Source of the DNA: Candidatus Enterousia sp. | GTDB lineage: Bacteria; Pseudomonadota; Alphaproteobacteria; Rs-D84 | DNA length: 64,000 bases | Direction: 5' to 3' | Assembly (NCBI GenBank): GCA_045606425.1 | Contig: JAZURV010000004.1 | Coordinates: 46,353-110,352 of the forward strand | Shown here: in pieces, positions 1 to 64,000 of the stretch | How the letters are laid out: each line of letters starts with the position of its first letter | Position numbering within the stretch: position 1 is the stretch's first letter | The notes under the pieces: generated by a model | The model's database searches: none | Told to the model about the DNA's origin: nothing | What the model saw: only the letters and a program-made list of their open reading frames with translations | Position numbers and translations under genes: made by a program

Positions 1-493
1 ATCTGCCACCACATAATACTGGATACAAAATACCATTTTTTGTCGCATCGGACATCAATTTACGACAAAGATCCACTGCTTTTCCTTGCAGATCTGAAAA
101 TTCATTACTTGTCGCACTTACACCTGGTATAGACGTATATTGTTCCTTGTTTACTTTAATTATATTATTAGCAAAAGTTTCACATAACTCAGGACATTTT
201 TTACCGCTTTTACCACGACCGTTTCTTAAAAAATCAGATTTATTACATTGTGTTTTACATACACTTATTGCATCAATCACAGAAAACGTTTTGCGTTCCA
301 ATAAATCTCTTAGAATTCTATTTCTTGTAGTCACAACCTCATGGTACGTATTAATAGAACTAGAAAAACCAGCATTGTTTAAAGCTGTTTCAATAATTTT
401 TGAATTCCATTGCAATTGTGTAGTTTCGGTTATAAACCCTGCAAACACTGGCACCGCCATAAAACAGGATAAAATTAAAAATATTTTTTTCAT
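1..493 (-). CDS. secreted hypothetical protein, truncated by the window edge (cargo gene of A-family module 1)
   Basis: Own minus-strand translation from the ATG at 493-491 gives MKKIFLILSCFMAVPVFAGF..., a Sec-type signal peptide. The frame stays open to position 1. The start overlaps the stop of the upstream gene (TAATG). It is absent from the ORF track because it runs off the window. Confidence 0.55.
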   Translation of the reverse strand, partial: MKKIFLILSCFMAVPVFAGFITETTQLQWNSKIIETALNNAGFSSSINTYHEVVTTRNRILRDLLERKTFSVIDAISVCKTQCNKSDFLRNGRGKSGKKCPELCETFANNIIKVNKEQYTSIPGVSATSNEFSDLQGKAVDLCRKLMSDATKNGILYPVLCGGR

Positions 494-1476
494 TATCTAA
501 GTGCCTCCTCACATGCTTCTGCGACTTTGACAACCTTCTTGATTGCAGATATTTGTGTCGCATTAAATATTGTTGCTGTTGCAGATGTCGCAGTTGATGC
601 ACCCGCCATAACATTTGCGGTTGCATTTAAATTTTTTTCTTTCTGTTCATCACCTTTACGTGTTTTATCTGTATTAGCAAGGCTACTTGTTATTGTTCCA
701 ACAACACCTGTTCCGATACCTATACCAGAAGCAATTGTAGCCCCATTTGCACGTTTATTTATTGGTTTTATATCAATATATTCATAATCACGACATGCAC
801 TTATGATTTCATCTGCCTTTGCTAAATCATAATCCGTTGCGGTATTTTCTACCTTTGCAGCCAGTTTAACATTTGATAAATTTTTTATTGCAACAATACA
901 TCTATTTATCTTGTTTTCTAAATCATCATCGACTTTATTAGAGGCTGCTATCGCTGTTCCTGCAATATTAGTGACAGTTGATGTCGCCAAAGTCCCTGTT
1001 CTGATATTACCAAGTGTTTTTGATTTTTGTTCTAATTCATTGATTTTTTTAACATCTGCAGAAATAACCGAATCGGCACTGTATGCCGCACTGTGTATAG
1101 CAGAATAAAATTCCTGTTCATTTGCAATTTCTAACTGTTGAACAGGCACATTAGATTTCTCTGCAATCAATTTCACAACTTTTGCTTCCAAATCCTGTTG
1201 TTCTTTATCTACACTTGCCTTCGCAATACCTGTCCCCAGTGCAACACCACCGGCAACGGTACCAACGGCTGTTACTGCGGTATTTATTCCCGCCATTTTT
1301 TTCAAATCAGCCATACTATCACTTATACCAGCACATGCTGTTCTGGCATTTTGAACGGCAAAATTTAAATCATTGGATTCTGCATAAGCACAAAAGTTAA
1401 ATGTTAATAAAAACAGGCACGGCAAAACTACCCGTGTGTGTGTGTGTGTGTGTGTGTAGGTTTCTGCGGTTTTCAC
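493..1476 (-). CDS. A-family secreted/membrane-associated protein, paralog 1 (Gly/Ala/Thr-rich hydrophobic segments, 4 conserved Cys)
   Basis: Paralogous to 7561..8556 and 31955..32905 (shared AGINTAVTAVGTVAGG, GN.RTG.LA, VGTITSS.AN.DK, NATQI.AIKKV.KV motifs). Start re-assigned to the in-frame GTG at 1476, preceded by RBS AAGGAAG. The ORF-track start at 1542 lies upstream of a sigma70 promoter. Confidence 0.7.
   Translation of the reverse strand: MKTAETYTHTHTHTRVVLPCLFLLTFNFCAYAESNDLNFAVQNARTACAGISDSMADLKKMAGINTAVTAVGTVAGGVALGTGIAKASVDKEQQDLEAKVVKLIAEKSNVPVQQLEIANEQEFYSAIHSAAYSADSVISADVKKINELEQKSKTLGNIRTGTLATSTVTNIAGTAIAASNKVDDDLENKINRCIVAIKNLSNVKLAAKVENTATDYDLAKADEIISACRDYEYIDIKPINKRANGATIASGIGIGTGVVGTITSSLANTDKTRKGDEQKEKNLNATANVMAGASTATSATATIFNATQISAIKKVVKVAEACEEALR
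1434..1457. repeat. (GT)12 dinucleotide simple-sequence repeat inside the signal-peptide coding region
   Basis: Counted directly: 24 nt of uninterrupted GT. It encodes (Thr-His)n between the start codon and the hydrophobic core of the signal peptide. Confidence 0.95.
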
Positions 1477-1503
1477 GGCTTTTCTTCCTTTCTTTACCGT
1501 TCC

Positions 1504-1532
1504 ATTATACCATAATTTAAAAATATTTGCAA
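1504..1532 (-). promoter_or_regulatory. sigma70-type promoter for A-family paralog 1
   Basis: Minus strand reads TTGCAA, a 17-nt spacer, then TATAAT with extended -10 TG (TGGTATAAT). It lies about 25 nt upstream of the RBS and GTG. Confidence 0.5.
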
Positions 1533-1564
1533 AAAAAAACACCGGCGATTACCGGTGTTTTTTC
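1531..1564 (-). terminator. intrinsic terminator downstream of dnaA (bidirectional shape)
   Basis: A-run, hairpin CACCGG-cgatt-ACCGGTG, then T-run. Confidence 0.6.
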
Positions 1565-1595
1565 TCCCTTCTTTTGTCCTTGCGAACAAAACTGT

Positions 1596-2873
1596 TTATT
1601 TGCAGATTTTTACCATGTCTTCAATTTCTGCATTTAATATCAAATCTGTGGCCTTTTGTTTTTCAATTTGGGTCAACGCATAAACAACTGTTGCATGGTC
1701 ACGTCCACCACAAATATTTCCAATTTCTGACAAAGATAAATTTGTAGATGCCTTTAACGCAGCCATCATAACCTGACGCGCACGAACCAAACGGCGGGCG
1801 CGCGAATTTCCGCAAATTTCATCAAACGAAACCGCCATCTTTTCGCACATCTTTTTAACCATCGCCAACGGTGTTTTTGTTTTATTCAATACATCAGACA
1901 ATAATTTTGACGCAACTTCCATATTGACGCGTTCACCCATCAATTCGCTGTATGTTTTTATTTTGTTGATAACACCATTTACCATATGACCGTCTGCTGC
2001 AATTTGTTTTGAAATTTCATCTGCAACAACAGAATCAACCCCGGCGCGCAACAACATATTGCGACGAACAAACGCATTTGGCCCCATGACATCAACCGCC
2101 AAACCAGACGCGAACAAAGATTGAATGCGTCTGTCAAAACCGTTCAACGCATTTGGCGCACAATTCGCAGTTAAAACAATACTTTTACCGGCAGTATGTA
2201 AATCCATCAACAACTGTAGAAATTCTTCACTGGTTGCGCGTTTCCCAGCCAGCGCACAAATATCGTCCATCACAAACATATCGCAATTGCGACAAAAATC
2301 TTTGAATGCGAATATAGTTCTGTCACGCAACGCACGCGCAAAATCTGCAACAAATTGCCCACCAGACATTCTGACCACGTTTTTATTTGTGGAATTACAA
2401 ATGCAATCCAACAACATAGTTTTTCCACAACCACTGGCGCCATATATAAACAATTGCGAAAAAGATGCGTCCGCCCCTGCAACCTTTTTACAGGCCGCAA
2501 CTGCAAACATATTTTCATCACATGTAATAAATTTATCGAAACCGTTTTTATTTTGTATTGTTTTTGTCGCAGGTTTATATTCGCAAACAACATTATCATT
2601 CGCGGTTGATGCAACATTATTATTTGCGCGCACAGAAATATTCAAATCCAAACAAAAATCCGCCGCTATATTTGCCAGGGTGTTTCCGTATTCCCTTTTG
2701 ACATAGTCGGCGGTGAATTGGTTTTGCGCAATCAGGTTCAAACAGTTTTCACATATATCTGCCTGCAACGGTGCAATCCATGCTGTAAATCCGGCAGAAT
2801 CTATTTTGGCCGCAAACGCCCCCATAACCGATTCCACATTTACATTTTTGTTCATCGCTACTGCTTGTTGCAT
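1596..2873 (-). CDS. dnaA: chromosomal replication initiator DnaA (short form, 425 aa)
   Basis: Walker A GASGCGKT, Walker B FVMDD, and C-terminal DNA-binding segment GGRDHATVVYA. Confidence 0.95.
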   Translation of the reverse strand: MQQAVAMNKNVNVESVMGAFAAKIDSAGFTAWIAPLQADICENCLNLIAQNQFTADYVKREYGNTLANIAADFCLDLNISVRANNNVASTANDNVVCEYKPATKTIQNKNGFDKFITCDENMFAVAACKKVAGADASFSQLFIYGASGCGKTMLLDCICNSTNKNVVRMSGGQFVADFARALRDRTIFAFKDFCRNCDMFVMDDICALAGKRATSEEFLQLLMDLHTAGKSIVLTANCAPNALNGFDRRIQSLFASGLAVDVMGPNAFVRRNMLLRAGVDSVVADEISKQIAADGHMVNGVINKIKTYSELMGERVNMEVASKLLSDVLNKTKTPLAMVKKMCEKMAVSFDEICGNSRARRLVRARQVMMAALKASTNLSLSEIGNICGGRDHATVVYALTQIEKQKATDLILNAEIEDMVKICK

Positions 2874-3151
2874 ACTGTTTGCTCCTTTCCTTTGTTAAAA
2901 AGAGTTGGCAATCATATTTATGGTTATAAAACCACCCCGCACATAAACGCCTTATATGCCACCATTCTCTTTTTTCTCTCGCTTTGTTGATTGACTTTCA
3001 GCAATCGTTTTTGATGTTAAACAATTTATAAAATTTATTTCTGTTTGCAATCAAATGTTAAACAATTTTTCAACATTTCTGTTTTGACAACGATTCGTTT
3101 TTTTATTGGTTTTTCGCACTTTGTATATACACTGTATAGACATTTTTTTAC

Positions 3152-4189
3152 TCAGTTTAAAACATATCCACCGTCTTGTTTTCTTATCAAACCTTGTAAT
3201 TCCAGAACTACTAATTCAGACTTGATTTCCGAAACACTTTTTTTGACAAGATTTGCCAATACAGATTCTGACACAGGAATCATTCCTATTTTATCCAAAA
3301 GGTCATTTTCATTATTTTTATTTTTTTTACTTTTTTCTTCTGTTATATCACCAAAGAAATCTTTTACAGATGTGCACATTGTTGCCACGCCTTTCTTTAT
3401 CAGCGAATTCGGCCCTGCACTGCGCGCGTCACTGGGGTGTCCAGGCACAGCAAACAGCCTTTTTCCATAATCTATTGCGAATCGGGCGGTGGTCATACTG
3501 CCAGATTTTTCATCTGCTTCGCCAACAATTAAAACATCAGACAACGCCGCAACCCAATGATTTCTTTGTACAAAATTCGATGCTGTTGGCATCATACCAA
3601 CGGGCATTTCACTTATCACCACACCGCGTTCCAGTATTTCATAATACAGCGATTCGTTTTCCAATGGCCATATATAATCGACACCGCCCGCCAACACTGC
3701 GATTGTCTGGGCGTTTCCGTTCGCACGCAACGCCCCACTGTGTGCCGCAGTATCACACCCCATCGCCATACCAGACGCAACTGCGAACCCATGTTCTGCA
3801 AACGCACACGCAATATCAGAAACGAAATTCATACCCGCCACCGTCGAATGCCGTGTCCCAACAACAGAAACTGATTTTTTTCCCAATGTTGATATGTTCC
3901 CACGTGCAGTTATAACAATCGGGTGATTTTTTACATTTAACAAACCAACCGGATATCGCGAATCGGTATCGGCTATGTATTCAATGCCCAAATCATAGGC
4001 GGTGTCCATTTCGCGTCTGACAGAATCTATAAAATCCTGTGATGGTGCCAAATGCGCCAATATATTTTCATCGTTCCCATATTTATCGACCAGTTCTTTA
4101 TACTTTGCCGGCCCTATTTTTGGGGTTCTTAAAATCAAAAGTTTATTTAACATATCCATCATAATAAAAAAGATTGTAGATGAAACCAC
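3152..4189 (-). CDS. dprA: DNA-processing protein DprA/Smf
   Basis: SGMA.GCDTAAH and VVGTRH motifs with a C-terminal winged-helix-like tail. The true start is probably one of the internal Met codons near 4153-4159. Confidence 0.9.
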   Translation of the reverse strand: MVSSTIFFIMMDMLNKLLILRTPKIGPAKYKELVDKYGNDENILAHLAPSQDFIDSVRREMDTAYDLGIEYIADTDSRYPVGLLNVKNHPIVITARGNISTLGKKSVSVVGTRHSTVAGMNFVSDIACAFAEHGFAVASGMAMGCDTAAHSGALRANGNAQTIAVLAGGVDYIWPLENESLYYEILERGVVISEMPVGMMPTASNFVQRNHWVAALSDVLIVGEADEKSGSMTTARFAIDYGKRLFAVPGHPSDARSAGPNSLIKKGVATMCTSVKDFFGDITEEKSKKNKNNENDLLDKIGMIPVSESVLANLVKKSVSEIKSELVVLELQGLIRKQDGGYVLN

Positions 4190-4222
4190 AATCTTTTTTA
4201 AGTAAAAAGTTGTTATATTTTA

Positions 4223-5026
4223 TTATTCACCAATACTGGACAAAAGCGATTTATAATCTTTACAATCTTGACCAGATGTTGTCCCGGCATCACATGCATC
4301 TCTCATCGTTTTCAAAGCATCTACGATTTGGTTATATCGCGAATCGCCTTTTTCTTTATATGTCAGCAACACAGACCGATAAAGTTCCTGACCTTCCAGA
4401 TTCTTTTGTCCCTGAACTTTGCCACCAATCAGATCATTTCCAAACCACTCCATCGCGCCAACACCCAATCCTGCGCCACCGACTGTACTGGCCACTATAC
4501 CACCAATACGGGCACCTTTTTTGGCGTCCAAAATGCGTTTTTCCATTTCATTTTCATCGACCCATGACCCACATTCGATTGCTTCGCCCCATGTAAAATA
4601 TTTCGCAGGCACATCAGATACTGCGACACGCGATTCGTTATCAGATTTCAGTTCTACACGAACGAAACAAACATTGTTTTCTGGGTTTTTCGTATCTTCG
4701 ACCATGTTGGCATAATTGGAAGTATCACTGTAACGTGACGCCCAAACAAAGGTATTACCAATACCAATATTATTGTTTATGCATGCATCACGTTCGGCGG
4801 TCCGCATATCTATTTTTTCTTCGACAGTTGTCAATTCTTCGTCTTTGGTTTTTTCTTCGACCTTTATCGTGCCATTTGCAACCCCAACAGCATTCAACTG
4901 GTTTACGGACGCAGTATAACGTGGCGCAGACATAATCTTGTTCGACATTGCCGGACGCGCACTCTGTGCAGCAAACGCATCAACGATAAACAAAGAAAAT
5001 ATTGCCAAAGCAAAAATATGTTTCAT
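4223..5026 (-). CDS. secreted hypothetical protein with C-terminal glycine-zipper segment
   Basis: Internal ATG at 5026 gives signal peptide MKHIFALAIFSLFIVDAFA. C-terminal segment reads GARIGGIVASTVGGAGLGVGA. Confidence 0.55.
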   Translation of the reverse strand: MKHIFALAIFSLFIVDAFAAQSARPAMSNKIMSAPRYTASVNQLNAVGVANGTIKVEEKTKDEELTTVEEKIDMRTAERDACINNNIGIGNTFVWASRYSDTSNYANMVEDTKNPENNVCFVRVELKSDNESRVAVSDVPAKYFTWGEAIECGSWVDENEMEKRILDAKKGARIGGIVASTVGGAGLGVGAMEWFGNDLIGGKVQGQKNLEGQELYRSVLLTYKEKGDSRYNQIVDALKTMRDACDAGTTSGQDCKDYKSLLSSIGE

Positions 5027-5093
5027 AATAAATCCCTCTTTATGCCCCACATTATACCACAAAATCGACTAAAATACAAACAGAATCTCTGTA

Positions 5094-5702
5094 TTATTTT
5101 TTCCATTTCCATTTGACGGTCGATTCTTCGCCACGACACAGCCGTTTGATATTTTCGCGATGCCGCATCAAACACAATATCGCAATGGCCACAAATGCCC
5201 AACCTGTTCCGATACTGACCAAAAAACCAAAAAACGGCATTAAACAGAACACCACAATCGCCCCGGCCGACGAATACCCCGTTCCCAGCGCAACAATCAA
5301 CCATTCGATTCCTTCAATTACAAACAAAATCGGATTTATGGCCAACAAAACGCCGAACAGGGACGAAATGCCCTTGCCCCCACGAAATTTCAACCAAATC
5401 GGGAAACAATGCCCAACAATCGCGATAAAACCGCACCACGCACCAAAAGAAATCCCCCCGACATAACGACCGATAAACACAGCGATTATCGCCTTTGTCA
5501 TATCCAGAATCCATGTCAATCCTGCCAATCGCAATCCCCCGACACGCATAACATTTGTGGCGCCGATATTGCCAGAGCCAACCTTGCGAATATCGCCTTT
5601 GTTAAAAACCTTGGCCACCAGTAAACCGAACGGAATCGACCCCAACAGATAAGATATTACTATGGCAAAAGAAATCATTATTATTGAAAAAATGTGCAAC
5701 AT
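5094..5702 (-). CDS. plsY: glycerol-3-phosphate acyltransferase PlsY
   Basis: GSIPFG and GSGNIGATNV motifs; polytopic membrane protein. Confidence 0.95.
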   Translation of the reverse strand: MLHIFSIIMISFAIVISYLLGSIPFGLLVAKVFNKGDIRKVGSGNIGATNVMRVGGLRLAGLTWILDMTKAIIAVFIGRYVGGISFGAWCGFIAIVGHCFPIWLKFRGGKGISSLFGVLLAINPILFVIEGIEWLIVALGTGYSSAGAIVVFCLMPFFGFLVSIGTGWAFVAIAILCLMRHRENIKRLCRGEESTVKWKWKK

Positions 5703-5776
5703 TGTTATTTTCCCTTGATTTTGTGTTTGTTTTCTTTAAAATAGCATAAAACCATATAAAATAAAAGGAAAATAAA

Positions 5777-6037
5777 GTGGCAAACCATAAATCATGTAAA
5801 AAAAGAATTCTGGTAACAGAAAAAAAGAATGCAATCAACACTGCCCGTCGCAGTGCTGTTAAAACAGAAACCAAAAAGGCATTGAAAGCAATTGAATCTG
5901 GCGATAAAGCCGCCGCAGTTGCTGCAACACGTGCCGCAGAAAGCAAAATCATGAAGGCAGCAGGCAAAACAATGCCAAAGAAAACTGCATCGCGCAAGGT
6001 TTCTCGTCTGGCAAAGAAAGTTGCCAAAATTGCATAA
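5777..6037 (+). CDS. rpsT: 30S ribosomal protein S20
   Basis: MANHKSCKKR... basic 86-aa protein. Confidence 0.95.
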   Translation: MANHKSCKKRILVTEKKNAINTARRSAVKTETKKALKAIESGDKAAAVAATRAAESKIMKAAGKTMPKKTASRKVSRLAKKVAKIA

Positions 6038-6076
6038 TTAGGTTTTCTAAAAAAACAAACCGCCCAATCGGGCGGT
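6019..6076. repeat. 58-nt direct repeat, copy 1 (last codons of rpsT plus its terminator)
   Basis: Identical 58-nt string is found again at 8650..8707. Confidence 0.9.
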
Positions 6077-6080
6077 TTTG
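6059..6080 (+). terminator. rpsT intrinsic terminator
   Basis: Hairpin ACCGCCC-aatc-GGGCGGT followed by TTTT. Confidence 0.7.
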
Positions 6081-6136
6081 ATATGCGTTTTTAGATTTTT
6101 CCAATTATTTTTTATTGTATTTCATTTGTCCACTTT

Positions 6137-7564
6137 TTAAATATAATCACAATTTGTTTCTTCTGTATCTTTATTTATCTCTTCTTTACATTTGCATGGC
6201 ATACACTGACTTTCTTCACAATCTGTACAAAGTTCAGAAACAGGGCCATAATCAACTATTACCTTTAACGACGAAAAATCTGTTTGAACCTCAAACCATT
6301 TTATAAAATTATCTATGTTTGATGTTAAATCTATGCATCCCGCAGAACCCGCATAACTTCCCCCATGGATATACATATCTGGTTTACGTCCAAACAAATC
6401 TGTATTTGTGTCTGGGCGCAAAGGAACACGAAACTTTCCCCACGCCCCTCCTTCTTTATCTGCAAGAAGAGAATTATTATTGAAATTACCAACTGTTATA
6501 TTATCCATATATTGAATTTCGTTTTGATAGATATAATATACACCACTTGGTGTTGGGCCAATATGTTCACATGCTTGATATTCAGGTAATTGGCACACAG
6601 TTGGCCTTGAATCCCTTGGTGATTTTCCACGACCAGACACAGCAGGCCAAGATTTTATAACATTACCTTTATAATATACATCGAATTTCTTACCGTCAAA
6701 TTTCGTATAATAATCATTTGACAGTGCTGGCTTATGTTCTTTATCGTAAGAAACGACACAAACGCCACCTTTTTTTACAGAACCATAACCCCATTTTGAT
6801 AACTTTTCATTTAACAAACCACAATCGTTATGTTGGCATTCAAAATCAAAACCATAACCATCATAAATATATTTTCTGACACTTCGATTATCTAAAACGC
6901 CTGCTATTGGTTTAGCAGCCACCGCTTCTGATTTCCCACCATAAATTAAACAAAGCCCACGACCAAAATCTCTTTGTGTATATTGATTTGCATTAGCATT
7001 AGATTCTTTTGCGTCATCAAACTTAAATTCGTAATAAATTGGTTTCAATTTCGATGTACATTTTATGTAATCGTCCTTAACCCCTTCGCGAATATCAGAC
7101 GAACAAACTATTTCATCATTATATTTTTCTCTGGCATACTCTTGTGCCAAATTTTTTGCCTGAGCAAATTGAACTTCTATATCATAAAACACAAATTCTA
7201 TGCAACGCTCATTGTCTTTACCGATTTTGCCCTTGTCTTTACCACAAACTTCATAATATGTATAATTATCATCAGCGGCGCTTACTAATGCGCGTCTGAA
7301 TTCTGCCCGTTTGGCTTTGTCTTTTGTTCTGTCCCATCCTGCGGCATCACATATCTTAGCTATCGATTCCGCACTAACCGTATTTTTTGGATTGTTATTG
7401 TTTAATTCCATATTATACACACTTATCACCTTTTCCCGAACGGTCTTGTCTGGAAAATATTGCCGTAATACACTTAATGCTACATTAGCTGGAATATGTA
7501 TATTCGCATACGAATTTATCGTCATCAAACACATCGAAATTGCACAGAATATTTTCTTTATCAT
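6137..7564 (-). CDS. secreted protein with C-terminal Tlde1/DUF2778-like L,D-transpeptidase-fold toxin domain
   Basis: Signal peptide MIKKIFCAISMCLMTINSYA from the ATG at 7564. C-terminal region: FDGKKF..WPAVSGRG..GPTPSGVYYI..FRVPLRP..GRKPDMYIHGGSYAGSAGCIDL (the H...S.GC catalytic motif of the YkuD-like fold). ATGA overlap with the upstream A-family gene. Confidence 0.7.
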   Translation of the reverse strand: MIKKIFCAISMCLMTINSYANIHIPANVALSVLRQYFPDKTVREKVISVYNMELNNNNPKNTVSAESIAKICDAAGWDRTKDKAKRAEFRRALVSAADDNYTYYEVCGKDKGKIGKDNERCIEFVFYDIEVQFAQAKNLAQEYAREKYNDEIVCSSDIREGVKDDYIKCTSKLKPIYYEFKFDDAKESNANANQYTQRDFGRGLCLIYGGKSEAVAAKPIAGVLDNRSVRKYIYDGYGFDFECQHNDCGLLNEKLSKWGYGSVKKGGVCVVSYDKEHKPALSNDYYTKFDGKKFDVYYKGNVIKSWPAVSGRGKSPRDSRPTVCQLPEYQACEHIGPTPSGVYYIYQNEIQYMDNITVGNFNNNSLLADKEGGAWGKFRVPLRPDTNTDLFGRKPDMYIHGGSYAGSAGCIDLTSNIDNFIKWFEVQTDFSSLKVIVDYGPVSELCTDCEESQCMPCKCKEEINKDTEETNCDYI

Positions 7565-8556
7565 TTCAATACCCCCGTACAACCTGATGATACTTTGGCA
7601 ACTTTCTTTATCGCTGCAATTTGCGTTGCATTAAACACTGTCGCCGCCGCAGACGCTGTCGTTGTGGCGCCCGCCATAACATTTGACGCAATATTTAAAT
7701 TTTTTTCTTTCTTTTTTCCTGAATCCGTATTGTCGTTTCTGACTTTATCACTGTTTGCGATGCTACTTGTTATCGTTCCAACACCACCCAATCCTGCACC
7801 AACAGATGACGATATCATCGCACCACGTCCACGTTTGTTTATTGGGCTGATATCTACATATTCATATTCACGACATGCTTTATATATTTCTTGCGCTTCA
7901 CTGACATCTGTGCCAGCCAATTTGGCGGATAATATCGCATTATTTAAATCTTTGGTCGCAGATATACATGCATCAACCTGACCCTGAATATCGTCTTTGT
8001 TGATTGTGCGACTGGCGATAATCGCACCCGCAACATTAGTCGCTGTATTTCCCGCCAATAATCCTGTGCGCCAATTACCCTGTCTTTTCGATTTCTTATC
8101 CAACTCTTTTATTTCTTCTGTTATATCCTTTGCATGCGCAGTTTCATACTCATCGCATTCTTTCAAAAATGCGACTTTGTCTTCTGCTGTTGCTTCTGGT
8201 CCTTCGTATTCATTAGACAACCTTTCCAATTCTTGTTCCAATTCTTCAATTTTGCTGTCTGTGTTTGCTTTTGCAATCCCTGTTGCTGTTGCGCCAATAC
8301 CCAATCCGGTTCCAACCGCTGTCACCGCAGTATTTATTCCCGCCAAAACCTTTATATCATGTAAATTTTCATCTATATCAACACATGCGCGATATGTGTT
8401 TTGTAATGCAGTGTTTAAATCTAAAACTTCGGCAAAAGATGTGAACGGAATTAAAACCGTTACGAAAAACACCGTTGTTGTCCAATAAAAAACAACCACG
8501 CATCTATACGTACAAAGTCCCAAAGTTTTTACAATTTTTATCCCCTTCTTCACCAC
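7561..8556 (-). CDS. A-family secreted/membrane-associated protein, paralog 2
   Basis: Paralog of 493..1476 and 31955..32905. Exact start uncertain (GTG at 8556 or downstream). Confidence 0.7.
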   Translation of the reverse strand: MVKKGIKIVKTLGLCTYRCVVVFYWTTTVFFVTVLIPFTSFAEVLDLNTALQNTYRACVDIDENLHDIKVLAGINTAVTAVGTGLGIGATATGIAKANTDSKIEELEQELERLSNEYEGPEATAEDKVAFLKECDEYETAHAKDITEEIKELDKKSKRQGNWRTGLLAGNTATNVAGAIIASRTINKDDIQGQVDACISATKDLNNAILSAKLAGTDVSEAQEIYKACREYEYVDISPINKRGRGAMISSSVGAGLGGVGTITSSIANSDKVRNDNTDSGKKKEKNLNIASNVMAGATTTASAAATVFNATQIAAIKKVAKVSSGCTGVLK

Positions 8557-8622
8557 GATATTGTATCACATTTATGGGAATTATACAATAAAAACACAGA
8601 TGAATAATTATTCCAAATCATA

Positions 8623-8654
8623 AAATTAAATAGAATTGTTTAGATGCGAAGTTG
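8623..8654. repeat. 32-nt direct repeat, copy 1
   Basis: aaattaaatagaattgtttagatgcgaagttg is repeated at 10268..10299. Its last 5 nt overlap the start of the 58-nt rpsT-end repeat copy. Confidence 0.9.
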
Positions 8655-8707
8655 CCAAAATTGCATAATTAGGTTTTCTAAAAAAACAAACCGCCCAATC
8701 GGGCGGT
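8650..8707. repeat. 58-nt direct repeat, copy 2 (rpsT 3' end plus terminator, no rpsT body)
   Basis: Identical to 6019..6076. The hairpin here serves as terminator for 8713..9195. Confidence 0.9.
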
Positions 8708-8712
8708 GTTTT

Positions 8713-9195
8713 TTAGTCACCAGACGGATTATTAAAAGTCCAACCGACAAATATTTTCCCGTTTATGTGTTGCGCTTTCCGTGGTGTGCGGATATCACCA
8801 CCGTATGTCACACTGCCCGCGTCGTTTGCGTCAATATCAGATTGGTCTGCATGGTCCCAATTTATCGTTATGGTATTCGGTTCATAAACAGCAACCAAAC
8901 CCATCGGAAAATTAGCGGCACACGAATTATTCATGGTGGCGTCCGAAAAAGAATCGAAAATTACCCCCTGAAAATTATCTGGATTAAAATCAAATGTTCC
9001 GCCGGGGCACGTTCCGCCGGTCGGACACGCGACACAAGTGACAGCATTCGCAGGTAAAAATTGTCCACTTGCGCAAGTATAAGAATTTGGTTCATACACC
9101 GCATAATAATCAGGAACATCTGTATCACACATCATATCTGCAAACACAGATTGCGTTATAATTACCGCCGATAAAAACACATAAATTTTTTTCAT
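8713..9195 (-). CDS. Cys-rich secreted protein with conserved C-terminal B-repeat (Listeria/Bacteroides repeat-like) domain
   Basis: Signal peptide MKKIYVFLSAVIITQSVFA, CxxC-rich middle, and C-terminus ITINW..DIDANDAGSVTYGGDIRTPRKA.H..GK.FVGWTFN shared with three other genes. Confidence 0.75.
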   Translation of the reverse strand: MKKIYVFLSAVIITQSVFADMMCDTDVPDYYAVYEPNSYTCASGQFLPANAVTCVACPTGGTCPGGTFDFNPDNFQGVIFDSFSDATMNNSCAANFPMGLVAVYEPNTITINWDHADQSDIDANDAGSVTYGGDIRTPRKAQHINGKIFVGWTFNNPSGD

Positions 9196-9977
9196 TGTAA
9201 ATCGCCAATCTCTGGTCCCGCAACAAATGTACCTGTACCGGCGTTCGTGAAGAACTGACCAGATACAGTGTCATACATACCAACGACATTGTCGAACTGA
9301 CGGCGCGCCGGAATACCATTAAATACCAATGTACCAGACGAATTTCTTATCCAAACACTATACATCTGTGCAGAAACTTTTTGAATTGCGGAAACATTAC
9401 TATTATTCGCAAACAAATATAATTTCAGTCGATTATCACTAATACCACTTTGTTGAGTAAAGGTTTTTGTAACACCATCTATATTTAGCGTAACATTGTT
9501 ATTATTATCAACTATTGTATGGATTGTGTGTTTGACGTTATTAGCAACCTCCCCCAGATTTGAATAACTGCTAGATGTTGAATTATAAAAGCTTAATACG
9601 CCAGAGCCATAATAATAATAAGTTTGACGCAAATTATAACTAGCACTAGTATCTTGACACCCCATTAATGACACATCATTTGCACCGTTTGTTTTTTTAA
9701 AATTTATAAACACTTCGCTTGCCAGTTTATCCAATATGACGCCCGTATCGATATACTGTGTACCTGTACTTTCAATGTATTCCAGTTTGGTGTAGCCTGA
9801 TTCCCATCTGACAAAATGATAGCCTGTTTTTGCTGGGGCGGTTGGCGGAGTTATATTGTCACCAGATTGACAACTGGTTGTTGATACAACCTGTCCGTTC
9901 GCATACCAATTTATCGTGTGTGCAATTGCGCCGGCACATATAAACATCGCAAATAAAAACATCAAGATTTTTTTCAT
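9192..9977 (-). CDS. secreted protein: N-terminal B-repeat domain plus conserved ~190-aa C-terminal domain (LEYIESTGTQYIDTG ... GMYDTVSGQFFTNAGTGTF)
   Basis: Paralog of 44619..45410. Has the GYHFVRW B-repeat signature. ATGA overlap with the downstream gene. Confidence 0.7.
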   Translation of the reverse strand: MKKILMFLFAMFICAGAIAHTINWYANGQVVSTTSCQSGDNITPPTAPAKTGYHFVRWESGYTKLEYIESTGTQYIDTGVILDKLASEVFINFKKTNGANDVSLMGCQDTSASYNLRQTYYYYGSGVLSFYNSTSSSYSNLGEVANNVKHTIHTIVDNNNNVTLNIDGVTKTFTQQSGISDNRLKLYLFANNSNVSAIQKVSAQMYSVWIRNSSGTLVFNGIPARRQFDNVVGMYDTVSGQFFTNAGTGTFVAGPEIGDLQ

Positions 9978-10001
9978 TTCTTCCCCTATTTCAAATTATC
10001 A

Positions 10002-10180
10002 AAAAACCACCGGAAAAATTCAGGCGGTTGGAGGCTCAAAACAATTCAAATAGGAAATTGCGTGCTTATTTATGTATATCGCAACCCTCCAACCTAGGTT
10101 GGAGAACTTTTCGCTCTGGTCTTTCAGAACGCCTATTTGTTCTGGGTTTTGAGTCCCATCGACAAAACTCTTGCCGACAT
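10002..10180 (-). promoter_or_regulatory. structured 5' leader RNA L1 with intrinsic terminator (family of four)
   Basis: -10 TAAAAT at 10185-10190. Covarying helices are shared with L2-L4. Terminator AACCGCC-loop-GGTGGTT-T6 lies 24 nt before the ATG at 9977. Confidence 0.7.
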
Positions 10181-10267
10181 AGACATTTTATCAAACATAT
10201 AAAAATAATGAAAGAAAAAAAATTTTTAAACAAACACCACCCAATCTGGTGGCATATTTCATAAAAC

Positions 10268-10299
10268 AAATTAAATAGAATTGTTTAGATGCGAAGTTG
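10268..10299. repeat. 32-nt direct repeat, copy 2
   Basis: Identical to 8623..8654. It is followed by a long imperfect hairpin (GTTGTCAGT ... ACTGACAAC, 10296-10343). Confidence 0.9.
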
Positions 10300-10369
10300 T
10301 CAGTAAGCGTAGTGTAGTTGACCTACATGAGCGAACTGACAACCAGCAGATAAATAATTATATTTAATT

Positions 10370-11968
10370 TTAGTTCAGTGGGGCGCCCCAATGCTGTTGA
10401 ATACTGCGTTCTGCGTCCATCGGGCTGACCAAAACTTGCGGTGTCAAGATAACAACCAAAACTTCACGCGATGCGGCGGTTTCGCGCGAACCAGACAATG
10501 CCATAAAGTCTGCGTCGCCAAGGCCATATCTGGTATCATCATTCTTTTGTTTTTCAAACCCAGACACAACTAACATTTGACCAGATTCCATGATGACTTC
10601 CTGCATGAATGAACGTTCTTCAACCTCTGGCAATTGCAGTGTGACTGCACCAATTGTTTGTGTTGACATTTTCAACAATTCGCGCACAGACATTTTGAAC
10701 AACAGCAATATTTTCCCGTTTTCCAAAACATTTGGCAATAATTGCATTGAAAAACCTGTTTCCAAATCGTCTTGGTCAACCGTACTGGATTCAACAGTTG
10801 TAAATGTACGCGATTCGAATCGTTTGATGTAACCTGTTGATTTTGTGTTTGTCACAGGTGCGACACGATTATTACGCGTCGTGACGCCAACATTTGTGAC
10901 CAACGATACCTTGCCCTGCTTTGCCAATGCCTCTATCAGCGCATTGGACCCCGCCAGACGCGACATAGACCCGTTACGAATTTGGTCTTCGGTATATGTG
11001 CCGGCAATCCCTGTTGCCGCTTCGGCTACCTTGTTAGACAACACTGCGATATTCATTGACGAAGCCTCTGTCGATGCCAAATTGTTCTTTGGGTTTGCAA
11101 CAATGTTCAACCCAGACGCAGAATTTATCGCTGCCGCCAGATTCAACCCGAACGCCGATTCGTTTGACAAAGACACCTGTAATACCTTCACATCTATCGT
11201 CACCAATTGTGACAATCTTTTGTTTTGTTTTGTGATATATTCGCCAACACGATTCAGTACAGATGGCGACGCAGTCACAGTAATTGTCCCCAAACTGCGT
11301 GACACTGTAAATTGAGCATTCTTAGAATTATTTATAATAGAATTTATGGTTGCTTCGACTTCGTCCCATTCTTTCAGTGTAGATTCCAACGAAACCTGGT
11401 TTCCTGAATCAGTTTGCACAGACGACTGATACGACACATCTGTCCCCAGCGCATATAATGTATAAGTACGCGTTTCTGTTTCATAGAAAACAATTGAATC
11501 TTTGTCATAATACCACAACAAATCCAAATCTGTCGCAATTTGTGACAGCAATCCCGACAATTTACCAGTATATGCAACATCAACTGTCTTTCTTAATTTT
11601 TCAGCATCGACCTGGCTGTCGATTTTCACAGGGATACCAGTTATTGAATTTATATCGTTCGCCAACACCTGCAAAGTGACTGGTTCGTTTAACAAAATAG
11701 TCACCCCCGTATCGGTTTCGAATTTTGATGGCAAATTATTTTTGTGTTCCAACAAAGTGGATTTGTTTCCCAACCAAACACCTTCGGACATGGAAACAGT
11801 GTCACTGCTGGTGACCTTGGCCGGTGGATTCTTTGCCATTTCGAATGCTTCGTATGCATTGACAAAGTTTTTATCAACCGTTGCAGACACCTTGGCTGAT
11901 TCTTTCAATGTGCACCCAGTCAGTGCAACAATCAAGCCTATTAAACAGATATTAAAACGAATTTTCAT
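10370..11968 (-). CDS. secretin-family outer-membrane lipoprotein, PilN (type IVb pilus / R64)-like
   Basis: Lipobox LIVALTGC. C-terminal secretin domain: LLPNVLENGKILL..LPEVEERSFMQEVIMESGQMLVVSGF..REVLVVILTPQVL. Confidence 0.7.
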   Translation of the reverse strand: MKIRFNICLIGLIVALTGCTLKESAKVSATVDKNFVNAYEAFEMAKNPPAKVTSSDTVSMSEGVWLGNKSTLLEHKNNLPSKFETDTGVTILLNEPVTLQVLANDINSITGIPVKIDSQVDAEKLRKTVDVAYTGKLSGLLSQIATDLDLLWYYDKDSIVFYETETRTYTLYALGTDVSYQSSVQTDSGNQVSLESTLKEWDEVEATINSIINNSKNAQFTVSRSLGTITVTASPSVLNRVGEYITKQNKRLSQLVTIDVKVLQVSLSNESAFGLNLAAAINSASGLNIVANPKNNLASTEASSMNIAVLSNKVAEAATGIAGTYTEDQIRNGSMSRLAGSNALIEALAKQGKVSLVTNVGVTTRNNRVAPVTNTKSTGYIKRFESRTFTTVESSTVDQDDLETGFSMQLLPNVLENGKILLLFKMSVRELLKMSTQTIGAVTLQLPEVEERSFMQEVIMESGQMLVVSGFEKQKNDDTRYGLGDADFMALSGSRETAASREVLVVILTPQVLVSPMDAERSIQQHWGAPLN

Positions 11969-11998
11969 ATTTGTTCCCTCGTCCTTAAAAAAATTAAA

Positions 11999-12886
11999 TT
12001 ATTCTTCTGTGGTTGAAACAACCAAAACACGATTTCCCTTGTAAAACTTTGCATACGGGACAGGTGTTGCGCGTCCAAAATTGCGCACCAATGCCGACGC
12101 CACATCAACAAAGCGTCCCTTGAATACCGCGCTGGCCTCTATTGGATATTCACGCGAAGTTGTCCACACTAAATCCCAACCTTCTTTGTCACACCAAGAC
12201 TGCAAAACCTGACGCAAAGTTTGACCGTTTGCAACAACCCACGAACGAACCTGGTCTTGAACCTTTGCCCCGGCTTCTTCATCAGTGTATTCGTTTACTG
12301 CAACCTCTGTATCCGCGGCATCAGATTTATTGCATGACGCTTCGGCACTGAACCCAGCCTTTTGCGCGAACATGGCATAATCATCTGCGCCCTGATTACA
12401 ATTTTTACGACCACTGCGCGACATAGCCAGAACACTGCCACCATCATCTTCCATCATTTCACGGCGCATCAGTGGCATTTCCGCGTTATTTGCACATTCA
12501 TAATCAAAACCAGCAGGAATCTGAATGCCATTAGAAATGTTTGGACCACCACTCCAACCCGTGCCATTTGTGATAATATTATTTTCAATACGCAACCCAT
12601 TACCAGTTTTTGCAACAACCATCGCATCGTTTTTCTTGCAGCCTAATTCGCCGCACGCGATTTCAACATCAGCGTCAGTCCCCGCCAATGGCCACACAGG
12701 AACATCCTGTTGTACAACTGTGTTTTCTTCGTATTCGTATTCTGGGGATTCGATTTCTTCTGTATATTCTTCTTCGCCAGAATCATAAAAAACCTCAGAA
12801 GTTGTAATCTGTGGAATTCTTTGTGCAGCCCCAGCAACGCCAACCAGGCCTGCAACCGCCATAAACACGCATAATTTGTGGAACAT
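11999..12886 (-). CDS. TcpQ/PilL-like domain protein (secretin-associated)
   Basis: Signal peptide. C-terminal region W.VANGQTLRQVLQSWCDKEGWDLVW...FKGRFVDVASALVRNF...AKFYKGNRVLVV resembles the TcpQ domain. Confidence 0.6.
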   Translation of the reverse strand: MFHKLCVFMAVAGLVGVAGAAQRIPQITTSEVFYDSGEEEYTEEIESPEYEYEENTVVQQDVPVWPLAGTDADVEIACGELGCKKNDAMVVAKTGNGLRIENNIITNGTGWSGGPNISNGIQIPAGFDYECANNAEMPLMRREMMEDDGGSVLAMSRSGRKNCNQGADDYAMFAQKAGFSAEASCNKSDAADTEVAVNEYTDEEAGAKVQDQVRSWVVANGQTLRQVLQSWCDKEGWDLVWTTSREYPIEASAVFKGRFVDVASALVRNFGRATPVPYAKFYKGNRVLVVSTTEE

Positions 12887-13055
12887 TTTTATCCTTTCCT
12901 TTATTTATTATGTATAATTATAACAATTTGACCGAATCTGTGCAAGACCTAAAAACACAAATTTAACAAAAAAAATAAATTCGCATAAAAAATCACGCGA
13001 ATCGGAAAAAAACATGTTATACTTACTGTCAGAAAACTTTAATTTGGGGTAAAAA

Positions 13056-13598
13056 ATGACAAATACAACCATGCTGATTTTGATGATACTTTGTACTGCA
13101 TTATGCGTCTGTTCTGTATTGTTTGCGATTATAACAAACAAAAACATAAAACAAATGAACAAAACGCTTACTTTTCAATACAATTTGATGGTAAAGATGC
13201 AAAATGTAATAAAAAACAAATTTTCAGTAAACGAAACGACAGACAAAGCAGAAATAATATATCAAGACCTGTTGCAAGACCTTATCCCAATCATGGCGAC
13301 AATGGATGTTATGCCGCGCCAGACATCTGAACATCCGCTGTGGCGTGCATTGGGCGGGATAATGGACGAATACGCAAAAAATCCTTTCGTTTTGGAAAAA
13401 TTGCGTCGCGCGATAAAACTGGATTCGAATATAGCCCACAATGTTGGACATTACCTAAATCGCGCAAACATGTTTTTACAGCACATGGCAACCACTGACA
13501 CAGATGGAATATTATCAACAACATTTACAGACGGACTGCTGGGACAATCTTTGACATTTTTTGCCCAGGCCCAGGCATTGGCAGCCACAGACAAATGA
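13056..13598 (+). CDS. hypothetical membrane-anchored protein
   Basis: N-terminal TM helix. 4-nt overlap with sufB suggests co-transcription. Confidence 0.5.
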   Translation: MTNTTMLILMILCTALCVCSVLFAIITNKNIKQMNKTLTFQYNLMVKMQNVIKNKFSVNETTDKAEIIYQDLLQDLIPIMATMDVMPRQTSEHPLWRALGGIMDEYAKNPFVLEKLRRAIKLDSNIAHNVGHYLNRANMFLQHMATTDTDGILSTTFTDGLLGQSLTFFAQAQALAATDK

Positions 13599-14935
13599 AA
13601 ATATTAAACAAAGAACTTGTACAAAACATATCGAAACAACGCAACGAACCAGAATGGCTGTTGCAATGGCGACTTAGCGCGTTTGAAAAATGGCAGAAAA
13701 TGACTGAACCTCACTGGGCAGAAATCGACTATGCGCCAATAGATTATGATTCTTTAAACTATTACAACAAACAACAAAAGATTGACAATTCTGACCTGAA
13801 AAAAACATACGAAAAAATGGGACTGCCAGAATCCGAACAGCGCGCACTGATGGGCATGGCAACCGATACTGTCATTGACAGTCAATCAGTACACACATCA
13901 TACAGCGACGAATTAAATAAACTGGGGATAATATTTTTACCGTTTTCCGAAGCGGTTATTCAATATCCAGATTTGGTAAAAAAATATCTGGGAACCGTCG
14001 TCCCAAATGACGACAATTTCTTTGCAGCCTTGAACGCCGCAGTATTTTCAGACGGAACATTTGTTTATATTCCCAAAAATACAAAATGCCCCATAGATTT
14101 GGCCAGTTATTTCAGAATTGAAACCGCAAAAATCGGTCAATTCGAACGCACTTTAATTATCGCAGAATCTGGTTCTTCGTTGTCTTATATGGAAGGCTGC
14201 AGCGCCCCGCGACGCCCCAACCACCAACTGCACAGCGGTATCGTAGAAATAATTGTTTTTGATAATGCCACGGTAAAATATTCAACCGTACAGAACTGGT
14301 ATGCGGGGGATTCTGCCGTATACAGCGATTCTGACAATTCCAAAAATGGCATATTAAATTTTGTGACAAAACGCGGAAAATGTTTCAAAAATGCGTCACT
14401 TGATTGGACCCAGGTTGAAATTGGTTCTGCGATGACATGGAAATACCCATCAACAATTTTACAGGGCGACAATTCGCACAGTGATTTTTATTCACTTTCC
14501 ATTACGCGCGGAACACAACAGGCAGATACCGGAACAAAAATGATTCACATTGGCAACAACACTAAATCGAACATAGTTTCCTATGGCGTGGCATCTGATT
14601 ATTCGCGTCAAACATTTCGCAGTCTGGTTTCGTTTTCCGGTGAACATGGGAAAAATTCTTGTAAATGCGACAGTCGCCTGATTGGCAATAACGCAATCGC
14701 AAACACAATTCCAACAGTTATTCATACGAATGCAAAAAACGAACAATCACACGAAGCGACAACAGGCGCAATTGACGAAAAATCTTTGCGATTCTTGATG
14801 CAAAGTGGTATAGACGAAGACGAAGCAATTGCACTGTTGGTTGGTGCAGATGCTGCCCCTATAATTTCCAGATTACCAATGGAATTTCTGGTCGAATCAA
14901 AACAACTGATACAAATGGCACTAAAAAAAGAATAG
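13595..14935 (+). CDS. sufB: Fe-S cluster assembly protein SufB
   Basis: Typical SufB beta-helix core (FERTLIIAESGSSLSYMEGCSAP, GTKMIHIG, HEATTG). Confidence 0.9.
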   Translation: MKILNKELVQNISKQRNEPEWLLQWRLSAFEKWQKMTEPHWAEIDYAPIDYDSLNYYNKQQKIDNSDLKKTYEKMGLPESEQRALMGMATDTVIDSQSVHTSYSDELNKLGIIFLPFSEAVIQYPDLVKKYLGTVVPNDDNFFAALNAAVFSDGTFVYIPKNTKCPIDLASYFRIETAKIGQFERTLIIAESGSSLSYMEGCSAPRRPNHQLHSGIVEIIVFDNATVKYSTVQNWYAGDSAVYSDSDNSKNGILNFVTKRGKCFKNASLDWTQVEIGSAMTWKYPSTILQGDNSHSDFYSLSITRGTQQADTGTKMIHIGNNTKSNIVSYGVASDYSRQTFRSLVSFSGEHGKNSCKCDSRLIGNNAIANTIPTVIHTNAKNEQSHEATTGAIDEKSLRFLMQSGIDEDEAIALLVGADAAPIISRLPMEFLVESKQLIQMALKKE

Positions 14936-14938
14936 ACA

Positions 14939-15616
14939 ATGTTAGAAATAAAAAATCTTTGTGTTGAAATGAACAACAAACCATTACTGACAGATATAAA
15001 TATAATCATATCTGACGGTACACGACACAGACTGGCAGGACATAATGGTTCTGGGAAATCAACACTGGTAAACACAATTGCAGGCGATTCAAATTATAAT
15101 GTCACCCACGGACAAATTATATTTGATGGCGTTGACATAACGCATGAAAACGCGACAACGCGCGCACTGATGGGGATATTTCTGGGCGCACAAAATGTTC
15201 CAGAAATTCCGGGGCTTACGGTTCTCAGTTTCCTTAAACATTCAATGATTGCACACACACATTTCAACACTGGCAAAGATTTATCCATGGGTGAATTTTT
15301 GGAAAAACTGGAAAATGCACGTGAACAATTGAACATTCCAAAAGAATGGTTAAATCGATATGTAAATGTTGGTTTTTCAGGCGGCGAAAGGAAACGTTTA
15401 ATGTTATTGCGTTTAATTTTAACCAAACCAAAATTGGCGATTCTGGACGAACCAGATTCTGGGGCAGATGCTGATACACAACAGCAAATTATTGACACTA
15501 TAAACAACCTGCCAGACACTGCGTTTTTATTCATTTCGCACCAAAACACATTTGCAAATAAAATAAAAACTTCCCAAACAACCACTTTGGATAATGGCAA
15601 AATTGTGATACAATAG
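14939..15616 (+). CDS. sufC: Fe-S cluster assembly ATPase SufC
   Basis: ABC ATPase: Walker A GHNGSGKST, signature FSGGERKR, Walker B LAILDEPDSG. Confidence 0.9.
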   Translation: MLEIKNLCVEMNNKPLLTDINIIISDGTRHRLAGHNGSGKSTLVNTIAGDSNYNVTHGQIIFDGVDITHENATTRALMGIFLGAQNVPEIPGLTVLSFLKHSMIAHTHFNTGKDLSMGEFLEKLENAREQLNIPKEWLNRYVNVGFSGGERKRLMLLRLILTKPKLAILDEPDSGADADTQQQIIDTINNLPDTAFLFISHQNTFANKIKTSQTTTLDNGKIVIQ

Positions 15617-15643
15617 AAACAGACAAAACCAAAAGGATAAAAA

Positions 15644-16474
15644 ATGAAAAATACACCACAATTAAAACAATGGCTGTTAAACAAACCGGCTGTGTTTGCT
15701 TTAATGTTTTTTTGTCTTCTGACTGGACTGACGCTAGTTTATTTTTTTGTTGTATCGCTTTTACATTTTGAAACATTGACGCCTTTGTATTTCATATTAT
15801 TTTTGTCTTTTGTATATTCTGCATATTATATGATAAAGAAATTACCGCACGATAAAATGCCACAAAATGATTTTATCGCGATAACAAATGGTTCTGCTAT
15901 CATTTCAATTATATCATCTATTATCGCACTGGCAGTATTTGGAATATACGGTCCTGTATTTCAGCATAAAATGATGATAATGTATTTATCCAGCCCAATT
16001 TTATTTGGTATAATCGCATTTATCATCAGTTTAATTTCTTTGTATGTCCTGGGTGTCGCGATATCTGGTCTTTACGCGAAATACAAACGCGCTACAACCA
16101 TCGGAATTTCGCCATGGCGTGTTATTCTGTCAATGCCTTTTGCATTTTTGCTGACATGGGTACCAGGATATTTAATAGAAGAAAAAAACAAAAAATCAAA
16201 TTTGGTTATCAAATCGAAATTATATAACAGATTTAATAATTGGGTTTTATCCAGTTTTTCGAATATCTTGTTTGTGTTTTTGTTTTTAACATTTACGCGG
16301 GCGGTTATCGCGGGTATTCCAACACTGATATTGACAGCCGCGCTTTTGGTGCTTTACGCATTGTGGTATAAAAAACACAAATCAGATTTTATCAAAAACA
16401 TAAATAACGGATACGCGTTGACCAGTATTGGGATAAACATAGCGTTTATCATTTCAGTACTGCTGTTATCATAA
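15644..16474 (+). CDS. polytopic membrane protein, unknown function
   Basis: Multiple hydrophobic helices; no recognised motif. Confidence 0.5.
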   Translation: MKNTPQLKQWLLNKPAVFALMFFCLLTGLTLVYFFVVSLLHFETLTPLYFILFLSFVYSAYYMIKKLPHDKMPQNDFIAITNGSAIISIISSIIALAVFGIYGPVFQHKMMIMYLSSPILFGIIAFIISLISLYVLGVAISGLYAKYKRATTIGISPWRVILSMPFAFLLTWVPGYLIEEKNKKSNLVIKSKLYNRFNNWVLSSFSNILFVFLFLTFTRAVIAGIPTLILTAALLVLYALWYKKHKSDFIKNINNGYALTSIGINIAFIISVLLLS

Positions 16475-16488
16475 CCAAAGGAATAAAT

Positions 16489-17532
16489 ATGCATAATCTG
16501 ATATTTTTCATCGCACTGATATTTTGCCTGTGGATTGGTCGTTCGATATTTATACCATTGTTGTTCGCGACATTTTTGTGGTATTTGCTGAATGCAATCG
16601 CCGCGTATTACAGACGCATCATGCCATGTTATAAATCAGATTATTGCAATATTTATATAACAAAATTCTATACAATTCTGTCCATAATCCTGTCATTTGT
16701 CAGTGTGTTTGGGGCAATATATTTATTTGCGACCCAAATCAGACCTATGTTATCAGAACTGTATAATGCCACACCAATATTACAGGAAAAATTGTTGGTA
16801 TTTTCAAATTATATTTCAAAGAAAGTCGGCATTGACATCGACATTCATTTGATACCGAACCTGCCAGAAATTGCCGGATACATTGGTTCATCATTGGCAG
16901 GTCTGGCGACATCTACTGGTATGGTCTTGATATATCTGATATTCATGTTTGTCGAACAAAGTTCATTTAACAAAAAAATTGACGCGATGCCTTTATCAAA
17001 ATTGAAATCAAAGAAATTGCGTTATATCTTGACCAGCATTGACGAAAACATGAAGAAATATTTATTCACAAAAACATTTATTTCTGCCGCAACAGGTTTA
17101 TGTGCCTATATATTGTTGCACTTTATCGGGCTGGAATACGCGTCAGTTTGGGCGTTTATAATATTTATATTGAATTACATACCGACAATCGGTTCAATAT
17201 TGGCGTGCGCACTGCCAATTGCATATGCGCTTATCAGTGGCAACACATGGCACCTGCCTGTATTTACTGCCATTTCTTTAATTGGTTTGGAAATAATTTT
17301 TGGGAATATACTAGACCCAAAATTAACAGGAAAAACATTAAACATATCGACATTGGCGATACTGATAAACCTGGTCTTTTGGGGAATGATTTGGGGACCG
17401 GCAGGAATGTTTTTCAGTGTTCCAATTCTGGTGGCAGTCTATATCACAACCGCCCAATTTTCATCAACCCGTTGGTTTGCGACACTGTTATCCAGTGATG
17501 GCAAAATACCAGATGAAACACAAAGCGATTAA
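16489..17532 (+). CDS. AI-2E family transporter (PerM/UPF0118)
   Basis: NYIPTIGSI, FGNILDPKL and GMFFSVP motifs. Confidence 0.8.
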   Translation: MHNLIFFIALIFCLWIGRSIFIPLLFATFLWYLLNAIAAYYRRIMPCYKSDYCNIYITKFYTILSIILSFVSVFGAIYLFATQIRPMLSELYNATPILQEKLLVFSNYISKKVGIDIDIHLIPNLPEIAGYIGSSLAGLATSTGMVLIYLIFMFVEQSSFNKKIDAMPLSKLKSKKLRYILTSIDENMKKYLFTKTFISAATGLCAYILLHFIGLEYASVWAFIIFILNYIPTIGSILACALPIAYALISGNTWHLPVFTAISLIGLEIIFGNILDPKLTGKTLNISTLAILINLVFWGMIWGPAGMFFSVPILVAVYITTAQFSSTRWFATLLSSDGKIPDETQSD

Positions 17533-17975
17533 ATCCGCTTTAACATAGCGATTGCATTTTCCAGGATTATTTTTGCAGATACAGAATCCAATTCTGATTT
17601 GATTTTGGCGATACTTTTTCGCCCTATTTCTTCCTGGGCGGCACTGCTGGTCAGGTTTTCTTCGATGAAAATGATTGGCAAATCTGTTTGTTTTGACAAA
17701 GAATCCGCAAATTCACGAACCATTTTCGTGGTATCAGATTCACAGCCGTCTGAATACAGCGGCAAACCGATAACAATTCCGACAGCTTTCTCTTCGCTGA
17801 TGATACCACACACCTTTTGAATCAGTTCCGTCTGTGATTTGATATAAAGTTGCGGCCGGACAAAGACAAAACCACGATTTTCATCACTTATCGCGACGCC
17901 GCATCGACGCAGCCCCCAATCGATACCAATTATGCGCCCATCGCGCGGAAAATCCTTGTAATCAGATAAAATCAT
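17529..17975 (-). CDS. ruvX: Holliday junction resolvase-like protein RuvX/YqgF
   Basis: IIGIDWGLRRCGVAISD N-terminus and LTS..A motif. Confidence 0.85.
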   Translation of the reverse strand: MILSDYKDFPRDGRIIGIDWGLRRCGVAISDENRGFVFVRPQLYIKSQTELIQKVCGIISEEKAVGIVIGLPLYSDGCESDTTKMVREFADSLSKQTDLPIIFIEENLTSSAAQEEIGRKSIAKIKSELDSVSAKIILENAIAMLKRI

Positions 17976-18012
17976 TGTATAATTGCCTCTGGTTTAAATA
18001 ATAGGATTCAAA

Positions 18013-18306
18013 ATGGCATTTAGCAAGCAACAATTACATAAATTCGCAGATTTAATCAGAATTGATATATCTGACGAAAAATTAGAAAAAATGAACATTG
18101 ACGGCGTTATCGAATGGCTGGACAAATTGCAACAAATTGACACAACTGGTGTAAAACCGATGATAAGCCCGGCTGAACATAAATTACCACTGCGCGAAGA
18201 TATTGTGACCGAACCAAATATGCGTGACAAAATATTGGCAAACGACCCAGACAAAACAGGGGTATCACGCGGATATTTTGCCGTACCAAAGGTTATGGAT
18301 GAATAA
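18013..18306 (+). CDS. gatC: Asp/Glu-tRNA amidotransferase subunit C
   Basis: 97-aa GatC-like protein (LA.L.RI.ISDE...). Confidence 0.85.
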   Translation: MAFSKQQLHKFADLIRIDISDEKLEKMNIDGVIEWLDKLQQIDTTGVKPMISPAEHKLPLREDIVTEPNMRDKILANDPDKTGVSRGYFAVPKVMDE

Positions 18307-18320
18307 AGAGCAAACATAAA

Positions 18321-18734
18321 ATGCCACACGCGAAAAAAACATATAATGTATTTATAAGGAACATTTCTCCTGCATGGAGTTATTGCGACACAGACTGTTT
18401 GCAGATAATTTGTGAACCAATGACAAAAAAAGAAACCGACAAAATTTTTCAAAAGGCCGCTCATTATCGACAAATTCCTGAAAAATCTTGTGTTTATGAT
18501 ATGAGTTTGTTTTTTAATGACAAACTTACAAAAAGTTTTTCTGTTGGTCAGAAAAACAAAATCAACGAAAACAGTTCTGCCGGACTGGATATTCATATTC
18601 AAATGAAGAATTGCTATAAATGTTCCCGCGAAAATTGCTTTCATAATGTACGCGATGGGAAATGTACAGATGAATTTGTAATTGATTTGATTGGCACAAC
18701 CTTATTCAAAGACAAGTATCAAAAACAAAAATAG
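18321..18734 (+). CDS. hypothetical Cys-rich small protein inserted between gatC and gatA
   Basis: 137-aa ORF with tight spacing to both neighbours; no recognised motif. Confidence 0.4.
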   Translation: MPHAKKTYNVFIRNISPAWSYCDTDCLQIICEPMTKKETDKIFQKAAHYRQIPEKSCVYDMSLFFNDKLTKSFSVGQKNKINENSSAGLDIHIQMKNCYKCSRENCFHNVRDGKCTDEFVIDLIGTTLFKDKYQKQK

Positions 18735-18742
18735 GAAACAAA

Positions 18743-20212
18743 ATGATAGACTTAACGATTAAACAAGCATTGGAAAAATTAAAATCACGCGAAATCAGCG
18801 CGACTGAATTAACAAAATGCTATTTGGACAGGATTGAAAAATACGGCAAAGATTTAAATTGCTATATCACAATTACACCCGAACGCGCATTGGCTGACGC
18901 TGCAAAATCTGACGAACGTTATGCAAATGGCACCGCACTTGCTTTGGACGGCATGCCAATCGCAATGAAAGATTTATTTGCAACGCGTGGCATTCGTACA
19001 ACCGCAGCGTCAAAGATGCTGGAAAATTTTATCCCAGAATATGAATCAACTGTATCACAAAAATTTATAGATGCCGGAACAGTATTGCTTGGTAAAGCAA
19101 ATCTGGACGAATTCGCGATGGGAACTTTTTCTAAAACTTCGTATTTTGGCGCGCCAGTCAATCCATGGCAAATGGAAAAAAGATTGACCGCCGGTGGTTC
19201 ATCTGGTGGTTCAACCAGTTCTGTCGCAGGCGGTCTGGCAATCGCAGCAACAGGAACAGATACTGGTGGTTCAATTCGTTTCCCATCTGCCATGACTGGA
19301 TTGGTCGGTATAAAACCAACCTATGGTTTATGTTCGCGTTGGGGCTGTGTTGCATTCGCATCAAGTTTAGATACACCCGGCCCAATTGCACGAACAGTCG
19401 AAGATGTCGCGTTGATGTTATCTGCGATGGCGGGACACGACGACAAAGATTCAACATCTTCGCCAAATGCACATTTTGAAAGCGATGGCAATTTACAACC
19501 AATATTGGGCGACGGGAAAAAATTACGCGTCGGCGTTATCAAAGAATTTAATAATGTTGAAATTTCAGATGATATGAAAAATCTGTTTGAAAAACGAATC
19601 GCAGATTTAAAATCTATGGGCGCAGAAATAATTGAAGTGTCTATTCCAAATATCCTGGACGCGTTGGCGGCATATTATATTATTGCCCCGGCAGAGGCAT
19701 CTTCGAACCTGGCGCGCTATGATGGTATGCGTTATGGCCTGCGCGTCGAAGGTACCGATTTAATCGACACTTATAAAAAGACCCGCGCTGCCGGTTTTGG
19801 TGAAGAAGTACAACGCCGTATGATTATTGGGACAGCAGTGTTATCATCTGAATCCTACGAAGTATATTATATGCAGGCAGCACGCGTTCGTCGTATGATT
19901 TCAGACAGTTTTAATTCGGCATTCGAACAATGCGATTTAATTGTTTGCCCGTCATCTGCCGGAACTGCGATGCCATTGGATTCAGACCTTACACCACTGG
20001 AATATTACGCACTGGATTTGTTCACAGTTGCGATGAATCTGGCGGGAATACCTGCTGCATCTGTACCATGTGGTTTGGCACAAAATGGATTGCCACTGGG
20101 TATGCAGGTTGTTGGTCACAGATTTGACGATATGCGCGTTTTGCAACTGGCTAAACATATCGAAACTGCAGCCAACATTGACAATCGTCCAACAAAAATA
20201 ATGGGGAAATAA
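18743..20212 (+). CDS. gatA: Glu-tRNA(Gln) amidotransferase subunit A
   Basis: Amidase signature GGSSGGS..GTDTGGSIR. Confidence 0.95.
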   Translation: MIDLTIKQALEKLKSREISATELTKCYLDRIEKYGKDLNCYITITPERALADAAKSDERYANGTALALDGMPIAMKDLFATRGIRTTAASKMLENFIPEYESTVSQKFIDAGTVLLGKANLDEFAMGTFSKTSYFGAPVNPWQMEKRLTAGGSSGGSTSSVAGGLAIAATGTDTGGSIRFPSAMTGLVGIKPTYGLCSRWGCVAFASSLDTPGPIARTVEDVALMLSAMAGHDDKDSTSSPNAHFESDGNLQPILGDGKKLRVGVIKEFNNVEISDDMKNLFEKRIADLKSMGAEIIEVSIPNILDALAAYYIIAPAEASSNLARYDGMRYGLRVEGTDLIDTYKKTRAAGFGEEVQRRMIIGTAVLSSESYEVYYMQAARVRRMISDSFNSAFEQCDLIVCPSSAGTAMPLDSDLTPLEYYALDLFTVAMNLAGIPAASVPCGLAQNGLPLGMQVVGHRFDDMRVLQLAKHIETAANIDNRPTKIMGK

Positions 20213-20213
20213 T

Positions 20214-20624
20214 ATGAAACCTATACACACATATCAATCTCTTGGTCGTCTTATAATAGACACTGTCTATCAAGAATTATTAAACTACGGGATAACAGAC
20301 TACGAATCACTAAAAGATGTAATATATAAAAAATGTATCAAACAAAATCTTTTTGTTGATAAATCTTTTGCTATGCACAAATATAATCATGGGGCAGAAC
20401 CAACATTTTTTTCTCACACATACCGTTGGGAAAATATTATGGATTTTTATATTAATCAACAGACCAAAGCAAATCTTTTAAAAACAATAACAAGATATAA
20501 AGAAGGCGACAAAGTTAAATATATATCAATAACCCCGCATTTATTGTATGCGACCCCTGACCCTTTTAACTTAGCCAGAGAAATTATAAAACAAAAATAT
20601 GAAGACCAAAAAAGAACAAGATAA
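20214..20624 (+). CDS. hypothetical protein following gatA
   Basis: 136-aa ORF starting 2 nt after the gatA stop; no recognised motif. Confidence 0.4.
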   Translation: MKPIHTYQSLGRLIIDTVYQELLNYGITDYESLKDVIYKKCIKQNLFVDKSFAMHKYNHGAEPTFFSHTYRWENIMDFYINQQTKANLLKTITRYKEGDKVKYISITPHLLYATPDPFNLAREIIKQKYEDQKRTR

Positions 20625-20629
20625 AAAAA

Positions 20630-20705
20630 TGGTGGCCAGAAGAGGAATCGAACCTCTGACACAGGGATTTTCAGTCCCTTGCTCTACCAACTGAGCTATC
20701 TGGCC
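20630..20705 (-). tRNA. tRNA-Phe (GAA), CCA encoded
   Basis: Hand-folded cloverleaf: acceptor GGCCAGA/TCTGGCC, anticodon stem AGGGA/TCCCT with loop CTGAAAA, T-arm AGAGG-TTCGATT-CCTCT. Confidence 0.9.
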
Positions 20706-20758
20706 ATCCGTGGGGACATAATATAGTATAAAAAAACAAAAAGCAAGGAAAAATAAAA

Positions 20759-22285
20759 ATGTTTACGATAAAAGGCAAAACAACAGATTGGGAATTGGTT
20801 ATTGGATTGGAAACTCATATAGAGGTTTTATCCAACAGTAAAATTTTCAGTGGCGCATCCGCAAATTATAACCCAACAATCGCCCCAAACACTCAGGCAT
20901 GCATGGTTGATGTCGCAATGCCAGGAATGTTGCCAGTATTGAACAGATACTGCGTTGAACAGGCAATTAAATTTGGTTTGGGCATAAACGCTGAAATTTC
21001 ACATCGTTCAAAATTTGCCCGCAAACAGTATTTTTACCCTGACCTGCCCCAGGGATATCAGATTTCACAACCTGCCGAAGAACCACCTGTGGTTGGTCGC
21101 GGGTGGATTGAAATCTTGGGTGATGACGGAAATCCAAAAAAGATTTTTATTGAACGCGCCCACCTGGAACAAGACGCAGGAAAACTGAAACACGATATGC
21201 ACCCGACAAAATCTATGGCTGACTATAACAGAACTGGTGTGACTTTGTTGGAAATTGTGACATTTTTGGACACTAAAAATCCAGAAAACAATTCGTATAT
21301 AACTTCCCCAGATGAAGCCGAAAGATACCTGCGTGAAATTCGTGAAATCGCGCGTGCACTTGGCGTATCAAAGGCAAATATGGAAGAAGGCTCTATGCGT
21401 GCCGATGTGAATGTGTCCGTGCGTCCTGTGGGGTCAACAGAATTCAGAACGCGCACAGAAACAAAAAACATGGTATCTTTCAAATTTATTAAATCTGCAA
21501 TAGAATACGAAGCCCGCCGCCAAATCGAAATCTATGAAAACGGTGGTACAGTTTCCCAGGATACTATGCGCTATTCACAAAGCGAAGGAACGACATCTGT
21601 CTTGCGCAGTAAAGAAGATGCACTTGATTATCGCTATTTCCCAGACCCTGATTTATTAGAATTGGAAATCACAGATGAAGAAATCGAACGCATTCGTAAA
21701 ACCATGCCAGAATTACCGGCTGCAACACGCGCCAGATACATCAACGAATACGGGCTGTCTGAATATGACGCGAATCGTTTAACCGAAACAGTGGATATTT
21801 CAAAATGGTATGATTCTGCTGTATGCGGCAAAAAAGAACGCGCAAAACCTGTTGCTAACTGGATGATAAGTGAATTGTTTGCACACCCTGAAAACTTTGA
21901 TATTGAAAACAAAATCAAAGAAAATTCAGACCCCGATGCACCACGCATAATAACACCTGAAAACATTTCTGAATTGGTTGATATGATTGCCGCGAACGAA
22001 ATCAACGGTAAACAAGCCAAAGAAATATTTATCAGAATGTTGGACGGTGAACGCGGAACAATTCATGAAATTGCTGATAAATACGGCATGAAACAAATCA
22101 CTGATACTGGCGCAATCGAAAGTGCAGTTGACGAAGTTATCAAAAACAATCCGGCCCAGGTTGAACAATATAAATCTGGCAAAGTTGGTCTGCTTGGTTT
22201 CTTTGTTGGTAATGTCATGAAAGCAACCAAAGGCCAGGCAAACCCCGCAATGGTAAGCGATTTATTAAAGAAAAAATTAGGATAA
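20759..22285 (+). CDS. gatB: Asp/Glu-tRNA amidotransferase subunit B
   Basis: WELVIGLETHIEV N-terminus and C-terminal YqeY-like domain. Confidence 0.95.
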   Translation: MFTIKGKTTDWELVIGLETHIEVLSNSKIFSGASANYNPTIAPNTQACMVDVAMPGMLPVLNRYCVEQAIKFGLGINAEISHRSKFARKQYFYPDLPQGYQISQPAEEPPVVGRGWIEILGDDGNPKKIFIERAHLEQDAGKLKHDMHPTKSMADYNRTGVTLLEIVTFLDTKNPENNSYITSPDEAERYLREIREIARALGVSKANMEEGSMRADVNVSVRPVGSTEFRTRTETKNMVSFKFIKSAIEYEARRQIEIYENGGTVSQDTMRYSQSEGTTSVLRSKEDALDYRYFPDPDLLELEITDEEIERIRKTMPELPAATRARYINEYGLSEYDANRLTETVDISKWYDSAVCGKKERAKPVANWMISELFAHPENFDIENKIKENSDPDAPRIITPENISELVDMIAANEINGKQAKEIFIRMLDGERGTIHEIADKYGMKQITDTGAIESAVDEVIKNNPAQVEQYKSGKVGLLGFFVGNVMKATKGQANPAMVSDLLKKKLG

Positions 22286-22301
22286 TAAAAAGGAATAAAA
22301 A

Positions 22302-22727
22302 ATGAAAATAATAGGTATTGTAAAAAATAATTGCATAACAGGTGTTGAATACGGCGTTATTGAAATCGCTGATTTTAAAGAAAAACATTTTGAACCAAAG
22401 GCGCGAAAAATTAAAAGCAAAAACAAAAGCAGTCAAAAGAATACCCATTTAAAATCAACAAATGTTGAAAAAGGCACACAAAAGGCAAAAAAGAAAAACA
22501 GAGTTAAATACAGACTGCGTGCAACAATCACATTGTCTTATAATTATAAACCAACAAAAAAACCAGTTGATTTAACAAAAAAGACTTTAAGAAAGAAAAA
22601 CGATTTATTCAAAAAGAAACAGCGCAAAGAAAAAATAAGATTACAAAATGTGATACAAAATCTTGGTTTTATCGAACCAATCTTTGATTACATACAGACA
22701 TTAAATCAAAACACAAAAACAAGATAA
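22302..22727 (+). CDS. hypothetical Lys-rich basic protein
   Basis: 141-aa ORF between gatB and miaB with highly basic low-complexity centre. Confidence 0.4.
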   Translation: MKIIGIVKNNCITGVEYGVIEIADFKEKHFEPKARKIKSKNKSSQKNTHLKSTNVEKGTQKAKKKNRVKYRLRATITLSYNYKPTKKPVDLTKKTLRKKNDLFKKKQRKEKIRLQNVIQNLGFIEPIFDYIQTLNQNTKTR

Positions 22728-24031
22728 TGCAGAAATTTTTTATACAAACTTTTGGTTGCCAAATGAATGTGTATGACGGACAAAGAATTGCCGCCATGCT
22801 GGAAAAACACGGACTGACACAAACAGAAGATGTCGCTGACGCTGATATAATCATTTTGAACACTTGTGCCGTTCGTGCCAAGGCAACCGACAAAGTTTAT
22901 TCTGCCCTTGGGCGCATAAGACGCGCAAAGAAAGAAAACGCCCTGCTTGGTATTGTTGGGTGTGTCGCACGCGAATCGGGGGCGGACGCATTTCGCAGAA
23001 TCCCGGAATTGAATTTTGTTTTGGGTCCACAAAGTTATCATAAATTACCAGAAATTTTAAAGAACCCCGATACAAAATTATTAAATATTGATTTGGGCGG
23101 ACTTGAAAAATTTGACGAATTACCACAAATGACAAAATCGCCTTTGGTTGCATATATCCCAATCCAGGAAGGTTGCAATCATTGTTGTACATATTGCATA
23201 GTACCCTACACCCGTGGTCGCGAATTATCGCGTCCTTTTGACGATGTTATTGCAGATACTATAAACGCTGCAAAAACCGGGGCAATTGAAATATGTTTCC
23301 TGGGGCAAAATGTAAATGGATATAAATATACAGATGAAAAAGGCAAAGTGTATAAACTTTCCGATTTGATTCGCGAAACGGCTAAACTGCCCGAAATCCA
23401 CCGTATACGCTTTACATCCAGTTATCCAACAGAAATGTCAGATGACCTGATTGAAATATTTGGAACCGAACCAAAATTGTTGCCTTTTTTAAATATGCCG
23501 ATACAAAGTGGTTCCCCACGCATTTTGAAAAAGATGAACAGACCAGATGATATAAACGCATATAAAACAATAGTAAAAAAATTAAAATCTATTCGTCCGG
23601 ACATTCAGATATCTTCTGACTTCATCGTTGGGTTTCCTGACGAAAGCGATGAAGATTTTGAACAAACACAGCAAATTGCACGCGAAATAAAGTATATAAA
23701 TTCGTATTCTTTTAAATATTCCCCGCGTCCACATACTGCGGCGGCTTTGATGGACAACCAAATCAGCGAACAAATAAAATCAGTTCGTCTGCAAAAACTA
23801 GACGCACAATTAAACGAAAATCAACGCGAATTTAATGTATCTTGTATTGGTTCAGAAATGATTTGTTTATATGAAGGAATCGACAAAACCGGACGCAAAT
23901 TGGTGTTCCGTACCCCATATATGCAACAGTGCATTGTTGATAAACCAGATTACGATGTCACACCATTACAAAAAATAAAAATCACGGACGCGAACAAATC
24001 TTGCCTGCATGGTGAAATTCTAAAACAATAA
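22727..24031 (+). CDS. miaB: tRNA-2-methylthio-N6-dimethylallyladenosine synthase MiaB
   Basis: FIQTFGCQMN N-terminal cluster, radical-SAM CNHCCTYC, and TRAM C-terminus. Confidence 0.95.
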   Translation: MQKFFIQTFGCQMNVYDGQRIAAMLEKHGLTQTEDVADADIIILNTCAVRAKATDKVYSALGRIRRAKKENALLGIVGCVARESGADAFRRIPELNFVLGPQSYHKLPEILKNPDTKLLNIDLGGLEKFDELPQMTKSPLVAYIPIQEGCNHCCTYCIVPYTRGRELSRPFDDVIADTINAAKTGAIEICFLGQNVNGYKYTDEKGKVYKLSDLIRETAKLPEIHRIRFTSSYPTEMSDDLIEIFGTEPKLLPFLNMPIQSGSPRILKKMNRPDDINAYKTIVKKLKSIRPDIQISSDFIVGFPDESDEDFEQTQQIAREIKYINSYSFKYSPRPHTAAALMDNQISEQIKSVRLQKLDAQLNENQREFNVSCIGSEMICLYEGIDKTGRKLVFRTPYMQQCIVDKPDYDVTPLQKIKITDANKSCLHGEILKQ

Positions 24032-24033
24032 AA

Positions 24034-25317
24034 TTAAAAATTTATCTTTGCGTTGACGGATAATTTATAACTTGTTGCGATATCTTCCTGAAAAACATCA
24101 AAATTCAAATTTGCGCCCGCACCATCAACCACGGACACAAATCCGATATTTGCCCCTGCGTTTAAATTTGTTTTATCGTCAATGCCCAGTTTTGCACCGT
24201 ATACATACTTTATACCATCTATTGTAAAACCATATTTTGCCATCAACCCAGCATGTAAATTTGTTTGGGCATCATCAAATCCAACAACCTCATTTTTCTG
24301 AAACAAAGCCCCAACAAATGGCGCAACGGCGACATCTTCTATCTTCATATCATAACCAACACTAATCCGGCCATATTCAGACGCGCCCTTTGGGTTGTGT
24401 TTAATATCACCATTATCATATACATTTTCCGCATTGAATGATGTCTGTCCTAAACCAAAAACCCCAACAAACCACAATTCGTCCAGATAATATTTCGCAC
24501 GCACATCCATACCATAAAACATACCGCTAAAATCATTGAAATCATCGCCATATGAAAAAGAATTAAAATTCAATGTAAATTTAAAATACAAATTATTAAA
24601 TTTATTTCCTATAAACGCATGGCCACCGTAACTGGTTGTTTTATCAGACCAAATAAAATCGCCATTCGCACCAACCGCAAAATCAGATTCATCACCAAAC
24701 ATTTCAATCGTCCTGATACGATTCAAAGTTTTTATCGGATTCATCAAAATTATCGGGTTAAAATGATACGACGAATTCATCGCGGATTCGATTTGTGACT
24801 GATTGGTCGCCATATCCAGCGCCGGCAACATTTTATCATCAGGATGCGACGCACGAATATTTTCAATAAACGAACCACGCGCATCGTTTGCACCAAAGAC
24901 CTTTTCATAATCCGTTTCACGAACCAGTTTCAGAAAAACCGCATTACTAAACGGCGGACTATATCTGGTAATTTTATATAAATTATAATTGTCTTTTTGT
25001 ACTATATTTATAACATCTGTGCTGACCACATGCCGCAGTTGTTCACCATTATAACTATCGTCCAGATTTTTTATATACAGCGAAACATTTGGACCAAACA
25101 CGACATTCGCTGCGTCCCAATTTTGCCAATCAGCTAAATCATTTATAACGACACCTGAATTGGCTATGTTATATGTATTTCCCGGGGTATTTTTAATCAC
25201 ATTAAAAACAACACTGTCGCAATTTTGTACATACACAGTCGCGCCGTCCACGGTTATACCCGCACGGGCAACCACAACAACTGACGCCAGCACAAAAGAT
25301 ACCAGGAATTTATTCAT
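24034..25317 (-). CDS. outer-membrane beta-barrel protein, autotransporter-like
   Basis: Signal peptide; C-terminal ~270 aa of alternating-hydrophobic strands ending ...SVNAKINF. Confidence 0.5.
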   Translation of the reverse strand: MNKFLVSFVLASVVVVARAGITVDGATVYVQNCDSVVFNVIKNTPGNTYNIANSGVVINDLADWQNWDAANVVFGPNVSLYIKNLDDSYNGEQLRHVVSTDVINIVQKDNYNLYKITRYSPPFSNAVFLKLVRETDYEKVFGANDARGSFIENIRASHPDDKMLPALDMATNQSQIESAMNSSYHFNPIILMNPIKTLNRIRTIEMFGDESDFAVGANGDFIWSDKTTSYGGHAFIGNKFNNLYFKFTLNFNSFSYGDDFNDFSGMFYGMDVRAKYYLDELWFVGVFGLGQTSFNAENVYDNGDIKHNPKGASEYGRISVGYDMKIEDVAVAPFVGALFQKNEVVGFDDAQTNLHAGLMAKYGFTIDGIKYVYGAKLGIDDKTNLNAGANIGFVSVVDGAGANLNFDVFQEDIATSYKLSVNAKINF

Positions 25318-25409
25318 AACACCAATATGCTAGCATATTGCCGTTTTATAAAACAACAACAAAAAAATCCCGTATAAAACGGGATTCAAAGCGAAACGAG
25401 GAAAGTTTA

Positions 25410-26012
25410 TTAGAACATATAACGGATACCAACATCAGCCCCGAAATTATGCATTCCGGACATAACATCGATATAGTTATAACGCGCGGCCACTTCAACA
25501 TCAAAGCAACCAAATGGCATCGCTAAACCCAATGTTCCCATTGCAGAAAAGTTTGTGCTGGAATCGCTGTTGCCTGCTGCCTGCGTTTCCATGAACGCCA
25601 AACCAGCGCCCAAACCTGCGAATGGTTGGATATAATGGAATTTCCATAAATCCATATAAATATTACCCATCAATTCGATATTTTTTGATGAAACACCGAC
25701 ATTGAATTCATCACCAAAAGATTTTGTTTTGTTGCCTTTGGTGAATATAGAACCTTCAATTTCGACACGGGTCTTTTCATACAAAGACAAACCCAACGCA
25801 GCACGGGCCTGATACAGGTTTTGTGATACGCTTTCTTTGGTATCATTATAACTGTAATTCAAATTACCGTATGTTGCACCACCACGCAATGCGACATATG
25901 GCAAAATTTCCCAACCCAAAAAGTTAGAAGTTTGTTGTTCATATGCACGACCACCTGCGAACGCTGGTGCGGCTATCAGTACTGCCATAGATGTGGCAAT
26001 AAGTTTTTTCAT
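25410..26012 (-). CDS. small outer-membrane beta-barrel protein (OmpW/Opa-like size)
   Basis: Signal peptide MKKLIATSMAVLIAAPAFA; amphipathic strands; terminal ...GIRYMF. A terminator follows at ~25360-25385. Confidence 0.6.
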   Translation of the reverse strand: MKKLIATSMAVLIAAPAFAGGRAYEQQTSNFLGWEILPYVALRGGATYGNLNYSYNDTKESVSQNLYQARAALGLSLYEKTRVEIEGSIFTKGNKTKSFGDEFNVGVSSKNIELMGNIYMDLWKFHYIQPFAGLGAGLAFMETQAAGNSDSSTNFSAMGTLGLAMPFGCFDVEVAARYNYIDVMSGMHNFGADVGIRYMF

Positions 26013-26140
26013 AAGTTTCTCCTTTTGTTGCTGATTAATCTCAACACTGTGTATTCTATCAGACTATATACGATATTTATATAGGCATGAATACATAGGA
26101 AAAACATCACAGTCCAAAGAATCCGCCGTATAGAAAAAAT

Positions 26141-26815
26141 TTATGGAATCAGTTTTTTAATCACAAAATTTGCCAACATCAACCCAAACACGCCCGTCAC
26201 AGTTATAACTGAACCAAATTCACGACCGCCATCTTTTTGTGGTGTGGCAACTTCTGTTGAATATACAACTGGGAAATCTTTTAATCGTTCACTTTTAACA
26301 ATATGTCGTATTTTAGATGCCAACGGACAAACCGTGGTTTTTGATATTTTATCTATTTTTATTTTTATTGGGTCTGTTTTACGGGCTGCGCCCATACTGG
26401 AAACAAATGGTATATTATTATTAAAACACCATTTATAAAGTGCGATTTTTGATTGAACACTGTCAATTGCATCTATGACAAAATCTGGTTTTACATCTAA
26501 ATCTGTATCAGAATCAAAAAACAGGTTAAAACTATCAACAACAATATCCGGGTTTATATCATGGATACGGCCAGCCGCAACATCGACCTTTGGTTTTCCC
26601 AGTGTAGAATCCAACGCGAACAATTGTCTGTTTATGTTTGATTCTTCGACCACATCAAAATCAACAACAATAATGTGCCCTATTCCACTGCGCGCCAGCG
26701 CTTCTATTGCGAACGAACCGACCGCACCACATCCGACAACCATAACTGTCGATTTTTTTAATTTGTTTACCGCGTCTGTACCCAACAATAATTTAATCCG
26801 ATGTAATCTGTCCAT
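26141..26815 (-). CDS. tcdA: tRNA cyclic t6A dehydratase TcdA (ThiF/E1-like)
   Basis: VVGCGAVGS Rossmann motif and DFDVVEESNINRQ. Confidence 0.8.
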   Translation of the reverse strand: MDRLHRIKLLLGTDAVNKLKKSTVMVVGCGAVGSFAIEALARSGIGHIIVVDFDVVEESNINRQLFALDSTLGKPKVDVAAGRIHDINPDIVVDSFNLFFDSDTDLDVKPDFVIDAIDSVQSKIALYKWCFNNNIPFVSSMGAARKTDPIKIKIDKISKTTVCPLASKIRHIVKSERLKDFPVVYSTEVATPQKDGGREFGSVITVTGVFGLMLANFVIKKLIP

Positions 26816-27494
26816 TGTTTAAAATCCTTAAAGTATTTTTATATATTATATCACCTATATCCGATTCGTTTTTTACCCCAGATATTTTATTGACAATCGC
26901 ACCCAGACAAACATCTTTATTACCATCTGATTCGACCAATATTTTATCAGACGGAATTCGCGCTATACGGTTTATTTCATGGTCTTTGTCGATTTTATGT
27001 ATTGAAAATAATATATCATAATTTTTGATTAAATTATTCATTATTTCAATACTGCCATTAAAATCATGCGCAACAATAATAGGCAATTCTGATTTTTTAT
27101 ACTGTTTTAATATATGCAAAATTTTATCCCATGCGCCAACACAATGTAAAAAAACCGTGCGTCTGAAACGAATCGCTATACCCAGTTGTTTAACAAACAC
27201 TTCTATTTGTTTTTCCATATTCGGTTTATATTTATCCAGCCCTATTTCGCCAACCATAAACGAATCATCTGATTGCAATAACAATGACAATCTTTTTTCA
27301 AAACCATCTGCCACAGCATCTGCGAACCACGGATGGATTCCAAACGCCCCCCATATATTTTTATCACCAGACATCATTTCAACCAATTTCTGCCATTCCG
27401 ATTCGCAGGTGGCACAACAGACCGTTCCAACGACATCATTCTGATATTCGTGGCTGATATAATCTATATGGCTGTGCGCATCTATTATTTTCAT
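26793..27494 (-). CDS. TatD-family metal-dependent hydrolase
   Basis: MKIIDAHSHIDY start at 27494. The longer ORF-track N-terminus runs through the upstream terminator. Confidence 0.8.
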   Translation of the reverse strand: MKIIDAHSHIDYISHEYQNDVVGTVCCATCESEWQKLVEMMSGDKNIWGAFGIHPWFADAVADGFEKRLSLLLQSDDSFMVGEIGLDKYKPNMEKQIEVFVKQLGIAIRFRRTVFLHCVGAWDKILHILKQYKKSELPIIVAHDFNGSIEIMNNLIKNYDILFSIHKIDKDHEINRIARIPSDKILVESDGNKDVCLGAIVNKISGVKNESDIGDIIYKNTLRILNNGQITSD

Positions 27495-27583
27495 AAATAT
27501 AATTAAATCATAAAAATAATATTTTGCAAACAGACAAAAAAAGCCCCCGCAACCGCGGGGGAGTAAAAACATTCTTGCTGACA

Positions 27584-28891
27584 TTACTTTGATACAGGTT
27601 TAAGTTCCATACCATAAGCAGCCTGAAAATCGAACTCACGCGTAGTATTGGTATACGCACCAAGGTTCTTCTTTTCTTCAAAAATGACCATACCAGTTGC
27701 TTCTTCTGGTTTTGTCACACCGTAATATTTTTCTGTTAACACAGCTCCCTCAATGTTGGCATTCGTTCCGTCATGTTCAAAACGTTTTGTGATTGTTTTA
27801 TCGTTTGGTGTAATAAAGTTCATCTTACCATCTTCTATACGAACGTCATACCATTGAACGTTTGCGTCTTCACCTGTCAACCGAACATCTTTTGCACTTC
27901 CGTCAGATCCAAAAGGCATATATATGACCGTTTTTCCATTTGCATCAATTTCTAATTCTGCATTTTGTGTGACTAATTTCGCAGTTTCGCTTTGATTATA
28001 GAAAGTATGACCACTGTCGCCCCAATTATGACCATAGGCGACTTTTGCGGCAGAATCCCCTTTGATAGATGTGTTTATGACCCCTATCGCGGTTCCTTCG
28101 TATTTATCGCCAACACCAGGTTTGATTGTTTCTGGCAATATATCATATCCACCAGCAAAAACCATCACTGCTTCATGGTCTGTATCATGGTCAATACCCT
28201 GAACTACACCATTGGCATCAAAACTGATATTTTCTAATTTTGTAAGATTCGTCGATGTAAAGAATCCAAAATCAGAATAAGTTAAACTTTTATCTTTACC
28301 ACTGGCATCGAACTTCCAATTTTGTTCTAAATAATTCCAATGACCGTTGGCCGCATCCGTTTCTAAAAGCTTCCCGTCTATGATAGCCTTGCTAATTGCA
28401 GCATCCAACGTTTCTTGATTCACAGGATTTGCATCACTGCCAATAACGGTTAAAACCTCCTTGTCGCTACCAGCCTTTACAAATTGGAATATCTTTCCTT
28501 TGAAAATACCAGTTTCTGTTGCATCGCGTTCTATGGTTTGTTCATTAGCAGTGGCAGCAACAATACGCCCAGCATTATCAATTTCAAAATTAAAGGTTGC
28601 ATCTTCATCATCTGCCAATTTGAAATCAACATTGTTTAATTTATAAATAGTATAACCGGCAAAAGAAGTCTTGTCTGGGCTTTTTGCAGCACGTGCAACG
28701 TCACTATAAGAAGAACCGTCTTTGACAACAACAGCCGACGCCATAGAAGTTATTTCATTATTATCGGATGCACCCGATCCTATTAGTGTCGCAGCACGCA
28801 ACATTTCTGGATTACCAGCACCTCCACCGCCAGAACCACCACCACATGCGGCCAATGCTAAAACTGATGTCAAAAAGAAATATCTTTTCAT
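27584..28891 (-). CDS. surface-lipoprotein-like protein with poly-Gly linker
   Basis: Lipobox LALAACGGGSGGGGAG. The C-terminal ~100 aa resemble the small beta-barrel of TbpB/fHbp-type lipoproteins (from memory, weak). Confidence 0.5.
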   Translation of the reverse strand: MKRYFFLTSVLALAACGGGSGGGGAGNPEMLRAATLIGSGASDNNEITSMASAVVVKDGSSYSDVARAAKSPDKTSFAGYTIYKLNNVDFKLADDEDATFNFEIDNAGRIVAATANEQTIERDATETGIFKGKIFQFVKAGSDKEVLTVIGSDANPVNQETLDAAISKAIIDGKLLETDAANGHWNYLEQNWKFDASGKDKSLTYSDFGFFTSTNLTKLENISFDANGVVQGIDHDTDHEAVMVFAGGYDILPETIKPGVGDKYEGTAIGVINTSIKGDSAAKVAYGHNWGDSGHTFYNQSETAKLVTQNAELEIDANGKTVIYMPFGSDGSAKDVRLTGEDANVQWYDVRIEDGKMNFITPNDKTITKRFEHDGTNANIEGAVLTEKYYGVTKPEEATGMVIFEEKKNLGAYTNTTREFDFQAAYGMELKPVSK

Positions 28892-29118
28892 GGTTTTTCT
28901 CCTTGGTTATATATAGATGATTATAACACAGGCATTATAGCATCGCAACAATATATATTTTTCTCACTTTTATGGTATTTGTAAGACATGATAAAAAAAT
29001 AACCAATCAAGATTTTATAACTATTAACGCAAAAGGGCTTTTTGTTGGTGGAAAAGCCACAAAACAATACCACGGCAAAACAATTGAAAAATTTGACGAA
29101 GTAAAGACTTTTAATTTT

Positions 29119-29139
29119 TGGTGGACGCACAGGGACTCG
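29119..29139. repeat. 21-nt duplicate of the tRNA-Lys 3' end
   Basis: tggtggacgcacagggactcg is identical to 29284..29304. Confidence 0.9.
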
Positions 29140-29283
29140 CTCGCACGGCACTTTGTGCCGGCTACGCGTCAATCGTAACGATTTCACTACGCTTTGCTTG
29201 TAAAATCTACTGCTTGTCGAACCAGGGTTCTCGTCCATACTGTGCTACAAAATAAAAACACCACCTGACGGTGGTTTTTATTT

Positions 29284-29359
29284 TGGTGGACGCACAGGGA
29301 CTCGAACCCTGGACCCACTGATTAAGAGTCAGTTGCTCTACCAACTGAGCTATGCATCC
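29284..29359 (-). tRNA. tRNA-Lys (CTT), CCA encoded
   Basis: Hand-folded: acceptor GGATGCA/TGCGTCC, anticodon loop CTCTTAA, T-arm CAGGG-TTCGAGT-CCCTG. Confidence 0.9.
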
Positions 29360-29518
29360 AGTGTCATGAATTGTATATGCTTTTTTTGCTAAATGCAAGT
29401 TTTTATCGAAAATCTTCTCTATACGCATTGTTTCCTGGGGTTTAGGCATTCAAACCTGACGATATATCGCAAATAATATTATAGAATACTAATACGGCAA
29501 CTAAAAAAGGAGACCTTT

Positions 29519-30061
29519 ATGAAAACAAAAACTTCACTTATCTTGGCGTCGCTTTGCGGTGTCACACTTTTAACCGCTGGCTGCAGTTCATCTTGTCCGA
29601 CTGGTTCACACACAAAATACGAACATCAGCACAAAAAACACGACAAAAAACAAAAAAAGGCGGAACCTGTCGTTTTTCAACAAAACTATGGTTCCAGTGA
29701 TGTAGATAATGTCCACGCAAAAATGTTCACCCGTTCAGTCAATGGTGGCACATCAGAAATGGGTTATATAAAATTTGACGAAACAGACGACGGTCTGAAA
29801 ATGAATGTAGATTTAATAGATTTGCGTCCAGGCAAAACATACACCGCCCAGGTTTACCAATGTTGGTCATGCAACGAAAGCGTTTGCTGTAATACAGAAG
29901 CGATGAATATAGATTTGCCACAAATCAAAATATCTGAAACTGGCCGCCTGCAACAGTCATACATTATTCGCGGTTTAACCGCCAGCCAATTAAACAACGC
30001 CAAATTAGTATTGACGCGTGACGGCGGATACAAAGCTGCGTGGGGTCAATTAAATCAGTAA
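29519..30061 (+). CDS. lipoprotein with degenerate Cu/Zn-superoxide-dismutase-like fold
   Basis: Lipobox LLTAGC. MGYIKFDETDDGLKMNVDLIDLRPGKTY..CWSC aligns by eye to the SodC core, but the metal-binding His positions are replaced. Confidence 0.4.
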   Translation: MKTKTSLILASLCGVTLLTAGCSSSCPTGSHTKYEHQHKKHDKKQKKAEPVVFQQNYGSSDVDNVHAKMFTRSVNGGTSEMGYIKFDETDDGLKMNVDLIDLRPGKTYTAQVYQCWSCNESVCCNTEAMNIDLPQIKISETGRLQQSYIIRGLTASQLNNAKLVLTRDGGYKAAWGQLNQ

Positions 30062-30074
30062 TTTTTGATTTACA

Positions 30075-30110
30075 AAAAACAGGCACCTTTCCGGTGCCTG
30101 TTGTTTTTTT
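30075..30110. terminator. bidirectional intrinsic terminator
   Basis: AGGCACC-tttcc-GGTGCCT flanked by A-run and T-run, between convergent genes. Confidence 0.7.
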
Positions 30111-31059
30111 ATTTTAATAAAAGAATACTTTTAGTCTCTTTATCAAACCACACATCCTGTGCACCACCATGATTTGCCCCACCAATAATAGATTTGTTTC
30201 CAGTAAAAACCCCCATTATATTACCTTCATCATCAAATATACCACCACCAGAATTTCCTTTCCATACTTGACAATTTTTATCTTTACCATTACTAGAATA
30301 TTCACAATATGACACTTTTAACACATCACCATTTTCAAAAAATTCGTTATAATAAGAATTTTCATTATTACTTAAATACTGCAAAAAATAACTAACAAGC
30401 GGAAAATCTACCCAAACACCATTTTCATAAAATCCCAGCATCTTTTCTTTTCCTGTTGCTTCAACACCCACTTTTTCTTTTAAATATTTAATATACTTTT
30501 CTTTAAACGACTGTATTTCTTTGTCGCTCATGATTTTAAGCGCACCATAGCCAATCACTCTGGCGTCATAATCAAGCGTGAATGGACCAACTCCGAATTT
30601 GTGCTTATTACTAATATTTACCGAATTTAATTCTTTTTCTGAGATTGTATAAAAGGTCCAATCACCAGAATAATTTTGAAAACCACGTTTTATAGTAACA
30701 CCATTCACTACCTGCTTTTCCTCATAAAAATCCCCTACTTCTTTTTTATTTGCTTCAAATATTTTTCCATCTTGTGATTCTGATTTTATTTTATCCACAG
30801 GAGCATTTAAATCATCGATAACACAATGCTTAGCTGTATATAAATATAACTTACCGTCCTTTTTAACAATTGTTCCTGTGCAACGTTTATTTTTATTGTA
30901 TACCATAACTACTGCATTATACGGTTTTTGTTTCTTTTGCTGATCGGTTACATAACAACGTTTATCCACAGTATATTCAGACGGATTTGTACACGCATCC
31001 TTTGCCAAAGATGGTGACAGGAACAAAAAGAATAATAAAGACACAAATATTTTTTTCAT
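30109..31059 (-). CDS. secreted trypsin-like serine protease (S1B/V8-like), copy 2
   Basis: Signal peptide. PYNAVVMV..TGTIV..LYTAKHC (His), DWTFY (Asp), GNSGGGIFD (Ser). ATGA overlap with the upstream gene. Confidence 0.75.
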   Translation of the reverse strand: MKKIFVSLLFFLFLSPSLAKDACTNPSEYTVDKRCYVTDQQKKQKPYNAVVMVYNKNKRCTGTIVKKDGKLYLYTAKHCVIDDLNAPVDKIKSESQDGKIFEANKKEVGDFYEEKQVVNGVTIKRGFQNYSGDWTFYTISEKELNSVNISNKHKFGVGPFTLDYDARVIGYGALKIMSDKEIQSFKEKYIKYLKEKVGVEATGKEKMLGFYENGVWVDFPLVSYFLQYLSNNENSYYNEFFENGDVLKVSYCEYSSNGKDKNCQVWKGNSGGGIFDDEGNIMGVFTGNKSIIGGANHGGAQDVWFDKETKSILLLK

Positions 31060-31958
31060 CTTTTTTTATTTTTATACCCTTTCACGCCTTCTATCCATCC
31101 ACTTAACGATTCATAATAATATTCCGGTTTTATTCCATTTGAAGATGCATCTCTTTCTTGCCCTATAGCAGGTCTTGATACAGAACATAAAATTCCAACT
31201 ATCTCGTTGCTATCAATATCTATCAGTGCCGAACCAGAAAGCCCTGGGGCGCTAGGACAACTTGTATGAATCTCGGAATCTATACTTGTAATTCTACATC
31301 CAGTACGCACTTTCATATTATGACTATCACCAAATATGCACATAAAGCTATCAGTAGGACAATCTACACAATTTGCTTTTTTGTCCACAGAACATGCATG
31401 ATTTCTTTTCAAACTAATTTCTATATCTGCCATCGCTTCATAAGCATTACTTCCTGTGATTCTACCATTTTTTCGCAACCAATCAGTATATAACTGCTTT
31501 ATTATTTTCAATTCATTATTAGATAATGGTTTTAAACTATCGTAACCAACAACCATTAAATTACTTGATTGCCTTGTATTGGCAGCAACTTTTAACACTT
31601 TCCCAGAAAAAGCATCTGGATTAACTATCCATGCAAAATCATGTTCATCTTTATTATCTTGCAAATATTGTCCAACCATACCAGAGTGTTTTTTCCCATC
31701 CGAGGTATAATAATCTATCATTTTTTCTGATCCGGTATTATCAACTACATGTCTACAAGTTAAAATTATATCTTCAGATACAAAAGTTCCTGTACCTGGG
31801 CTTCCGTTATCTTCAATCCTGACCACAGTATTATATGGGAACAAAGATTTCTCTTCTTGTGTAACATATCTACGCGAATCTCCACCATAACCAACCATAT
31901 CACCCAAACAAAAACAAGGAAAAAACATAATAAAAAAAGATATATATTTTTTTATCAT
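31056..31958 (-). CDS. secreted trypsin-like serine protease (S1B/V8-like), copy 1
   Basis: Signal peptide. PYNTVVRI..GTGTFV..ILTCRHV (His), DFAWI (Asp), GLSGSALID (Ser). ATGA overlap with the upstream A-family gene. Confidence 0.75.
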   Translation of the reverse strand: MIKKYISFFIMFFPCFCLGDMVGYGGDSRRYVTQEEKSLFPYNTVVRIEDNGSPGTGTFVSEDIILTCRHVVDNTGSEKMIDYYTSDGKKHSGMVGQYLQDNKDEHDFAWIVNPDAFSGKVLKVAANTRQSSNLMVVGYDSLKPLSNNELKIIKQLYTDWLRKNGRITGSNAYEAMADIEISLKRNHACSVDKKANCVDCPTDSFMCIFGDSHNMKVRTGCRITSIDSEIHTSCPSAPGLSGSALIDIDSNEIVGILCSVSRPAIGQERDASSNGIKPEYYYESLSGWIEGVKGYKNKKR

Positions 31959-32905
31959 TTTAAAACCTCTTCACAACGCTGTGCAGATTTCATCAATTTT
32001 TTTGTTAATGTTATCAACGAGATATTGAAACCTGTTTCTGCGGCTCCTGTTGCTATGTTTGTACCCGCCATTATATTTGCAGTTGTATTTAACGCCTGTC
32101 CTTTCTTCTTGTCTTTTTCGCTTAAATTCATCCTGTTTTCCATATTTGTATATTTATCAGAGTTTGCAGCGGCACTGGTTACCGTCCCAACAACACCAAC
32201 AGCCGTTCCTGCTATAGAAGTCCCCATAACGACTTTCATTCGATTTTCTATTTTTTCAATATCTTTTGTGTTTATTTGATTACACCACGTACGAACTTTA
32301 TCTAACTGTTTAACAACAACACTCTCATTTGGGTTTACGCCTGCCCTTTTTAATTCTAAACTTGTATCAGAAACAGTTTTTATGACCGCATTACAAGCCG
32401 ACACATGCTGAACAAGTTCTGATTGTTTTGTATTCAATCCAGACATTATTGCTGATGCTAAATTTGTACCGATTGTCCCCGCCAACAAGCCCGTCCGCCA
32501 ATTACCCAATTTCTTTGATTTATCAATTTTCTTTTGCAATTCAGCAATTTGTGCCATTGGTTGTAAAACATTTGTAAAAAATTGTTCGTCACTCATAGCT
32601 TCTACACCTTCGGCCGTACACCCACCAGACGCACAAATTTGTTCAACCAATTCATCTATTTCTTTGTCTTCTTGTGATTTTTTAATTCCGGCGTACAATG
32701 CCCCACCTGCCGCAACCGTTCCAACAGCAGTAACTGCTGTATTCGCTTTTGAAATATTTGCCACTTTTCCTATTTCATCAGAAATCCCTGAACATGCGAT
32801 TTGTGCAGCTTCAAAAACTTGTTCGGCTTGTTTTACTACCCCCATATCATCAGCAATTGATGTAAAAGGAATAAGGAATAAAAAGAATATATATAATTTT
32901 TTCAT
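31955..32905 (-). CDS. A-family secreted/membrane-associated protein, paralog 3
   Basis: Signal peptide MKKLYIFFLFLIPFTSIA plus the shared family motifs (NTAVTAVGTVAAGG, GNWRTGLLAG, VGTVTSAAANSDK, C-terminal C..VLK). Confidence 0.7.
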   Translation of the reverse strand: MKKLYIFFLFLIPFTSIADDMGVVKQAEQVFEAAQIACSGISDEIGKVANISKANTAVTAVGTVAAGGALYAGIKKSQEDKEIDELVEQICASGGCTAEGVEAMSDEQFFTNVLQPMAQIAELQKKIDKSKKLGNWRTGLLAGTIGTNLASAIMSGLNTKQSELVQHVSACNAVIKTVSDTSLELKRAGVNPNESVVVKQLDKVRTWCNQINTKDIEKIENRMKVVMGTSIAGTAVGVVGTVTSAAANSDKYTNMENRMNLSEKDKKKGQALNTTANIMAGTNIATGAAETGFNISLITLTKKLMKSAQRCEEVLK

Positions 32906-32919
32906 TTACGTACCGTTTT

Positions 32920-34380
32920 TCAATTCTTTAAATATTTTGTTGGGTTATATGCTTTTGTACCCTTACGAATTTCAAAATGCAGTTGTGGTTGGTCAACCTT
33001 GCCTGTTTTGCCGACGCGTCCGATTTGTCCCCCAACATTGACACGACTTCCGCGTTTAACCGACATAGAATCCAAATGCGCATAAATTGTCATCCAACCA
33101 TCGGCATGCTGAATAATAATCAAATTTCCCATACCCTTTACTTCATTCCCAGCATACGCAACAACACCGTTTTCTGCCGCCTTTACCGCGGTTCCCAACC
33201 CGGCAGCAATATTTATACCATCATTAAATAACCCATTGTTTTTTGCACCATACGCAGACAAAATCCGTCCACGAACAGGCCACGAAAATTTAGACCCAGA
33301 CCGCGCCGCAATTTGTGGCAATTGTTTTTTTGGATTTGACGATATCTTCTTTGTGTTTGTTGTTTTATTTGTCGCAACCTTAGGCTGCAGCACAGTTTTT
33401 GATGTTGTTTTGGCAGACGCAACAGATTTGATTTCTTTTGTTTTTGGCGCCTGTGCAACAGTTTTCTTTGCCGGTGTAATTTTATTAGTTGTTGATTTTA
33501 CTGGCACCTGCTTCACATCAGACACAGAAACAGTTTTAACCTCTTTCAATTTTGGAACCTTGATTTTTTGACCAACTGCCAAAGTAAACGGACTGGACAA
33601 TTTATTCATAACTGCCAAATCATTGACTGGAATTTCATATTTACGCGACAGAGAATACAAAGTGTCACCCTTTGCCACAATGATTTCTTGCAAATCAACG
33701 CGCGTTGTTGCATTTGGTTTAACAGGTTCTGGAACCACAGTTTTTTCAGATTTTATTTCGGCAACTTTTTCAACCGATATGACATTTGGCACATCTTTTT
33801 TTACAGTGACCGAACCACTTCGCGTTGTCAATTTTTGTCCGATGGATAAAGTATACGGTTCATGCAAATTATTTATCTCTGCCAATTCGGACATGCTGAT
33901 TCCGTTTTTGCGCGCCAAAGAATATAATGTATCACCCCTTTGCACGACAATTATTCCAGCGTCGGTTTTTTGCACTTCTTTCTTTTCTGCGACTTCGTCA
34001 ACCACAGTATTTCCACCATACAGCGGAACGACAATATAGTCATCAGGAATTTCAGAAACCACTAATTCTTCTGTTTTTGCATCTGGTATTTCTTCATCTT
34101 TTGATTCAGGAACCAAAACATAATCATCAACACTGGCATACAGAACATAATCATCTATGTTTGCAGAACCATACAATTCTGGTGACGCATAGACCCCGTA
34201 ATCGGTCACCGCAGAATTATATATTTCAGGCTGAATATTTGGGTCTGCCAACAACGCCGGATATCTGTCTTCGATAAACATACCGATACTGTCAGGAATC
34301 GACGAAATTTTTGGTTGCAAATCACATGCGCACAACACCAGCGCACACATAACAGTCGCTTTAAATATATTTTTCCACAT
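32920..34380 (-). CDS. LysM-domain / M23 peptidase lipoprotein (NlpD-like)
   Basis: Lipobox VLCAC from the ATG at 34380, two LysM repeats (GDTLYSL.RK..I), and a C-terminal M23 domain (IIIQHADGW.T.YAHL, PQLHFEIRK). Confidence 0.85.
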   Translation of the reverse strand: MWKNIFKATVMCALVLCACDLQPKISSIPDSIGMFIEDRYPALLADPNIQPEIYNSAVTDYGVYASPELYGSANIDDYVLYASVDDYVLVPESKDEEIPDAKTEELVVSEIPDDYIVVPLYGGNTVVDEVAEKKEVQKTDAGIIVVQRGDTLYSLARKNGISMSELAEINNLHEPYTLSIGQKLTTRSGSVTVKKDVPNVISVEKVAEIKSEKTVVPEPVKPNATTRVDLQEIIVAKGDTLYSLSRKYEIPVNDLAVMNKLSSPFTLAVGQKIKVPKLKEVKTVSVSDVKQVPVKSTTNKITPAKKTVAQAPKTKEIKSVASAKTTSKTVLQPKVATNKTTNTKKISSNPKKQLPQIAARSGSKFSWPVRGRILSAYGAKNNGLFNDGINIAAGLGTAVKAAENGVVAYAGNEVKGMGNLIIIQHADGWMTIYAHLDSMSVKRGSRVNVGGQIGRVGKTGKVDQPQLHFEIRKGTKAYNPTKYLKN

Positions 34381-34435
34381 CTTCACATTCTGAATTATAT
34401 CATAAAATCGGTGTAAAATAAAATACTTATACAAA

Positions 34436-35137
34436 CTAGTCACGCATAAATAACAAACTGATTTCGAACAAAACCAACATTGGCAAAGCCAACAAAATCT
34501 GGGACATAATATCGGGCGGTGTCAACATCGCACCCAAAACAAACGCGCCAATTATCACATACCGACGGCTTTTAATCGCGCTTTCTTTGGATAATAAACC
34601 TGCCCTGTTCAACCCAACCAGCACCAATGGCAATTGAAACACCAAACCAAAAACCTTTAACAACCCAATTGAAAAAGCCAAATATCCCTTTATCGATGGC
34701 ATCAGAACCGTTGGAACAGATACCGCTTCGTTTATTTCAACAAAAAATCCAAACACCACCGGAAACAAGACATAGAACGCAAACGCCGCCCCCAATACGA
34801 ACAACAACGGCGACAACACAAATATAGGTACTAAAAATTGCTTTTCATTTTTATGTAATCCCGGTGCGATATATGCCCAAATATTCCACAACAACACCGG
34901 CACAGTTATAATCAGTGCGACCAATGTAGCCAATGAAAACTGTATCATTAAACCATCTGTTATTTCTGTGTACAACAACGCCGCATTATCCCACACATTT
35001 ATCAGGGGCGTGGTCAAAAACACCTCTGTCCAATCAGATATAACCCAACCAAAAACGAACGCTATGATAAACACCACCGCAGTCCACAGCATACGACGAC
35101 GCAATTCTGCAAAATGTTGCATCAGTGTCATTTTCAT
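34436..35137 (-). CDS. tatC: twin-arginine translocase subunit TatC
   Basis: HF.ELRRR N-terminus and 6-TM TatC pattern. Confidence 0.9.
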   Translation of the reverse strand: MKMTLMQHFAELRRRMLWTAVVFIIAFVFGWVISDWTEVFLTTPLINVWDNAALLYTEITDGLMIQFSLATLVALIITVPVLLWNIWAYIAPGLHKNEKQFLVPIFVLSPLLFVLGAAFAFYVLFPVVFGFFVEINEAVSVPTVLMPSIKGYLAFSIGLLKVFGLVFQLPLVLVGLNRAGLLSKESAIKSRRYVIIGAFVLGAMLTPPDIMSQILLALPMLVLFEISLLFMRD

Positions 35138-35400
35138 TTTTTACGCGTCCGTTTTTGTTTTTTTATTGGTTCACCAAAAATGTCGTTTGTCGCATTTTCC
35201 AACAAATCATCTATTGGTTTTTCCAAATCTATTCTTTGTTGTAAATTTTCTGAAAAATCGGTTATTTTCCAAACGATATTGCGAATATACTTAAATACAC
35301 GCGCGAAAAACTTTACAACATCAGGCCAATATTTTGCCGGCACAACACAAATTGCGACCAATAAAATTACTAAAAATTCGGTCCAACTTATCCCCAGCAT
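35134..35400 (-). CDS. tatB: TatA/TatB-family protein (likely TatB)
   Basis: N-terminal TM helix plus amphipathic helix. Overlaps the tatC start. Confidence 0.65.
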   Translation of the reverse strand: MLGISWTEFLVILLVAICVVPAKYWPDVVKFFARVFKYIRNIVWKITDFSENLQQRIDLEKPIDDLLENATNDIFGEPIKKQKRTRKK

Positions 35401-35408
35401 TTTAAACC

Positions 35409-36023
35409 TTAGTCATAAAAATCATCGCCTTCATTAGTAGATGCAGTCTTGTGACGCGATAATTGAAAATAGTTTTTTCCAAAATCAGTTTTTGTTTTCA
35501 AATCATTAAACACCACATCTGTTTTCGCAGATGTTGCATCAACCACAGACCAAGATTTTAATTTTACGGGCTTTTTATCAAATACAACATCCATGTGCCC
35601 CAGGCCTTCTTGGTCGCGCAGATTCATTTTTAATGTAAAAGTGTTTTTATCAGACGCTGTTTCGTAAACATTTATATCTGCATTTTGTAAATCTATATTT
35701 TTACGAACCAGGATACCTGCCGGCGTACTGGTCAATGGGACAGTTGTAATTTGGTCCAATGATTTATCATAAAAATATAAATCTTTACCATCAGAAATAA
35801 GTTGTATTGGCGCGTTTTTATAATCTAATCTGACACGACCCGGGCGCAACATTGAAAAAGTTCCGTTTTGTGTTTTACCATTTGCAGTCTGTGTAAATCC
35901 ACCATTTAATCCGGTTATAGAATTCAGATACTTTTCTGCATCACGAACCAAATTTTTGTCCACAGCCGCATTTGCGACAGATTCAACAAACAACACACAC
36001 AAAGCCAGTAATATTTTTTTCAT
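35409..36023 (-). CDS. lolA: outer-membrane lipoprotein carrier LolA
   Basis: F.Q......G.FSMLRPGRVRLDY..P....ISDGKDLYFYD pattern. Confidence 0.8.
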   Translation of the reverse strand: MKKILLALCVLFVESVANAAVDKNLVRDAEKYLNSITGLNGGFTQTANGKTQNGTFSMLRPGRVRLDYKNAPIQLISDGKDLYFYDKSLDQITTVPLTSTPAGILVRKNIDLQNADINVYETASDKNTFTLKMNLRDQEGLGHMDVVFDKKPVKLKSWSVVDATSAKTDVVFNDLKTKTDFGKNYFQLSRHKTASTNEGDDFYD

Positions 36024-36026
36024 TTC

Positions 36027-36977
36027 CTACATTCCCTTGAAAGCGTTTATTATTTTTGTACGAACATTTTCCAGACTGTCTTCAACCACAGCCCCCGCCG
36101 CACACAAATGTCCGCCACCACCAAAAGATTCAGCAATCTGATTTATCGGCGTTTGACGCGAACGAATTGAAATGCCTATGCGACCTTCTTTTTGTTCTTT
36201 TAACAAAACCACATACTGCACACCACGAATTTGCCCCAACAAAGACAAAACTATTTCACCGCGTCCGTCCAGTTTTTTATAGTCTTCGTGATTTAATGTC
36301 GCAATTGCCAGACGGCCACGCATTAAAAATTCTGCTTCTGACACTACTTTTGCTTCTACCAAGACAGTTTTCTTGTCTTTGTTTTTCAACAAATTTGTCA
36401 GGCGTGAAACATCTGCCCCGGCGTCCACCAACCTGGCAGAATCTTTAAATACATCACTGTGTTTAACAAATCTGAAATGACCCGTATCAGTAATTATAGC
36501 CAACATCAACAAATCAACGACATCACTATCGACATTGAAATTTGCCACCTTTACCATATCAAAAATTATCTGGGCTGTGGCGGCCTTTTCTTCGTTGTCA
36601 AAGCATAAATTTCCAACCAAATCGTCATTAAAGTGATGATCAAATTCAATCACAAAATCGGCAGAATTCACATATTTTTCAATTTCACCCAAATGCTTTC
36701 TGGTTCCATAATCGACCAATATATACAAATCAAATTTTGCGTTATCTGGAATATTTTTGTGAAACACAGCATCGGCACGCATCGGCACATTATCTAAATC
36801 GCGCGGAACATTTCCATCGTATATGACCGTGGCTTGTTTACCGAAATTTAATTCTATTATTCTTTTCAGCGCCAATGCAGAACAAAGTGCATCACCATCT
36901 AAATTTTTATGCCCAGATATAGCGATTGTTTTCGCATTTTGTACTTTTTCTATAAAAACCCGTGTTTTTTCCATCAT
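36027..36977 (-). CDS. nrnA: DHH/DHHA1 phosphoesterase (NrnA-like oligoribonuclease/pAp phosphatase)
   Basis: GHKNLDGDAL, FDHH and GGGGH motifs. Confidence 0.8.
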   Translation of the reverse strand: MMEKTRVFIEKVQNAKTIAISGHKNLDGDALCSALALKRIIELNFGKQATVIYDGNVPRDLDNVPMRADAVFHKNIPDNAKFDLYILVDYGTRKHLGEIEKYVNSADFVIEFDHHFNDDLVGNLCFDNEEKAATAQIIFDMVKVANFNVDSDVVDLLMLAIITDTGHFRFVKHSDVFKDSARLVDAGADVSRLTNLLKNKDKKTVLVEAKVVSEAEFLMRGRLAIATLNHEDYKKLDGRGEIVLSLLGQIRGVQYVVLLKEQKEGRIGISIRSRQTPINQIAESFGGGGHLCAAGAVVEDSLENVRTKIINAFKGM

Positions 36978-38728
36978 ATTGCAATATCTTCCAGTATAAA
37001 TTGTGCGTTTACGCGACCATTATAGTCATTTTCTTTCAATTTGCCCAACATCATCATTGTAGTATTTGTATTCGCATCGTCCAGTAAAAAATCACCAACC
37101 GGGGTTCCAACCAAATTGAATCCAACAAATGGCAACTGGTTACCATTACTGCAACGAACCATGCCGCGCACATGCGCCCCATTTCCCATAACTGTCACAT
37201 ATTTCAACACGGCCCCACGCAACACCAGTGTTGGTTCAGGATTACTTTGACCAAATGGCGCCAGTTCAGATAATTTTTCAACCAATCGCATATCTGCACT
37301 GCCCGCGTCAATTTGAGCATCGACAAAAATTTCGGGACTGGGTTTATTTCCACCCAACTGGTCATAGACCGATTTTTCCAGAAAATCGCAAAAATCCTGT
37401 TCCCGGTCCGCGTTTAAAGTAAAACCCGCTGCCGCGGCATGCCCGCCGCCTTCTGATAAAATTCCCAAAGCCAACGCTTCATGAATAATTTTACCCAAAT
37501 CGATTTCTGGTATCGAACGACCGGAACCATTTATGGTGCCGTCCCCGCGCGTTGCAACACATGTTGGTAAATTATATTTATCTTTTAACCGACCCGCAAT
37601 AATTCCCATCACACCACCGTGCCAGTTATCACCACAAACGAACAAACTGCATTTACCGTTCCTGCAACATCTGTCTGCGATATCTGCAGCGTCCACCATA
37701 ATTGCGTTTTGTATATCGATTCGTTCCTGATTCATTCGGTGCAATTTATTTGCTAAATCATTTGCAATCAACGGGTTGTCCGTCAACAGCAATTCCAGCG
37801 CCGGCGCTGCAGAATCCAATCGACCCGCTGCGTTCAAACGGGGACCCAGCGCAAAACCAACCGCATACACAGATGGTTTTTTAATCCCTGCCAAATCCAT
37901 CAGTGTTCGCAATCCCAGATTTTGCCGCAATCCCATAACCTTTAATCCTGTTGAAACAAAAGCGCGATTTAATCCAATCAACGGCATCGTATCGCAAATT
38001 GTCCCCAGCGCAACAAAATCCATGTAATTTAATAAATTTATTTGTGGTCTGGACGCATTAAAAAATCCCCTGTTTTTCAATTCGCGATTTAAAGAAACCA
38101 ATGTCAAAAACGCGACACCAACCCCCGCCAGAAATGACAAATCCGATGTATCATCGATTCGTTTTGGGTTCACAACTGCGTCTGCATTCGGCAATACCGA
38201 ATCTGGCGAATGATGGTCAGTTATAACAACTTTTAATCCTAATTCTTTGGCACGCGCAACCTCTGCATTACCACTGATACCGCAATCAACAGTTATCATC
38301 AACGAAACGCCACTTTTCGCGATTTGTTCAATCGCCGCAACATTTAAACCATATCCTTCGCCTTCCCTGGTTGGCAGATGCCACGAAACATCAACACCCA
38401 ACTTTTGTAAATACTTCACAAAAATCGCAGTAGAAGTAATTCCATCAACATCATAATCCCCGTATATTGCGATTTTTTCATTATTGCATATAGCATCTGC
38501 AATAACGCGTGTCGCGATATCCATATCTTTCAATACAGACGGGTCTTGCATATACTCTTTAATTGAAGGATTCAAAAATCTGGCCACGGCATCATCACCG
38601 ACGATACCACGCGTCAACAATATATGTTTTACTAAATTTTTTGTATCGTTTGAATCCGTTCCTGGATTATAATCATCCGACACAGTCCATGCCTTACCCA
38701 GCATGGATTTTTCTACTATCTTACGCAC
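36974..38728 (-). CDS. recJ: single-stranded-DNA-specific exonuclease RecJ
   Basis: IYGDYDVDGITS, TVDCG, ITDHH and GGGHAAAAG motifs. Confidence 0.95.
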   Translation of the reverse strand: MRKIVEKSMLGKAWTVSDDYNPGTDSNDTKNLVKHILLTRGIVGDDAVARFLNPSIKEYMQDPSVLKDMDIATRVIADAICNNEKIAIYGDYDVDGITSTAIFVKYLQKLGVDVSWHLPTREGEGYGLNVAAIEQIAKSGVSLMITVDCGISGNAEVARAKELGLKVVITDHHSPDSVLPNADAVVNPKRIDDTSDLSFLAGVGVAFLTLVSLNRELKNRGFFNASRPQINLLNYMDFVALGTICDTMPLIGLNRAFVSTGLKVMGLRQNLGLRTLMDLAGIKKPSVYAVGFALGPRLNAAGRLDSAAPALELLLTDNPLIANDLANKLHRMNQERIDIQNAIMVDAADIADRCCRNGKCSLFVCGDNWHGGVMGIIAGRLKDKYNLPTCVATRGDGTINGSGRSIPEIDLGKIIHEALALGILSEGGGHAAAAGFTLNADREQDFCDFLEKSVYDQLGGNKPSPEIFVDAQIDAGSADMRLVEKLSELAPFGQSNPEPTLVLRGAVLKYVTVMGNGAHVRGMVRCSNGNQLPFVGFNLVGTPVGDFLLDDANTNTTMMMLGKLKENDYNGRVNAQFILEDIAI

Positions 38729-38771
38729 TCTTCACTCTTTTTTTTATTGTCGGTATAATTATAATATAAAA

Positions 38772-40436
38772 TTATTCAAATAGCAATGGCATGATTCCAT
38801 CTAATATTGCCCCGGCTGTTGGCACCGCATTCCATGCCGCAGTTTTCCAACCTCCGCTTTCTTTTGTTCCCTGGGGTTCGTCCAGCATAATCAGTATTAT
38901 ATATTGCGGGGCTGACACTGGGAAAATACCGGTAAAGACCGTCATATTTCTGCTTTTATCTGCGCGTCTGTCGGCACCGCGTTTTTCCGCAGTTCCTGTT
39001 TTTCCGCCAATTTCTATACCCTGCACACGGGCCTTCTTAGCCGTGGTTTCTTCGGCTATATGGAACATTATATTTCGCAATTTCGCAGATATTTCTGAAT
39101 TTAACACGCGTTCCCCGCGCACCGCACCTATGTTTCTTTTCAATAATGTTGGATAAATATAAATTCCACCATTTGTCATCGCATTTACCCCCAACAGCAA
39201 ATGCATAGGCGTCACCGCAATACCGTGCCCGAACGACGCAGTTGCGCGTTCTGTCGGTCCCCATGTTTTATAGGTTATTGCCCGTTCGGTTTTTCCGAAT
39301 TCCAATTGCAATGCCCTGTCAAAATTCAGCCGTTCAAAAAATTCTTTCTGGGCGCCATCTGGCAAATCCAGTGCGATACGGGCACTGCCAACATTACAGG
39401 AATGCAACATTATTTCTGGGGCTTTCAACGTTTTGTGACCACCTTTTTTCACAACATCGCGTTTAAAAGACGACACATCATCGATTGGTTTTTTCATGGC
39501 GGGGCGTCCAAACTTGTCATAAATCATCAGCGGTTCGTCAACCCGATATTCTTTGTTTTGCAAACCGTTTTCATATGCCAACGCAGTATTAAATATCTTG
39601 AAAATCGACCCCATTTCAAAATTATCACGCATCAGTTTAAAACGACGTGTATTCACCGGTATAGAATTTATATTATTCGGGTCAAAATCAGGAATTTGTA
39701 CCATCGCTATCATTTCACCAGTACTGGAATTCATCAACATACCCATCGCACCCTTGGCATGATATTTATTCATGGCGATGGTCAATTGTTCATGGAATAT
39801 ATTTTGCACGCGCGAATCGATAGACAATCGCAGTGGCGATTTATTTTCGCGCAAATATTTATCGTATGTCATTTCGATGCCTTCCAGACCTTCATCTTTA
39901 CCGGAAAAACCTATAACATGCGCAAAGACATTTTTTTGTGGATAGCGTCGCTGAGTAAATTGTTCTATTTCGAAACAGTCGTATTTTTTATGCGCCAAAC
40001 GTATTTGTTTCATCTGGTCTTCATTAGCGTTCTTTTTTATATAAACCCCACGCCGACCAGTTCTGATTAAATTCAGCGCATCTTCTACACTGTAATTCAT
40101 TGGTGCGATTTCATGGATAACATTTGCAACATCATTTACATCTTTTTCTTTGACCCGTGGCGGGAACAGTTTAATATTCCCAGATTTTACACTTTTTGCC
40201 AAAACGACACCGTTTCTGTCAATTATATCTGCACGGCTTTCAATTTGGACCCCGTTTCCATTGTGCCGTCTGTAATCATTACTTTGTAATCCCAACTGCA
40301 GGGTGCGTGCAATAAATATCACAAACAACACAGAAAACAGACCCTTAACCCAGCGCAAACGCGCCGCGCTTTCGTGATTAAAAATGGCGCCCTTGTATTC
40401 ATGTGGTAAAATATCTTTGCCTATATTAAAGCGCAT
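38772..40436 (-). CDS. ftsI: peptidoglycan D,D-transpeptidase FtsI (PBP3)
   Basis: SIFK (SxxK), SCN (SxN) and KTGT motifs. Start set at the MRFNIGK Met, which overlaps the ftsL-like gene end. Confidence 0.9.
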   Translation of the reverse strand: MRFNIGKDILPHEYKGAIFNHESAARLRWVKGLFSVLFVIFIARTLQLGLQSNDYRRHNGNGVQIESRADIIDRNGVVLAKSVKSGNIKLFPPRVKEKDVNDVANVIHEIAPMNYSVEDALNLIRTGRRGVYIKKNANEDQMKQIRLAHKKYDCFEIEQFTQRRYPQKNVFAHVIGFSGKDEGLEGIEMTYDKYLRENKSPLRLSIDSRVQNIFHEQLTIAMNKYHAKGAMGMLMNSSTGEMIAMVQIPDFDPNNINSIPVNTRRFKLMRDNFEMGSIFKIFNTALAYENGLQNKEYRVDEPLMIYDKFGRPAMKKPIDDVSSFKRDVVKKGGHKTLKAPEIMLHSCNVGSARIALDLPDGAQKEFFERLNFDRALQLEFGKTERAITYKTWGPTERATASFGHGIAVTPMHLLLGVNAMTNGGIYIYPTLLKRNIGAVRGERVLNSEISAKLRNIMFHIAEETTAKKARVQGIEIGGKTGTAEKRGADRRADKSRNMTVFTGIFPVSAPQYIILIMLDEPQGTKESGGWKTAAWNAVPTAGAILDGIMPLLFE

Positions 40437-40728
40437 TTTTTTCACCCGCCATTGGTATATCATCGATATGTACAGTCTTGCTGTACGACACAATTTCTGC
40501 GTGCGGATTTACCCCAACCACAGAACCACGCAACAAATCAGCCGACGACAATGCAGAAAATATAGTTTTTGCCACATCATATTCATGCTGGGTATTTTCC
40601 ATACTGCGTCGCACCATATTCAAATTAGAATTCTGTACACGATAACAAACCTGTAAAAAAACAGTCAAAAAAATCACACCGATTCCCATGATTGTGCCTA
40701 TACTAAACATTTTTTCATCATCGCGCAT
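40426..40728 (-). CDS. FtsL-like cell-division membrane protein
   Basis: 100 aa, single TM, positioned immediately upstream of ftsI. Confidence 0.5.
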   Translation of the reverse strand: MRDDEKMFSIGTIMGIGVIFLTVFLQVCYRVQNSNLNMVRRSMENTQHEYDVAKTIFSALSSADLLRGSVVGVNPHAEIVSYSKTVHIDDIPMAGEKNAL

Positions 40729-40759
40729 AGAAATCCTTCCTTTATGAATAAGTATTGTA

Positions 40760-41122
40760 TCATAAATTCTTGAAAAAACGAATCATAGAATTTATACCAT
40801 TTAATCGACCTGCGCCGAAATTCAGATTCAGTGCATTAAATTCGCCAATTAAATCCATATTTTTTATCTGTTCAACGGTTTTTCCATCTGTTTCAGCCAA
40901 AATTATTGCAACAATTCCGCGCACCATCATCGAATCGGCACGACCATAAAAACGGCCATCTTTTTCACAGATTTCAACAAACGACGAACACCCAAAAATT
41001 TCAGTACATTTTGCACCATCAGGAACAGGTTCCAACGATTTTCCTAAATCCATCACGAATTCCAGTTTTTCAACTGGATTTTCAATCATAGACAAAGCAT
41101 TTTTTATCGCATCATATGTCAT
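40760..41122 (-). CDS. sufE: cysteine desulfuration protein SufE
   Basis: GCSSFV active-site loop; 120 aa. Confidence 0.8.
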   Translation of the reverse strand: MTYDAIKNALSMIENPVEKLEFVMDLGKSLEPVPDGAKCTEIFGCSSFVEICEKDGRFYGRADSMMVRGIVAIILAETDGKTVEQIKNMDLIGEFNALNLNFGAGRLNGINSMIRFFKNL

Positions 41123-41128
41123 TTTGAT

Positions 41129-41443
41129 TTACCACCCCTGTTCTGTTAAATCCAATTCAAGACGGGCAACATCACTCATTCTGGACAAATCCCACGCCGG
41201 GTCCCAAACCAATTTAACATCTACATTCCGATTACCCGCGACAGATTCTACATTTGATTTAACCTGGCTTAAAATATCTTCCATCATGGGACATGTCGGC
41301 GAAGTAAAAGTCATTTCAATAACAATGCTTTTATCATTTATCGCGATATCATAAATCAGACCCAAATCCCAAATATTCACAGGAATTTCCGGGTCATAAA
41401 CTTTTTTTATTTCGTTTATAACATCATCGCGTAAATCGGACAT
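41129..41443 (-). CDS. DUF59/SufT-like Fe-S assembly protein
   Basis: VYDPEIPVNIWDLGLIY...TFTSPTCP motif. Confidence 0.8.
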   Translation of the reverse strand: MSDLRDDVINEIKKVYDPEIPVNIWDLGLIYDIAINDKSIVIEMTFTSPTCPMMEDILSQVKSNVESVAGNRNVDVKLVWDPAWDLSRMSDVARLELDLTEQGW

Positions 41444-42571
41444 TTATTCCACCAGACCTTTAATCACATCGACAACATACTTTGCATCGTCCATCGTATT
41501 CCACGGGCCAATCGAAATTCGAATTGACCCATCAAGATTTAACTTTTTATGTATCCAACTGGCGCACATATTACCAACACGAACACAAATATCATGCGCG
41601 CCCAACATCGCACCAAAATCCAACACATGCATATTGGTCGGGACAAAACTTATCATCACAGAATCACGCGATGTTAATAATTCAATATTTTTTATCTTTG
41701 ATAATTCATCATACATATAATGTATCAAATCTGTGGCACCATCCCAATTTTTGCAATAATCAATCGCATATGGCAAACCAATTATTTGTGTCAACGGCAG
41801 AGTTCCTGCCTCAAACTTTTCTGGTGCCTTGCTTAAAATCCATGAAGATTGTTCATTATCTGTGATATTATTTTTTACAATCATACCACCACCATATTTA
41901 TCAGGAAATAAATTAGTATCACGAATATACAAAATACCCACACCTGTGTCGGCACCTATTTTATGCCCAGAAAAAACGCAAAAATCACAATCCCATTTTT
42001 TAACATTTATTTTTTCATGTGCAACGTATTGTGCTGCATCAACAATCGTTATAACTTTTGGGTTTTTCAAACGCGCTGCGCGAATAATATCTGCAACATC
42101 TTGTGCAACGCCCATTACATTAGACATCGCAGTTATAATTAAAAAATCGGTCTTTGGTATTGAATCAAGTTTTATATTGAAATTTTCGTCTAAATCACAA
42201 ATAAATTCTTTGCGAATTTTCCCATCGTGCAATAAATTTTCCCATGGCAAACGCGCACTATGATGATCTAAATCAGAAACAGCAAAAGTGGACAACTCTG
42301 CATATGATGGTTGAGATGTTAAAATATTGACTATGCGGTTCATTCCATCGGTTGTCCCCGATGTAAAAACGATATTTTCTTTGTCCGCGCCGATAAAGTC
42401 CGCAACGCGCCCCCGCACATCGTCAATCATGGCATCAACACGCCCGGCGCGTGCACAAATACCACGTCCAGCATTAGCATAGGAATTACGCAGAAAATCT
42501 GCCTCAGATTCAATTACTGATTGAGGTTTTAACCAACTTGCAGCACCATCCATATAAACGAATTTTTTCAT
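41444..42571 (-). CDS. sufS: cysteine desulfurase (SufS-like, short)
   Basis: PLP-lysine SGHK and C-terminal RVGNMCA active-site Cys. Confidence 0.85.
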   Translation of the reverse strand: MKKFVYMDGAASWLKPQSVIESEADFLRNSYANAGRGICARAGRVDAMIDDVRGRVADFIGADKENIVFTSGTTDGMNRIVNILTSQPSYAELSTFAVSDLDHHSARLPWENLLHDGKIRKEFICDLDENFNIKLDSIPKTDFLIITAMSNVMGVAQDVADIIRAARLKNPKVITIVDAAQYVAHEKINVKKWDCDFCVFSGHKIGADTGVGILYIRDTNLFPDKYGGGMIVKNNITDNEQSSWILSKAPEKFEAGTLPLTQIIGLPYAIDYCKNWDGATDLIHYMYDELSKIKNIELLTSRDSVMISFVPTNMHVLDFGAMLGAHDICVRVGNMCASWIHKKLNLDGSIRISIGPWNTMDDAKYVVDVIKGLVE

Positions 42572-42644
42572 GTCGTTTTTCTCTTGCTTTTTGCTATGAT
42601 TATAATAGACTAAATCGAAATATCAACAACATAAGGAGAAAAAG

Positions 42645-42962
42645 ATGGCACTGAAACACGCTAATGATGAAACATTTGATTCGATGATTCAAAACGGTTT
42701 AACTTTGGTTGATTTTTGGGCTTCTTGGTGTGGTCCATGTCAAATGTTTGGACCAATATTTGAAAATGTATCGAACATAAAATCAGATGTCAATTTTGTA
42801 AAATTTGAAATCGACGAAACAAACCGACGCACACCTGCCAAATTTGGCATACGCAGTATCCCCAGCGTCCTGGCGTTTAAAAACGGCGAATTGGTCGAAG
42901 CCCGCACAGGATTGATGGACGACGAAACCCTTATCCAATGGATAGAAGAATTAAAAGGTTAA
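42645..42962 (+). CDS. trxA: thioredoxin
   Basis: WCGPC active site. Confidence 0.95.
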   Translation: MALKHANDETFDSMIQNGLTLVDFWASWCGPCQMFGPIFENVSNIKSDVNFVKFEIDETNRRTPAKFGIRSIPSVLAFKNGELVEARTGLMDDETLIQWIEELKG

Positions 42963-42967
42963 GACAA

Positions 42968-43399
42968 ATGGCAAAAAAGAATTTTAAAAACATCGTTTTG
43001 GACCCTAAATATACACCGAAAAAATCGGAACCATATATGTGTGACGAACAACTGGCATATTTTTATCAGTTGTTAAACGCGCAACGTGACGAAATCATGC
43101 ACGACCGCGCAGATGTATTAAACGATGTTCGCATGGCTGAAAAAAATGAATCTGCCGGGGTTGGTGACGAACAGGACCAGGCATCTGCAGAACAAGAAAT
43201 CACCATGAATTTGCGTATGTCTGAACGCACAACAAATTTATTACAGAAAATAAATGCTGCGTTGGAAAGAATTGAAAATGGCACATACGGATTCAGCGTG
43301 ATATCTGGCGATGAAATTGGCCTGCAAAGAATGTTGGCACGCCCATTGGCAACAATGACAGTCGAAGAGCAAGAAGAATACGAACAAAAGAAAAGATAA
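42968..43399 (+). CDS. dksA: DksA/TraR-family RNA polymerase-binding protein lacking the Cys4 zinc finger
   Basis: Coiled-coil with the DxxDxA-type tip (GDEQDQASAE). In the C-terminal region, GTYGFSVISGDEIG..ATMTVEEQ replaces the CxxC..CxxC pairs. Confidence 0.8.
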   Translation: MAKKNFKNIVLDPKYTPKKSEPYMCDEQLAYFYQLLNAQRDEIMHDRADVLNDVRMAEKNESAGVGDEQDQASAEQEITMNLRMSERTTNLLQKINAALERIENGTYGFSVISGDEIGLQRMLARPLATMTVEEQEEYEQKKR

Positions 43400-43402
43400 A
43401 AC

Positions 43403-43427
43403 AACCGCCACACGGCGGTTTTTTTTG
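43403..43427 (+). terminator. dksA intrinsic terminator
   Basis: AACCGCC-acac-GGCGGTT plus T-run. Confidence 0.75.
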
Positions 43428-43447
43428 TGCGGATTACAGAAAGCAAG

Positions 43448-43547
43448 TTCCCCTCCTGCGGAGGGGTGGTCTTTTGTTGTCAAGGTTGTTCGTTTTTTTT
43501 CAACCCTCCCCGCCACTTCGTGGTCCCCCCGCCCCGGGCGGGGAATA
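43448..43547. repeat. GC-rich palindromic MITE-like element, copy A
   Basis: Left arm TTCCCCTCC-tgc-GGAGGGG; right arm CCCTCCCCGCC...CCCCGCCCC-ggg-CGGGGAAT. Confidence 0.6.
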
Positions 43548-43644
43548 CAAGCAAGGTTTCGGAAACAAAGTACACCGAAACCGTTGCGGTATACGCCAGA
43601 GCGCAAGCGCATGGCGAATTTTGCACCGTTCTTGGCACAGTCTA

Positions 43645-43868
43645 AATTCCCCTCCCACGGAGGGGTGGATTGGCGGAACGCAGTGACGACAAGACGGGGA
43701 GGGGTCAAATAAAAATTTATTATTGAATTCATTTTTTTTCATAAATAAGATGTAAAACAAGATATGTCTAATATTTTGATATGGATAAAGCGAAATATAG
43801 ATTTAATAAACTGAATTTAATTTGACCCCTCCCCGCCCTGCGGGCCCTCCCCTCCGGCGGAGGGGAAT
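43645..43868. repeat. GC-rich palindromic MITE-like element, copy B (long AT-rich centre)
   Basis: AATTCCCCTCC-cac-GGAGGGG ... GGGGAGGGGTCAAAT, an AT-rich centre of ~110 nt, then ATTTGACCCCTCCCCGCC...CCCCTCC-ggc-GGAGGGGAAT. Confidence 0.7.
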
Positions 43869-43944
43869 CTGCGATGTTCCTAAGACGACCTAAAAAAAAA
43901 GAACCCGGCAAGGGGTTCTTTTTTTTATGGAACACACACACATA

Positions 43945-44619
43945 TTATTGTGGTGTATTGAATGTCCAACCGGTAAAGATTTTACCTGGTTTGTGGACTG
44001 CTTTCCGTGGCGTTCTGATATCACCACCGTATGTGACAGAACCGGCGTCGTTTGCCGCGATATCTTCCGCAGACGCGTCCGCCCATGTGATGCTGATAGT
44101 ATTCGCAGTGCACGACGACGAACCAGCAGTCGACGAATACCCCGTTGCACAGGGTTCGATTCCTTGATCAATTGTTTCATTAAAAGTATATGTTCCACCA
44201 GAACAAATATTATTTGCTGGACAAATTGTGCACACATCAACCCCCGCTGGTAAATAATATCCGGCAGAGCAAGTATGCGAATTTGGTTCAAAAATCGCAA
44301 TTATTTCGTGTGGCGCATTTGCAGCACAGGTATTGGTTAAATTATTTACAAATAAGTTTGGATTGTTTAAGCCCTGATTTTCGTTTTTTTTGAAATTAAA
44401 GACTCCTCCTGTGCAACTATAATCAATCGGACATGTACGACATCCAAGGGTATTTGCCGGTAAAAATTCACCAGAAAAACACTCGTATTGGTTTGGTGTA
44501 AACACAGCAACAAACATATCTTCTTCAGGACCGCCACATGAATTTGGTATTGGTTCGGTATAATACGTGAAAGCATTCAAAGAACACCAAGCAATAAAGA
44601 TGACAAATATTTTTTTCAT
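43945..44619 (-). CDS. Cys-rich secreted protein with conserved C-terminal B-repeat domain
   Basis: Signal peptide; repeated C..G.Y/F..C..CP motifs; C-terminus ISITW..DIAANDAGSVTYGGDIRTPRKAVHKPGKIFTGWTFN. Confidence 0.75.
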   Translation of the reverse strand: MKKIFVIFIAWCSLNAFTYYTEPIPNSCGGPEEDMFVAVFTPNQYECFSGEFLPANTLGCRTCPIDYSCTGGVFNFKKNENQGLNNPNLFVNNLTNTCAANAPHEIIAIFEPNSHTCSAGYYLPAGVDVCTICPANNICSGGTYTFNETIDQGIEPCATGYSSTAGSSSCTANTISITWADASAEDIAANDAGSVTYGGDIRTPRKAVHKPGKIFTGWTFNTPQ

Positions 44620-45410
44620 TATTCAACCTCGGGCCCAGCAATAAAATTACCTGTTCCTGAATTTGTGAAAAATATTTTTGTGACAGTATCATACATACCA
44701 ACAGTATTGTTTTTTATTGCTGGTATTAAATTGTGTGAAAGATTTTCCCCATCCCAAATCTGACAATAATATATTCGACCACGAAAAGGGAATTCCATTC
44801 TTCCACTGGTATTACGTGCAAATAAAAACAAAGTATAATTGGCGAACCATTCTCCATTTGTAGGGAAAGTCCAAGTATGAATATCTTTTATAGACACCAC
44901 ATTTTTATTATAATATAGCTCGTATTTTATTCTTGTTGTATCGCCTTCTGAAATAGTAGTGACTGTTCCGCTTTCGTTTCCTCCAAAACCGATACGATTT
45001 GGCACCAACAAACGTACCAGTCCATTTTTTGAATTACTTGCGTCCCCATAGTCAGCACAACCCAAAACTGCCATATTTTGGTTAATTGTGTCTGTTCTCA
45101 TATAAGCAATTTTTACAGACGTATCTTTGTTAGGAAAATAACCAGTATCGATATATTGTATTCCTGTGGCTTCTATATATTCAAGAGGCGTATAACTTTT
45201 TTCACGCCATCCCTGAAATGTATACCCGTATTTTGTTGGTGCTAATGGTAAATTTATATCACCGCCTGTTTGGCAAGTTGTTGTGTTGTATACGCTGCCA
45301 TCAACATACCATTTTATCGTTTCTGTATCGGCGTATAATGCGGTTGTAAACAGCAACGACAATAATAACACTAATAATTTTTTCATCTCTCTTTCCTTTC
45401 GTTTGTTCAT
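44619..45410 (-). CDS. secreted protein: N-terminal B-repeat plus conserved C-terminal domain (paralog of 9192..9977)
   Basis: GYTFQGW; LEYIEATGIQYIDTG ... GMYDTVTKIFFTNSGTGNF. TAATG overlap with the downstream gene. Confidence 0.7.
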   Translation of the reverse strand: MNKRKEREMKKLLVLLLSLLFTTALYADTETIKWYVDGSVYNTTTCQTGGDINLPLAPTKYGYTFQGWREKSYTPLEYIEATGIQYIDTGYFPNKDTSVKIAYMRTDTINQNMAVLGCADYGDASNSKNGLVRLLVPNRIGFGGNESGTVTTISEGDTTRIKYELYYNKNVVSIKDIHTWTFPTNGEWFANYTLFLFARNTSGRMEFPFRGRIYYCQIWDGENLSHNLIPAIKNNTVGMYDTVTKIFFTNSGTGNFIAGPEVE

Positions 45411-45426
45411 TTGCCCATCGCAGACT

Positions 45427-45567
45427 AATTCCCCTCCACGGGAGGGGTACGGCGCCAGCCGTGGGGAGGAGTCAAATTAAATAAATATAATTATAAAAAA
45501 ATTACAATTATATTTATCGGTCCCCTCCCCGCCACGTTGTGGCCCTCCCCTCCGTCGGAGGGGAATT
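45427..45567. repeat. GC-rich palindromic MITE-like element, copy C
   Basis: AATTCCCCTCC-acg-GGAGGGG ... GGGGAGGAGTCAAATT, an AT-rich centre, then GGTCCCCTCCCCGCC...CCCCTCC-gtc-GGAGGGGAATT. It sits between leader L2 and its gene. Confidence 0.7.
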
Positions 45568-45584
45568 GCACCATTCCCAGTGCG

Positions 45585-45780
45585 AAACATCAAAATACCG
45601 CATTTGAAAATCAAAGGCGGTTGGAGGTTAACGACAATTTAGACTGAAAATTGTGCGCTTATTCATATATATCAGCGCCCTCCAACCTATATTCAAGTTG
45701 GAGATTCTTTCACGTCCATATACACAATGGACAACAGTCTAAACGGGTCGTTACACCCATCAGGAAAACACTTCCTGACG
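45585..45780 (-). promoter_or_regulatory. structured 5' leader RNA L2 (family of four)
   Basis: -10 TAAAAT at 45786-45791. Same helices as L1 and L3 with compensatory changes. Variant terminator ACCGC-loop-GCGGT plus a U-rich tail. Confidence 0.65.
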
Positions 45781-45792
45781 AAATTATTTTAA

Positions 45793-45826
45793 CAAAAAAC
45801 ACTGGCAATCGCCAGTGCTTTTTTTA
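45793..45826 (-). terminator. tatA intrinsic terminator
   Basis: CACTGGC-gatt-GCCAGTG plus T-run on the minus strand. Confidence 0.7.
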
Positions 45827-45840
45827 CAAAAAATAATTTT

Positions 45841-46053
45841 TTATTTTGATTTCTTTTTTGAAACCGCCCTTTTGGCAACAGCCTTTTTCTTTGGCGCAGG
45901 TTTTACTGTTTTTTCAGGTTCTTCCTTGATTTCTTTTTTGAATGTCTTTATGCCACCTGCGATGTTTTTCATCATTGCCGGTATCTTGGCAGAACCGAAC
46001 AAAATCAAAATCAAAACAACAATTAAAATTATTTCCCAAATGCCACCACGCAT
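45841..46053 (-). CDS. tatA: twin-arginine translocase subunit TatA/E
   Basis: MRGGIWEIILIVVLILILFGSAKIP... followed by an amphipathic helix. Confidence 0.85.
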   Translation of the reverse strand: MRGGIWEIILIVVLILILFGSAKIPAMMKNIAGGIKTFKKEIKEEPEKTVKPAPKKKAVAKRAVSKKKSK

Positions 46054-46068
46054 AATTTACCCCTTTGG

Positions 46069-46845
46069 TTATTTCGTCACATAACAATCCAGACCGTCGG
46101 ATTTAGCATTTCTGCAAAAACCATTTGCGTCATTCGCATTCTGGAACGCAACACGCAATCTGTATGTTGTTTTTCCGTTGACCTGGGCAGCCAGGATAAC
46201 AAACTGTTTACCCGAAAACAGATTCGCATGTGATGCACGCAATTTTTGTTCTGCACTTTGTGCCGCCGCGCGTGTTCCATACGAACCAAACTGGACATAA
46301 ATTCCGCCATTCGTCGCAGTCTGGGTTGGCTTTGGCGTCGCCTTGGCCACTGGTTTTGGTGCCGGTTTTGCCGCTGGTTTCGCGGCTGGTTTTGCCACCG
46401 GTTTTGTTTCGCCTTTGTCTGGGTTAAATGTGACCTCTTTCCTGTCGGAAATCACACGCACAGGCGCGCCATTTGTTTCCACAGGTTTTGCATCAACTGG
46501 TTTTGCCGCCGCCGGTTCAATTTTAACCGGTTCTGGTTGTGCATCGGGTTGTGGCGCAACCTCAACAGGTTTTGCCGGGACATTCAAATCGTCCATTGGT
46601 GCCGGCGCATTATCAACATTTTGCGTTGGCGCATCTAAATCGATATTCACAGATGTCGACGAATCGCCCCCAACACGTGCGATTATAATCCACACAGCCA
46701 ATATAATTATCAACAACCCCAACCCCATCAACAGCCATGGTTTCTTTGGTCGTGGTGATGTAAATGGCGTTGCCTCTGGCAATGCGTCAACCTGACCTGC
46801 GTCATCTTCCAGGTCTAATAAATCCAAATCTTGTTCTTGGTCCAT
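46069..46845 (-). CDS. SPOR-domain protein with Pro/Ala/Lys-rich linker
   Basis: N-terminal TM, PAAKPAAKPAPKP repeats, and a C-terminal SPOR-like region GGIYVQFGSYGTRAAA...YRLRV. Confidence 0.75.
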   Translation of the reverse strand: MDQEQDLDLLDLEDDAGQVDALPEATPFTSPRPKKPWLLMGLGLLIIILAVWIIIARVGGDSSTSVNIDLDAPTQNVDNAPAPMDDLNVPAKPVEVAPQPDAQPEPVKIEPAAAKPVDAKPVETNGAPVRVISDRKEVTFNPDKGETKPVAKPAAKPAAKPAPKPVAKATPKPTQTATNGGIYVQFGSYGTRAAAQSAEQKLRASHANLFSGKQFVILAAQVNGKTTYRLRVAFQNANDANGFCRNAKSDGLDCYVTK

Positions 46846-46904
46846 GAATATCTCCCTTGCTTTGTGATAGAGATATTATATCACAAAAAAACGATATAAC
46901 CAAA

Positions 46905-47045
46905 TTATTTTGGCATATTTCCAAAATTAGGCGGAACAATCAATTTATGGTTTTCTTCTATGATTGGTTCGTTTTCACATTTACAGCATCCCGCAACGCA
47001 AACCACCAATGATGTAAGTGCCAATAAAATCGCTATTTTTTTCAT
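46905..47045 (-). CDS. small putative lipoprotein (46 aa), below the ORF-track size cutoff
   Basis: Own translation: MKKIAILLALTSLVVCVAGCCKCENEPIIEENHKLIVPPNFGNMPK. RBS AGGA lies upstream, and the gene follows the thrS terminator hairpin. Confidence 0.45.
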   Translation of the reverse strand: MKKIAILLALTSLVVCVAGCCKCENEPIIEENHKLIVPPNFGNMPK

Positions 47046-47093
47046 GATTCTTTTCCTTTTCTTTCAAAAGGGGCGAAAAATCGCCCCCTGTTT

Positions 47094-48827
47094 TTATAAC
47101 GGCATTTTAACTGCATCTGCCATATAGGCGACAAATTCAGACAAAGGTTTAACTTCCTGTCCGTCTTTGCCAAGATAACGCAGTGTGACCGTTTTGTCGT
47201 TCATTTCTTTTTCGCCAACAACTGCGATAATCGGTGTTTTTGCCAATGACAATTCGCGAACTTTGTAATTCACTTTTTCATCACGCAAATCGGCGCGCGC
47301 CATTATTCCGTTTTCACGCAAAGATTCAACAACTTCATTTGCATAATCCTTGTATTTTTCAGAAACCGGTGCAACAACAACTGGTTCTGGGGATAACCAC
47401 AATGGCAAATTACCACCTGTCGATTCCAGTAATACCCCCATAAATCTTTCGATTGAACCCAACATTGCACGATGCAACATAATTGGACGATGTTTTTCGC
47501 CATCTTCGCCAACATAGGTCAAATCAAATCTTTCTGGCAAATTCATATCCAATTGCACGGTACCACATTGCCATACACGTCCCATAGAATCTTTCAAATA
47601 GTTATCGATTTTTGGCCCATAGAACGCCGCGTCGTTTTCTGCGATTTCATATTCGATACCATTTTTATCCAATGCGTTTTTCAGTGCACCTTCGGCTTTG
47701 TCCCAAACTTCGTCGGAACCAATACGGAATTCTGACAACGGGCGCGTTGCCAATTTCATTGTGATTTTATCGAATCCGAATTTTCCATAAACATCTTTGA
47801 TAAAGCGCAATATTTTTACAACTTCGCTTTCCAATTGTTCTTCTGTGCAGAAAATATGTGCGTCGTCTTGGGTAAATTCACGAACACGCATCAAACCCGC
47901 CAAATCACCGGCTGCTTCTTGACCATTTACCTTGCCAAATTCAGATAAATACAGTGGCAAATCTTTATAAGATTTCATACCGTTACCAAACACCAACATG
48001 CCACCAGGACACGACATAGGTTTAACACAGAAAACCTTGCCATCTTGTGTTGTACCAGAATAATTATGTGCGCCATATTTTGCCCAGTGCCCAGATTTTT
48101 CCCACAAACATCTGTCCATCACTGACGGCGTAGAAATTTCTTGATAACCTGCCCTTTCTTGACGCGCACGAATGTATTCAATCAGTTTACGATAGATACG
48201 GAAACCTTTGTCATGCCAAAAAACTGCGCCCGGGGCAAATTCAGGTTCAAAATGGAACAAATCCATATCTTTACCAAGCTTTCTGTTATCGCGTTGGGCG
48301 GCTTCTTCCTGCATTTTCAAAAATTCAGCCAGTGCATCTGCATTTTCAAACGCATCGACATAAATTCTTTGCAACATTTTATTTTTGGAATCACCCTTCC
48401 AATATGCACCTGCGACATTACGGATTTTAAAACCGTCTTTTGGTAAATCCTTAGACGATGCAACATGCGGACCACGGCACAAATCCGTGAAATCACGGAA
48501 AGTATAAACAGACAACACTTCGCCATTTGCATCATATTCATTCAACCATTCCATTTTATAAGGTTGGTCTTTGAATATTTCTTTTGCTTCCGCCAATGAT
48601 ACTTCGCGTCTTTCAAAGCGACCGTCGGATTTAATCAAAGATTTCATTTCTTTTTCTATTTGACCGAAATCTTCTTCGCTGAATCTGTGTTCTGTGTCGA
48701 AATCATAGTAAAAACCGTTTTCAATCGCAGGACCGCCTGCAAATTTAACATCTGGATATAATTTTTTGACCGCTGCCGCCATTACATGAGCCAGCGAATG
48801 ACGAATCGTTTCTATTGGATAAGACAT
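47094..48827 (-). CDS. thrS: threonyl-tRNA synthetase lacking the N-terminal TGS domain
   Basis: Starts at the editing-domain motif RHSLAHVM..NGFYYDFD, followed by class II core motifs and a C-terminal anticodon-binding domain. Confidence 0.95.
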   Translation of the reverse strand: MSYPIETIRHSLAHVMAAAVKKLYPDVKFAGGPAIENGFYYDFDTEHRFSEEDFGQIEKEMKSLIKSDGRFERREVSLAEAKEIFKDQPYKMEWLNEYDANGEVLSVYTFRDFTDLCRGPHVASSKDLPKDGFKIRNVAGAYWKGDSKNKMLQRIYVDAFENADALAEFLKMQEEAAQRDNRKLGKDMDLFHFEPEFAPGAVFWHDKGFRIYRKLIEYIRARQERAGYQEISTPSVMDRCLWEKSGHWAKYGAHNYSGTTQDGKVFCVKPMSCPGGMLVFGNGMKSYKDLPLYLSEFGKVNGQEAAGDLAGLMRVREFTQDDAHIFCTEEQLESEVVKILRFIKDVYGKFGFDKITMKLATRPLSEFRIGSDEVWDKAEGALKNALDKNGIEYEIAENDAAFYGPKIDNYLKDSMGRVWQCGTVQLDMNLPERFDLTYVGEDGEKHRPIMLHRAMLGSIERFMGVLLESTGGNLPLWLSPEPVVVAPVSEKYKDYANEVVESLRENGIMARADLRDEKVNYKVRELSLAKTPIIAVVGEKEMNDKTVTLRYLGKDGQEVKPLSEFVAYMADAVKMPL

Positions 48828-49029
48828 AATAATACCTTCTTTGTTTATATATTTTATTAAATTGCTTGTTTATTATAATACGCGCGATATTTTTGCGCAA
48901 ATAAAAATCTATACCCCCAAAGGGGTTGTAGTAGTCAATGTCAAAAAGAATAATTTATAAATCATGACGGGTATTTTAGTATCATTTGATAAAAAAGTCA
49001 AAAAAAATCCGCCCAACGGGCGGACTTTT

Positions 49030-49983
49030 TTAATTCAAATCATTTATCAGGCTTTGAATTCTGTTTGTGCTTTCTTCATCATTCAACGCACTTGCTATCG
49101 CAAAAGCAGACGCCAAATCTGATTTAGCAGCATCTGTATTACCCAATTTCAAATTCAACGCCGCAGATTTTTCGAAATACGACATCGCACTGCTGGATTG
49201 TGCTTCGCGTTCTTCCTGGGTTGGCGCAGCCTGAATTTGTTCACTGATTACGCGCACAGCCGATGTGTAATCGTTGATTGCGCTTTGTAAATCACCCAAT
49301 GCAGTATATGCCTCTGCGCGTTCAGCATAAACATTCGCAGAAATACTGCCTTCGGCGCGCGCCAAAGAATTTGTATAATCAGCAATTGCGCCCTGCCAAT
49401 TTTTCAACCACAAATTCAATTGACCACGTTTTGCATACAAATCACGCAAATTCAGAACATCAGACGGTTTCATAGATTGCGCTGCCAATGCATTGTTGAT
49501 ATCAGATAACGCCGCATCATAATTTTCCAGACGGGTATTTAACAAAGAACGGTCATAGAACGCAACTGCATTCACACCGTCTATTTCCAACGCTGCGTCA
49601 AAATCTGCCAACGCTTTTTGATAATCACCTGTTTGCATATATGCTTCGCCACGCAAAGTATATGTATCAGACGCCGCATTTTCATCGATTGCAGCATTCA
49701 GGTCTGCAATTGCAGCCTCAATATCATTTTCAACTAATTTAACCTTGGCACTTTCAACATAGGCATTTGGTTGCAACAAGGCTTCTTCTGTGACGGTCAC
49801 ATTCGTACGCGGATGCATAAATTCATGACTGCGCCCCAAAATATAAAATGTCGCCGCGATAAAGAACAAAATAATAAACCAATACGCATAGATTGACCAA
49901 GACAAAACATTTGAAACATTATCAGATGTCACTGTCTTTTTTGCGGTGGCTGTTGTTTTAACTTTTTTTGTATTTTTTTTCAT
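49030..49983 (-). CDS. membrane-anchored TPR-repeat protein
   Basis: N-terminal TM followed by repeated A..DY..A....P-type TPR units. Confidence 0.7.
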   Translation of the reverse strand: MKKNTKKVKTTATAKKTVTSDNVSNVLSWSIYAYWFIILFFIAATFYILGRSHEFMHPRTNVTVTEEALLQPNAYVESAKVKLVENDIEAAIADLNAAIDENAASDTYTLRGEAYMQTGDYQKALADFDAALEIDGVNAVAFYDRSLLNTRLENYDAALSDINNALAAQSMKPSDVLNLRDLYAKRGQLNLWLKNWQGAIADYTNSLARAEGSISANVYAERAEAYTALGDLQSAINDYTSAVRVISEQIQAAPTQEEREAQSSSAMSYFEKSAALNLKLGNTDAAKSDLASAFAIASALNDEESTNRIQSLINDLN

Positions 49984-50013
49984 GGATATCTCCCTTCCCT
50001 GTTTATTTGGATT

Positions 50014-50712
50014 CTAGAAATTTTTTAACATCAGGTCAATCGTTTTTTTATCAACTGGCAAAACTTCCCCAACCCTAAGTTTTCCAAGGCTTACAATGCC
50101 ATAGGAAATACGATGCAATGCCTTTACCGGTGAACCAATATGTTTCAAAACGATTCGAATTTCGTTCTTTTTGCCTTCGACAACAGTTATTTTCAAATTG
50201 TGTTCGTCAATTTCATTTATCTTCATCGGGCGATATTTTATTCCATCAACACAAACACCACGCCGCGCCAGATTTAATCCCTGTTGTGTATATTTATCAA
50301 CCGTCGCAATATAAGTCCGTTCTATATGGTTTTGTGGCAAAGACATTTTACGCGCAAATTCCCCGTTATTGGTCAACAACAACAACCCTGTTGTTTTGAA
50401 ATCAAGTCGCCCAATATATTTCAAATTTTTATATTTTTTATCCAAAACATCATATATAGTCCTGCGCCCCATTGGGTCACGTGTTGTTGTCATTGTATTT
50501 ATTGGTTTATGGAAAGCGTATACTTTTATATCATCGTCTTTTTTTATCACTTTGCCATTTACAGAAACAACGTCACCATCATTCACAAAAAACACAGGCG
50601 TATCTACAATCACACCGTTCACAGCGACAGACCCTTTTTTAATTAAATCTTCTGCCCCGCGCCGTGATGCGACCCCAGAATCTGCGATAAATTTAGACAA
50701 TCTTTCATTCAT
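50014..50712 (-). CDS. S4-domain pseudouridine synthase (RsuA/RluB family)
   Basis: MNERLSKFIADSGVASRR S4 start at 50712, plus GRLDFKTTGLLLLTNNG. Confidence 0.85.
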   Translation of the reverse strand: MNERLSKFIADSGVASRRGAEDLIKKGSVAVNGVIVDTPVFFVNDGDVVSVNGKVIKKDDDIKVYAFHKPINTMTTTRDPMGRRTIYDVLDKKYKNLKYIGRLDFKTTGLLLLTNNGEFARKMSLPQNHIERTYIATVDKYTQQGLNLARRGVCVDGIKYRPMKINEIDEHNLKITVVEGKKNEIRIVLKHIGSPVKALHRISYGIVSLGKLRVGEVLPVDKKTIDLMLKNF

Positions 50713-51370
50713 GATATTCCAAGACCTTTGTAATCGCGACAACGGCGGCAGTTTCTGCACGCAATATTGTTTTACCAAGCGAAAGCCCAACAACACCTGC
50801 CCCGTCCATTTTTTCAAATTCAGAATCAGAAAAGCCACCTTCGGGACCAACCAGCAAACGATTGCCAGATATTTTTGTGTTTGCGTTTTCCATGCCATGC
50901 GCAAATCGTTCATCTGCGACAATTAAACCCGACAAATCCAAATCATCAAATTTAACAGGTTCCATTAAAACCGGCACAGAATTTCGGTTCGATTGTTCTG
51001 CGGCCTCTGCCATAATTTTTCTAATACGCGACCAATTTATATGATTTGCCACCGTGCGATTCGTTATAACAGGCACAAAAGTCCCCACCCCCATTTGCGT
51101 TGCCATATTTACCAATTCGTCTGTTTTTTTAATCGGCGCAAAATACAGAATTAAATCATTGGACGGGTCAAGATGTTGTGTCTGATTTTCAATCACAATA
51201 TATTTATTATCACTGGACAATCTGGCGGCAAATTCAACCCCGTTGTTAAATACCAAACAATCGTCCCGTCGCATTACGCGTCGCAGATAATGTACAACAT
51301 CTTTATCCACGGCAAAGGATTTTCCCACGGACAATTTTTCATCTATATAAATTCTTGGTATGTTTTGCAT
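50705..51370 (-). CDS. rsmE: 16S rRNA (uracil1498-N3)-methyltransferase RsmE
   Basis: PRIYID start and LLVGPEGGFS motif. Confidence 0.85.
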   Translation of the reverse strand: MQNIPRIYIDEKLSVGKSFAVDKDVVHYLRRVMRRDDCLVFNNGVEFAARLSSDNKYIVIENQTQHLDPSNDLILYFAPIKKTDELVNMATQMGVGTFVPVITNRTVANHINWSRIRKIMAEAAEQSNRNSVPVLMEPVKFDDLDLSGLIVADERFAHGMENANTKISGNRLLVGPEGGFSDSEFEKMDGAGVVGLSLGKTILRAETAAVVAITKVLEYHE

Positions 51371-51381
51371 TTTTTTAATCT

Positions 51382-53691
51382 TTGATGTGTCAAAGCCTTC
51401 TTTTTTATGATATAATAACAACCATGGCAATAAAGTTCAACATTTTATCAAACAGTGATTCTGGCAAGGGTTTAAAGATTTTTGAATCCAGCGCATACAA
51501 AGAACACGAACAAACACCCATGGCGCGAAAATTCTGGGAATTGCGCTGGGATGTTGGCATTTGGTTGGTTTGTGCACTGATGTTTGGTTTGTCTTTTGCG
51601 ATTGAACATGTCTGGCGATATGGATGGGGCCCGGCCAGTCAACACTGGGTGTCTATCTATATGAAAAATTTATTTATGACATTTGGGCTGTCCGCAATTG
51701 CAGAGGTTCCATATTGGATTATGCGAACGGTTCAACACCCTGATTTTGCGTCAATTACACCATTGTTGCCGATATTGGGGTATTTCCTTTTTGCAGACGA
51801 TACATTTAAATCTGAATTTAACCCGCACAGCAAAGACAGATATGACGAAAAATCTGCCCGCAAGGCAACCGCAGACGACATCAAAAAAATGGGTGCGGAC
51901 TACACGAACAAAGAGGGTTTATTCCATGGCTTTATGATGGTATTGGGGTATTTTAAATACAAAGGCAAACAAACCCCGCTTATGTTTGACGAAAGTTTGT
52001 CTGCGTTATGTTTGGCGCCTCCGGGAACTGGTAAAACCGAAGGGGTTGTTATTCCAACAATTCTTGATTGCGATAATGTGTCAATGATTATCAACGACCC
52101 GAAACCAGAATTGAAACAAAAAACATCTGCATATCGTGCAACGGTTGGTCCGGTGTTTATTATGAATTGGGCGGGTCAGGACGACCCAGAACGCGGGATA
52201 TATTATCCGTCATGGAATCCGTTATCCCCCGACCATGTTCCATACAACCCTGAACAGCGCGATTTGTATATTGATTCAATATGTAAAGTATTGGTTCCAG
52301 ATGCCAAATCTGGTAACGCCGACCCACACTGGGCAAATACTGGACGCGCAGGATTATCTGGTTTGGTGAATTTTATCGTGTCAAAGGTTGAACGTGCCAA
52401 GGCTGATGATTATTTCTATGCCCGTATAAACAACGGAACATTAAACAGCGACGATGCTGCATTATTGGGCGATTATTATTTATCCATGATGAACGACCCG
52501 AACGCGTATGCGGCATATTCCCTGTTACAGAAAGGCGAACTAAGCACATCGAATTATGTCCATGTTGGCACATGGGCAAATATCCCCGACGCATGGCGCG
52601 GTAAAGAGGCATCTTTTTCCATGATATTGGATTGGCTGACATCGTCCCAGGTTGCCATTGCCGAAGAAATGGAAGAACGCAGACGTCAGGGCGACCAAAT
52701 GGTTGTTATGGCAGACCCAATGAAAGATTTGTTATTAAACGCGGTTGATGAAGCGCGCAGATATTCATACGCAAACCGTGCCGTATCAGAATTGACCCAA
52801 TTGGCAAACACACCTGATAAAGAACGCGGTTCTATTCTTTCCACAATGATGGAAGGTCTGGCGATATTCCGTAATGCCGCGGTTCGCAACCGAACATCTC
52901 ATTCTGATTTTCATTTTAAAGACCTGCGTGGAATACGCGACCCGCGCGACGGAAAAATCAAACCAGTCAGTGTGTACCTGTCCATCAACATGGTTGATGC
53001 CCAGGCTTTAAATCCAATCACTGCAATCTTTATCGAATTGATGTCCAGTTATTTGTTGGCACACAACACGAACCAGGTTGTTGATGGCGAAAAAATGGGG
53101 CCATATCCGGTATTATTTGTTTTGGACGAAATGCCAAAAATGCAAAAACTGGACGCAGTTATCCAGGGGCCAGACCTGGGGCGCGGACAAAAAGTGTCTT
53201 ATTTAATTATCGGTCAAGATATTCACCAAATCAGCGAAAGATACGGGAACGATGCGGCATCTACAATTATTTCAACGACCGCGGCAAAAATCGTTCTGCG
53301 TCAAAACGACCCTGAAACCGCACGCATGTTTGCACAAATGATTGGTATGAAAATGACCAAGAAAGTCGAAGTCAAAGATGGCAAAGAAATTGAAACACCG
53401 AAAGAAGAACCCCTTTATACCGAATTCGACATTATGAAATTAGGCAAAGGAAAACAATTGGTTATTTACCAGGGCTGGTACCATCGCCCGATTGAGGCAG
53501 AACAAGTGTTCCAGTTTTATAACAAAACGCCTGTTGAACAAAAACTACACCAAAAAGTCATGATGGGCGAAGCGTCACCGTTACCAGAATTTTTAATTCC
53601 TATGCATCACGCAATTATGGGGTATTCGGGTACACCACGGGTTTTAAATCCAAACACCAATGAAATAAAAATATTGGAACCGCTGCATTAA
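51382..53691 (+). CDS. type IV secretion coupling protein (VirD4/TraG family), orphan
   Basis: N-terminal TM helices, Walker A APPGTGKTEG, Walker B VLFVLDEMP, and GQDIHQISERYG. The start may be the ATG at 51424. Confidence 0.8.
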   Translation: MMCQSLLFYDIITTMAIKFNILSNSDSGKGLKIFESSAYKEHEQTPMARKFWELRWDVGIWLVCALMFGLSFAIEHVWRYGWGPASQHWVSIYMKNLFMTFGLSAIAEVPYWIMRTVQHPDFASITPLLPILGYFLFADDTFKSEFNPHSKDRYDEKSARKATADDIKKMGADYTNKEGLFHGFMMVLGYFKYKGKQTPLMFDESLSALCLAPPGTGKTEGVVIPTILDCDNVSMIINDPKPELKQKTSAYRATVGPVFIMNWAGQDDPERGIYYPSWNPLSPDHVPYNPEQRDLYIDSICKVLVPDAKSGNADPHWANTGRAGLSGLVNFIVSKVERAKADDYFYARINNGTLNSDDAALLGDYYLSMMNDPNAYAAYSLLQKGELSTSNYVHVGTWANIPDAWRGKEASFSMILDWLTSSQVAIAEEMEERRRQGDQMVVMADPMKDLLLNAVDEARRYSYANRAVSELTQLANTPDKERGSILSTMMEGLAIFRNAAVRNRTSHSDFHFKDLRGIRDPRDGKIKPVSVYLSINMVDAQALNPITAIFIELMSSYLLAHNTNQVVDGEKMGPYPVLFVLDEMPKMQKLDAVIQGPDLGRGQKVSYLIIGQDIHQISERYGNDAASTIISTTAAKIVLRQNDPETARMFAQMIGMKMTKKVEVKDGKEIETPKEEPLYTEFDIMKLGKGKQLVIYQGWYHRPIEAEQVFQFYNKTPVEQKLHQKVMMGEASPLPEFLIPMHHAIMGYSGTPRVLNPNTNEIKILEPLH

Positions 53692-53709
53692 GTGTTCTAT
53701 AATACCCAT

Positions 53710-54906
53710 ATGCGAAAAATAATATGTTTATCAGTGGCGTTATTTTTGGGTGCATGTGCATCAACGATGCAATCACACCTGAACGATGTGCAAAACAATT
53801 TTGCAAATTCTAATTTTGCGACCACAGGCGATTCGTCCATTGAAAACCAAAGCAATCTGGATTTACTGATAAATGGCACTGCCCTATTTCTGGACAACAA
53901 ATACGAACAAAGCGATAAAACCTTTGAAGAATTTAATAAAAGAAATTTGAACGAAACATCAACATCTGTATCACGCGAAACCGCTGGTTTACTGTTTGGA
54001 CAAAGCGTGAATTCTTATAAACCGTATATGATGGATTCGTTATTTGTGTCTTATTATCAGTTGTGGGATTTATTGGCGATGCAGGATTGGGCTAATGCGC
54101 GCGTTGTTATAAACCAGTCCTATAAACGCCAGCAAGACATGTCAGTTGAATATAAAAAATTGATAGAAAACAACAAAAACGAAATCGCAACCGATTCGCA
54201 AATTTCTGAATTTATCGACAAAAATTCCAAAGATTGGTTGGCGTTTCGCGACATCATGAATCCAGCACTGATGTATTTATCTGGGATATATTTTTTGAAC
54301 GACGGGGATTTTGATAACGCAATAACATACCTGAAACGCGCGAACGGTATGATGCCGGAAAACACATATATAAAATCAGATTTAGAAATGGCACAACGGC
54401 GAATTCGCCCAACAAATACAACATGGGTCTTTACAGAAACAGGTTTTGCGCCACGCCTGCGCGAAGAAAACGCATCACTGTATCTGTTTGACCTGGGGCT
54501 GATTCAGTTTACTTTTTCAGATGCATATTTAATGCCAAATTACACAGTGCCAAAAAATTCACAAATGTTGGCGAATGTTGATGCGCTGTTCGCGACAGAA
54601 TACAAAGAATACAGAACGAACGAAATATTACGCGCCTATGCATCTGCGGTATCTAAAACAATGGCCCAGGCCGTGGCGTATAATTCCAATTCAGATTACG
54701 CACCATTGTTGGGCATAATGTCAACGATTTATACTGTGGCGTCAAACAACGCAGATGTTCGTACATGGGCAACATTACCGAAATATATTTATGTTGAACG
54801 ATATAAAAATAAAAACGAAAAAAATAATTTGATTTACATTCGTGAAATAAATGGAAAAATAACAAATGAAAAAAACATTAAACTAACCAAAGGAGAACGC
54901 AAATGA
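53710..54906 (+). CDS. lipoprotein, uncharacterised (COG3014-like by memory)
   Basis: Lipobox FLGACAS from the ATG at 53710. Directly abuts the T4CP stop. Confidence 0.55.
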   Translation: MRKIICLSVALFLGACASTMQSHLNDVQNNFANSNFATTGDSSIENQSNLDLLINGTALFLDNKYEQSDKTFEEFNKRNLNETSTSVSRETAGLLFGQSVNSYKPYMMDSLFVSYYQLWDLLAMQDWANARVVINQSYKRQQDMSVEYKKLIENNKNEIATDSQISEFIDKNSKDWLAFRDIMNPALMYLSGIYFLNDGDFDNAITYLKRANGMMPENTYIKSDLEMAQRRIRPTNTTWVFTETGFAPRLREENASLYLFDLGLIQFTFSDAYLMPNYTVPKNSQMLANVDALFATEYKEYRTNEILRAYASAVSKTMAQAVAYNSNSDYAPLLGIMSTIYTVASNNADVRTWATLPKYIYVERYKNKNEKNNLIYIREINGKITNEKNIKLTKGERK

Positions 54907-55508
54907 AGAAAATGATACCAATGGCACTTTGCCTGGCGTTGGCTGCGTGTGGTGGAACCCGCGTGGTTGATTTGAATGACCCAGACGAAGTAAATGCCAT
55001 GCAACATGTTATGGAATTGGAATATCGCGATTGGACAGCAACCGCTGAAAAAATGACCACATCCATGATAAATTCAGGCGTATTAAAATCACAACAAAAA
55101 CCAGTAATCGCGATTGGCAACATTGTGAATGACACAACACAGCGAATCGACACAGATATATTGACCAAAAAAATCCGCACCACACTGATGAAATCTGGCA
55201 ATGTACAAATCGCAACCAATTTTTCTGGCGAAGACACAACATCAGACAAAGTTCGCACACAACGCAACAATGCGGAATACGACCAATCCACAATCGCAAA
55301 GACAGGAACCCTGATTGCACCAAACATGTCACTGTCTGGAAAAATGATTCAAAGAAATTTGAAATTGGAATCGGGTTGGTTTTCATCGGTTGACACACGC
55401 GTAGAATATTATCTGCAATTGACATTGACCGATTTGAAATCAGGATTATCCATTTGGGAAGACGAACAACCAATTATCAAGGAAGGCAAAGACGCCCCAA
55501 CATGGTAA
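54903..55508 (+). CDS. LpoB/YcfM-like lipoprotein
   Basis: Lipobox LALAACGG. IAIGNIVNDT..ID...L and LSGKM..........YYLQLTLTDL pattern. Confidence 0.6.
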   Translation: MKKMIPMALCLALAACGGTRVVDLNDPDEVNAMQHVMELEYRDWTATAEKMTTSMINSGVLKSQQKPVIAIGNIVNDTTQRIDTDILTKKIRTTLMKSGNVQIATNFSGEDTTSDKVRTQRNNAEYDQSTIAKTGTLIAPNMSLSGKMIQRNLKLESGWFSSVDTRVEYYLQLTLTDLKSGLSIWEDEQPIIKEGKDAPTW

Positions 55509-55524
55509 ATCCGATAAACACCAC

Positions 55525-55551
55525 AAAAACCGCCGTATACGGCGGTTTTTA
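55525..55551. terminator. bidirectional intrinsic terminator
   Basis: AACCGCC-gtatac-GGCGGTT flanked by A- and T-runs. Confidence 0.75.
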
Positions 55552-55568
55552 TTACAGTAAAAAACAAA

Positions 55569-56321
55569 CTAATTATTCGGTGTGTTAAATGTCCAACCCG
55601 TAAAAACTTTGCCCGGTATATGTATTGCCGATTTTGGCGTTCTGATATCACCACCGTATGTGACAGAACCTGCGTCATTTGCCGCGATATCGCTTTGTTC
55701 TGTATTATCCCAATTTATCTGGATTGTGTTCCCGGTACATTCTGATGCACCATCGTTTGACCAATATCCTTCTGGGCATGCTTCGATACCAAAAGTCGTT
55801 GTATGAACGACCGACTGGTTGCTGGAATTACAAATAACCCCTGATTTCCCGGGACAATACGAACCCGCCGTACATACATTTATTTGGTTGTAATATGCAT
55901 ACGTACCACACGCCGTTCTGCCGCGTAAATAATAACCAGGTTCCACAGCATACCAATATGTCAACCATGTCCTGTCATATTCTTGAGTGACAGTGTTATA
56001 ATAAGCATAATCTACCAGCATCCCCCGCCTGTCTTTTAGATGACAAGAAATTCTGCAAGATTTTATACTATTTTTTCCGTTAGAATAACCATGACAACCT
56101 ATTATTCCTGTGACATCATAAATATCTGGAAATGTTGTCCGAATGTGTCCTTCAACAGATGGGCAATCGTATGCGATATCATCACCCGGGCAATATTTAA
56201 AATCCGGGCATTGTTTACACAAACCGTTATCATTATAATATTCTGCATCACACACGGCGGCAAATGCGCCATTGTTGAATATCCCCAACAAACAAAATAT
56301 TGCGAAAAACACCCGTCGCAT
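55569..56321 (-). CDS. Cys-rich secreted protein with conserved C-terminal B-repeat domain
   Basis: Signal peptide; many Cys (CKQCPDFKYCPG, CTAGSYCPG); C-terminus IQINW..DIAANDAGSVTYGGDIRTPKSAIHIPGKVFTGWTFN. Confidence 0.75.
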   Translation of the reverse strand: MRRVFFAIFCLLGIFNNGAFAAVCDAEYYNDNGLCKQCPDFKYCPGDDIAYDCPSVEGHIRTTFPDIYDVTGIIGCHGYSNGKNSIKSCRISCHLKDRRGMLVDYAYYNTVTQEYDRTWLTYWYAVEPGYYLRGRTACGTYAYYNQINVCTAGSYCPGKSGVICNSSNQSVVHTTTFGIEACPEGYWSNDGASECTGNTIQINWDNTEQSDIAANDAGSVTYGGDIRTPKSAIHIPGKVFTGWTFNTPNN

Positions 56322-56339
56322 AAAATCCCCCTTTTGAAC

Positions 56340-56515
56340 AAAAAACCACCGGAAAAATTCAGGCGGTTGGAGGCTAGTAACAATTCAGTACGAAATTGTG
56401 TGCTTATTTATATATATCGCAGCCCTCCAACCTGCTTTGGTTGGAGTTTTTTACGTCACATGGACGCGTACCGAAACGGGCTACTAGACCCCATCGGCAA
56501 AACCCTTGCCGACCT
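56340..56515 (-). promoter_or_regulatory. structured 5' leader RNA L3 (family of four)
   Basis: Promoter TTGTCA, 17-nt spacer, TAAAAT (-10 at 56520-56525). Helices as described in the findings. Terminator AACCGCC-loop-GGTGGTT-T6 lies 18 nt before the RBS and ATG. Confidence 0.7.
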
Positions 56516-56571
56516 TTGTATTTTATCAAAACAAATGTATTATGACAATAAAAAAACGGCGATTGCCGTTT

Positions 56572-57303
56572 TTATTTTGAACCGTTTTTATAATTTATTT
56601 TCTGGCGACCGACGACAATCGTACCATTTTCATATTTTGGTGCGACCTGTTTTTTGATTTCGCTGCGCCAATACACACCGCCAGTATTTTTATTTATTGC
56701 ATACAAATTATTATCGGTTCCAACAACAAATATAAAATCATCAACCATTATAAAATCAACACCGACAGAAATATTCTGGCACCAAACAACACCACCATTT
56801 GATGATTTTAATTTGCAAAACGCGTCCCCCAATCCACCCGCATAAACATATTTATCATTCAAACCAACATGTGCAATAATATCAACCAGTGACGCACCAC
56901 CGGTTAAATTATTCGCACGAAAAACATCTGTTGACCAAATTTGTCGTCCTGAATTTGCATCAACCTTTACCACTTCGCCTGTGGACAACCCGGTATAGAT
57001 AAAGCGTCCGTCGCAAATCGGCGCCTGATTCGATTTTACAGGGTTATTTGTCGCAAACCCAGACCAGACCTTTTTATCCCCACGCCAAATTGTATTTCGT
57101 TCGTCCTGATGATAATCACAATTTGAATCACCCGAAATATTTGTTATGGTTCCAGACAATTGTGGCACATCACGATTTTGCACACTAACATCATTTGAAC
57201 CAAAAATATCAAATCTTTCACCGGGCAAAATCGGGTCATGCTTTGCGCAAGACGCCAACGAAATCGCACATAATAACCAAGCAAACGAATTTTTCTTTAT
57301 CAT
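56572..57303 (-). CDS. PQQ-like beta-propeller lipoprotein (short BamB-like)
   Basis: Lipobox SLASC; repeated W....G-type propeller blades; located between the yfgM-like gene and der as in many proteobacteria. Confidence 0.6.
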   Translation of the reverse strand: MIKKNSFAWLLCAISLASCAKHDPILPGERFDIFGSNDVSVQNRDVPQLSGTITNISGDSNCDYHQDERNTIWRGDKKVWSGFATNNPVKSNQAPICDGRFIYTGLSTGEVVKVDANSGRQIWSTDVFRANNLTGGASLVDIIAHVGLNDKYVYAGGLGDAFCKLKSSNGGVVWCQNISVGVDFIMVDDFIFVVGTDNNLYAINKNTGGVYWRSEIKKQVAPKYENGTIVVGRQKINYKNGSK

Positions 57304-57307
57304 AATT

Positions 57308-57961
57308 TTATCTTAATGTTTGTGCAGTTGCAGAAATCGACACAGGTGCCCGTTCGTCGTTTATAATCATATCCAGAATTTTATCTGCCGCGTCTTTATC
57401 GCCGGTCGCCAGATATTTCTGCGCAACCATCAAACGCGATGTATAAAAGAACGGTGATTTTTTTGTATCCATGCAGGAAACAAACTTTTCAAATTCTTTG
57501 GCATCCATATTATCCCCATTTATCGTGGCCAGATGTAATTTTGCCAAATCTTTGAAATCGCGCGTATGGCCGTCACGCGCCAATGTTTCCAATTTTTTCA
57601 CATCGCCATCTATCATAAACGATTGAAACATCGCCAAATCAGACATAGCGCCACTGCTGTCTTTCGCCATATTCGCCAGCGCATTTGCATCTACATTATT
57701 CAGCGCAGTTTCATACGCAGTAGCAGTTGCAATCTTTGACGCATAATGAACACGCACACCAATCTGTATTGCACACACAACAATCATTATCGCCAAAACA
57801 GCCGCAGTTATATGACGCCAATATTTTTTCAAAAATTCCTGGGTTTTTTCATTATTCACATCTTCCCATACTTCGCGGTACAGGGCGTCTTCGGCGTATT
57901 CTTCGCGCGTTTTTTTAACTGGTTGTTTAATGTTTTTCTTTCTTTCCAAGATACTTGTCAT
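57308..57961 (-). CDS. YfgM-like membrane-anchored TPR-like protein
   Basis: Single TM after a charged N-terminus; helical C-terminal domain; synteny with the bamB-like gene. Confidence 0.55.
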   Translation of the reverse strand: MTSILERKKNIKQPVKKTREEYAEDALYREVWEDVNNEKTQEFLKKYWRHITAAVLAIMIVVCAIQIGVRVHYASKIATATAYETALNNVDANALANMAKDSSGAMSDLAMFQSFMIDGDVKKLETLARDGHTRDFKDLAKLHLATINGDNMDAKEFEKFVSCMDTKKSPFFYTSRLMVAQKYLATGDKDAADKILDMIINDERAPVSISATAQTLR

Positions 57962-58013
57962 ACCTAATCTCCTGTCTTGATAATTTGTAATTTATTGCTA
58001 TACTATAAAAGTT

Positions 58014-58946
58014 ATGAGCAAGGAAATCAAGACAACTTTACCATCGACCAAATCCAGTACCCCTGTTCCATACATCAGCGGTGCCGGTGATGATATCAGT
58101 TTGTCTAAATATATCAGCGAAATACAAAAATTCCCTATTCTGTCGGCCCAGCAAGAATATGAATATGCTACAAAATGGGCGAACGAACACGACAATATCG
58201 CGGCTGAAAAATTGGTTGCATCGCACCTGCGGTTGGTTGTGTCGGTTGCGTACGATTTTAAAAATTACGGTCTGCCAGTATCTGATTTGATTGCCAGTGG
58301 CAACATGGGGCTGATGCAGGCGCTGCAAAAATTCGACCCAGAAAAAGGCTTTCGTTTTTCGACATATGCGATGTTTTGGATCAAGGCGGAAATTTACGAA
58401 ACAATTTTGAACAACTGGTCGATTGTAAAATTGGGCAATTCAGCAAACCAGAAACGCGTATTCTTTAACCTGACCCGGGCAAAACGCGCACTGGGCATAA
58501 TGGACAATTCCCTGTCCAAAGACCAAACGAAACAAATTGCGGAATATTTATCTGTCCCAGAAAACGATGTTGAACGCGTCGCAACACGTATGTCTGCGCG
58601 TGATGTATCACTGAACACACCGTTAAACACAGATTCAGATTCTGGCGACATTTTATCAAACATGGCAGATTCGCGTGTCAATATTGCCGATGGTCTGGAA
58701 ACAATGGAATTCCGTCGTCACGGATACGAATTATTAAAAAAACACTTGAATGACCTGCCAGAACGCGACCGGGAAATTTTACGTGCACGCCGCCTGTCTG
58801 ACCCGGCGTTGACGCTGGAAACATTATCACAAAAATACGGCATTTCGCGCGAACGCGTCCGCCAAATCGAAGAACGCGCATTTAACAAATTACGCGATGC
58901 AATTTTATCTGATTCACAACCAAAGAAAATATCTGGGGACAAATAA
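58014..58946 (+). CDS. rpoH: RNA polymerase sigma-32 factor RpoH
   Basis: Region 2 LRLVVSVA, RpoH box QKRVFFNL, and region 4 SRERVRQIE. Confidence 0.9.
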   Translation: MSKEIKTTLPSTKSSTPVPYISGAGDDISLSKYISEIQKFPILSAQQEYEYATKWANEHDNIAAEKLVASHLRLVVSVAYDFKNYGLPVSDLIASGNMGLMQALQKFDPEKGFRFSTYAMFWIKAEIYETILNNWSIVKLGNSANQKRVFFNLTRAKRALGIMDNSLSKDQTKQIAEYLSVPENDVERVATRMSARDVSLNTPLNTDSDSGDILSNMADSRVNIADGLETMEFRRHGYELLKKHLNDLPERDREILRARRLSDPALTLETLSQKYGISRERVRQIEERAFNKLRDAILSDSQPKKISGDK

Positions 58947-59983
58947 TGAAAAATAAAATATCTTTGATTGCAATATTTTGTCTGGCAACATCAGGCGCAA
59001 ACGCATTGGATTACACAACAGACAAATGGCGTTTAGCCCTGGACGCAGATGGTATGGTCGGATTTCTGGAAAACCGTGATGACAAACCGATATTTATAAA
59101 CGATTGGAATGTAAAGGCAACTGCAACATATCGTCTAGATTCGGCACGACGCATTGGCGCAGTTTATTCGATTGACGCAGACAGCGTTGACGATAAAAAC
59201 TATATTCACGACGCATTTATTTTATTTCAAGACCGCAACCTGGGGCGTGCAGAATTTGGATTGACGCATTCAATCGCACGAAAAATGGGATTGGGGCTGC
59301 CAGATGTTGGATATTTAAAATTAAACGACAAATCGATATTGTATAAAAAATTTGATTTGAACAAGGTTTTAATTTCAGACACTACTGCGACCACCGGCCA
59401 CGAATCGATTCGTTTAAACCTGGCGACGGTATCAACTGATTATGGTCAATACGGTTTATCTGTTGCCGGCGGTGGTGACGATTATGATTTTGCGTTGGAT
59501 ACAGCCGCAAAATTCAAACAATCACTGGGAAAAACAAAAACAGCATATTCGATTGCGCTTTCCTATATGGACAAACCACACGGATACGAAGAAAATTCTT
59601 TCACCCCACCTGTTTATGCAGACTGGCGCGCCCAGGCGGCATTGGGATTTAACCTGTCGTATAACAGTTTTGTTTTTGGTGCATCTGCCCGTTTAATTTA
59701 TGATGAAAAGCCAGCATTTAAAACTTCGGACGGTTTGGTTGCCGGCACTGGGGTCAGTTATGATTTCCTGCAAAGCAGTGTTTCTTTGAATTATCTGTAT
59801 TCAAATACAAACCTGTGGACACACCACGATAAAAACACAGGCATGGAATTAAATGGTGAATACATGAATACAATTATCGCATCATTTCGTTATAAATATA
59901 CAGAACACACTTCGATGTTTATGTCGGGCGGACTGGCGCACACAGTACCATTCTTTGCCGTCGGATTGAAAAGCGGATTTTAA
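58946..59983 (+). CDS. outer-membrane beta-barrel protein (porin-like)
   Basis: Signal peptide; amphipathic strands; terminal ...VGLKSGF. Confidence 0.55.
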   Translation: MKNKISLIAIFCLATSGANALDYTTDKWRLALDADGMVGFLENRDDKPIFINDWNVKATATYRLDSARRIGAVYSIDADSVDDKNYIHDAFILFQDRNLGRAEFGLTHSIARKMGLGLPDVGYLKLNDKSILYKKFDLNKVLISDTTATTGHESIRLNLATVSTDYGQYGLSVAGGGDDYDFALDTAAKFKQSLGKTKTAYSIALSYMDKPHGYEENSFTPPVYADWRAQAALGFNLSYNSFVFGASARLIYDEKPAFKTSDGLVAGTGVSYDFLQSSVSLNYLYSNTNLWTHHDKNTGMELNGEYMNTIIASFRYKYTEHTSMFMSGGLAHTVPFFAVGLKSGF

Positions 59984-60010
59984 AAAACCGGCATTTGCCG
60001 GTTTTTTTAC

Positions 60011-60622
60011 TTACATCAAACAACTTAATGTCGCGGAAGTATTCTTTATCAAAAACCATATATTACGATAATCTGATGTATAAACACAACACAACAACAC
60101 CAGACACGCCGCCACAACAAACAAAACACTGACCCTGTTGCCGTGCATACAATAAACAGCAATATGATACAGCAAAAACGCCATATATAAATCTGTCAGC
60201 AAACTGACCACCCAAATCGAAGTGCAATCAAAAGCCAACGCGTTCAATATGACTGCCAATGAATAAATAAAGAAAATCGACGCAATACCCTTTACCGCGA
60301 TTTCCCAATCGCGTTCCCCACCGGTAATTTCAGAAACCAACATCATCAACCCTGCAATCACAAACAACAACATCACTGCCACCACAGGGAAAATAACAAC
60401 CGCTTTGAACAACGAAACCACAGAAATCGCAGCAATCCCATCGCGGCACAAATTTATTATCATAACCAAAATACCGCCAACGAATCCCCAAAGGAATGCT
60501 TTCAATATCGCGTCTTCCATTTTGCCGTCTGCGACAATGCGTGAAAAAAAGTACTTTGGGCGAAAAAACACATCTGACAATTTTGCCAACCAACTTCTTT
60601 TCTTTGATTTTGCTGATTTCAT
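60011..60622 (-). CDS. Yip1-like polytopic membrane protein
   Basis: Charged N-terminus followed by five hydrophobic helices. Confidence 0.45.
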   Translation of the reverse strand: MKSAKSKKRSWLAKLSDVFFRPKYFFSRIVADGKMEDAILKAFLWGFVGGILVMIINLCRDGIAAISVVSLFKAVVIFPVVAVMLLFVIAGLMMLVSEITGGERDWEIAVKGIASIFFIYSLAVILNALAFDCTSIWVVSLLTDLYMAFLLYHIAVYCMHGNRVSVLFVVAACLVLLCCVYTSDYRNIWFLIKNTSATLSCLM

Positions 60623-60679
60623 TTTTAGACTCCTGGGATTTGATTATTTATATTTTTACTTTATAATTATAAAAAAGCA

Positions 60680-62017
60680 ATGGAAAAAGTCATGAAAAAC
60701 ATAGTTATTGTTGGCCGTCCCAATACTGGCAAATCGACACTTTTTAATGCGCTGACAAATTCGCGCGACGCACTGGTTCATGACAGACCTGGCGTCACGC
60801 GCGACACAATATCTGGACGCATTCCAAACCGCCCATGGACATTGTATGATACTGCGGGTCTGGAAAATGTAAAATCTGGTATTGCACACGATTCAACTGA
60901 CATGGCGATAAAGGCCATTGAAAACGCAGATGCGATTTTATTCGTTGTTGATGGTCGCGTTGGATTAAACCCTATGGATTTAGAATGGGCAAAACTGGTA
61001 CACAAAAAAACACGGGCACCCGGAATTTTATTGGTAAACAAAAGCGAATCGGCAAAACGATTATCTGATATTCATGATTTTTACAAACTGGGATTTGGCG
61101 AACCACAACTGATATCCGCAGAACACAAACGCGGATTTGATGTGATTTATAATTTAATGGATTCGCTGTATACGACAGAATCCGCCGTATACGACGATTC
61201 AAATAAAGAAATTAAAATCGCAGTTTTGGGTCAGCCAAATGTTGGAAAATCTACATTTGTAAATCGCGTACTGGGCGAACAACGGCAAATCGTCATGGAC
61301 GCCCCAGGCATAACACGCGACACAGTAAAAATACCAACGCGATTTTACGGTCGCGACATTGTTATAATGGACACTGCGGGTCTGCGTCGCAAAGCGGGGG
61401 TAACGGACGATGTCGAAACATTATCTGCGTTAAAATCATTGGACGCCATTGAAAAATCAGACATTGTTATTTTAATTGTGGACGCAACCAAAAACATCGA
61501 AAACCAGGCACTGGGCATTGCATCGCGCGTATATGACGCAGGAAAAATATTATGTGTCGCCCTTAACAAATGGGATTTGGTTGACGAAGCAGAAAGGGAT
61601 GAAAAATTATTAAAATTGAAACATCAGTTTACTAATTCTTTCCATCAAATTATAAAGCCGTTGATTTTGGCAATATCTGCCGAAAAAGGTACAGGCGTAC
61701 AAAATTTATTTAAACGCATTTACGAACAATGGGACATATCGAATACAGACGCCCCAACCAGTTTGATAAACCGCATAGTTGAAAAACTGGTCGCTGAACG
61801 GCAACCGCCTATGTCGCGCCTGAAACGCCCAATGAAAATAAAATTCGCGCGTCAGACCGGACATCATCCGATTCGCATCACAATAAATGTTGGCGGGGCA
61901 TCTGATATACCTGAATCTTATACACGATACCTGCGCCGCGGGATTGCAACGGCATTAAAGATGGAACATTTGCCGATTACAATTGAATACCAAAAATCCG
62001 AAAATCCATTTGACTAA
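60680..62017 (+). CDS. der: ribosome-associated GTPase Der/EngA
   Basis: Two G domains (GRPNTGKST and GQPNVGKST) plus a KH-like C-terminus. Confidence 0.95.
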   Translation: MEKVMKNIVIVGRPNTGKSTLFNALTNSRDALVHDRPGVTRDTISGRIPNRPWTLYDTAGLENVKSGIAHDSTDMAIKAIENADAILFVVDGRVGLNPMDLEWAKLVHKKTRAPGILLVNKSESAKRLSDIHDFYKLGFGEPQLISAEHKRGFDVIYNLMDSLYTTESAVYDDSNKEIKIAVLGQPNVGKSTFVNRVLGEQRQIVMDAPGITRDTVKIPTRFYGRDIVIMDTAGLRRKAGVTDDVETLSALKSLDAIEKSDIVILIVDATKNIENQALGIASRVYDAGKILCVALNKWDLVDEAERDEKLLKLKHQFTNSFHQIIKPLILAISAEKGTGVQNLFKRIYEQWDISNTDAPTSLINRIVEKLVAERQPPMSRLKRPMKIKFARQTGHHPIRITINVGGASDIPESYTRYLRRGIATALKMEHLPITIEYQKSENPFD

Positions 62018-62042
62018 AAAACCGCCTATACGGCGGTTTTTC
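62018..62042. terminator. bidirectional intrinsic terminator
   Basis: AACCGCC-tatac-GGCGGTT flanked by A- and T-runs. Confidence 0.75.
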
Positions 62043-62048
62043 TGTTGT

Positions 62049-63095
62049 TTACTGATTTGGTGTATTGAATGTCCAACCGGTGAAGACTTTACCAGCCTTA
62101 TGCACGGCTTTGCGTGGTGTTCTGATATCACCACCGTATGTGACAGAACCCGCATCATTCGCGTCAATATCAGATTGGTCTGCATCCGCCCAAGTAATCG
62201 CAATTGTGTTGGCTTGGCAGGATGGTGCCCCAGCAGGAATCGCATTGAACACCGCAGCACGCCAATCGGGGTTTTCCACACCCATGTAATCCCGAAGGTA
62301 GTCCGCACAGATGTCCGGGCAGTATTCTGCGCAACTACTCGAGGAGCTGTAGCGATTAAAAAACACCCAGGGAGCAGATACGTTCTGGCTGACGCCATTA
62401 TCATCTGGCAAGCCAGTATCCGGTGTATAACTATCAATTTGACACCAACAATTCGAACCGTTCGTAAAGTCCGCGGTCACAGTATTCGATGTGTCACCCC
62501 TAGAAGCTGCACTGCCTTGTGTACTACATACTGCTTTACCTGTTATACGACCTTTCTCAGAAAAATCTATACCAAAGGTATCCGTTGCAGTTATTCCGTA
62601 TCTTGTTTGGCTTGTTGAACCTGCACCGTTATGATATGTGCCACTGTGGTCTATGTATCCGTATGCGGTGCCCTGGCTGTTTCCGATTATGCTTGCAAAA
62701 TCTGGGTTGCCTGGGTTAAGTGTATACCCCGTATCACAGGTTGCGATGGCGCAGGTGTCGGTTTCATTTGCACCCTGATAATTTTTACCAGTTACACTTG
62801 CGATATGGGAATTTGCCGGAAAGTCAGATACTGTACAGGCTTTATAACACTGGTCGGTACTTGTTGCACCATCATCACTGTTTGGAAATCCGGTCGGACA
62901 GTCCGTATAACTTGCACTTGTTGTTGCTGTTCCGCTTGATACTTTCAAATTCGTAACATTTGCCTGACCAACATAAGTATAGTCTTCCGCCATTACCCCG
63001 TTACTGGGAAATGAATTTGAACTGTGTGATGGTTCTGCGATTGCTGGCACTGCAACCAATGCCAATATTGTTCCAAAACTAAATATTTTGTTCAT
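62049..63095 (-). CDS. large Cys-rich secreted protein with conserved C-terminal B-repeat domain
   Basis: Signal peptide; Cys-rich variable body; C-terminus IAITW..DIDANDAGSVTYGGDIRTPRKAVHKAGKVFTGWTFN. Confidence 0.75.
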   Translation of the reverse strand: MNKIFSFGTILALVAVPAIAEPSHSSNSFPSNGVMAEDYTYVGQANVTNLKVSSGTATTSASYTDCPTGFPNSDDGATSTDQCYKACTVSDFPANSHIASVTGKNYQGANETDTCAIATCDTGYTLNPGNPDFASIIGNSQGTAYGYIDHSGTYHNGAGSTSQTRYGITATDTFGIDFSEKGRITGKAVCSTQGSAASRGDTSNTVTADFTNGSNCWCQIDSYTPDTGLPDDNGVSQNVSAPWVFFNRYSSSSSCAEYCPDICADYLRDYMGVENPDWRAAVFNAIPAGAPSCQANTIAITWADADQSDIDANDAGSVTYGGDIRTPRKAVHKAGKVFTGWTFNTPNQ

Positions 63096-63119
63096 AGGTT
63101 ATCCCCCTTTCTTTGCTTT

Positions 63120-63332
63120 AAAAAACCACCAAAAGAAACTGGTGGTCGGGGAGTTCAAAAATCAGATTATCATCGATCCCGTTGCCTTTAGATATACGCT
63201 AACGGCTCCCCAACCTTGTTATGTCAGGGACAATAACGGTGCAAAAACACCGATAATAACACAAGATACGATGCCTTCGCACCGGATAATCTGGGCTTTT
63301 GACGACCCCGAACCCAATTCCCATTGGATTCA
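63120..63332 (-). promoter_or_regulatory. structured 5' leader RNA L4 (divergent family member)
   Basis: Promoter TTTACA, 17-nt spacer, TATAAT (-10 at 63338-63343). Same architecture as L1-L3 with different primary sequence. Terminator CCACCA-loop-TGGTGG-T6. Confidence 0.6.
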
Positions 63333-63402
63333 GGACAATTATAACAGTTTCATAAAAAAATGTAAATATATAATAATTAAAACCGCCGTAACGGCGGTTT
63401 TG

Positions 63403-64000
63403 TTATGCTATACACTTTTGCGCAAAATCTATAATCGAACCATAAAGCACCGCGAAAAAGAAACACACACTGCCCCCGATTACAAACAAATGCCACAATG
63501 CGTGCGCAAATTTCATACGGCGCCATAAATAGAAAATAACACCAAACGAATAAGACAATCCCCCCGCCAAAACAAACCACATTCCGCGCGCAGATATTGT
63601 TTGAATCATCGCTGGCAAAATCCAAAGCAAAGCCCAACCCATAACCAGATACAATCCAACCATCCATTTTGGTTGTTTGTGTGGATTATGTATTTTCATA
63701 ATTGCACCAAAAATAACAATCGCCCACAATATCCCAAACATAGCCCAGCCCAAGCCTGCATGACCACAACGATTCAAATTTACCAATAAAAACGGCGTAT
63801 AGGTTCCAGCAATCAGTGCATAAATCGCAATTGAATCCCAAACTTCGAAAAAGCATTCACTTTTATCGCCAATCGTTGCATGGCACATTGTGGAACCAAA
63901 ATACAAAGTAAACATTGTTACGCCAAATATAGAACACGCAACCGTTGCCCAAACATTATGATGCACCACCGCAAACGCGACCAACAAGCACAGTGCCGCC
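63403..64000 (-). CDS. hemolysin III / PAQR-family membrane protein, 5' end beyond the window
   Basis: Multi-TM protein with C-terminal HALWHLFV motif. The reading frame stays open upstream of the TTG used by the ORF track. Confidence 0.75.
   Translation of the reverse strand, partial: AALCLLVAFAVVHHNVWATVACSIFGVTMFTLYFGSTMCHATIGDKSECFFEVWDSIAIYALIAGTYTPFLLVNLNRCGHAGLGWAMFGILWAIVIFGAIMKIHNPHKQPKWMVGLYLVMGWALLWILPAMIQTISARGMWFVLAGGLSYSFGVIFYLWRRMKFAHALWHLFVIGGSVCFFFAVLYGSIIDFAQKCIA

Follow-up and report, generated by a model that had tools for sequence, protein, structure and literature searches.

A dinucleotide repeat in a signal-peptide coding region as a probable phase-variation switch in an uncultured alphaproteobacterium

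To our knowledge, phase variation mediated by simple sequence repeats (SSRs) has been documented almost entirely in cultured pathogens (Neisseria, Haemophilus, Helicobacter, Campylobacter). A GT run near the 5' end of a gene from an uncultured alphaproteobacterium raises the question of whether such a switch is also present in this lineage. The first-pass annotation of the window, by which we mean the whole 64 kb stretch of DNA that was analysed, had proposed the run as a candidate switch.

A perfect dinucleotide tract at the start of a gene for a predicted secreted protein

Direct reading and Tandem Repeats Finder both gave a perfect, uninterrupted (GT)12 run at 1434-1457 (12.0 copies, 100% matches, no indels), and the coordinates first assigned to this 24-nt run were exact. 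It is the only simple repeat of more than 5 units in the window. The next-longest dinucleotide runs had 5 units, homopolymers reached at most 9 nt and tri- to heptanucleotide runs at most 4 units, in agreement, within these 64 kb, with the earlier remark that simple repeats are otherwise few. A 14-nt GT pattern was expected 0.03 times in dinucleotide-preserving shuffles, and in the window it was present only at this tract. Smaller repeats were noted elsewhere. Homopolymers of A or T, 8-9 nt long, are clustered within 43400-44400 (at 43419, 43493, 43732, 43892, 43919 and 44384), and an (AC)5 run at 43932-43941 is located just downstream of the stop of the ORF at 43945-44619 (-). A (CA)5 run is present at 15252. 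In-frame tandem repeats with a period of 12/24 nt (GGTTTTGCCGCC-like, 2-4.6 copies, 76-80% matches) occupy 46327-46406 inside the ORF at 46069-46845 (-), the gene for a SPOR-domain protein, where they probably encode a repetitive linker whose length varies.

The minus strand carries the tract as (AC)12, inside the ORF at 493-1476, the A-family gene (Table 1), in the frame GTG AAA ACC GCA GAA ACC T(AC)12 GGG TAG. Translation gave Tyr-(Thr-His)3-Thr, as the annotation of the tract as (Thr-His)n had it. The public gene call P0001 (327 aa) uses the same GTG start as this ORF, and the position of the predicted promoter (1532-1504) puts the GTG at 1476-1474 ahead of any other in-frame start downstream of the predicted transcription start. 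Among relatives the start codon is conserved as GTG or ATG, a GGTAAAGAAAGG(A/G) block is kept at the ribosome-binding site and an ATATG(G/A)TATAAT block is present in all related loci. The relatives also have a hairpin and T-run at the matching place, with compensatory changes. This hairpin is likely the terminator of the upstream dnaA gene, insulating the A-gene promoter; it was absent from the output of the terminator scan. Rfam and tRNA scans gave no match near the locus.

The N-terminus of the A protein, MKTAETY(TH)3T-R-VVLPCLFLLTFNFC-AYA↓ESNDL, is that of a typical signal peptide with AYA↓E, its n, h and c regions and A-x-A cleavage motif being judged by eye, and the alignment showed four invariant Cys. 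The tract precedes the hydrophobic core (RVVLPCLFLLTFNFCAYA↓ES) and follows the GTG with its AAGGAAG ribosome-binding site, which is where the first-pass annotation had put it. The leader thus has the layout of a standard signal peptide, the repeat lying in the n-region. A lipoprotein reading was rejected, as the would-be lipobox has a Pro at position -1 and a non-conserved Cys (Gly in P0002).

To follow the frame consequences, the window tract was replaced in silico with n = 6-19 units. Full-length protein was obtained only at n = 6, 9, 12, 15 and 18, and all other values gave peptides of 12-29 aa. The proposal that gain or loss of one unit disables the A-family gene therefore held in the simulation, with translation ending after 12-29 codons. 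Both wrong frames reach a stop 1-12 codons past the tract, and the position of the first of these stops, the TAG at 1428..1430, is shared by 11 of 13 related loci. The window allele, with n = 12, is in frame and hence ON. The tract combines a location near the 5' end of an ORF, a unit length not divisible by 3 and truncation of the product by a one-unit change. Immediately after the tract there is a TTG codon that could permit low-level re-initiation and make the OFF state leaky.

We consider it very probable, from the sequence evidence given here and below, that the (AC)n tract is a hypermutable SSR that acts as a translational on/off switch, i.e. a contingency locus. Slipped-strand mispairing in replication would add or remove 2-nt units. 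In the window lineage the GTG would be in frame with the gene body only if n is a multiple of 3; at other values ribosomes would halt at the TAG 3 nt or the TAA 12 codons past the tract, and neither signal peptide nor mature protein would be made. We infer slippage as the mechanism, as well as its rate and its reversibility within a population.

Table 1. Coordinates of features in the window (related contigs where named), followed by tract alleles with repeat number and predicted state
Feature or allele	Position or repeat number	Strand or state	Description
Cargo gene, 5' part, cut by window end	1..493	-	signal peptide and conserved Cys-rich N-terminal domain of ~115 aa
TAATG overlap of A-gene stop and cargo ATG, one base	491..495	-	GAGGAGG 10 nt upstream of ATG
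A-family gene, 327 aa	493..1476	-	secreted (predicted), all-helical (model), four invariant Cys, Gly/Ala/Thr-rich helices; no Pfam/NCBIfam family
Signal-peptide coding region, 32 codons	1381..1476	-	MKTAETY(TH)3T R VVLPCLFLLTFNFC AYA↓ES; from translation
TAA stop (..GSFAVPVFINI, stop)	1397..1399	-	frame at n = 2 mod 3, 12 codons past tract
TAG stop (GGG TAG)	1428..1430	-	frame at n = 1 mod 3, 3 nt past tract
(AC)12 tract, (GT)12 on + strand	1434..1457	-	putative hypermutable element; starts in codon 7, encodes (Thr-His)n
GTG start codon, A-family gene	1474..1476	-	first in-frame start past predicted promoter; public gene call P0001
Ribosome-binding site AAGGAAG	1484..1490	-	7-nt spacing to GTG; from sequence
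Sigma-70-type promoter TTGCAA, 17 nt, TG-TATAAT (extended -10)	1504..1532	-	predicted; 10/12 matches, TG present
Hairpin ACACCGG..CCGGTGT, then T-run (1531-1539)	1539..1558	-	from sequence and relatives
dnaA gene	1596-2873	-	upstream; end marked by hairpin and T-run 1558-1531
YkuD/Tlde1-like partner	6137-7582	-	after paralog 7561-8556
Two trypsin-like partners	31056-31958 and 30109-31059	-	after paralog 31955-32905
M23/LysM peptidase gene	32920-34443	-	paralog 31955-32905 directly after
135-aa gene after cargo	L001 5208-5615, L006 4585-4992, L008 3675-4082, L010 5053-5460		without signal peptide
Window allele	n = 12	ON	leader GTGAAAACC
L006	n = 11	OFF	leader of window type (GTGAAAACC or close variant)
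L009	n = 10	OFF	leader of window type (GTGAAAACC or close variant)
L004/L005	9 units, one A-to-G interruption	ON	leader of window type (GTGAAAACC or close variant)
L010/L011	n = 15	ON	leader of window type (GTGAAAACC or close variant)
L012	n = 18	ON	leader of window type (GTGAAAACC or close variant)
L001 and L003	n = 12	OFF	leader with one extra A (GTGAAAAACC)
L002	n = 11	OFF	leader with one extra A (GTGAAAAACC)
L007	n = 9	OFF	leader with one extra A (GTGAAAAACC)
L008	n = 13	ON	leader with one extra A (GTGAAAAACC)
L019	n = 11	ON	more distant; extra T past tract compensates
L013	n = 12	ON	more distant, 65% identity; recO/dsbA neighbourhood
L018	n = 16	ON	more distant, 58% identity; ATG start

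Tract length and reading frame in related metagenome contigs

DNA of the closest relatives was obtained from metagenome contigs in ENA and Logan. All 15 related contigs, which are not all independent (L001/L002/L003, L004/L005 and L010/L011 are possible same-sample reassemblies), have an AC tract in the corresponding position, behind a conserved promoter, ribosome-binding site and leader. Most share the neighbourhood dprA-dnaA-A gene-cargo-135-aa gene-dnaJ-gyrB. Tract lengths of 9, 10, 11, 12, 13, 15, 16 and 18 units were found. The comparison of repeat number across related genomes, which had been suggested as a check on the proposed switch, thus gave a range of 9-18 units around the perfect (AC)12 of the window, including steps that are not multiples of three units between near-identical strains. 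As for the predicted frame consequences, six contigs were out of frame with the gene body intact under purifying selection; the alleles were chosen partly for truncated gene calls, and their ON:OFF ratio is not a frequency estimate.

The most informative differences are between contigs with nearly the same flanks. The 4,001-nt alignment of L001 and L002 is free of mismatches and is broken only by one 2-nt gap, inside the tract (12 vs 11 units); the same holds for the 2,898-nt alignment of L002 and L003. The window and L006 share 96.7% identity over 3.8 kb and have 12 and 11 units, and a difference of 9 vs 12 units was seen between contigs at 95.5% identity. By these alignments, the tract changes faster than any other site. 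Apart from this difference, the contigs with 12 units (L001 and L003) and 11 units (L002) are identical; they may share one sample of origin, which is the only hint of switching within a population.

The same three contigs bear on the possibility that the lengths are sequencing or assembly artefacts, the true length being fixed and altered by stutter or assembler error. Dinucleotide repeats are stutter-prone, and 12, 11 and 12 units in what is perhaps one sample would fit this explanation. However, lengths from 9 to 18 units were seen against distinct sequence backgrounds and across projects and assemblers, a tract of 18-36 nt lies well inside one read, and identical contigs of separate assemblies concur (L004 = L005, L010 = L011, L001 = L003). 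Point-mutated and degenerate versions of the tract also exist. An artefact of this kind is therefore barely credible to us. In L004 (1729-3010) and in L005, which are identical contigs, dnaA was called as two pieces of 160 and 284 aa and the A-gene ORF is open far upstream; this reflects either a dnaA frameshift or faulty assembly.

A second length polymorphism was found upstream of the tract (window 1467-1476, -), where GTGAAAACC and GTGAAAAACC differ as A4 vs A5. With the A5 leader (L001-L003, L007, L008) the gene is in frame at n = 1 mod 3, i.e. at 10, 13 or 16 units. The A4/A5 difference shifts the in-frame repeat numbers, and ON alleles therefore use two frames over one leader DNA, which is read either as KTAETY(TH)n or as KNRRNL(HT)n. 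What is maintained is the DNA repeat and not the peptide.

The two frames also bear on whether the tract acts mainly by means other than the frame, as a (Thr-His)n spacer that tunes the signal peptide, a Z-DNA-prone element close behind the transcription start or a structured antisense poly(UG) RNA. In favour of such roles, the number of Thr-His units varies from 2 to ~5.5 among in-frame alleles, and alternating purine-pyrimidine DNA can adopt the Z-form. Twelve UG repeats are reported to be able to form a pUG fold (10.1101/2025.04.22.650042). Against these roles, the peptide is not conserved, given that the leader DNA is read in two frames by ON alleles and that degenerate leaders work without the repeat, and a functional (Thr-His)n peptide was rejected on these grounds. 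Since the mRNA has AC rather than UG repeats and the unit number, within its range of 9 to 18, is below 12 in many alleles, a pUG fold or Z-DNA as the main function was likewise rejected. Out-of-frame alleles are common and are explicable only by an effect on the frame. We regard a main role outside the reading frame as highly improbable.

If the out-of-frame alleles were merely broken, their gene bodies would be expected to decay. The 312-codon body was open in all six OFF alleles (L006, L009, L001, L003, L002 and L007). Pairwise dN/dS lay between 0.10 and 0.19 among OFF/OFF pairs and between 0.12 and 0.25 among ON/ON pairs. The open bodies and the similarity of these values to those of ON pairs indicate that the OFF alleles are not decaying pseudogenes. 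Tracts were still perfect between lineages at a synonymous divergence of ~1-1.5, and a neutral 24-36 nt stretch would not persist unchanged at such divergence, which points to ongoing slippage and/or selection for the repeat. An explanation by a neutral microsatellite and sporadic pseudogenisation, with no adaptive reversible switching, draws on the six sampled alleles that are out of frame, on lineages that have lost the tract without harm and on the unassigned function of the A gene. It does not account for the lack of any second lesion in the 312 codons of the OFF alleles at a dN/dS like that of ON alleles, nor for a tract that remains perfect and in place at this divergence in at least three genomic neighbourhoods. 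It would also have to accommodate the interleaving of ON and OFF alleles among close relatives, which requires repeated switching in both directions. We therefore consider the neutral explanation very unlikely, and the alleles are better described by a translational switch.

Further variation was seen outside the DNA set. Alleles known only as protein, in three further clusters at 90% identity, showed (HT)4 vs (HT)5, with inferred n = 9, 12 and ~14. An n = 14 allele was called from an alternative ATG, and truncated gene calls in these clusters begin at the TTG right after the tract or at an internal Met. Some lineages have degenerate leaders (..PYAHTRIV..) and are locked ON. When the JGI metagenome collection was searched for both flanks separated by a variable gap, 3 matches came up, all due to chance and lacking an AC tract. 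Among GTDB species genomes, protein relatives were confined to one locus at 70% identity (an 'uncultured proteobacterium' MAG), with an ordinary signal peptide and without the tract.

Relation to known phase-variable loci

We classify the locus as SSR-mediated translational phase variation. The mechanism is textbook; what is new is the lineage of the host, the gene family and a validation that draws on metagenomes only. A literature search for AC/GT repeats as bacterial phase-variation tracts found no specific precedent and none for this lineage. The CT repeats in the signal-peptide coding regions of Helicobacter pylori hopZ, sabA and sabB are of the same general type. In oipA/hopH of H. pylori, a CT dinucleotide repeat in the signal-peptide coding region has On and Off alleles, with 5CT, 6CT, 8CT, 9CT and 11CT each found in both On and Off strains as flanking indels shift the register (PMC10564699). 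As in oipA, the A-family gene has a dinucleotide repeat in the 5' part of the ORF that codes for the signal peptide, where a slipped-strand change would shift the frame. Repeat count alone is also no predictor here: at n = 12 the gene is ON with the leader GTGAAAACC but OFF with GTGAAAAACC, and at n = 11 it is OFF in the window lineage but ON in L019, which has an extra T past the tract. The two loci differ in the unit (AC here, CT in oipA) and in the product, a predicted all-helical secreted protein as against a Hop beta-barrel, with no homology between them. Membership of the Helicobacter Hop/OipA family was rejected, given no Pfam/NCBIfam match and a model that is entirely helical. Unlike H. 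pylori, a gastric pathogen, the host is an uncultured alphaproteobacterium of animal gut-type metagenomes that is known from sequence alone.

In Neisseria opa genes, a CTCTT pentamer lies in the leader-peptide coding region, and its translation is part of the hydrophobic core. The parallel with opa drawn in the first-pass annotation stands as far as the location of the repeat in the leader-peptide coding region is concerned; the oipA dinucleotide is the closer precedent, opa having a pentamer. In both cases the repeat is inside the signal-peptide coding region and a frame shift toggles a secreted or surface protein, or in our case would toggle a predicted secreted one. Every opa copy carries the repeat, in contrast to one of three paralogs here, and the A protein has no homology to the Opa family and a fold that is helical in the model.

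Enrichment of repeats near N-termini is a signature of phase variation (PMC3315296). Contingency loci in general include those with tetranucleotide repeats in Haemophilus influenzae and with homopolymers in Campylobacter and Neisseria (PMC2651432, PMC6321876, PMC5084427). The A gene resembles them in having a candidate hypermutable repeat near the N-terminus of a gene for a product that is, here by prediction, exported, ON and OFF alleles among close strains and an intact ORF. The genomes of these organisms have tens of such loci, compared with one within the 64 kb window. The present locus offers a well-supported case in an uncultured commensal-type alphaproteobacterium, built from sequence and from natural ON/OFF alleles in public metagenomes, and illustrates how tract length, reading frame and dN/dS in metagenome assemblies can serve to validate contingency loci.

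The A family and the downstream cargo gene

The A protein belongs to a family with 1,511 database clusters at E <= 1e-3 and more than 1,500 members, of which the few that are named come from Alphaproteobacteria MAGs. Pfam and NCBIfam searches with the A protein, its paralogs and 52 family members gave no meaningful family, and a profile search of PDB sequences with the A protein gave nothing relevant. The family has four invariant Cys, and Gly, Ala and Thr are abundant in several helices. An AlphaFold2 model from a 52-sequence alignment was all helical (pLDDT 72, moderate confidence; pTM 0.53), and Foldseek found no significant match to it (best E = 0.048). The pore-forming toxins AhlB and SmhB appeared only at E = 0.17-1.1 with a TM of ~0.19, and a ClyA/AhlB-type alpha-helical pore-forming toxin was rejected for want of significant fold or sequence similarity to solved members. 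The model and the leader are consistent with the A-gene product being a Sec-exported, all-helical protein. The locus provides both a reason and a handle for studying this large uncharacterised family.

The A-gene stop and the cargo start overlap by one base (Table 1), and gene calls of related loci have the same stop/start overlap. In OFF alleles ~950 nt of mRNA up to the cargo would be left without translation, and cargo expression would probably be lowered through lost translational coupling and/or Rho polarity. Co-silencing of the cargo in the OFF state, which had been proposed together with the switch, is plausible on the gene arrangement. Since the cargo gene has its own GAGGAGG Shine-Dalgarno sequence, which could support some independent initiation, silencing may be partial or act via polarity.

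Cargo genes were located in seven contigs (L001 3933-5180, L006 3822-4559, L008 2564-3682, L010 3848-5041, L013 4002-5246, L018 3980-5227, L019 3987-5090). Their products are 245, 367, 372, 397 or 415 aa long, with C-terminal parts that are unrelated between near-identical strains. The cargo proteins of L001 and L006, for example, match at 95.7% identity across residues 1-116 and have nothing in common beyond them. This combination of a conserved N-terminal region and variable C-terminal domains is that of polymorphic toxins. A Pfam search of five cargo variants found no domain, and no known toxin or immunity domain; a homologue search with the partial cargo protein of the window returned one uninformative match. 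The 135-aa gene that follows the cargo is 84-95% identical across cargo types, and it was rejected as a cognate immunity gene because it is conserved whatever the cargo type. The locus thus has neither the toxin domain nor the co-varying immunity gene of a polymorphic toxin-immunity system. The cargo alone resembles polymorphic modular secreted effectors, in that ~115 N-terminal residues are shared and C-terminal parts are swapped. The paralogous loci, which pair an A-family gene with YkuD/Tlde1-like or trypsin-like enzymes, extend the likeness. It differs from polymorphic effectors in having no known toxin/immunity domain and in being followed by a gene, the 135-aa one, that is not a cognate immunity gene.

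The two other A-family paralogs in the window, at 7561-8556 (-) and 31955-32905 (-), are 44% and 34% identical to the A protein. Both lack the tract, as the first-pass annotation had noted. The second has an ordinary MKKLYIFF.. signal peptide. The leader of the first (8470-8560, -) is homologous to that of the switch gene and has ACGTATAGATGC at the tract position, possibly the remnant of a decayed tract or else the ancestral state, and GTA in place of the GTG start. Both paralogs overlap (ATGA) with the next gene, for a predicted secreted enzyme. From these partners and the neighbouring M23/LysM peptidase gene, the A family seems to be consistently paired with cell-wall or protein hydrolases.

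A secreted two-part module of A protein and cargo under diversifying selection is a reasonable guess. The switch would mark the secreted A protein and its modular partner gene as under fluctuating selection, and we infer phage, host immunity or competitors as the kinds of selective agent. A more specific and rather unlikely proposal is that the switch gates an undescribed two-gene secreted module of gut/rumen Alphaproteobacteria, in which an all-helical, disulfide-stabilised, Gly/Ala/Thr-rich A 'carrier' would be translationally coupled to an effector with a conserved docking domain and swappable C-termini. If true, this would be a polymorphic system of a new kind, for envelope targeting or antagonism, with bet-hedging expression. 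Elsewhere in the window, a VirD4/TraG-type type IV secretion coupling protein is encoded at 51382-53691 (+) and a secretin-family protein at 10370-11968 (-); both genes lie among housekeeping genes (dnaA, dprA, plsY, gatB, thrS, recJ, PBP2, tatC).

Follow-up and report, generated by a model that had tools for sequence, protein, structure and literature searches.

Two translationally coupled genes, A2 and cargo2, lie within a 64-kb stretch of Candidatus Enterousia DNA (the window), which encodes three paralogs of A, an all-helical protein of approximately 320 aa with a Sec signal and four Cys. All A and partner ORFs in the window are on the minus strand, and their features are as follows.

1..495, minus strand: cargo1, N-terminal 164 aa only, running off the window; signal peptide and 'class 1' N-domain
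493..1476, minus strand: A1, A-family paralog 45% identical to A2
6137..7564, minus strand: cargo2, 475 aa; Sec signal, Cys-rich N-terminal region and C-terminal YkuD/Tlde1-superfamily domain
6257..6682, minus strand: L,D-transpeptidase-fold catalytic domain of cargo2 (Pfam YkuD), PF03734 above cut-off and Foldseek matches
6326..6376, minus strand: catalytic motif MYIHGGSYAGSAGCIDL, His codon 6365..6367 and Cys codon 6335..6337
6938..7564, minus strand: cargo2 signal peptide and 'class 0' N-terminal domain, from BLASTP matches to residues 1–215
7561..7564, minus strand: ATGA overlap of A2 stop and cargo2 start (translational coupling)
7561..8556, minus strand: A2, 331 aa from a GTG start; signal peptide ...LIPFTSFA|EV, four Gly/Ala/Thr-rich semi-hydrophobic helices and four invariant Cys
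30109..31059, minus strand: cargo3b, second trypsin-like serine protease with a Sec signal; Trypsin_2 34.4 bits (cut-off 27.6 bits)
31056..31958, minus strand: cargo3a, trypsin-like serine protease with a Sec signal, overlapping both neighbouring genes; Trypsin_2 46.2 bits
31955..32905, minus strand: A3, A-family paralog approximately 34% identical to A1 and A2

Enterousia belongs to the order Rs-D84 and has genomes of less than 1 Mb; together with its Rs-D84 relatives it is common in, and uncultured from, the guts of ruminants, horse and chicken, and a reliance on partner organisms has been predicted for Enterousia (PMC12306168).

The A family

A1, A2 and A3 were 33–45% identical to each other in tblastn comparisons (E 1e-29 to 1e-65), which also detected no fourth copy in the window, bearing out the paralogy of three loci proposed in an initial annotation of this DNA. 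The family is bounded, comprising 457 clusters at 50% identity, and was encountered in no genomes other than Enterousia-like alphaproteobacterial MAGs from the gut; every one of the best 150 matches listed in the A-family search was a clear member. The signal peptide, hydrophobic Gly/Ala/Thr-rich segments and four Cys originally described for A were all seen in the paralogs. In the alignment the four Cys and the Gly/Ala/Thr/Asn-rich segments are invariant, with invariant residues clustering in the four hydrophobic segments and at the four Cys, and the segments are of sub-transmembrane hydrophobicity (KD19 = 1.0–1.5, under the usual 1.6). Together with the all-helical model described below, these properties suggest that A, a protein of approximately 32 kDa, is membrane-active but exportable.

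The AF2 model of A2 (pLDDT 68.6, pTM 0.55) was all-helical and confident only in the Cys-bearing base. Foldseek searches with this moderately confident model returned nothing at E ≤ 0.001, and the only weak neighbours sharing a biological theme were the ClyA-family alpha-pore-forming toxins AhlB, SmhB, MakA and Hbl (E 0.17–1, TM 0.2–0.3), matches too weak for an alpha-pore-forming-toxin fold to be assigned. No family match to A1–A3 was found in Pfam, NCBIfam or PADLOC, and an A profile retrieved only low-complexity noise from PDB sequences. Matches to P5CR_dimer in 28 of 80 members (Pfam, E ≤ 1) were rejected as noise from Ala/Gly/Thr-rich helices. Look-ups by exact sequence, with A3 and with TatC, returned no match. 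The earlier statement that A could not be placed in any family thus holds for Pfam, NCBIfam, PADLOC, PDB sequences and Foldseek, immunity proteins included. A function for A as a specific immunity protein was likewise rejected, since one A type pairs with unrelated catalytic domains and no immunity family was matched.

Cargo2 and its surroundings

The N-termini of both cargo2 and A2 are signal-peptide-like. Cargo2 passes the Pfam YkuD profile PF03734 (36.7 bits for the whole protein and 39.5 for the domain only; cut-off 23.4) with a match spanning profile positions 14–145 of 146, but remains below the 30.1 cut-off of Tlde1_dom, PF10908 (19.6 bits for the whole protein and 22.0 for the domain only), a profile that 5 of the 8 related cargo domains at other loci do pass (31.2–34.7 bits). 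The AF2 model of cargo2 (pLDDT 81.4) gave Foldseek matches to YkuD 1y7m, 4a1i, LdtMt2 and Ldtfm (E 1.7e-5 to 1e-3). All significant PDB matches fell on the L,D-transpeptidase domain and none on the N-domain, although the latter was confidently modelled. Neither the catalytic His nor the catalytic Cys varies in a nine-sequence alignment, and both align with the YIHD...SHGC motif of Tlde1a; the cargo2 motif reads HGGSYAGSAGC, a His–Cys spacing of 9, and its relatives have H-x12-SGGC. The best PDB sequence match of the domain-family profile was Tlde1a (E 0.026), and distant relatives of the domain include proteins joining an eCIS-core domain with Tlde1. On the basis of sequence and model, the payload of cargo2 is predicted to be a peptidoglycan enzyme that has the L,D-transpeptidase fold and belongs to the YkuD/Tlde1 superfamily. 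The initial annotation had called cargo2 Tlde1-like and had named the DUF2778 HMM threshold in advance as the point on which this would fall; cargo2 does not reach that threshold, and its profile and model matches are to classical L,D-transpeptidases, whilst the scores of the related cargos and the Tlde1a match sustain the wider relationship.

On the 3' side of cargo2 a terminator (6057..6078) is followed by the convergent rpsT gene, with no immunity gene downstream of cargo2. Of 8 Tlde1-type cargos examined at other loci, 7 were likewise followed by no co-directional small gene, the exception (L020) having an overlapping same-strand ORF of 237 aa. No T6SS family was detected among 27 window proteins scanned, so for the scanned window ORFs the absence of both T6SS and immunity genes was correctly noted at the outset. 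A lone TcpQ and secretin gene pair lies directly upstream of the module in the window and in three closely related loci; linkage to a secretin as a general feature was rejected as it is confined to these 4 of 81 loci.

A two-gene unit with variable partners

A sample of 86 A genes was compiled from 80 loci of other genomes and from the window. In all 86, more than chance would give, the next gene on the same strand abutted A and encoded a signal peptide, at a distance of –4 to +2 nt in 83 cases; the junctions comprised 59 ATGA overlaps, 11 TAATG overlaps and 13 with a gap of 1–2 nt. The A2/cargo2 junction reads ...TTGAAATGATAAAG and is of the ATGA type, the cargo ATG (7564..7562) overlapping the A2 TGA (7563..7561); coupling through such overlaps, as first claimed, is widespread. 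When the neighbours at the 80 loci were clustered, no third conserved gene (barrel, ABC transporter or immunity) was common to more than 10 loci. The unit is a two-gene operon with A first and a translationally coupled partner second.

Residues 1–215 of cargo2 recur in the partners of A2-type proteins of other genomes, some of these partners having 857–1952 aa (BLASTP), and its C-domain is common to partners of 349–456 aa bearing other N-domains. Mean cargo identity was 0.59 where A identity was at least 80% and 0.31 at an A identity of 70–80%, unrelated cargos included. Shared N- and C-domains in otherwise different partners, with low cargo identity beside similar A proteins, point to a polymorphic payload, and by these comparisons the partners are modular, with an N-domain specific to the A subtype and a variable payload, and change much faster than A. 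A conserved partner with swappable Sec-exported cargo, as the initial annotation had it, is thus real and general. A2-type proteins were paired with class 0 N-domains in 39 of 42 cases and A3-type proteins with trypsin-like partners in 3 of 4, counts that suggest cognate recognition; the match of A subtype and cargo class could instead mirror vertical inheritance of the operon.

A recognisable enzyme domain was found in 12 of 80 partners and none in the remaining 68, so that of the proposal that the downstream gene always encodes a secreted enzyme, the signal peptide is upheld in every case and the enzyme in a minority. The enzyme payloads seen were YkuD/Tlde1 domains, trypsin-like proteases and one glucosaminidase, consistent with action outside the cytoplasm. 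No MafB-type N-domain was detected among the 80 partners (Pfam, E ≤ 1e-3). A central hydrophobic stretch was present in 28 of 30 partners longer than 700 aa (857–1952 aa), the other two forming a separate N-terminal class, and was a helical hairpin in the 20 large partners inspected by sequence; short partners with periplasm-acting enzymes lack the hairpin. By eye, a J-domain motif was convincing in 4 of 30 giant partners; Pfam scores of 21.8 and 19.5 bits fall under the cut-off of 27.8, and the J-domain is retained as a hint only. HExxH motifs were also seen in some large partners.

Comparison with closely related strains located the borders of the A2 and cargo2 unit at two direct repeats.

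6018..6079, no strand: 62-nt direct repeat copy 1, rpsT 3' end and terminator hairpin; right border of the inserted unit
8649..8710, no strand: second copy of the 62-nt direct repeat (61/62 identical), bordering the inserted unit on its left

In L081 and L083–L085 (97–99% nucleotide identity) window positions 6080–8648 are absent and a single repeat copy occupies the empty site. The A2 and cargo2 unit is accessory and dispensable, as 97%-identical strains lack it. A mobile element behind the repeats was rejected, there being no transposase or integrase and the repeat consisting of the rpsT 3' end and terminator; we read it as homology for single-crossover insertion, or deletion, rather than as a target-site duplication. 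The A1 ortholog in L081 is 96% identical, its adjoining cargo is only 49% identical to cargo1, and nucleotide homology stops at approximately window position 476, at the A1/cargo1 junction. Similarly, in L086 A3 is 98% identical, cargo3a is absent and the cargo3b counterpart is 52% identical, whilst the chromosomal site between the secretin gene and rpsT carries different A types and cargos in L003, L034 and L071. That near-identical strains part company precisely where A ends and cargo begins confirms that cargo is swappable.

Interpretation and comparison with known systems

The reading favoured here, with slightly more doubt than confidence, is that of a polymorphic-effector module that depends on Sec and has A as its dedicated, membrane-active partner. 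Its logic, a one-component export partner joined to a polymorphic effector, would be that of Neisseria MafA/MafB or of TpsB/TpsA, but with non-homologous proteins and no immunity genes. We infer toxicity, export and the part played by A in proposing that A and its partner would both reach the periplasm via Sec, where A would bind the N-terminal domain of the partner and oligomerise, its glycine-zipper-like helices lining up as a membrane channel, preferably in the producer's outer membrane. The payload would be carried out of the cell through this channel and would then attack neighbouring or partner cells at their wall or surface. Several observations weigh on the other side. Interbacterial toxins without immunity genes are unusual, so the missing immunity genes count against an exported weapon, as do the many partners without a recognisable enzyme domain. 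The large partners with their own hydrophobic stretch may be membrane-anchored rather than released, and the lone secretin and TcpQ pair just upstream in this lineage could provide an export route independent of A. It is possible, but doubtful, that the A family constitutes an unrecognised single-component alpha-helical (glycine-zipper) translocation device, specific to the reduced-genome, partner-dependent gut alphaproteobacteria of Rs-D84, exporting or delivering a rapidly changing set of immunity-free polymorphic effectors and central to a symbiotic, parasitic or predatory life; its effectors would be peptidoglycan editors, proteases and giant hairpin proteins with cytoplasm-type domains.

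The coupling of A ahead of its partner also fits a 1:1 chaperone or inhibitor. A as a generic periplasmic holdase, inhibitor or safety partner, held 1:1 on the N-domain and keeping enzymes inactive or folding-competent in the producer, with any export left to vesicles, the secretin or the like, would explain why no cargo is made without A, why no separate immunity gene is present and why A is conserved and partners variable; the secretin and TcpQ pair adjoining the module would also suit it. This is nonetheless quite unlikely, as a single protein would need to keep catalytic domains of unrelated kinds in check, which is possible only via the N-domain and leaves the active site unblocked, conservation in A peaks in its hydrophobic small-residue helices and not in a binding surface, and the secretin adjacency occurs only in closely related loci. 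A different placing of the membrane step is found in binary toxins: anthrax PA translocates LF and EF through their shared N-domain. By that logic, A would be released with its partner and insert in the target membrane as a helical pore-former or translocator (the 'B' component), bringing the enzyme to the target periplasm or allowing cytoplasm-type payloads to cross. The shared N-terminal adaptor with variable payloads, the semi-hydrophobic glycine-zipper-like helices of A, which are typical of conditionally inserting toxins, and the ClyA theme of its weak Foldseek neighbours are consistent with this, as are the hydrophobic stretch or hairpin of large partners, its absence from short partners with periplasm-acting enzymes, and the J-domain-like and HExxH motifs, which are sensible only within another cell. 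However, the Foldseek matches are non-significant, the J-domain scores are below cut-off, a separate route over the producer's outer membrane is still required, and A is far more conserved than its partners, with self-assembly in the producer fitting at least equally, so that we consider such a toxin rather unlikely.

Without any weapon, A and its partners might be variable envelope or surface components, for example an adhesion or attachment complex undergoing antigenic or host-range diversification, with cargo2 an accessory L,D-transpeptidase directed at the cell that makes it, whose wall it would remodel or tether. In proteobacteria, envelope proteins are anchored to peptidoglycan by YkuD enzymes, cargo2 matches classical YkuD best with a model resembling housekeeping L,D-transpeptidases, and the absence of an immunity gene, the many partners without a toxin-like domain and the possible membrane anchoring of large partners by their hydrophobic stretch all agree with this. 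It is distinctly unlikely, given that the unit is dispensable, that Tlde1_dom is passed by the domains nearest to that of cargo2, with more distant ones in eCIS toxin architectures, and that trypsin-like protease and glucosaminidase payloads suit attack or digestion better than structure. That cargo2 is a classical T6SS-delivered Tlde1 effector, with T6SS and immunity genes elsewhere in the genome, is exceedingly improbable: its motif resembles that of Tlde1 and its relatives match PF10908, but cargo2 itself is under the cut-off, begins with a Sec signal peptide, is coupled by ATGA to a partner likewise exported through Sec, and lacks an adjacent immunity gene and any T6SS gene in the scanned window ORFs, and the word 'secretion' appears nowhere in the published description of these sub-1-Mb genomes (PMC12306168).

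The presence of at least three module copies in 64 kb of a tiny genome and the turnover of partners between 94–97%-identical strains suggest that the module is central to how these bacteria deal with their surroundings. Should A prove to serve export or delivery, it would represent a new and very compact way to move folded, disulfide-rich proteins over the Gram-negative envelope, and a second case, after MafA/MafB, in which polymorphic effectors exported via Sec have a small partner of their own; if true, Tlde1-like peptidoglycan editors would be in use outside T6SS. Even as a chaperone, the unannotated A family merits a name and a model.

Amongst known enzymes, cargo2 resembles the T6SS L,D-transpeptidase/carboxypeptidase effectors of the Tlde1 (DUF2778) type in its YkuD-superfamily fold and aligned catalytic His and Cys, but departs from the Tlde1 catalytic motif H-X14-17-(S/T)HGC-h (PMC9638812) in its shorter spacing (9 not 14–17) and in having SAGC for SHGC, and differs in its Sec signal instead of T6SS delivery, the lack of a Tldi1-type immunity gene and an extra Cys-rich N-region of approximately 280 aa. 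Like classical YkuD proteins (B. subtilis YkuD, LdtMt2, E. coli LdtA-F) it passes the Pfam profile, is matched by Foldseek (E 1e-5 to 1e-3) and is Sec-exported, whereas it has no LysM or PG-binding domain, shares its N-domain with polymorphic giant proteins, and is encoded by a strain-variable gene coupled to A. A resembles the binary and tripartite alpha-helical pore-forming toxins of the ClyA family (AhlB, SmhB, MakA, Hbl/Nhe) in being all-helical, of approximately 300–360 aa, with buried hydrophobic segments and operon-encoded, but the fold similarity from a moderately confident model is non-significant (E ≥ 0.17, TM 0.2–0.3), with no Pfam or PDB sequence match; the partners recall AB binary toxins (anthrax LF, EF), whose payloads share an N-terminal adaptor. 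Two-partner secretion (TpsB/TpsA) and contact-dependent inhibition (CdiB/CdiA) share with the A unit a gene order with the partner first and a Sec-dependent substrate that carries its recognition domain at the N-terminus and is polymorphic at the other end; A is predicted to be entirely helical rather than an Omp85 beta-barrel, with no Omp85 or POTRA match, and its partners have no TPS or haemagglutinin-repeat domains and no immunity gene.

The comparison closest in logic is with Neisseria MafA, a 34-kDa outer-membrane oligomer whose gene lies beside that of Sec-dependent MafB, cognate specificity residing in the MafB N-domain (PMC7738311, Arenas et al. 2020). No homology was found, neither the three window A proteins nor the 80 members having a consistent Pfam or NCBIfam match, and neither A nor the 80 partners showed MafA homology or a DUF1020 substrate N-domain. 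A is all-helical and has no lipobox, unlike MafA, a presumed lipoprotein of mixed alpha/beta content, and A units lack MafI-like immunity genes and orphan toxin cassettes and include peptidoglycan enzymes and proteases among their payloads. Both systems nevertheless place a partner of approximately 32–34 kDa immediately upstream of its substrate, with both proteins Sec-signalled; both combine a conserved N-terminal recognition domain in the substrate with a variable C-terminal payload; and both are accessory and island-like, with several paralogous pairs per genome and cognate pairing, the pairing here being read from subtype and class counts.

Pairing of A proteins with exported partners

The window has a G+C content of 39.5%, and its housekeeping genes (dnaA, dprA, plsY, rpsT, sufB, gatA/B, recJ, PBP2, thrS and tatC among them) are those of a small alphaproteobacterium. 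Searching its 64 kb by tblastn identified three paralogs of an exported protein of approximately 320 residues, with mutual similarity of 33–45% identity (E 1e-29 to 1e-65), and no fourth copy.

493..1476, minus strand: A1, A-family paralog, followed by cargo1
7561..8556, minus strand: A2, A-family paralog, followed by cargo2
31955..32905, minus strand: A3, A-family paralog, followed by cargo3a and cargo3b

Each of the three proteins has a signal-peptide-like N-terminus, and four cysteines are invariant both in the A1–A3 alignment and in an alignment of 80 family members. In these alignments, invariant positions are concentrated in four Gly/Ala/Thr/Asn-rich segments, with variable charged linkers. 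The A2 stop and cargo2 start codons overlap as ATGA, and the coordinates give 4-nt overlaps for A3/cargo3a (31955, 31958) and cargo3a/cargo3b (31056, 31059). The initial annotation had described three such coupled gene sets, each beginning with an A paralog, and on the basis of paralogy, signal peptides, alignment and gene overlaps this description is therefore correct as written. Elsewhere in the window a 279-aa signal-peptide protein (4223..5062, minus strand) has a C-terminal glycine-zipper-like segment, IGGIVASTVGGAGLGVGAMEWFG, no Pfam match and 62–96% identity across syntenic loci; it is another exported small-residue hydrophobic protein.

A profile search across 5.8 billion proteins returned at least 1,979 relatives of A. 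Among the best 120 listed, all named relatives were "hypothetical" and the named organisms were Candidatus Enterousia or unclassified gut Alphaproteobacteria. Exhaustive HMMER searching of 1.84 billion cluster representatives gave 457 clusters at E ≤ 1e-3, of which 398 reached E ≤ 1e-10, their members being almost all stand-alone proteins of 290–360 aa. Five listed proteins of 580–710 aa (P0281, P0299, P0310, P0318, P0320) each contain two to four stretches that match the profile, and seem to have arisen by tandem duplication or fusion of the A module. Gene neighbourhoods were compared in 80 loci from species-representative genomes, with titles naming nearly all as Candidatus Enterousia, Alphaproteobacteria or uncultured-proteobacterium MAGs, and two contigs of one bin as Muribaculaceae; named sources were the gut of horse, sheep or chicken, or rumen. 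Enterousia belongs to the order Rs-D84, with genomes mostly below 1 Mb and a lifestyle predicted to be partner-dependent (PMC12306168). The presence in the window, amid housekeeping genes, of a VirD4/TraG-type coupling protein gene (51382..53691, plus strand; PF02534, 172 bits) hints at a type IV secretion system in this reduced genome.

Across these loci and the window, every one of 86 A genes is followed on its own strand by an abutting ORF for a signal-peptide protein; six of the partner ORFs run off their contig. The junctions comprise ATGA (59), TAATG (11) and gaps of 1–2 nt (13). When all neighbouring genes in the 80 loci were clustered, no further family was shared by more than 10 loci. 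The unit consists of two genes, at times joined by additional cargos in tandem, as in the A3 operon, and the proposed combination of a conserved A protein with a coupled signal-peptide partner is thus general. The expectation that the downstream gene always encodes a secreted enzyme held with respect to the Sec signal; few partners have a recognisable domain and it is therefore not shown with respect to enzyme status. Within this translationally coupled Sec/Sec architecture, the A subtype tracks the N-terminal domain class of the partner: of 42 A2-type genes, 39 are paired with class 0 partners, three of four A3-type genes have trypsin-like partners, and A1-type genes form a looser group with partners from many N-terminal classes.

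Properties of A and its partners

No meaningful match was obtained for A1–A3 in Pfam, NCBIfam or PADLOC, a Pfam scan of 80 members at E ≤ 1 returned compositional noise only, and an A profile found nothing among all PDB sequences. The AlphaFold2 model, for which 80 sequences were aligned, contains only helices, two of them approximately 65 residues long (mean pLDDT 68.6, pTM 0.55), and its confidence is limited to the surroundings of the four cysteines; Foldseek comparison with the PDB gave nothing at E ≤ 0.001. A likeness to ClyA-family pore-forming toxins (Foldseek E 0.17–1, TM 0.2–0.3) was not counted as evidence. The literature searched contained no description of the family, which is unannotated and matches no model, in agreement with the initial failure to place it. 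The hydrophobic segments of A reach Kyte-Doolittle 19-residue means (KD19) of only 1.0–1.5, under the value usually required for stable insertion into the inner membrane, which would permit Sec export and subsequent conditional membrane insertion.

Partner length varies between 207 and 1,952 aa, and BLAST groups the partners into 15 clusters. Domains detected in those of up to 700 aa (n = 50) were Tlde1_dom (eight), trypsin-like (three), YkuD (one, cargo2) and glucosaminidase (one). The 30 longer partners contain essentially no Pfam domain; a C-terminal J-domain-like HPD/HED motif, below the Pfam cut-off, is present in four and an HExxH motif in one. Partners of 857–1,952 aa have repetitive C-terminal halves that vary strongly, whereas their N-termini match cargo2 residues 1–215, and cargo2 residues ~285–450 match the C-termini of 349–456-aa partners bearing other N-termini, showing that payloads are modular. 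A hydrophobic stretch (KD19 1.6–2.6) directly follows the conserved N-region in 28 of the 30 partners above 700 aa (857–1,952 aa), the other two (L012, L013) forming a separate N-terminal class. In the 20 large partners whose sequence was read this stretch is a 35–50-aa Gly/Ala/Val-rich helical hairpin, in many cases flanked on both sides by Cys-containing stretches; no such segment occurs in short partners, cargo2 included. Large partners are encoded beside A2-type genes in, for example, L023, L027, L049, L052, L054, L056, L063, L069, L070 and other loci.

The C-terminal domain of cargo2 (6257..6682) passed the Pfam cut-off for YkuD (36.7–39.5 bits versus 23.4) and failed that for Tlde1_dom (19.6–22.0 bits versus 30.1), and its AlphaFold2 model (pLDDT 81.4) matched YkuD, LdtMt2 and Ldtfm with E values between 1e-5 and 1e-3. 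Of eight paralogous cargo domains, five passed the Tlde1_dom cut-off, and the top PDB sequence match of a nine-sequence profile was Tlde1a (7uo8/7uma, E 0.026) in an alignment spanning WG.yRI.L...YIH...GC. Full-length cargo2 orthologs have precomputed PF03734 and/or PF10908 matches, and distant relatives of the domain include proteins combining eCIS-core and Tlde1. The catalytic His and Cys are invariant in the nine-sequence alignment; however, cargo2 departs from the published Tlde1 motif in having a spacing of 9 residues and SAGC instead of SHGC. Cargo2 is concluded to belong to the YkuD/Tlde1 superfamily, nearer the toxin-type branch through its relatives and not a demonstrable Tlde1; the Tlde1-like label given initially is only partly supported. 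The accompanying statement that no immunity gene follows was accurate, as a terminator and then convergent rpsT lie directly 3' of cargo2. A co-directional downstream gene is likewise absent after seven of eight Tlde1-type cargos in other loci, the exception (L020) having an overlapping same-strand ORF of 237 aa.

Strain-level turnover of modules and cargos

The A2 and cargo2 genes are bracketed exactly by copies of a 62-nt direct repeat (6018..6079 and 8649..8710, 61/62 identical) consisting of the rpsT 3' end and a bidirectional terminator hairpin. L081, a contig from another genome, is 97% identical to the window over 476..6079 and 98% over 8649..9036, has a single repeat copy (7242..7304) and lacks A2 and cargo2; the same empty junction is found in L083, L084 and L085 (strains 97–99% identical). 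Presence or absence of the A2-cargo2 unit is therefore an insertion/deletion polymorphism, and no mobility gene accompanies the unit. The repeat is read as homology for single-crossover insertion, or for deletion.

Cargos also change beside a retained A gene. The L081 A1 ortholog is 96% identical and its adjoining cargo only 49% identical to cargo1 over 120 aa, nucleotide homology ending approximately 17 nt inside the cargo1 ORF; cargo1 is swapped at the A1/cargo junction. After the swapped cargo L081 has an ORF of 135–143 aa without a signal peptide (549..980, minus strand), which could be a candidate immunity-like gene or unrelated, and whose window counterpart falls before the window start. 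L086 has an A3 of 98% identity, no cargo3a and a single protease gene, whose product shows 52% identity to cargo3b. Over its initial 150 nt this protease gene is 98.7% identical to cargo3b and thereafter it diverges, suggesting recombination at gene starts. A similar 33-nt stretch (70–76% identity) occurs at the 5' end of each of A3, cargo3a and cargo3b (32873..32905, 31922..31954 and 31027..31059, respectively). Over all locus pairs, mean partner identity was 0.59 where A identity was at least 80% and 0.31, unrelated partners included, at A identity of 70–80%; rapid partner turnover is a general trend.

Features flanking the modules are as follows.

8713..9977, minus strand: a pair of signal-peptide proteins (160 and 261 aa) with Listeria-Bacteroides/InlB B-repeat motifs, between secretin and A2 module
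10370..12886, minus strand: lipoprotein-type secretin (PF00263) and TcpQ-domain protein (PF10671), an isolated pair immediately upstream of the module site
29284..29359, minus strand: tRNA-Lys, close to the A3 operon

The chromosomal site between secretin and rpsT is re-used by A modules, being occupied by other A types and cargos in L003, L034 and L071. In these three related species the secretin gene is directly followed by A and cargo, and the B-repeat proteins are absent from the syntenic loci; the B-repeat pair is possibly a further variable cassette at this hot spot. No further pilus or type II secretion genes are present near the secretin/TcpQ pair. A perfect 24-nt direct repeat matching the tRNA-Lys end (29116..29139 and 29281..29304, 165 nt apart) resembles a scar left by an old integration event at that gene.

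Proposed role of the A module

The A/partner pattern is strong, lineage-defining and testable, and the function of the module is putative. The favoured role for A is that of a dedicated export or delivery partner, which would recognise the partner N-domain and may form a helical oligomeric channel, for which the outer membrane of the producer would be the most economical location. Of the main rivals, one places A on the target membrane as a binary-toxin translocator. A might instead serve as a 1:1 periplasmic holdase or inhibitor, or A and its partners could build a variable envelope or adhesion complex in which cargo2 is a self-directed L,D-transpeptidase. Any toxin reading is weakened chiefly by the missing immunity genes and by the large number of unannotated partners, and a housekeeping reading chiefly by strain-level presence/absence and by the toxin-type relatives.

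For A as a cognate export partner there is a precedent in MafA/MafB, where a 34-kDa outer-membrane oligomer shows cognate specificity via the substrate N-domain (PMC7738311). The module logic is that of a Sec-dependent polymorphic-effector system with a dedicated partner, and its components are new.

Follow-up and report, generated by a model that had tools for sequence, protein, structure and literature searches.

A gene of the A family coupled to two S1B-like serine protease genes in Candidatus Enterousia suggests a lineage-specific two-part envelope module

What is the role of a Sec-exported, predicted helical protein of no recognised family whose gene is translationally coupled to the genes for two secreted proteases? 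This question is raised by a minus-strand unit of three genes, A3, P1 and P2, in a stretch of 64,000 nucleotides (64 kb, hereafter the window) from Candidatus Enterousia, an uncultured lineage of the order Rs-D84 that is common in ruminant, horse, chicken and human guts (PMC12306168, PMC13196213). Enterousia genomes are smaller than 1 Mb and encode neither a respiratory chain nor recognisable nutrient transporters, and these bacteria are thought to be partner-dependent (PMC12306168, PMC13196213). The unit and its surroundings consist of the following features.

38772..40493, minus strand: PBP transpeptidase, in the upstream co-directional cluster
36974..38728, minus strand: RecJ, same cluster
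36027..36977, minus strand: DHH/DHHA1 protein, same cluster
35409..36023, minus strand: LolA, same cluster
between LolA and TatC, at the TatA/B position, minus strand: ORF of 88 aa, no Pfam match
34436..35137, minus strand: TatC, same cluster
32920..34443, minus strand: LysM/M23 peptidase gene, directly upstream of A3 (Pfam Peptidase_M23 8e-31, LysM 1e-29)
31955..32905, minus strand: A3, A-family protein of 316 aa with a Sec signal peptide, predicted all-α
31056..31958, minus strand: P1, secreted S1B-like serine protease of 300 aa (sequence and fold matches; activity predicted)
30109..31059, minus strand: P2, secreted S1B-like serine protease of a second subfamily, 316 aa (sequence matches; activity predicted)
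30078..30102, both strands: bidirectional intrinsic terminator with a 10-bp stem, six G-C pairs and T runs on both strands

The initial annotation had described A3, P1 and P2 as joined by two successive ATGA overlaps and placed 14 nt after the stop of the LysM/M23 gene, at the end of a co-directional tat/lolA/recJ/ftsI cluster, and each of these points is borne out. The A3/P1 and P1/P2 junctions read 'gtt tta aaA TGA taaaa' and 'aaa agA TGA aaaaa', respectively, the spacer between the end of the LysM/M23 ORF (32920) and the start of A3 (32905) contains 14 nt and no terminator, and the TatC, LolA, RecJ and PBP transpeptidase ORFs lie upstream. No terminator is found inside A3-P1-P2, and the single strong one, after P2, closes both this unit and the convergent gene at 29519..30061. 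Synteny between the LysM/M23 gene and A3 extends to at least 10 other genomes. All three products of the unit have Sec-type N-termini.

P1 and P2 are S1B-like serine proteases with intact catalytic triads, as had been claimed from their signal peptides and motifs, all of which are present in the translations. The triads are encoded as follows.

31749-31751, 31638-31640 and 31236-31238, minus strand: codons of H70, D107 and S241 of P1, with GLSGS around the serine
30826-30828, 30661-30663 and 30250-30252, minus strand: codons of H78, D133 and S270 of P2, with GNSGG around the serine

In Pfam, both proteins score above the cut-offs of Trypsin (PF00089) and of Trypsin_2 (27.6 bits; P1, 46.2 bits, 1e-11; P2, 34.4 bits, 4.5e-8), and their best matches in a PDB sequence search are Staphylococcus Jep, glutamyl endopeptidases and exfoliative toxin B. 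The AlphaFold model of P1 (pLDDT 88, pTM 0.85) has the chymotrypsin double β-barrel fold, nearest to V8, Spl and exfoliative toxin structures. Its top 22 Foldseek matches are exfoliative toxins A and C, B. intermedius Glu-endopeptidase, SplA/B/D/E and Esp, V8 protease itself stands at ranks 26 and 35, and the S1B matches have E values of 4e-10 to 5e-8. To this fold P1 adds a helical hairpin inserted at aa 147-187, a helix at the C-terminus and an invariant pair, C221/C234. P1 and P2 are only 24% identical, and other species have separate orthologs of the two; therefore, the pair does not stem from a recent duplication. The His-Asp-Ser triad is retained in 52 of the 54 aligned A-adjacent proteases.

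A3 itself is characterised by a signal peptide and four charge-free segments.

32849..32905, minus strand: signal peptide, aa 1-19, MKKLYIFFLFLIPFTSIA, with an SPase-I-type site before DD and without a lipobox
32684..32746, minus strand: segment 1, aa 54-74, charge-free and Gly/Ala/Thr-rich
32429..32494, minus strand: segment 2, aa 138-159, after an invariant GN(W)RTG motif
32159..32233, minus strand: segment 3, aa 225-249, with a glycine-zipper face
32039..32095, minus strand: segment 4, aa 271-289

Throughout the A family the four charge-free segments, 19-26 aa each, contain most of the invariant residues and have small residues at intervals of 3-4 positions; in segment 3 of A3 those that are invariant, S230, G233, G237, G240, S244 and A247, form the zipper face. 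Four invariant cysteines (C38, C171, C208 and C311 in A3) are kept in 58 of 58 aligned A-family sequences. Segments 1 and 2 are separated by a helical hairpin, which in long homologs is a coiled coil of 300-400 aa; a check of the long members (521-708 aa) for fused functional domains found only this coiled-coil expansion. Each of 17 A3-type proteins has a clade-specific CxxxxC (C91-x4-C96 in A3) at the hairpin tip, a hint that A is extracytoplasmic on both 'sides'. An AlphaFold model of A3 built on the 58-sequence alignment is all-α and poor (pLDDT 57), and its Foldseek comparison with PDB gave nothing below E 0.03 and nothing significant, so that no fold was assigned. The A family has no NCBIfam family, no PDB sequence match and no genuine Pfam match, a P5CR_dimer match of the Gly/Ala-rich segment 1 in 17 of the 58 members being judged spurious.

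A3 had been called the third A-family paralog, and a sequence search with it indeed finds two other ORFs in the window, at 7561..8556 (34% identity, E 2.7e-33) and 493..1542 (33%, E 1.9e-29). The window alone thus holds three A modules.

7561..8472, minus strand: A2, A-family paralog of 303 aa as called, 34% identical to A3
6137..7564, minus strand: A2 cargo, with a signal peptide, a leader domain of ~100 aa and a C-terminal YkuD-fold domain
493..1476, minus strand: A1, A-family paralog of 327 aa as called, 33% identical to A3
1..493, minus strand: 5′ part of the A1 cargo gene, which runs off the window, with a signal peptide and a leader-domain match

A2 and its cargo gene overlap by ATGA (7561-7564), and A1 and its cargo gene by TAATG (491-495). 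The A family comprises 457 clusters at 50% identity and has been seen only in Candidatus Enterousia-like gut Alphaproteobacteria; a mobile-element origin was rejected, A having no match in plasmid or phage collections. Across species, A at the syntenic A3 locus is 57-75% identical, a level of conservation shared with housekeeping envelope genes, whereas its set of cargo genes differs from one species to another. A1/A2-type modules in other genomes have no conserved flanks, and therefore A and its cargo move as a unit. The window also encodes secretin/TcpQ genes. A conserved tie between A and these nearby genes was rejected, since A1/A2-type modules elsewhere share no flanking genes of the window. 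Altogether, A3-P1-P2 is suggested to be one copy of a lineage-specific two-part module of Candidatus Enterousia and other Rs-D84 gut Alphaproteobacteria.

The association of A with exported cargo was surveyed in 80 related loci with 82 A genes. A signal-peptide ORF directly follows A in 70 of these, and for seven more its absence is accounted for by a contig end, a frameshift or a protease gene on the opposite flank; signal-peptide cargo hence adjoins A in about 77/82, and about five have no recognisable cargo. The order of A gene first and cargo after, which had been taken as the rule, holds in the window but not throughout, because in three loci (L002, L003 and L010) the protease gene sits between M23 and A. 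All cargo has a signal peptide, and its classes include S1B-like proteases (the largest group), YkuD-like proteins, proteins of 1000-1400 aa and several Cys-rich families for which Pfam gave no match. Two further co-cargo clusters (2 and 3) were considered as divergent A proteins or proteases and rejected, as hhalign aligned their signal peptides only. An N-terminal leader domain of ~100 aa is common to A1/A2-type cargo with variable C-termini (hhalign 96.9%, E 1.4e-10), its HMM matches the A1 cargo fragment, which lay outside the training set, at 2.8e-6, and C-terminal modules are shuffled among cargo classes. This cargo thus has the layout of polymorphic toxin systems, in which variable C-terminal domains follow a conserved N-terminal trafficking domain; the protease cargo of A3, in which the leader HMM finds no such domain, does not. 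The label 'toxin' given to the other module by the initial annotation is not established: the A2 cargo passes the Pfam threshold for YkuD (36.7 bits against 23.4) but stays below that for Tlde1_dom (19.6 bits against 30.1).

These data agree with the earlier view that one first-gene family precedes different cargo classes, which are chemically unrelated both within the window (proteases, a YkuD-like protein and the third, truncated cargo) and across the 80 loci. That the role of A is independent of its partner is upheld in part: the cargo classes are indeed unrelated, but A is not wholly cargo-blind, the A1/A2 clade pairing mostly with leader-domain cargo and the A3 clade with proteases or Cys-rich proteins. 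Specific immunity, already thought unlikely, is argued against by the pairing of one A family with unrelated cargo and by the absence of an immunity-like gene after any module; no immunity gene lies downstream of the cargo in the window, where P2 is directly followed by its terminator and the YkuD-like gene by a convergent rpsT.

Our best explanation, to which we give a probability of about 0.4, is that A is an envelope-embedded partner that exports or presents Sec-exported cargo, by analogy with MafA/MafB. The first gene would supply a Sec-exported all-α protein with a core of four charge-free glycine-zipper helices, probably membrane-embedded and oligomerising, combined with a disulfide-stapled helical domain and a coiled-coil hairpin of variable length, and the translationally coupled downstream genes would supply Sec-exported enzymes, here two V8/Spl/exfoliative-toxin-like (S1B) serine proteases. 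Within the cell envelope, A would most likely be placed in or at the outer membrane, take its co-expressed cargo in the periplasm and move or present it at the cell surface, and the released or displayed proteases and other cargo may then act on partner or host cells or on extracellular proteins. The logic of partner plus cargo would be that of MafA/MafB or TpsB/TpsA, achieved by an apparently unrelated protein; the role of A, be it export, display, activation or anchoring, is proposed from this analogy. A stronger version is conceivable but doubtful: A would be the single-protein core of an undescribed envelope translocation or delivery system of ultra-small gut Alphaproteobacteria, in which an all-α glycine-zipper oligomer with a variable coiled-coil stalk takes S1B proteases, YkuD-like proteins and other mosaic enzymes, all exported by Sec, across the outer membrane or onto it, and maybe onto the partner cells on which these bacteria depend.

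The ATGA coupling, the lack of an internal terminator and the overlaps in the A1/A2 modules count for the partner-cargo proposal, as do the frequent A-cargo adjacency in the 80 loci, the movement of A and cargo as a unit, the diversity of the cargo, the stronger conservation of A and its membrane-type features. So does the architecture of A1/A2-type cargo, which is typical of a secretion partner specified by the N-terminus, as is done by DUF1020 of MafB (PMC7738311). Cargo that acts outside the cell would also fit a bacterium of <1 Mb without the usual transporters and biosynthesis. Against the proposal count the loci with a protease upstream of A and the A genes without cargo, as well as the secretin encoded in the window, which could export periplasmic proteins without A, the lack of a leader domain in the protease cargo and the borderline hydrophobicity of the segments. 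Homology and fold searches (Pfam, NCBIfam, PDB and Foldseek) gave no support for a transport function of A. An outer-membrane location is further disfavoured on general grounds, because all-α outer-membrane translocators are rare and a Sec signal peptide followed by hydrophobic helices by default yields an inner-membrane protein.

The chief competing explanation, though an unlikely one, would make A an inner-membrane protein with periplasmic N- and C-termini and four glycine-zipper spans, whose disulfide-stapled periplasmic domain docks, retains or regulates periplasmic enzymes, or else an uptake channel for their peptides or muropeptides (PUL-like: a transporter with variable hydrolases). With four spans, all four invariant cysteines would fall on the side of the mature N-terminus and Lys + Arg would be enriched on the opposite side (12.0 against 8.2), a bias compatible with an inner-membrane four-helix topology; neither this bias nor the Hessa-scale analysis decides between inner and outer membrane. 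Invariant Asn, Thr and Arg in or beside the segments look like residues that line a channel or pack helices tightly, the A3 locus belongs stably to a cell-envelope cluster (PBP, LolA, Tat and M23), and the lineage has no recognisable amino-acid and peptide transporters (PMC12306168, PMC13196213). Against this explanation stands the marginal hydrophobicity of the segments, whose crude Hessa sums are +3.4 to +6 where those of the TatC helices are -1.7 to +3.7; in A1/A2, segments 2 and 4 consist largely of Thr/Ser/Ala/Asn. Moreover, the hairpin-tip CxxxxC of all A3-type proteins would face the reducing cytoplasm, and cargo that is giant, mosaic and equipped with leader domains is better explained by secretion than by a housekeeping task in the periplasm. 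Rather improbable is a released membrane-inserting (pore-forming) A that delivers or potentiates the enzymes in a target membrane as in a binary toxin, or a surface-retained glycine-zipper killing factor like Caulobacter CdzC/D. The signal peptide, the long helices and the latent hydrophobic glycine-zipper segments, modelled at low confidence, would suit this role, as would the presumed partner-dependent lifestyle (PMC12306168) and the contact-dependent killing mediated by glycine-zipper proteins in another alphaproteobacterium (PMC5380434). MakA, AhlB and XaxB do appear among the non-significant Foldseek matches, but at E >=0.17 and TM-scores <=0.25 they carry no weight. The four hydrophobic segments are separate and do not form one hairpin, they are the most conserved part of a protein whose slow, housekeeping-like evolution would be unusual for a target-binding toxin, no immunity gene is present, and passage through a target membrane would be impossible for the coiled coil of 300-400 aa that separates segments 1 and 2 in long homologs.

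The remaining possibilities are weaker still. Tight translational coupling suggests a fixed stoichiometry, and cargo must cross the periplasm of its producer without a separate immunity gene, as would be expected if A were a self-protection factor, that is, a general inhibitor or immunity protein neutralising cargo there. This is very improbable for one conserved family that occurs with unrelated enzyme folds, is more conserved than its cargo and has its invariant positions in hydrophobic glycine-zipper segments rather than on a variable binding surface; besides, A is encoded upstream of the cargo, whereas immunity genes normally follow the toxin gene and co-vary with it. Mere operon packing of unrelated envelope genes, with no functional tie between A and the proteases, could be imagined at A3, since this gene extends a long housekeeping operon and overlaps abound in so compact a genome. 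The recurrence of A-cargo adjacency in many genomic contexts at the frequency given above, and with three paralogs in one window, makes this the least credible explanation of all.

Whichever role A has, the multi-copy module takes a visible share of a tiny genome and is a strong candidate for machinery by which these bacteria interact with or feed on other cells. If A is a translocator, it would add a secretion route of unusual all-helical architecture, and the defined two-gene system would lend itself to reconstruction in E. coli, for which MafA/MafB sets the precedent. Should A do no more than anchor or regulate enzymes, a new protein family and a new clade of S1B-like proteases, both with clear genomic rules, have still been found.

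Among known proteins, the nearest relatives of P1 and P2 are the S1B proteases (V8/GluV8, SplA-F, Esp, exfoliative toxins A/B and the Bacillus intermedius glutamyl endopeptidase), with which they share the double-barrel fold (P2 by sequence), the His-Asp-Ser order, a Sec signal peptide and almost no propeptide, the mature N-terminus leading straight into D-x-R...PYN-x-VV. They differ from these in an identity of only 15-18%, a helical hairpin of ~40 aa after the first barrel, a long C-terminal helix, the invariant Cys pair near the catalytic Ser and their position behind an A-family gene. Like A as predicted, ClyA-family α pore-forming toxins (MakA, AhlB, XaxB/YaxB) are long helical bundles of ~300-400 aa with hydrophobic segments, but A has four such segments instead of one head or tongue and no second helical partner gene, and from the ClyA, Hbl, Nhe, Xax and Mak proteins Foldseek gave, with a low-confidence model of A, only non-significant matches to MakA, AhlB and XaxB at E 0.17-0.86 and TM <=0.25. 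The Caulobacter proteins CdzC/CdzD are alphaproteobacterial, glycine-zipper-rich and surface-associated (PMC5380434), as A would be in the envelope; however, these proteins of 84-86 aa have RTX-like leaders, leave the cell by a type I system and are accompanied by an immunity gene (PMC5380434), whereas A has about 300 aa, a Sec signal peptide, coupled enzymes and no immunity gene. Two-partner secretion (TpsB/TpsA, CdiB/CdiA) also combines a partner with Sec-dependent cargo carrying an N-terminal recognition domain, but A is predicted to be helical and is neither an Omp85 β-barrel nor equipped with POTRA domains, and its cargo has no TPS domain and no β-helix repeats.

The analogy drawn here is with MafA/MafB of Neisseria, from which the A modules can nonetheless be told apart. 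MafA is a lipoprotein of mixed α/β structure, whereas A is predicted to be all-α and its signal peptides have no lipobox (A3 ends in TSIA before DD, A2 in TSFA before EV and A1 in CAYA before ES). No sequence similarity of A to MafA emerged from the Pfam, NCBIfam and PDB searches, and Pfam did not find DUF1020 in P1, P2, the YkuD-like cargo or 18 cargo proteins of related loci. The A modules also have no mafI-like immunity genes and no spare toxin cassettes, and their protease cargo has no leader domain. What the two systems have in common is a conserved first gene for an envelope protein of about 34 kDa that is not a β-barrel (for A, as predicted), cargo that has a Sec signal peptide, a conserved N-terminal domain and polymorphic C-termini, and genomes with several paralogous modules, in which partners are partly specific for their cognate cargo (PMC7738311).

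A3, one of three A-family paralogs in the window (A1, A2 and A3), is followed by two serine protease genes, P1 and P2. The initial annotation took this unit for an A-family module with protease cargo (cargo being the signal-peptide genes coupled to A genes), and its coordinates and features, namely the ORFs, the ATGA overlaps, the 14-nt gap and the catalytic triads, proved correct on re-derivation:

32920..34443, minus strand, LysM/M23 peptidase gene (Pfam Peptidase_M23, 8e-31; LysM, 1e-29)
31955..32905, minus strand, A3, 316 aa
31056..31958, minus strand, P1, 300 aa
30109..31059, minus strand, P2, 316 aa
30078..30102, strong bidirectional terminator with a 10-bp stem

Stop and start codons overlap as ATGA at both the A3/P1 and P1/P2 junctions, and the 14 nt separate the stop of the peptidase gene from the start of A3. 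This peptidase gene is the last of a co-directional run of genes for a PBP transpeptidase, RecJ, a DHH/DHHA1 protein, LolA, an 88-aa ORF and TatC; the 88-aa ORF, in the TatA/B position, has no match in Pfam. No terminator-like site was found between the M23, A3, P1 and P2 genes, and the terminator lies 6 nt past the P2 stop, ahead of a convergent gene. Within the window, G+C content is lowest around P1 and P2 (30001..32000; 32–33% versus ~40% overall), and a tRNA gene (29287..29359, minus strand) is located ~750 bp past the terminator. The low G+C content and the nearby tRNA gene may be signs of turnover or acquisition of the locus.

P1 and P2 both score above threshold against Pfam Trypsin_2 and Trypsin, and their best PDB sequence matches, which are weak (E 3e-4 to 0.15), all belong to S1B: Staphylococcus Jep, glutamyl endopeptidases and exfoliative toxin B. 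The AlphaFold model of P1 is confident (pLDDT 88 and pTM 0.85, from a 60-sequence alignment), and its top Foldseek matches are exfoliative toxins A and C, the B. intermedius Glu-endopeptidase, SplA/B/D/E and Esp, with V8 protease at ranks 26 and 35 (E range 4e-10 to 5e-8). The triad is H70/D107/S241 in P1 and H78/D133/S270 in P2; His-Asp-Ser is retained in 52 of 54 A-adjacent proteases of other genomes, and D27, R29 and the C221/C234 pair are invariant in their alignment (n = 54). This protease clade departs from S1B in two modeled features, a helical hairpin insertion behind the first barrel (aa 147–187 in P1) and a long C-terminal helix. Because P1 and P2 are only 24% identical and each has its own orthologs in other species, they represent two old subfamilies and no fresh duplication. 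These putative proteases are new members of the known S1B kind.

A2 (ORF 7561..8556) and A1 (ORF 493..1542) are 34% (E 2.7e-33) and 33% (E 1.9e-29) identical to A3, and a set of 5.8 billion proteins contains more than 960 homologs of A3 and, with the A1/A2 profile, over 1,700, all unnamed or "hypothetical"; wherever an organism is given, it is an uncultured alphaproteobacterium or Candidatus Enterousia. When 1.84 billion representatives were searched exhaustively with a profile, only 457 A clusters emerged at E up to 1e-3, so the family is sharply delimited. Plasmid and phage collections gave no match, and no real relative was found in Pfam, NCBIfam or PDB; a recurrent Pfam match to P5CR_dimer is spurious and sits on a Gly/Ala-rich segment. 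Literature searches did not find the family or its place ahead of secreted enzymes, and work on Enterousia mentions only "hypothetical membrane-bound proteins" (PMC12306168).

Each of the three A genes in the window overlaps the start of a signal-peptide gene. A2 overlaps its cargo gene by ATGA (a 481-aa ORF, 475 aa from the overlap ATG), and this cargo ends in a YkuD-fold domain; A1 overlaps by TAATG a cargo gene that continues beyond the window. A genome scan detected 272 A-family loci, and the 80 retrieved, each belonging to an Enterousia-like MAG from gut or rumen, contain 83 A genes, 82 of them with enough downstream sequence to be counted. In 70 of the 82, the gene directly after A runs in the same direction, is 120 aa or longer and has a signal-peptide-like N-terminus; cargo beyond the contig end, an overlooked protease ORF, a frameshift or a protease upstream of A accounts for seven of the other 12. 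In the horse-gut MAG locus L018 (7951-8940), the gene after A3 is a cluster-3 cargo homolog split over three frames, which makes it a pseudogene or the product of misassembly.

S1B-like proteases are the majority cargo, behind A3-like and A2-like genes alike. A second group comprises proteins of 400–1425 aa related to the YkuD-like cargo of A2, and at least eight Cys-rich families have no match in Pfam. In the A3 modules of other species (loci L001, L005, L007, L023-L029, L032, L053 and L054), two Cys-rich secreted families (~245 and ~300 aa, likewise without Pfam match) alternate with proteases and resemble A and the proteases in the signal peptide only. The A3 locus behind PBP...TatC-M23 is syntenic in at least 10 genomes, where A is 57–75% identical and the cargo set varies by species, with one to several P1- and/or P2-type proteases, with or without families of no known kind. 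In L002, L003 and L010 (~5950-6990 each), a P2-like protease gene lies between M23 and A3, upstream of A; the last gene ahead of the convergent neighbor in L003 is then A itself. No flanking genes common to A1/A2-type modules of different genomes were found, and A with its cargo thus behaves as an autonomous unit. These comparisons show A as a conserved partner, apparently co-translated with variable enzymes that are predicted to be Sec-exported.

A1/A2-type cargo has a common N-terminal leader domain of ~100 aa (hhalign 96.9%, E 1.4e-10), whose HMM picks up the A1 cargo fragment, on which it was not trained, at 2.8e-6 and gives no match in the protease cargo. C-terminal modules are swapped among cargo classes: a ~130-aa domain forms the C-terminus of a 294-aa leader-domain cargo behind A2-type genes and also a C-terminal extension of 474–480-aa proteases behind A3-like genes (L011:6066-6950, L013:3833-4717, L043:7897-9321 and L055:7945-9387), which argues for domain shuffling. 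Part of the cargo has a leader-plus-variable-C-terminus layout, typical where the N-terminus addresses a dedicated secretion partner. No immunity-like gene lies downstream of the cargo, P2 being followed by the terminator and the YkuD-like gene by a convergent ORF. This 86-aa ORF (5777..6037, plus strand), ribosomal protein S20-like (rpsT) by eye, occupies the space in which an immunity gene could have been expected.

Other genes in the window are as follows:

1596..2873, minus strand, ORF with AAA+ motifs, DnaA-like by eye, flanked by A1 and a DprA-like gene
4223..5062, minus strand, 279-aa signal-peptide protein without family match, with a C-terminal glycine-zipper stretch, GGIVASTVGGAGLGVGA
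8713..9977, minus strand, two overlapping signal-peptide ORFs (261 and 160 aa) directly upstream of A2
10370..12886, minus strand, secretin gene (PF00263, 6e-13), preceded by a TcpQ-like gene (PF10671, 8e-18)
51382..53691, plus strand, VirD4/TraG-type type IV secretion coupling protein (T4SS-DNA_transf, 2e-50)

The 279-aa protein has a 58%-identical homolog downstream of the A3-type module in L022. The 261-aa ORF gives weak matches to Listeria-Bacteroides repeats (Flg_new), and the 160-aa ORF is Cys-rich with a weak DUF7631 match. The secretin and TcpQ-like genes are co-directional with the A2 module, ~2 kb upstream of it, an adjacency not kept in other genomes; the secretin could be the outer-membrane channel of a type IVb pilus, a competence system or a T2SS-like system. 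The coupling-protein gene is followed by a 404-aa ORF without match in Pfam and an LpoB-like lipoprotein gene (54903..55508).

A carries an SPase-I-type signal peptide without lipobox and is predicted to be wholly helical with four long helices. Four charge-free segments of 19–26 residues (aa 54–74, 138–159, 225–249 and 271–289 in A3), rich in Gly/Ala/Thr/Ser, contain most of the invariant positions and display glycine-zipper faces with small residues every 3–4 positions. Four Cys are invariant in 58/58 A sequences, and in all 17 A3-type proteins the hairpin between segments 1 and 2 bears an extra C-x4-C at its tip. In distant homologs of 521–708 aa (P0339, P0370, P0379, P0382, P0384 and P0387), this hairpin has grown by an insertion to 300–400 residues of coiled coil; P0370, P0379 and P0387 lack an N-terminal signal peptide as called, perhaps because the calls are truncated or because export takes another route. 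The A3 model (mean pLDDT 57) is poor precisely in the hydrophobic segments and gave only non-significant, generic helical bundles in Foldseek. Crude Hessa-scale sums of the segments (+3.4 to +6) reach or pass the weak limit of the range for true TatC helices, and Lys+Arg counts are biased to one side (12.0 vs 8.2). A is probably membrane-embedded; for this uncultured organism, we infer its localization, its interaction with cargo and the cargo targets.

Tentatively, with a probability of about 0.4, A would export its cargo or present it at the surface, a role analogous to that of Maf proteins. The main rival, rather unlikely, makes A a four-helix protein of the inner membrane, where it would dock or regulate enzymes of the periplasm or import what they produce: the Cys placement and the Lys+Arg bias agree with such a protein, and it is attractive because the lineage has no known transporters (PMC12306168, PMC13196213), but the conserved CxxxxC at the hairpin tip and the giant mosaic cargo clash with it. 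The conservation pattern agrees less well with a pore-forming or delivery component, which is improbable, and with an inhibitor or immunity factor, which is very improbable. Pure coincidence of A and cargo is hardly credible, being ruled out by the comparative adjacency counts.

For export or surface presentation, the closest working analogy is MafA/MafB of Neisseria, where a first-encoded, non-barrel outer-membrane oligomer is needed for signal-peptide-bearing, DUF1020-containing polymorphic toxins to cross the outer membrane (PMC7738311). Membership of A in Maf is unsupported, since A has no lipobox and is all-alpha by prediction, its cargo lacks DUF1020 and its modules lack immunity genes. 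The logic of A and its cargo resembles known partner/cargo secretion. Should A truly be an all-helical translocator, it would represent something categorically new.
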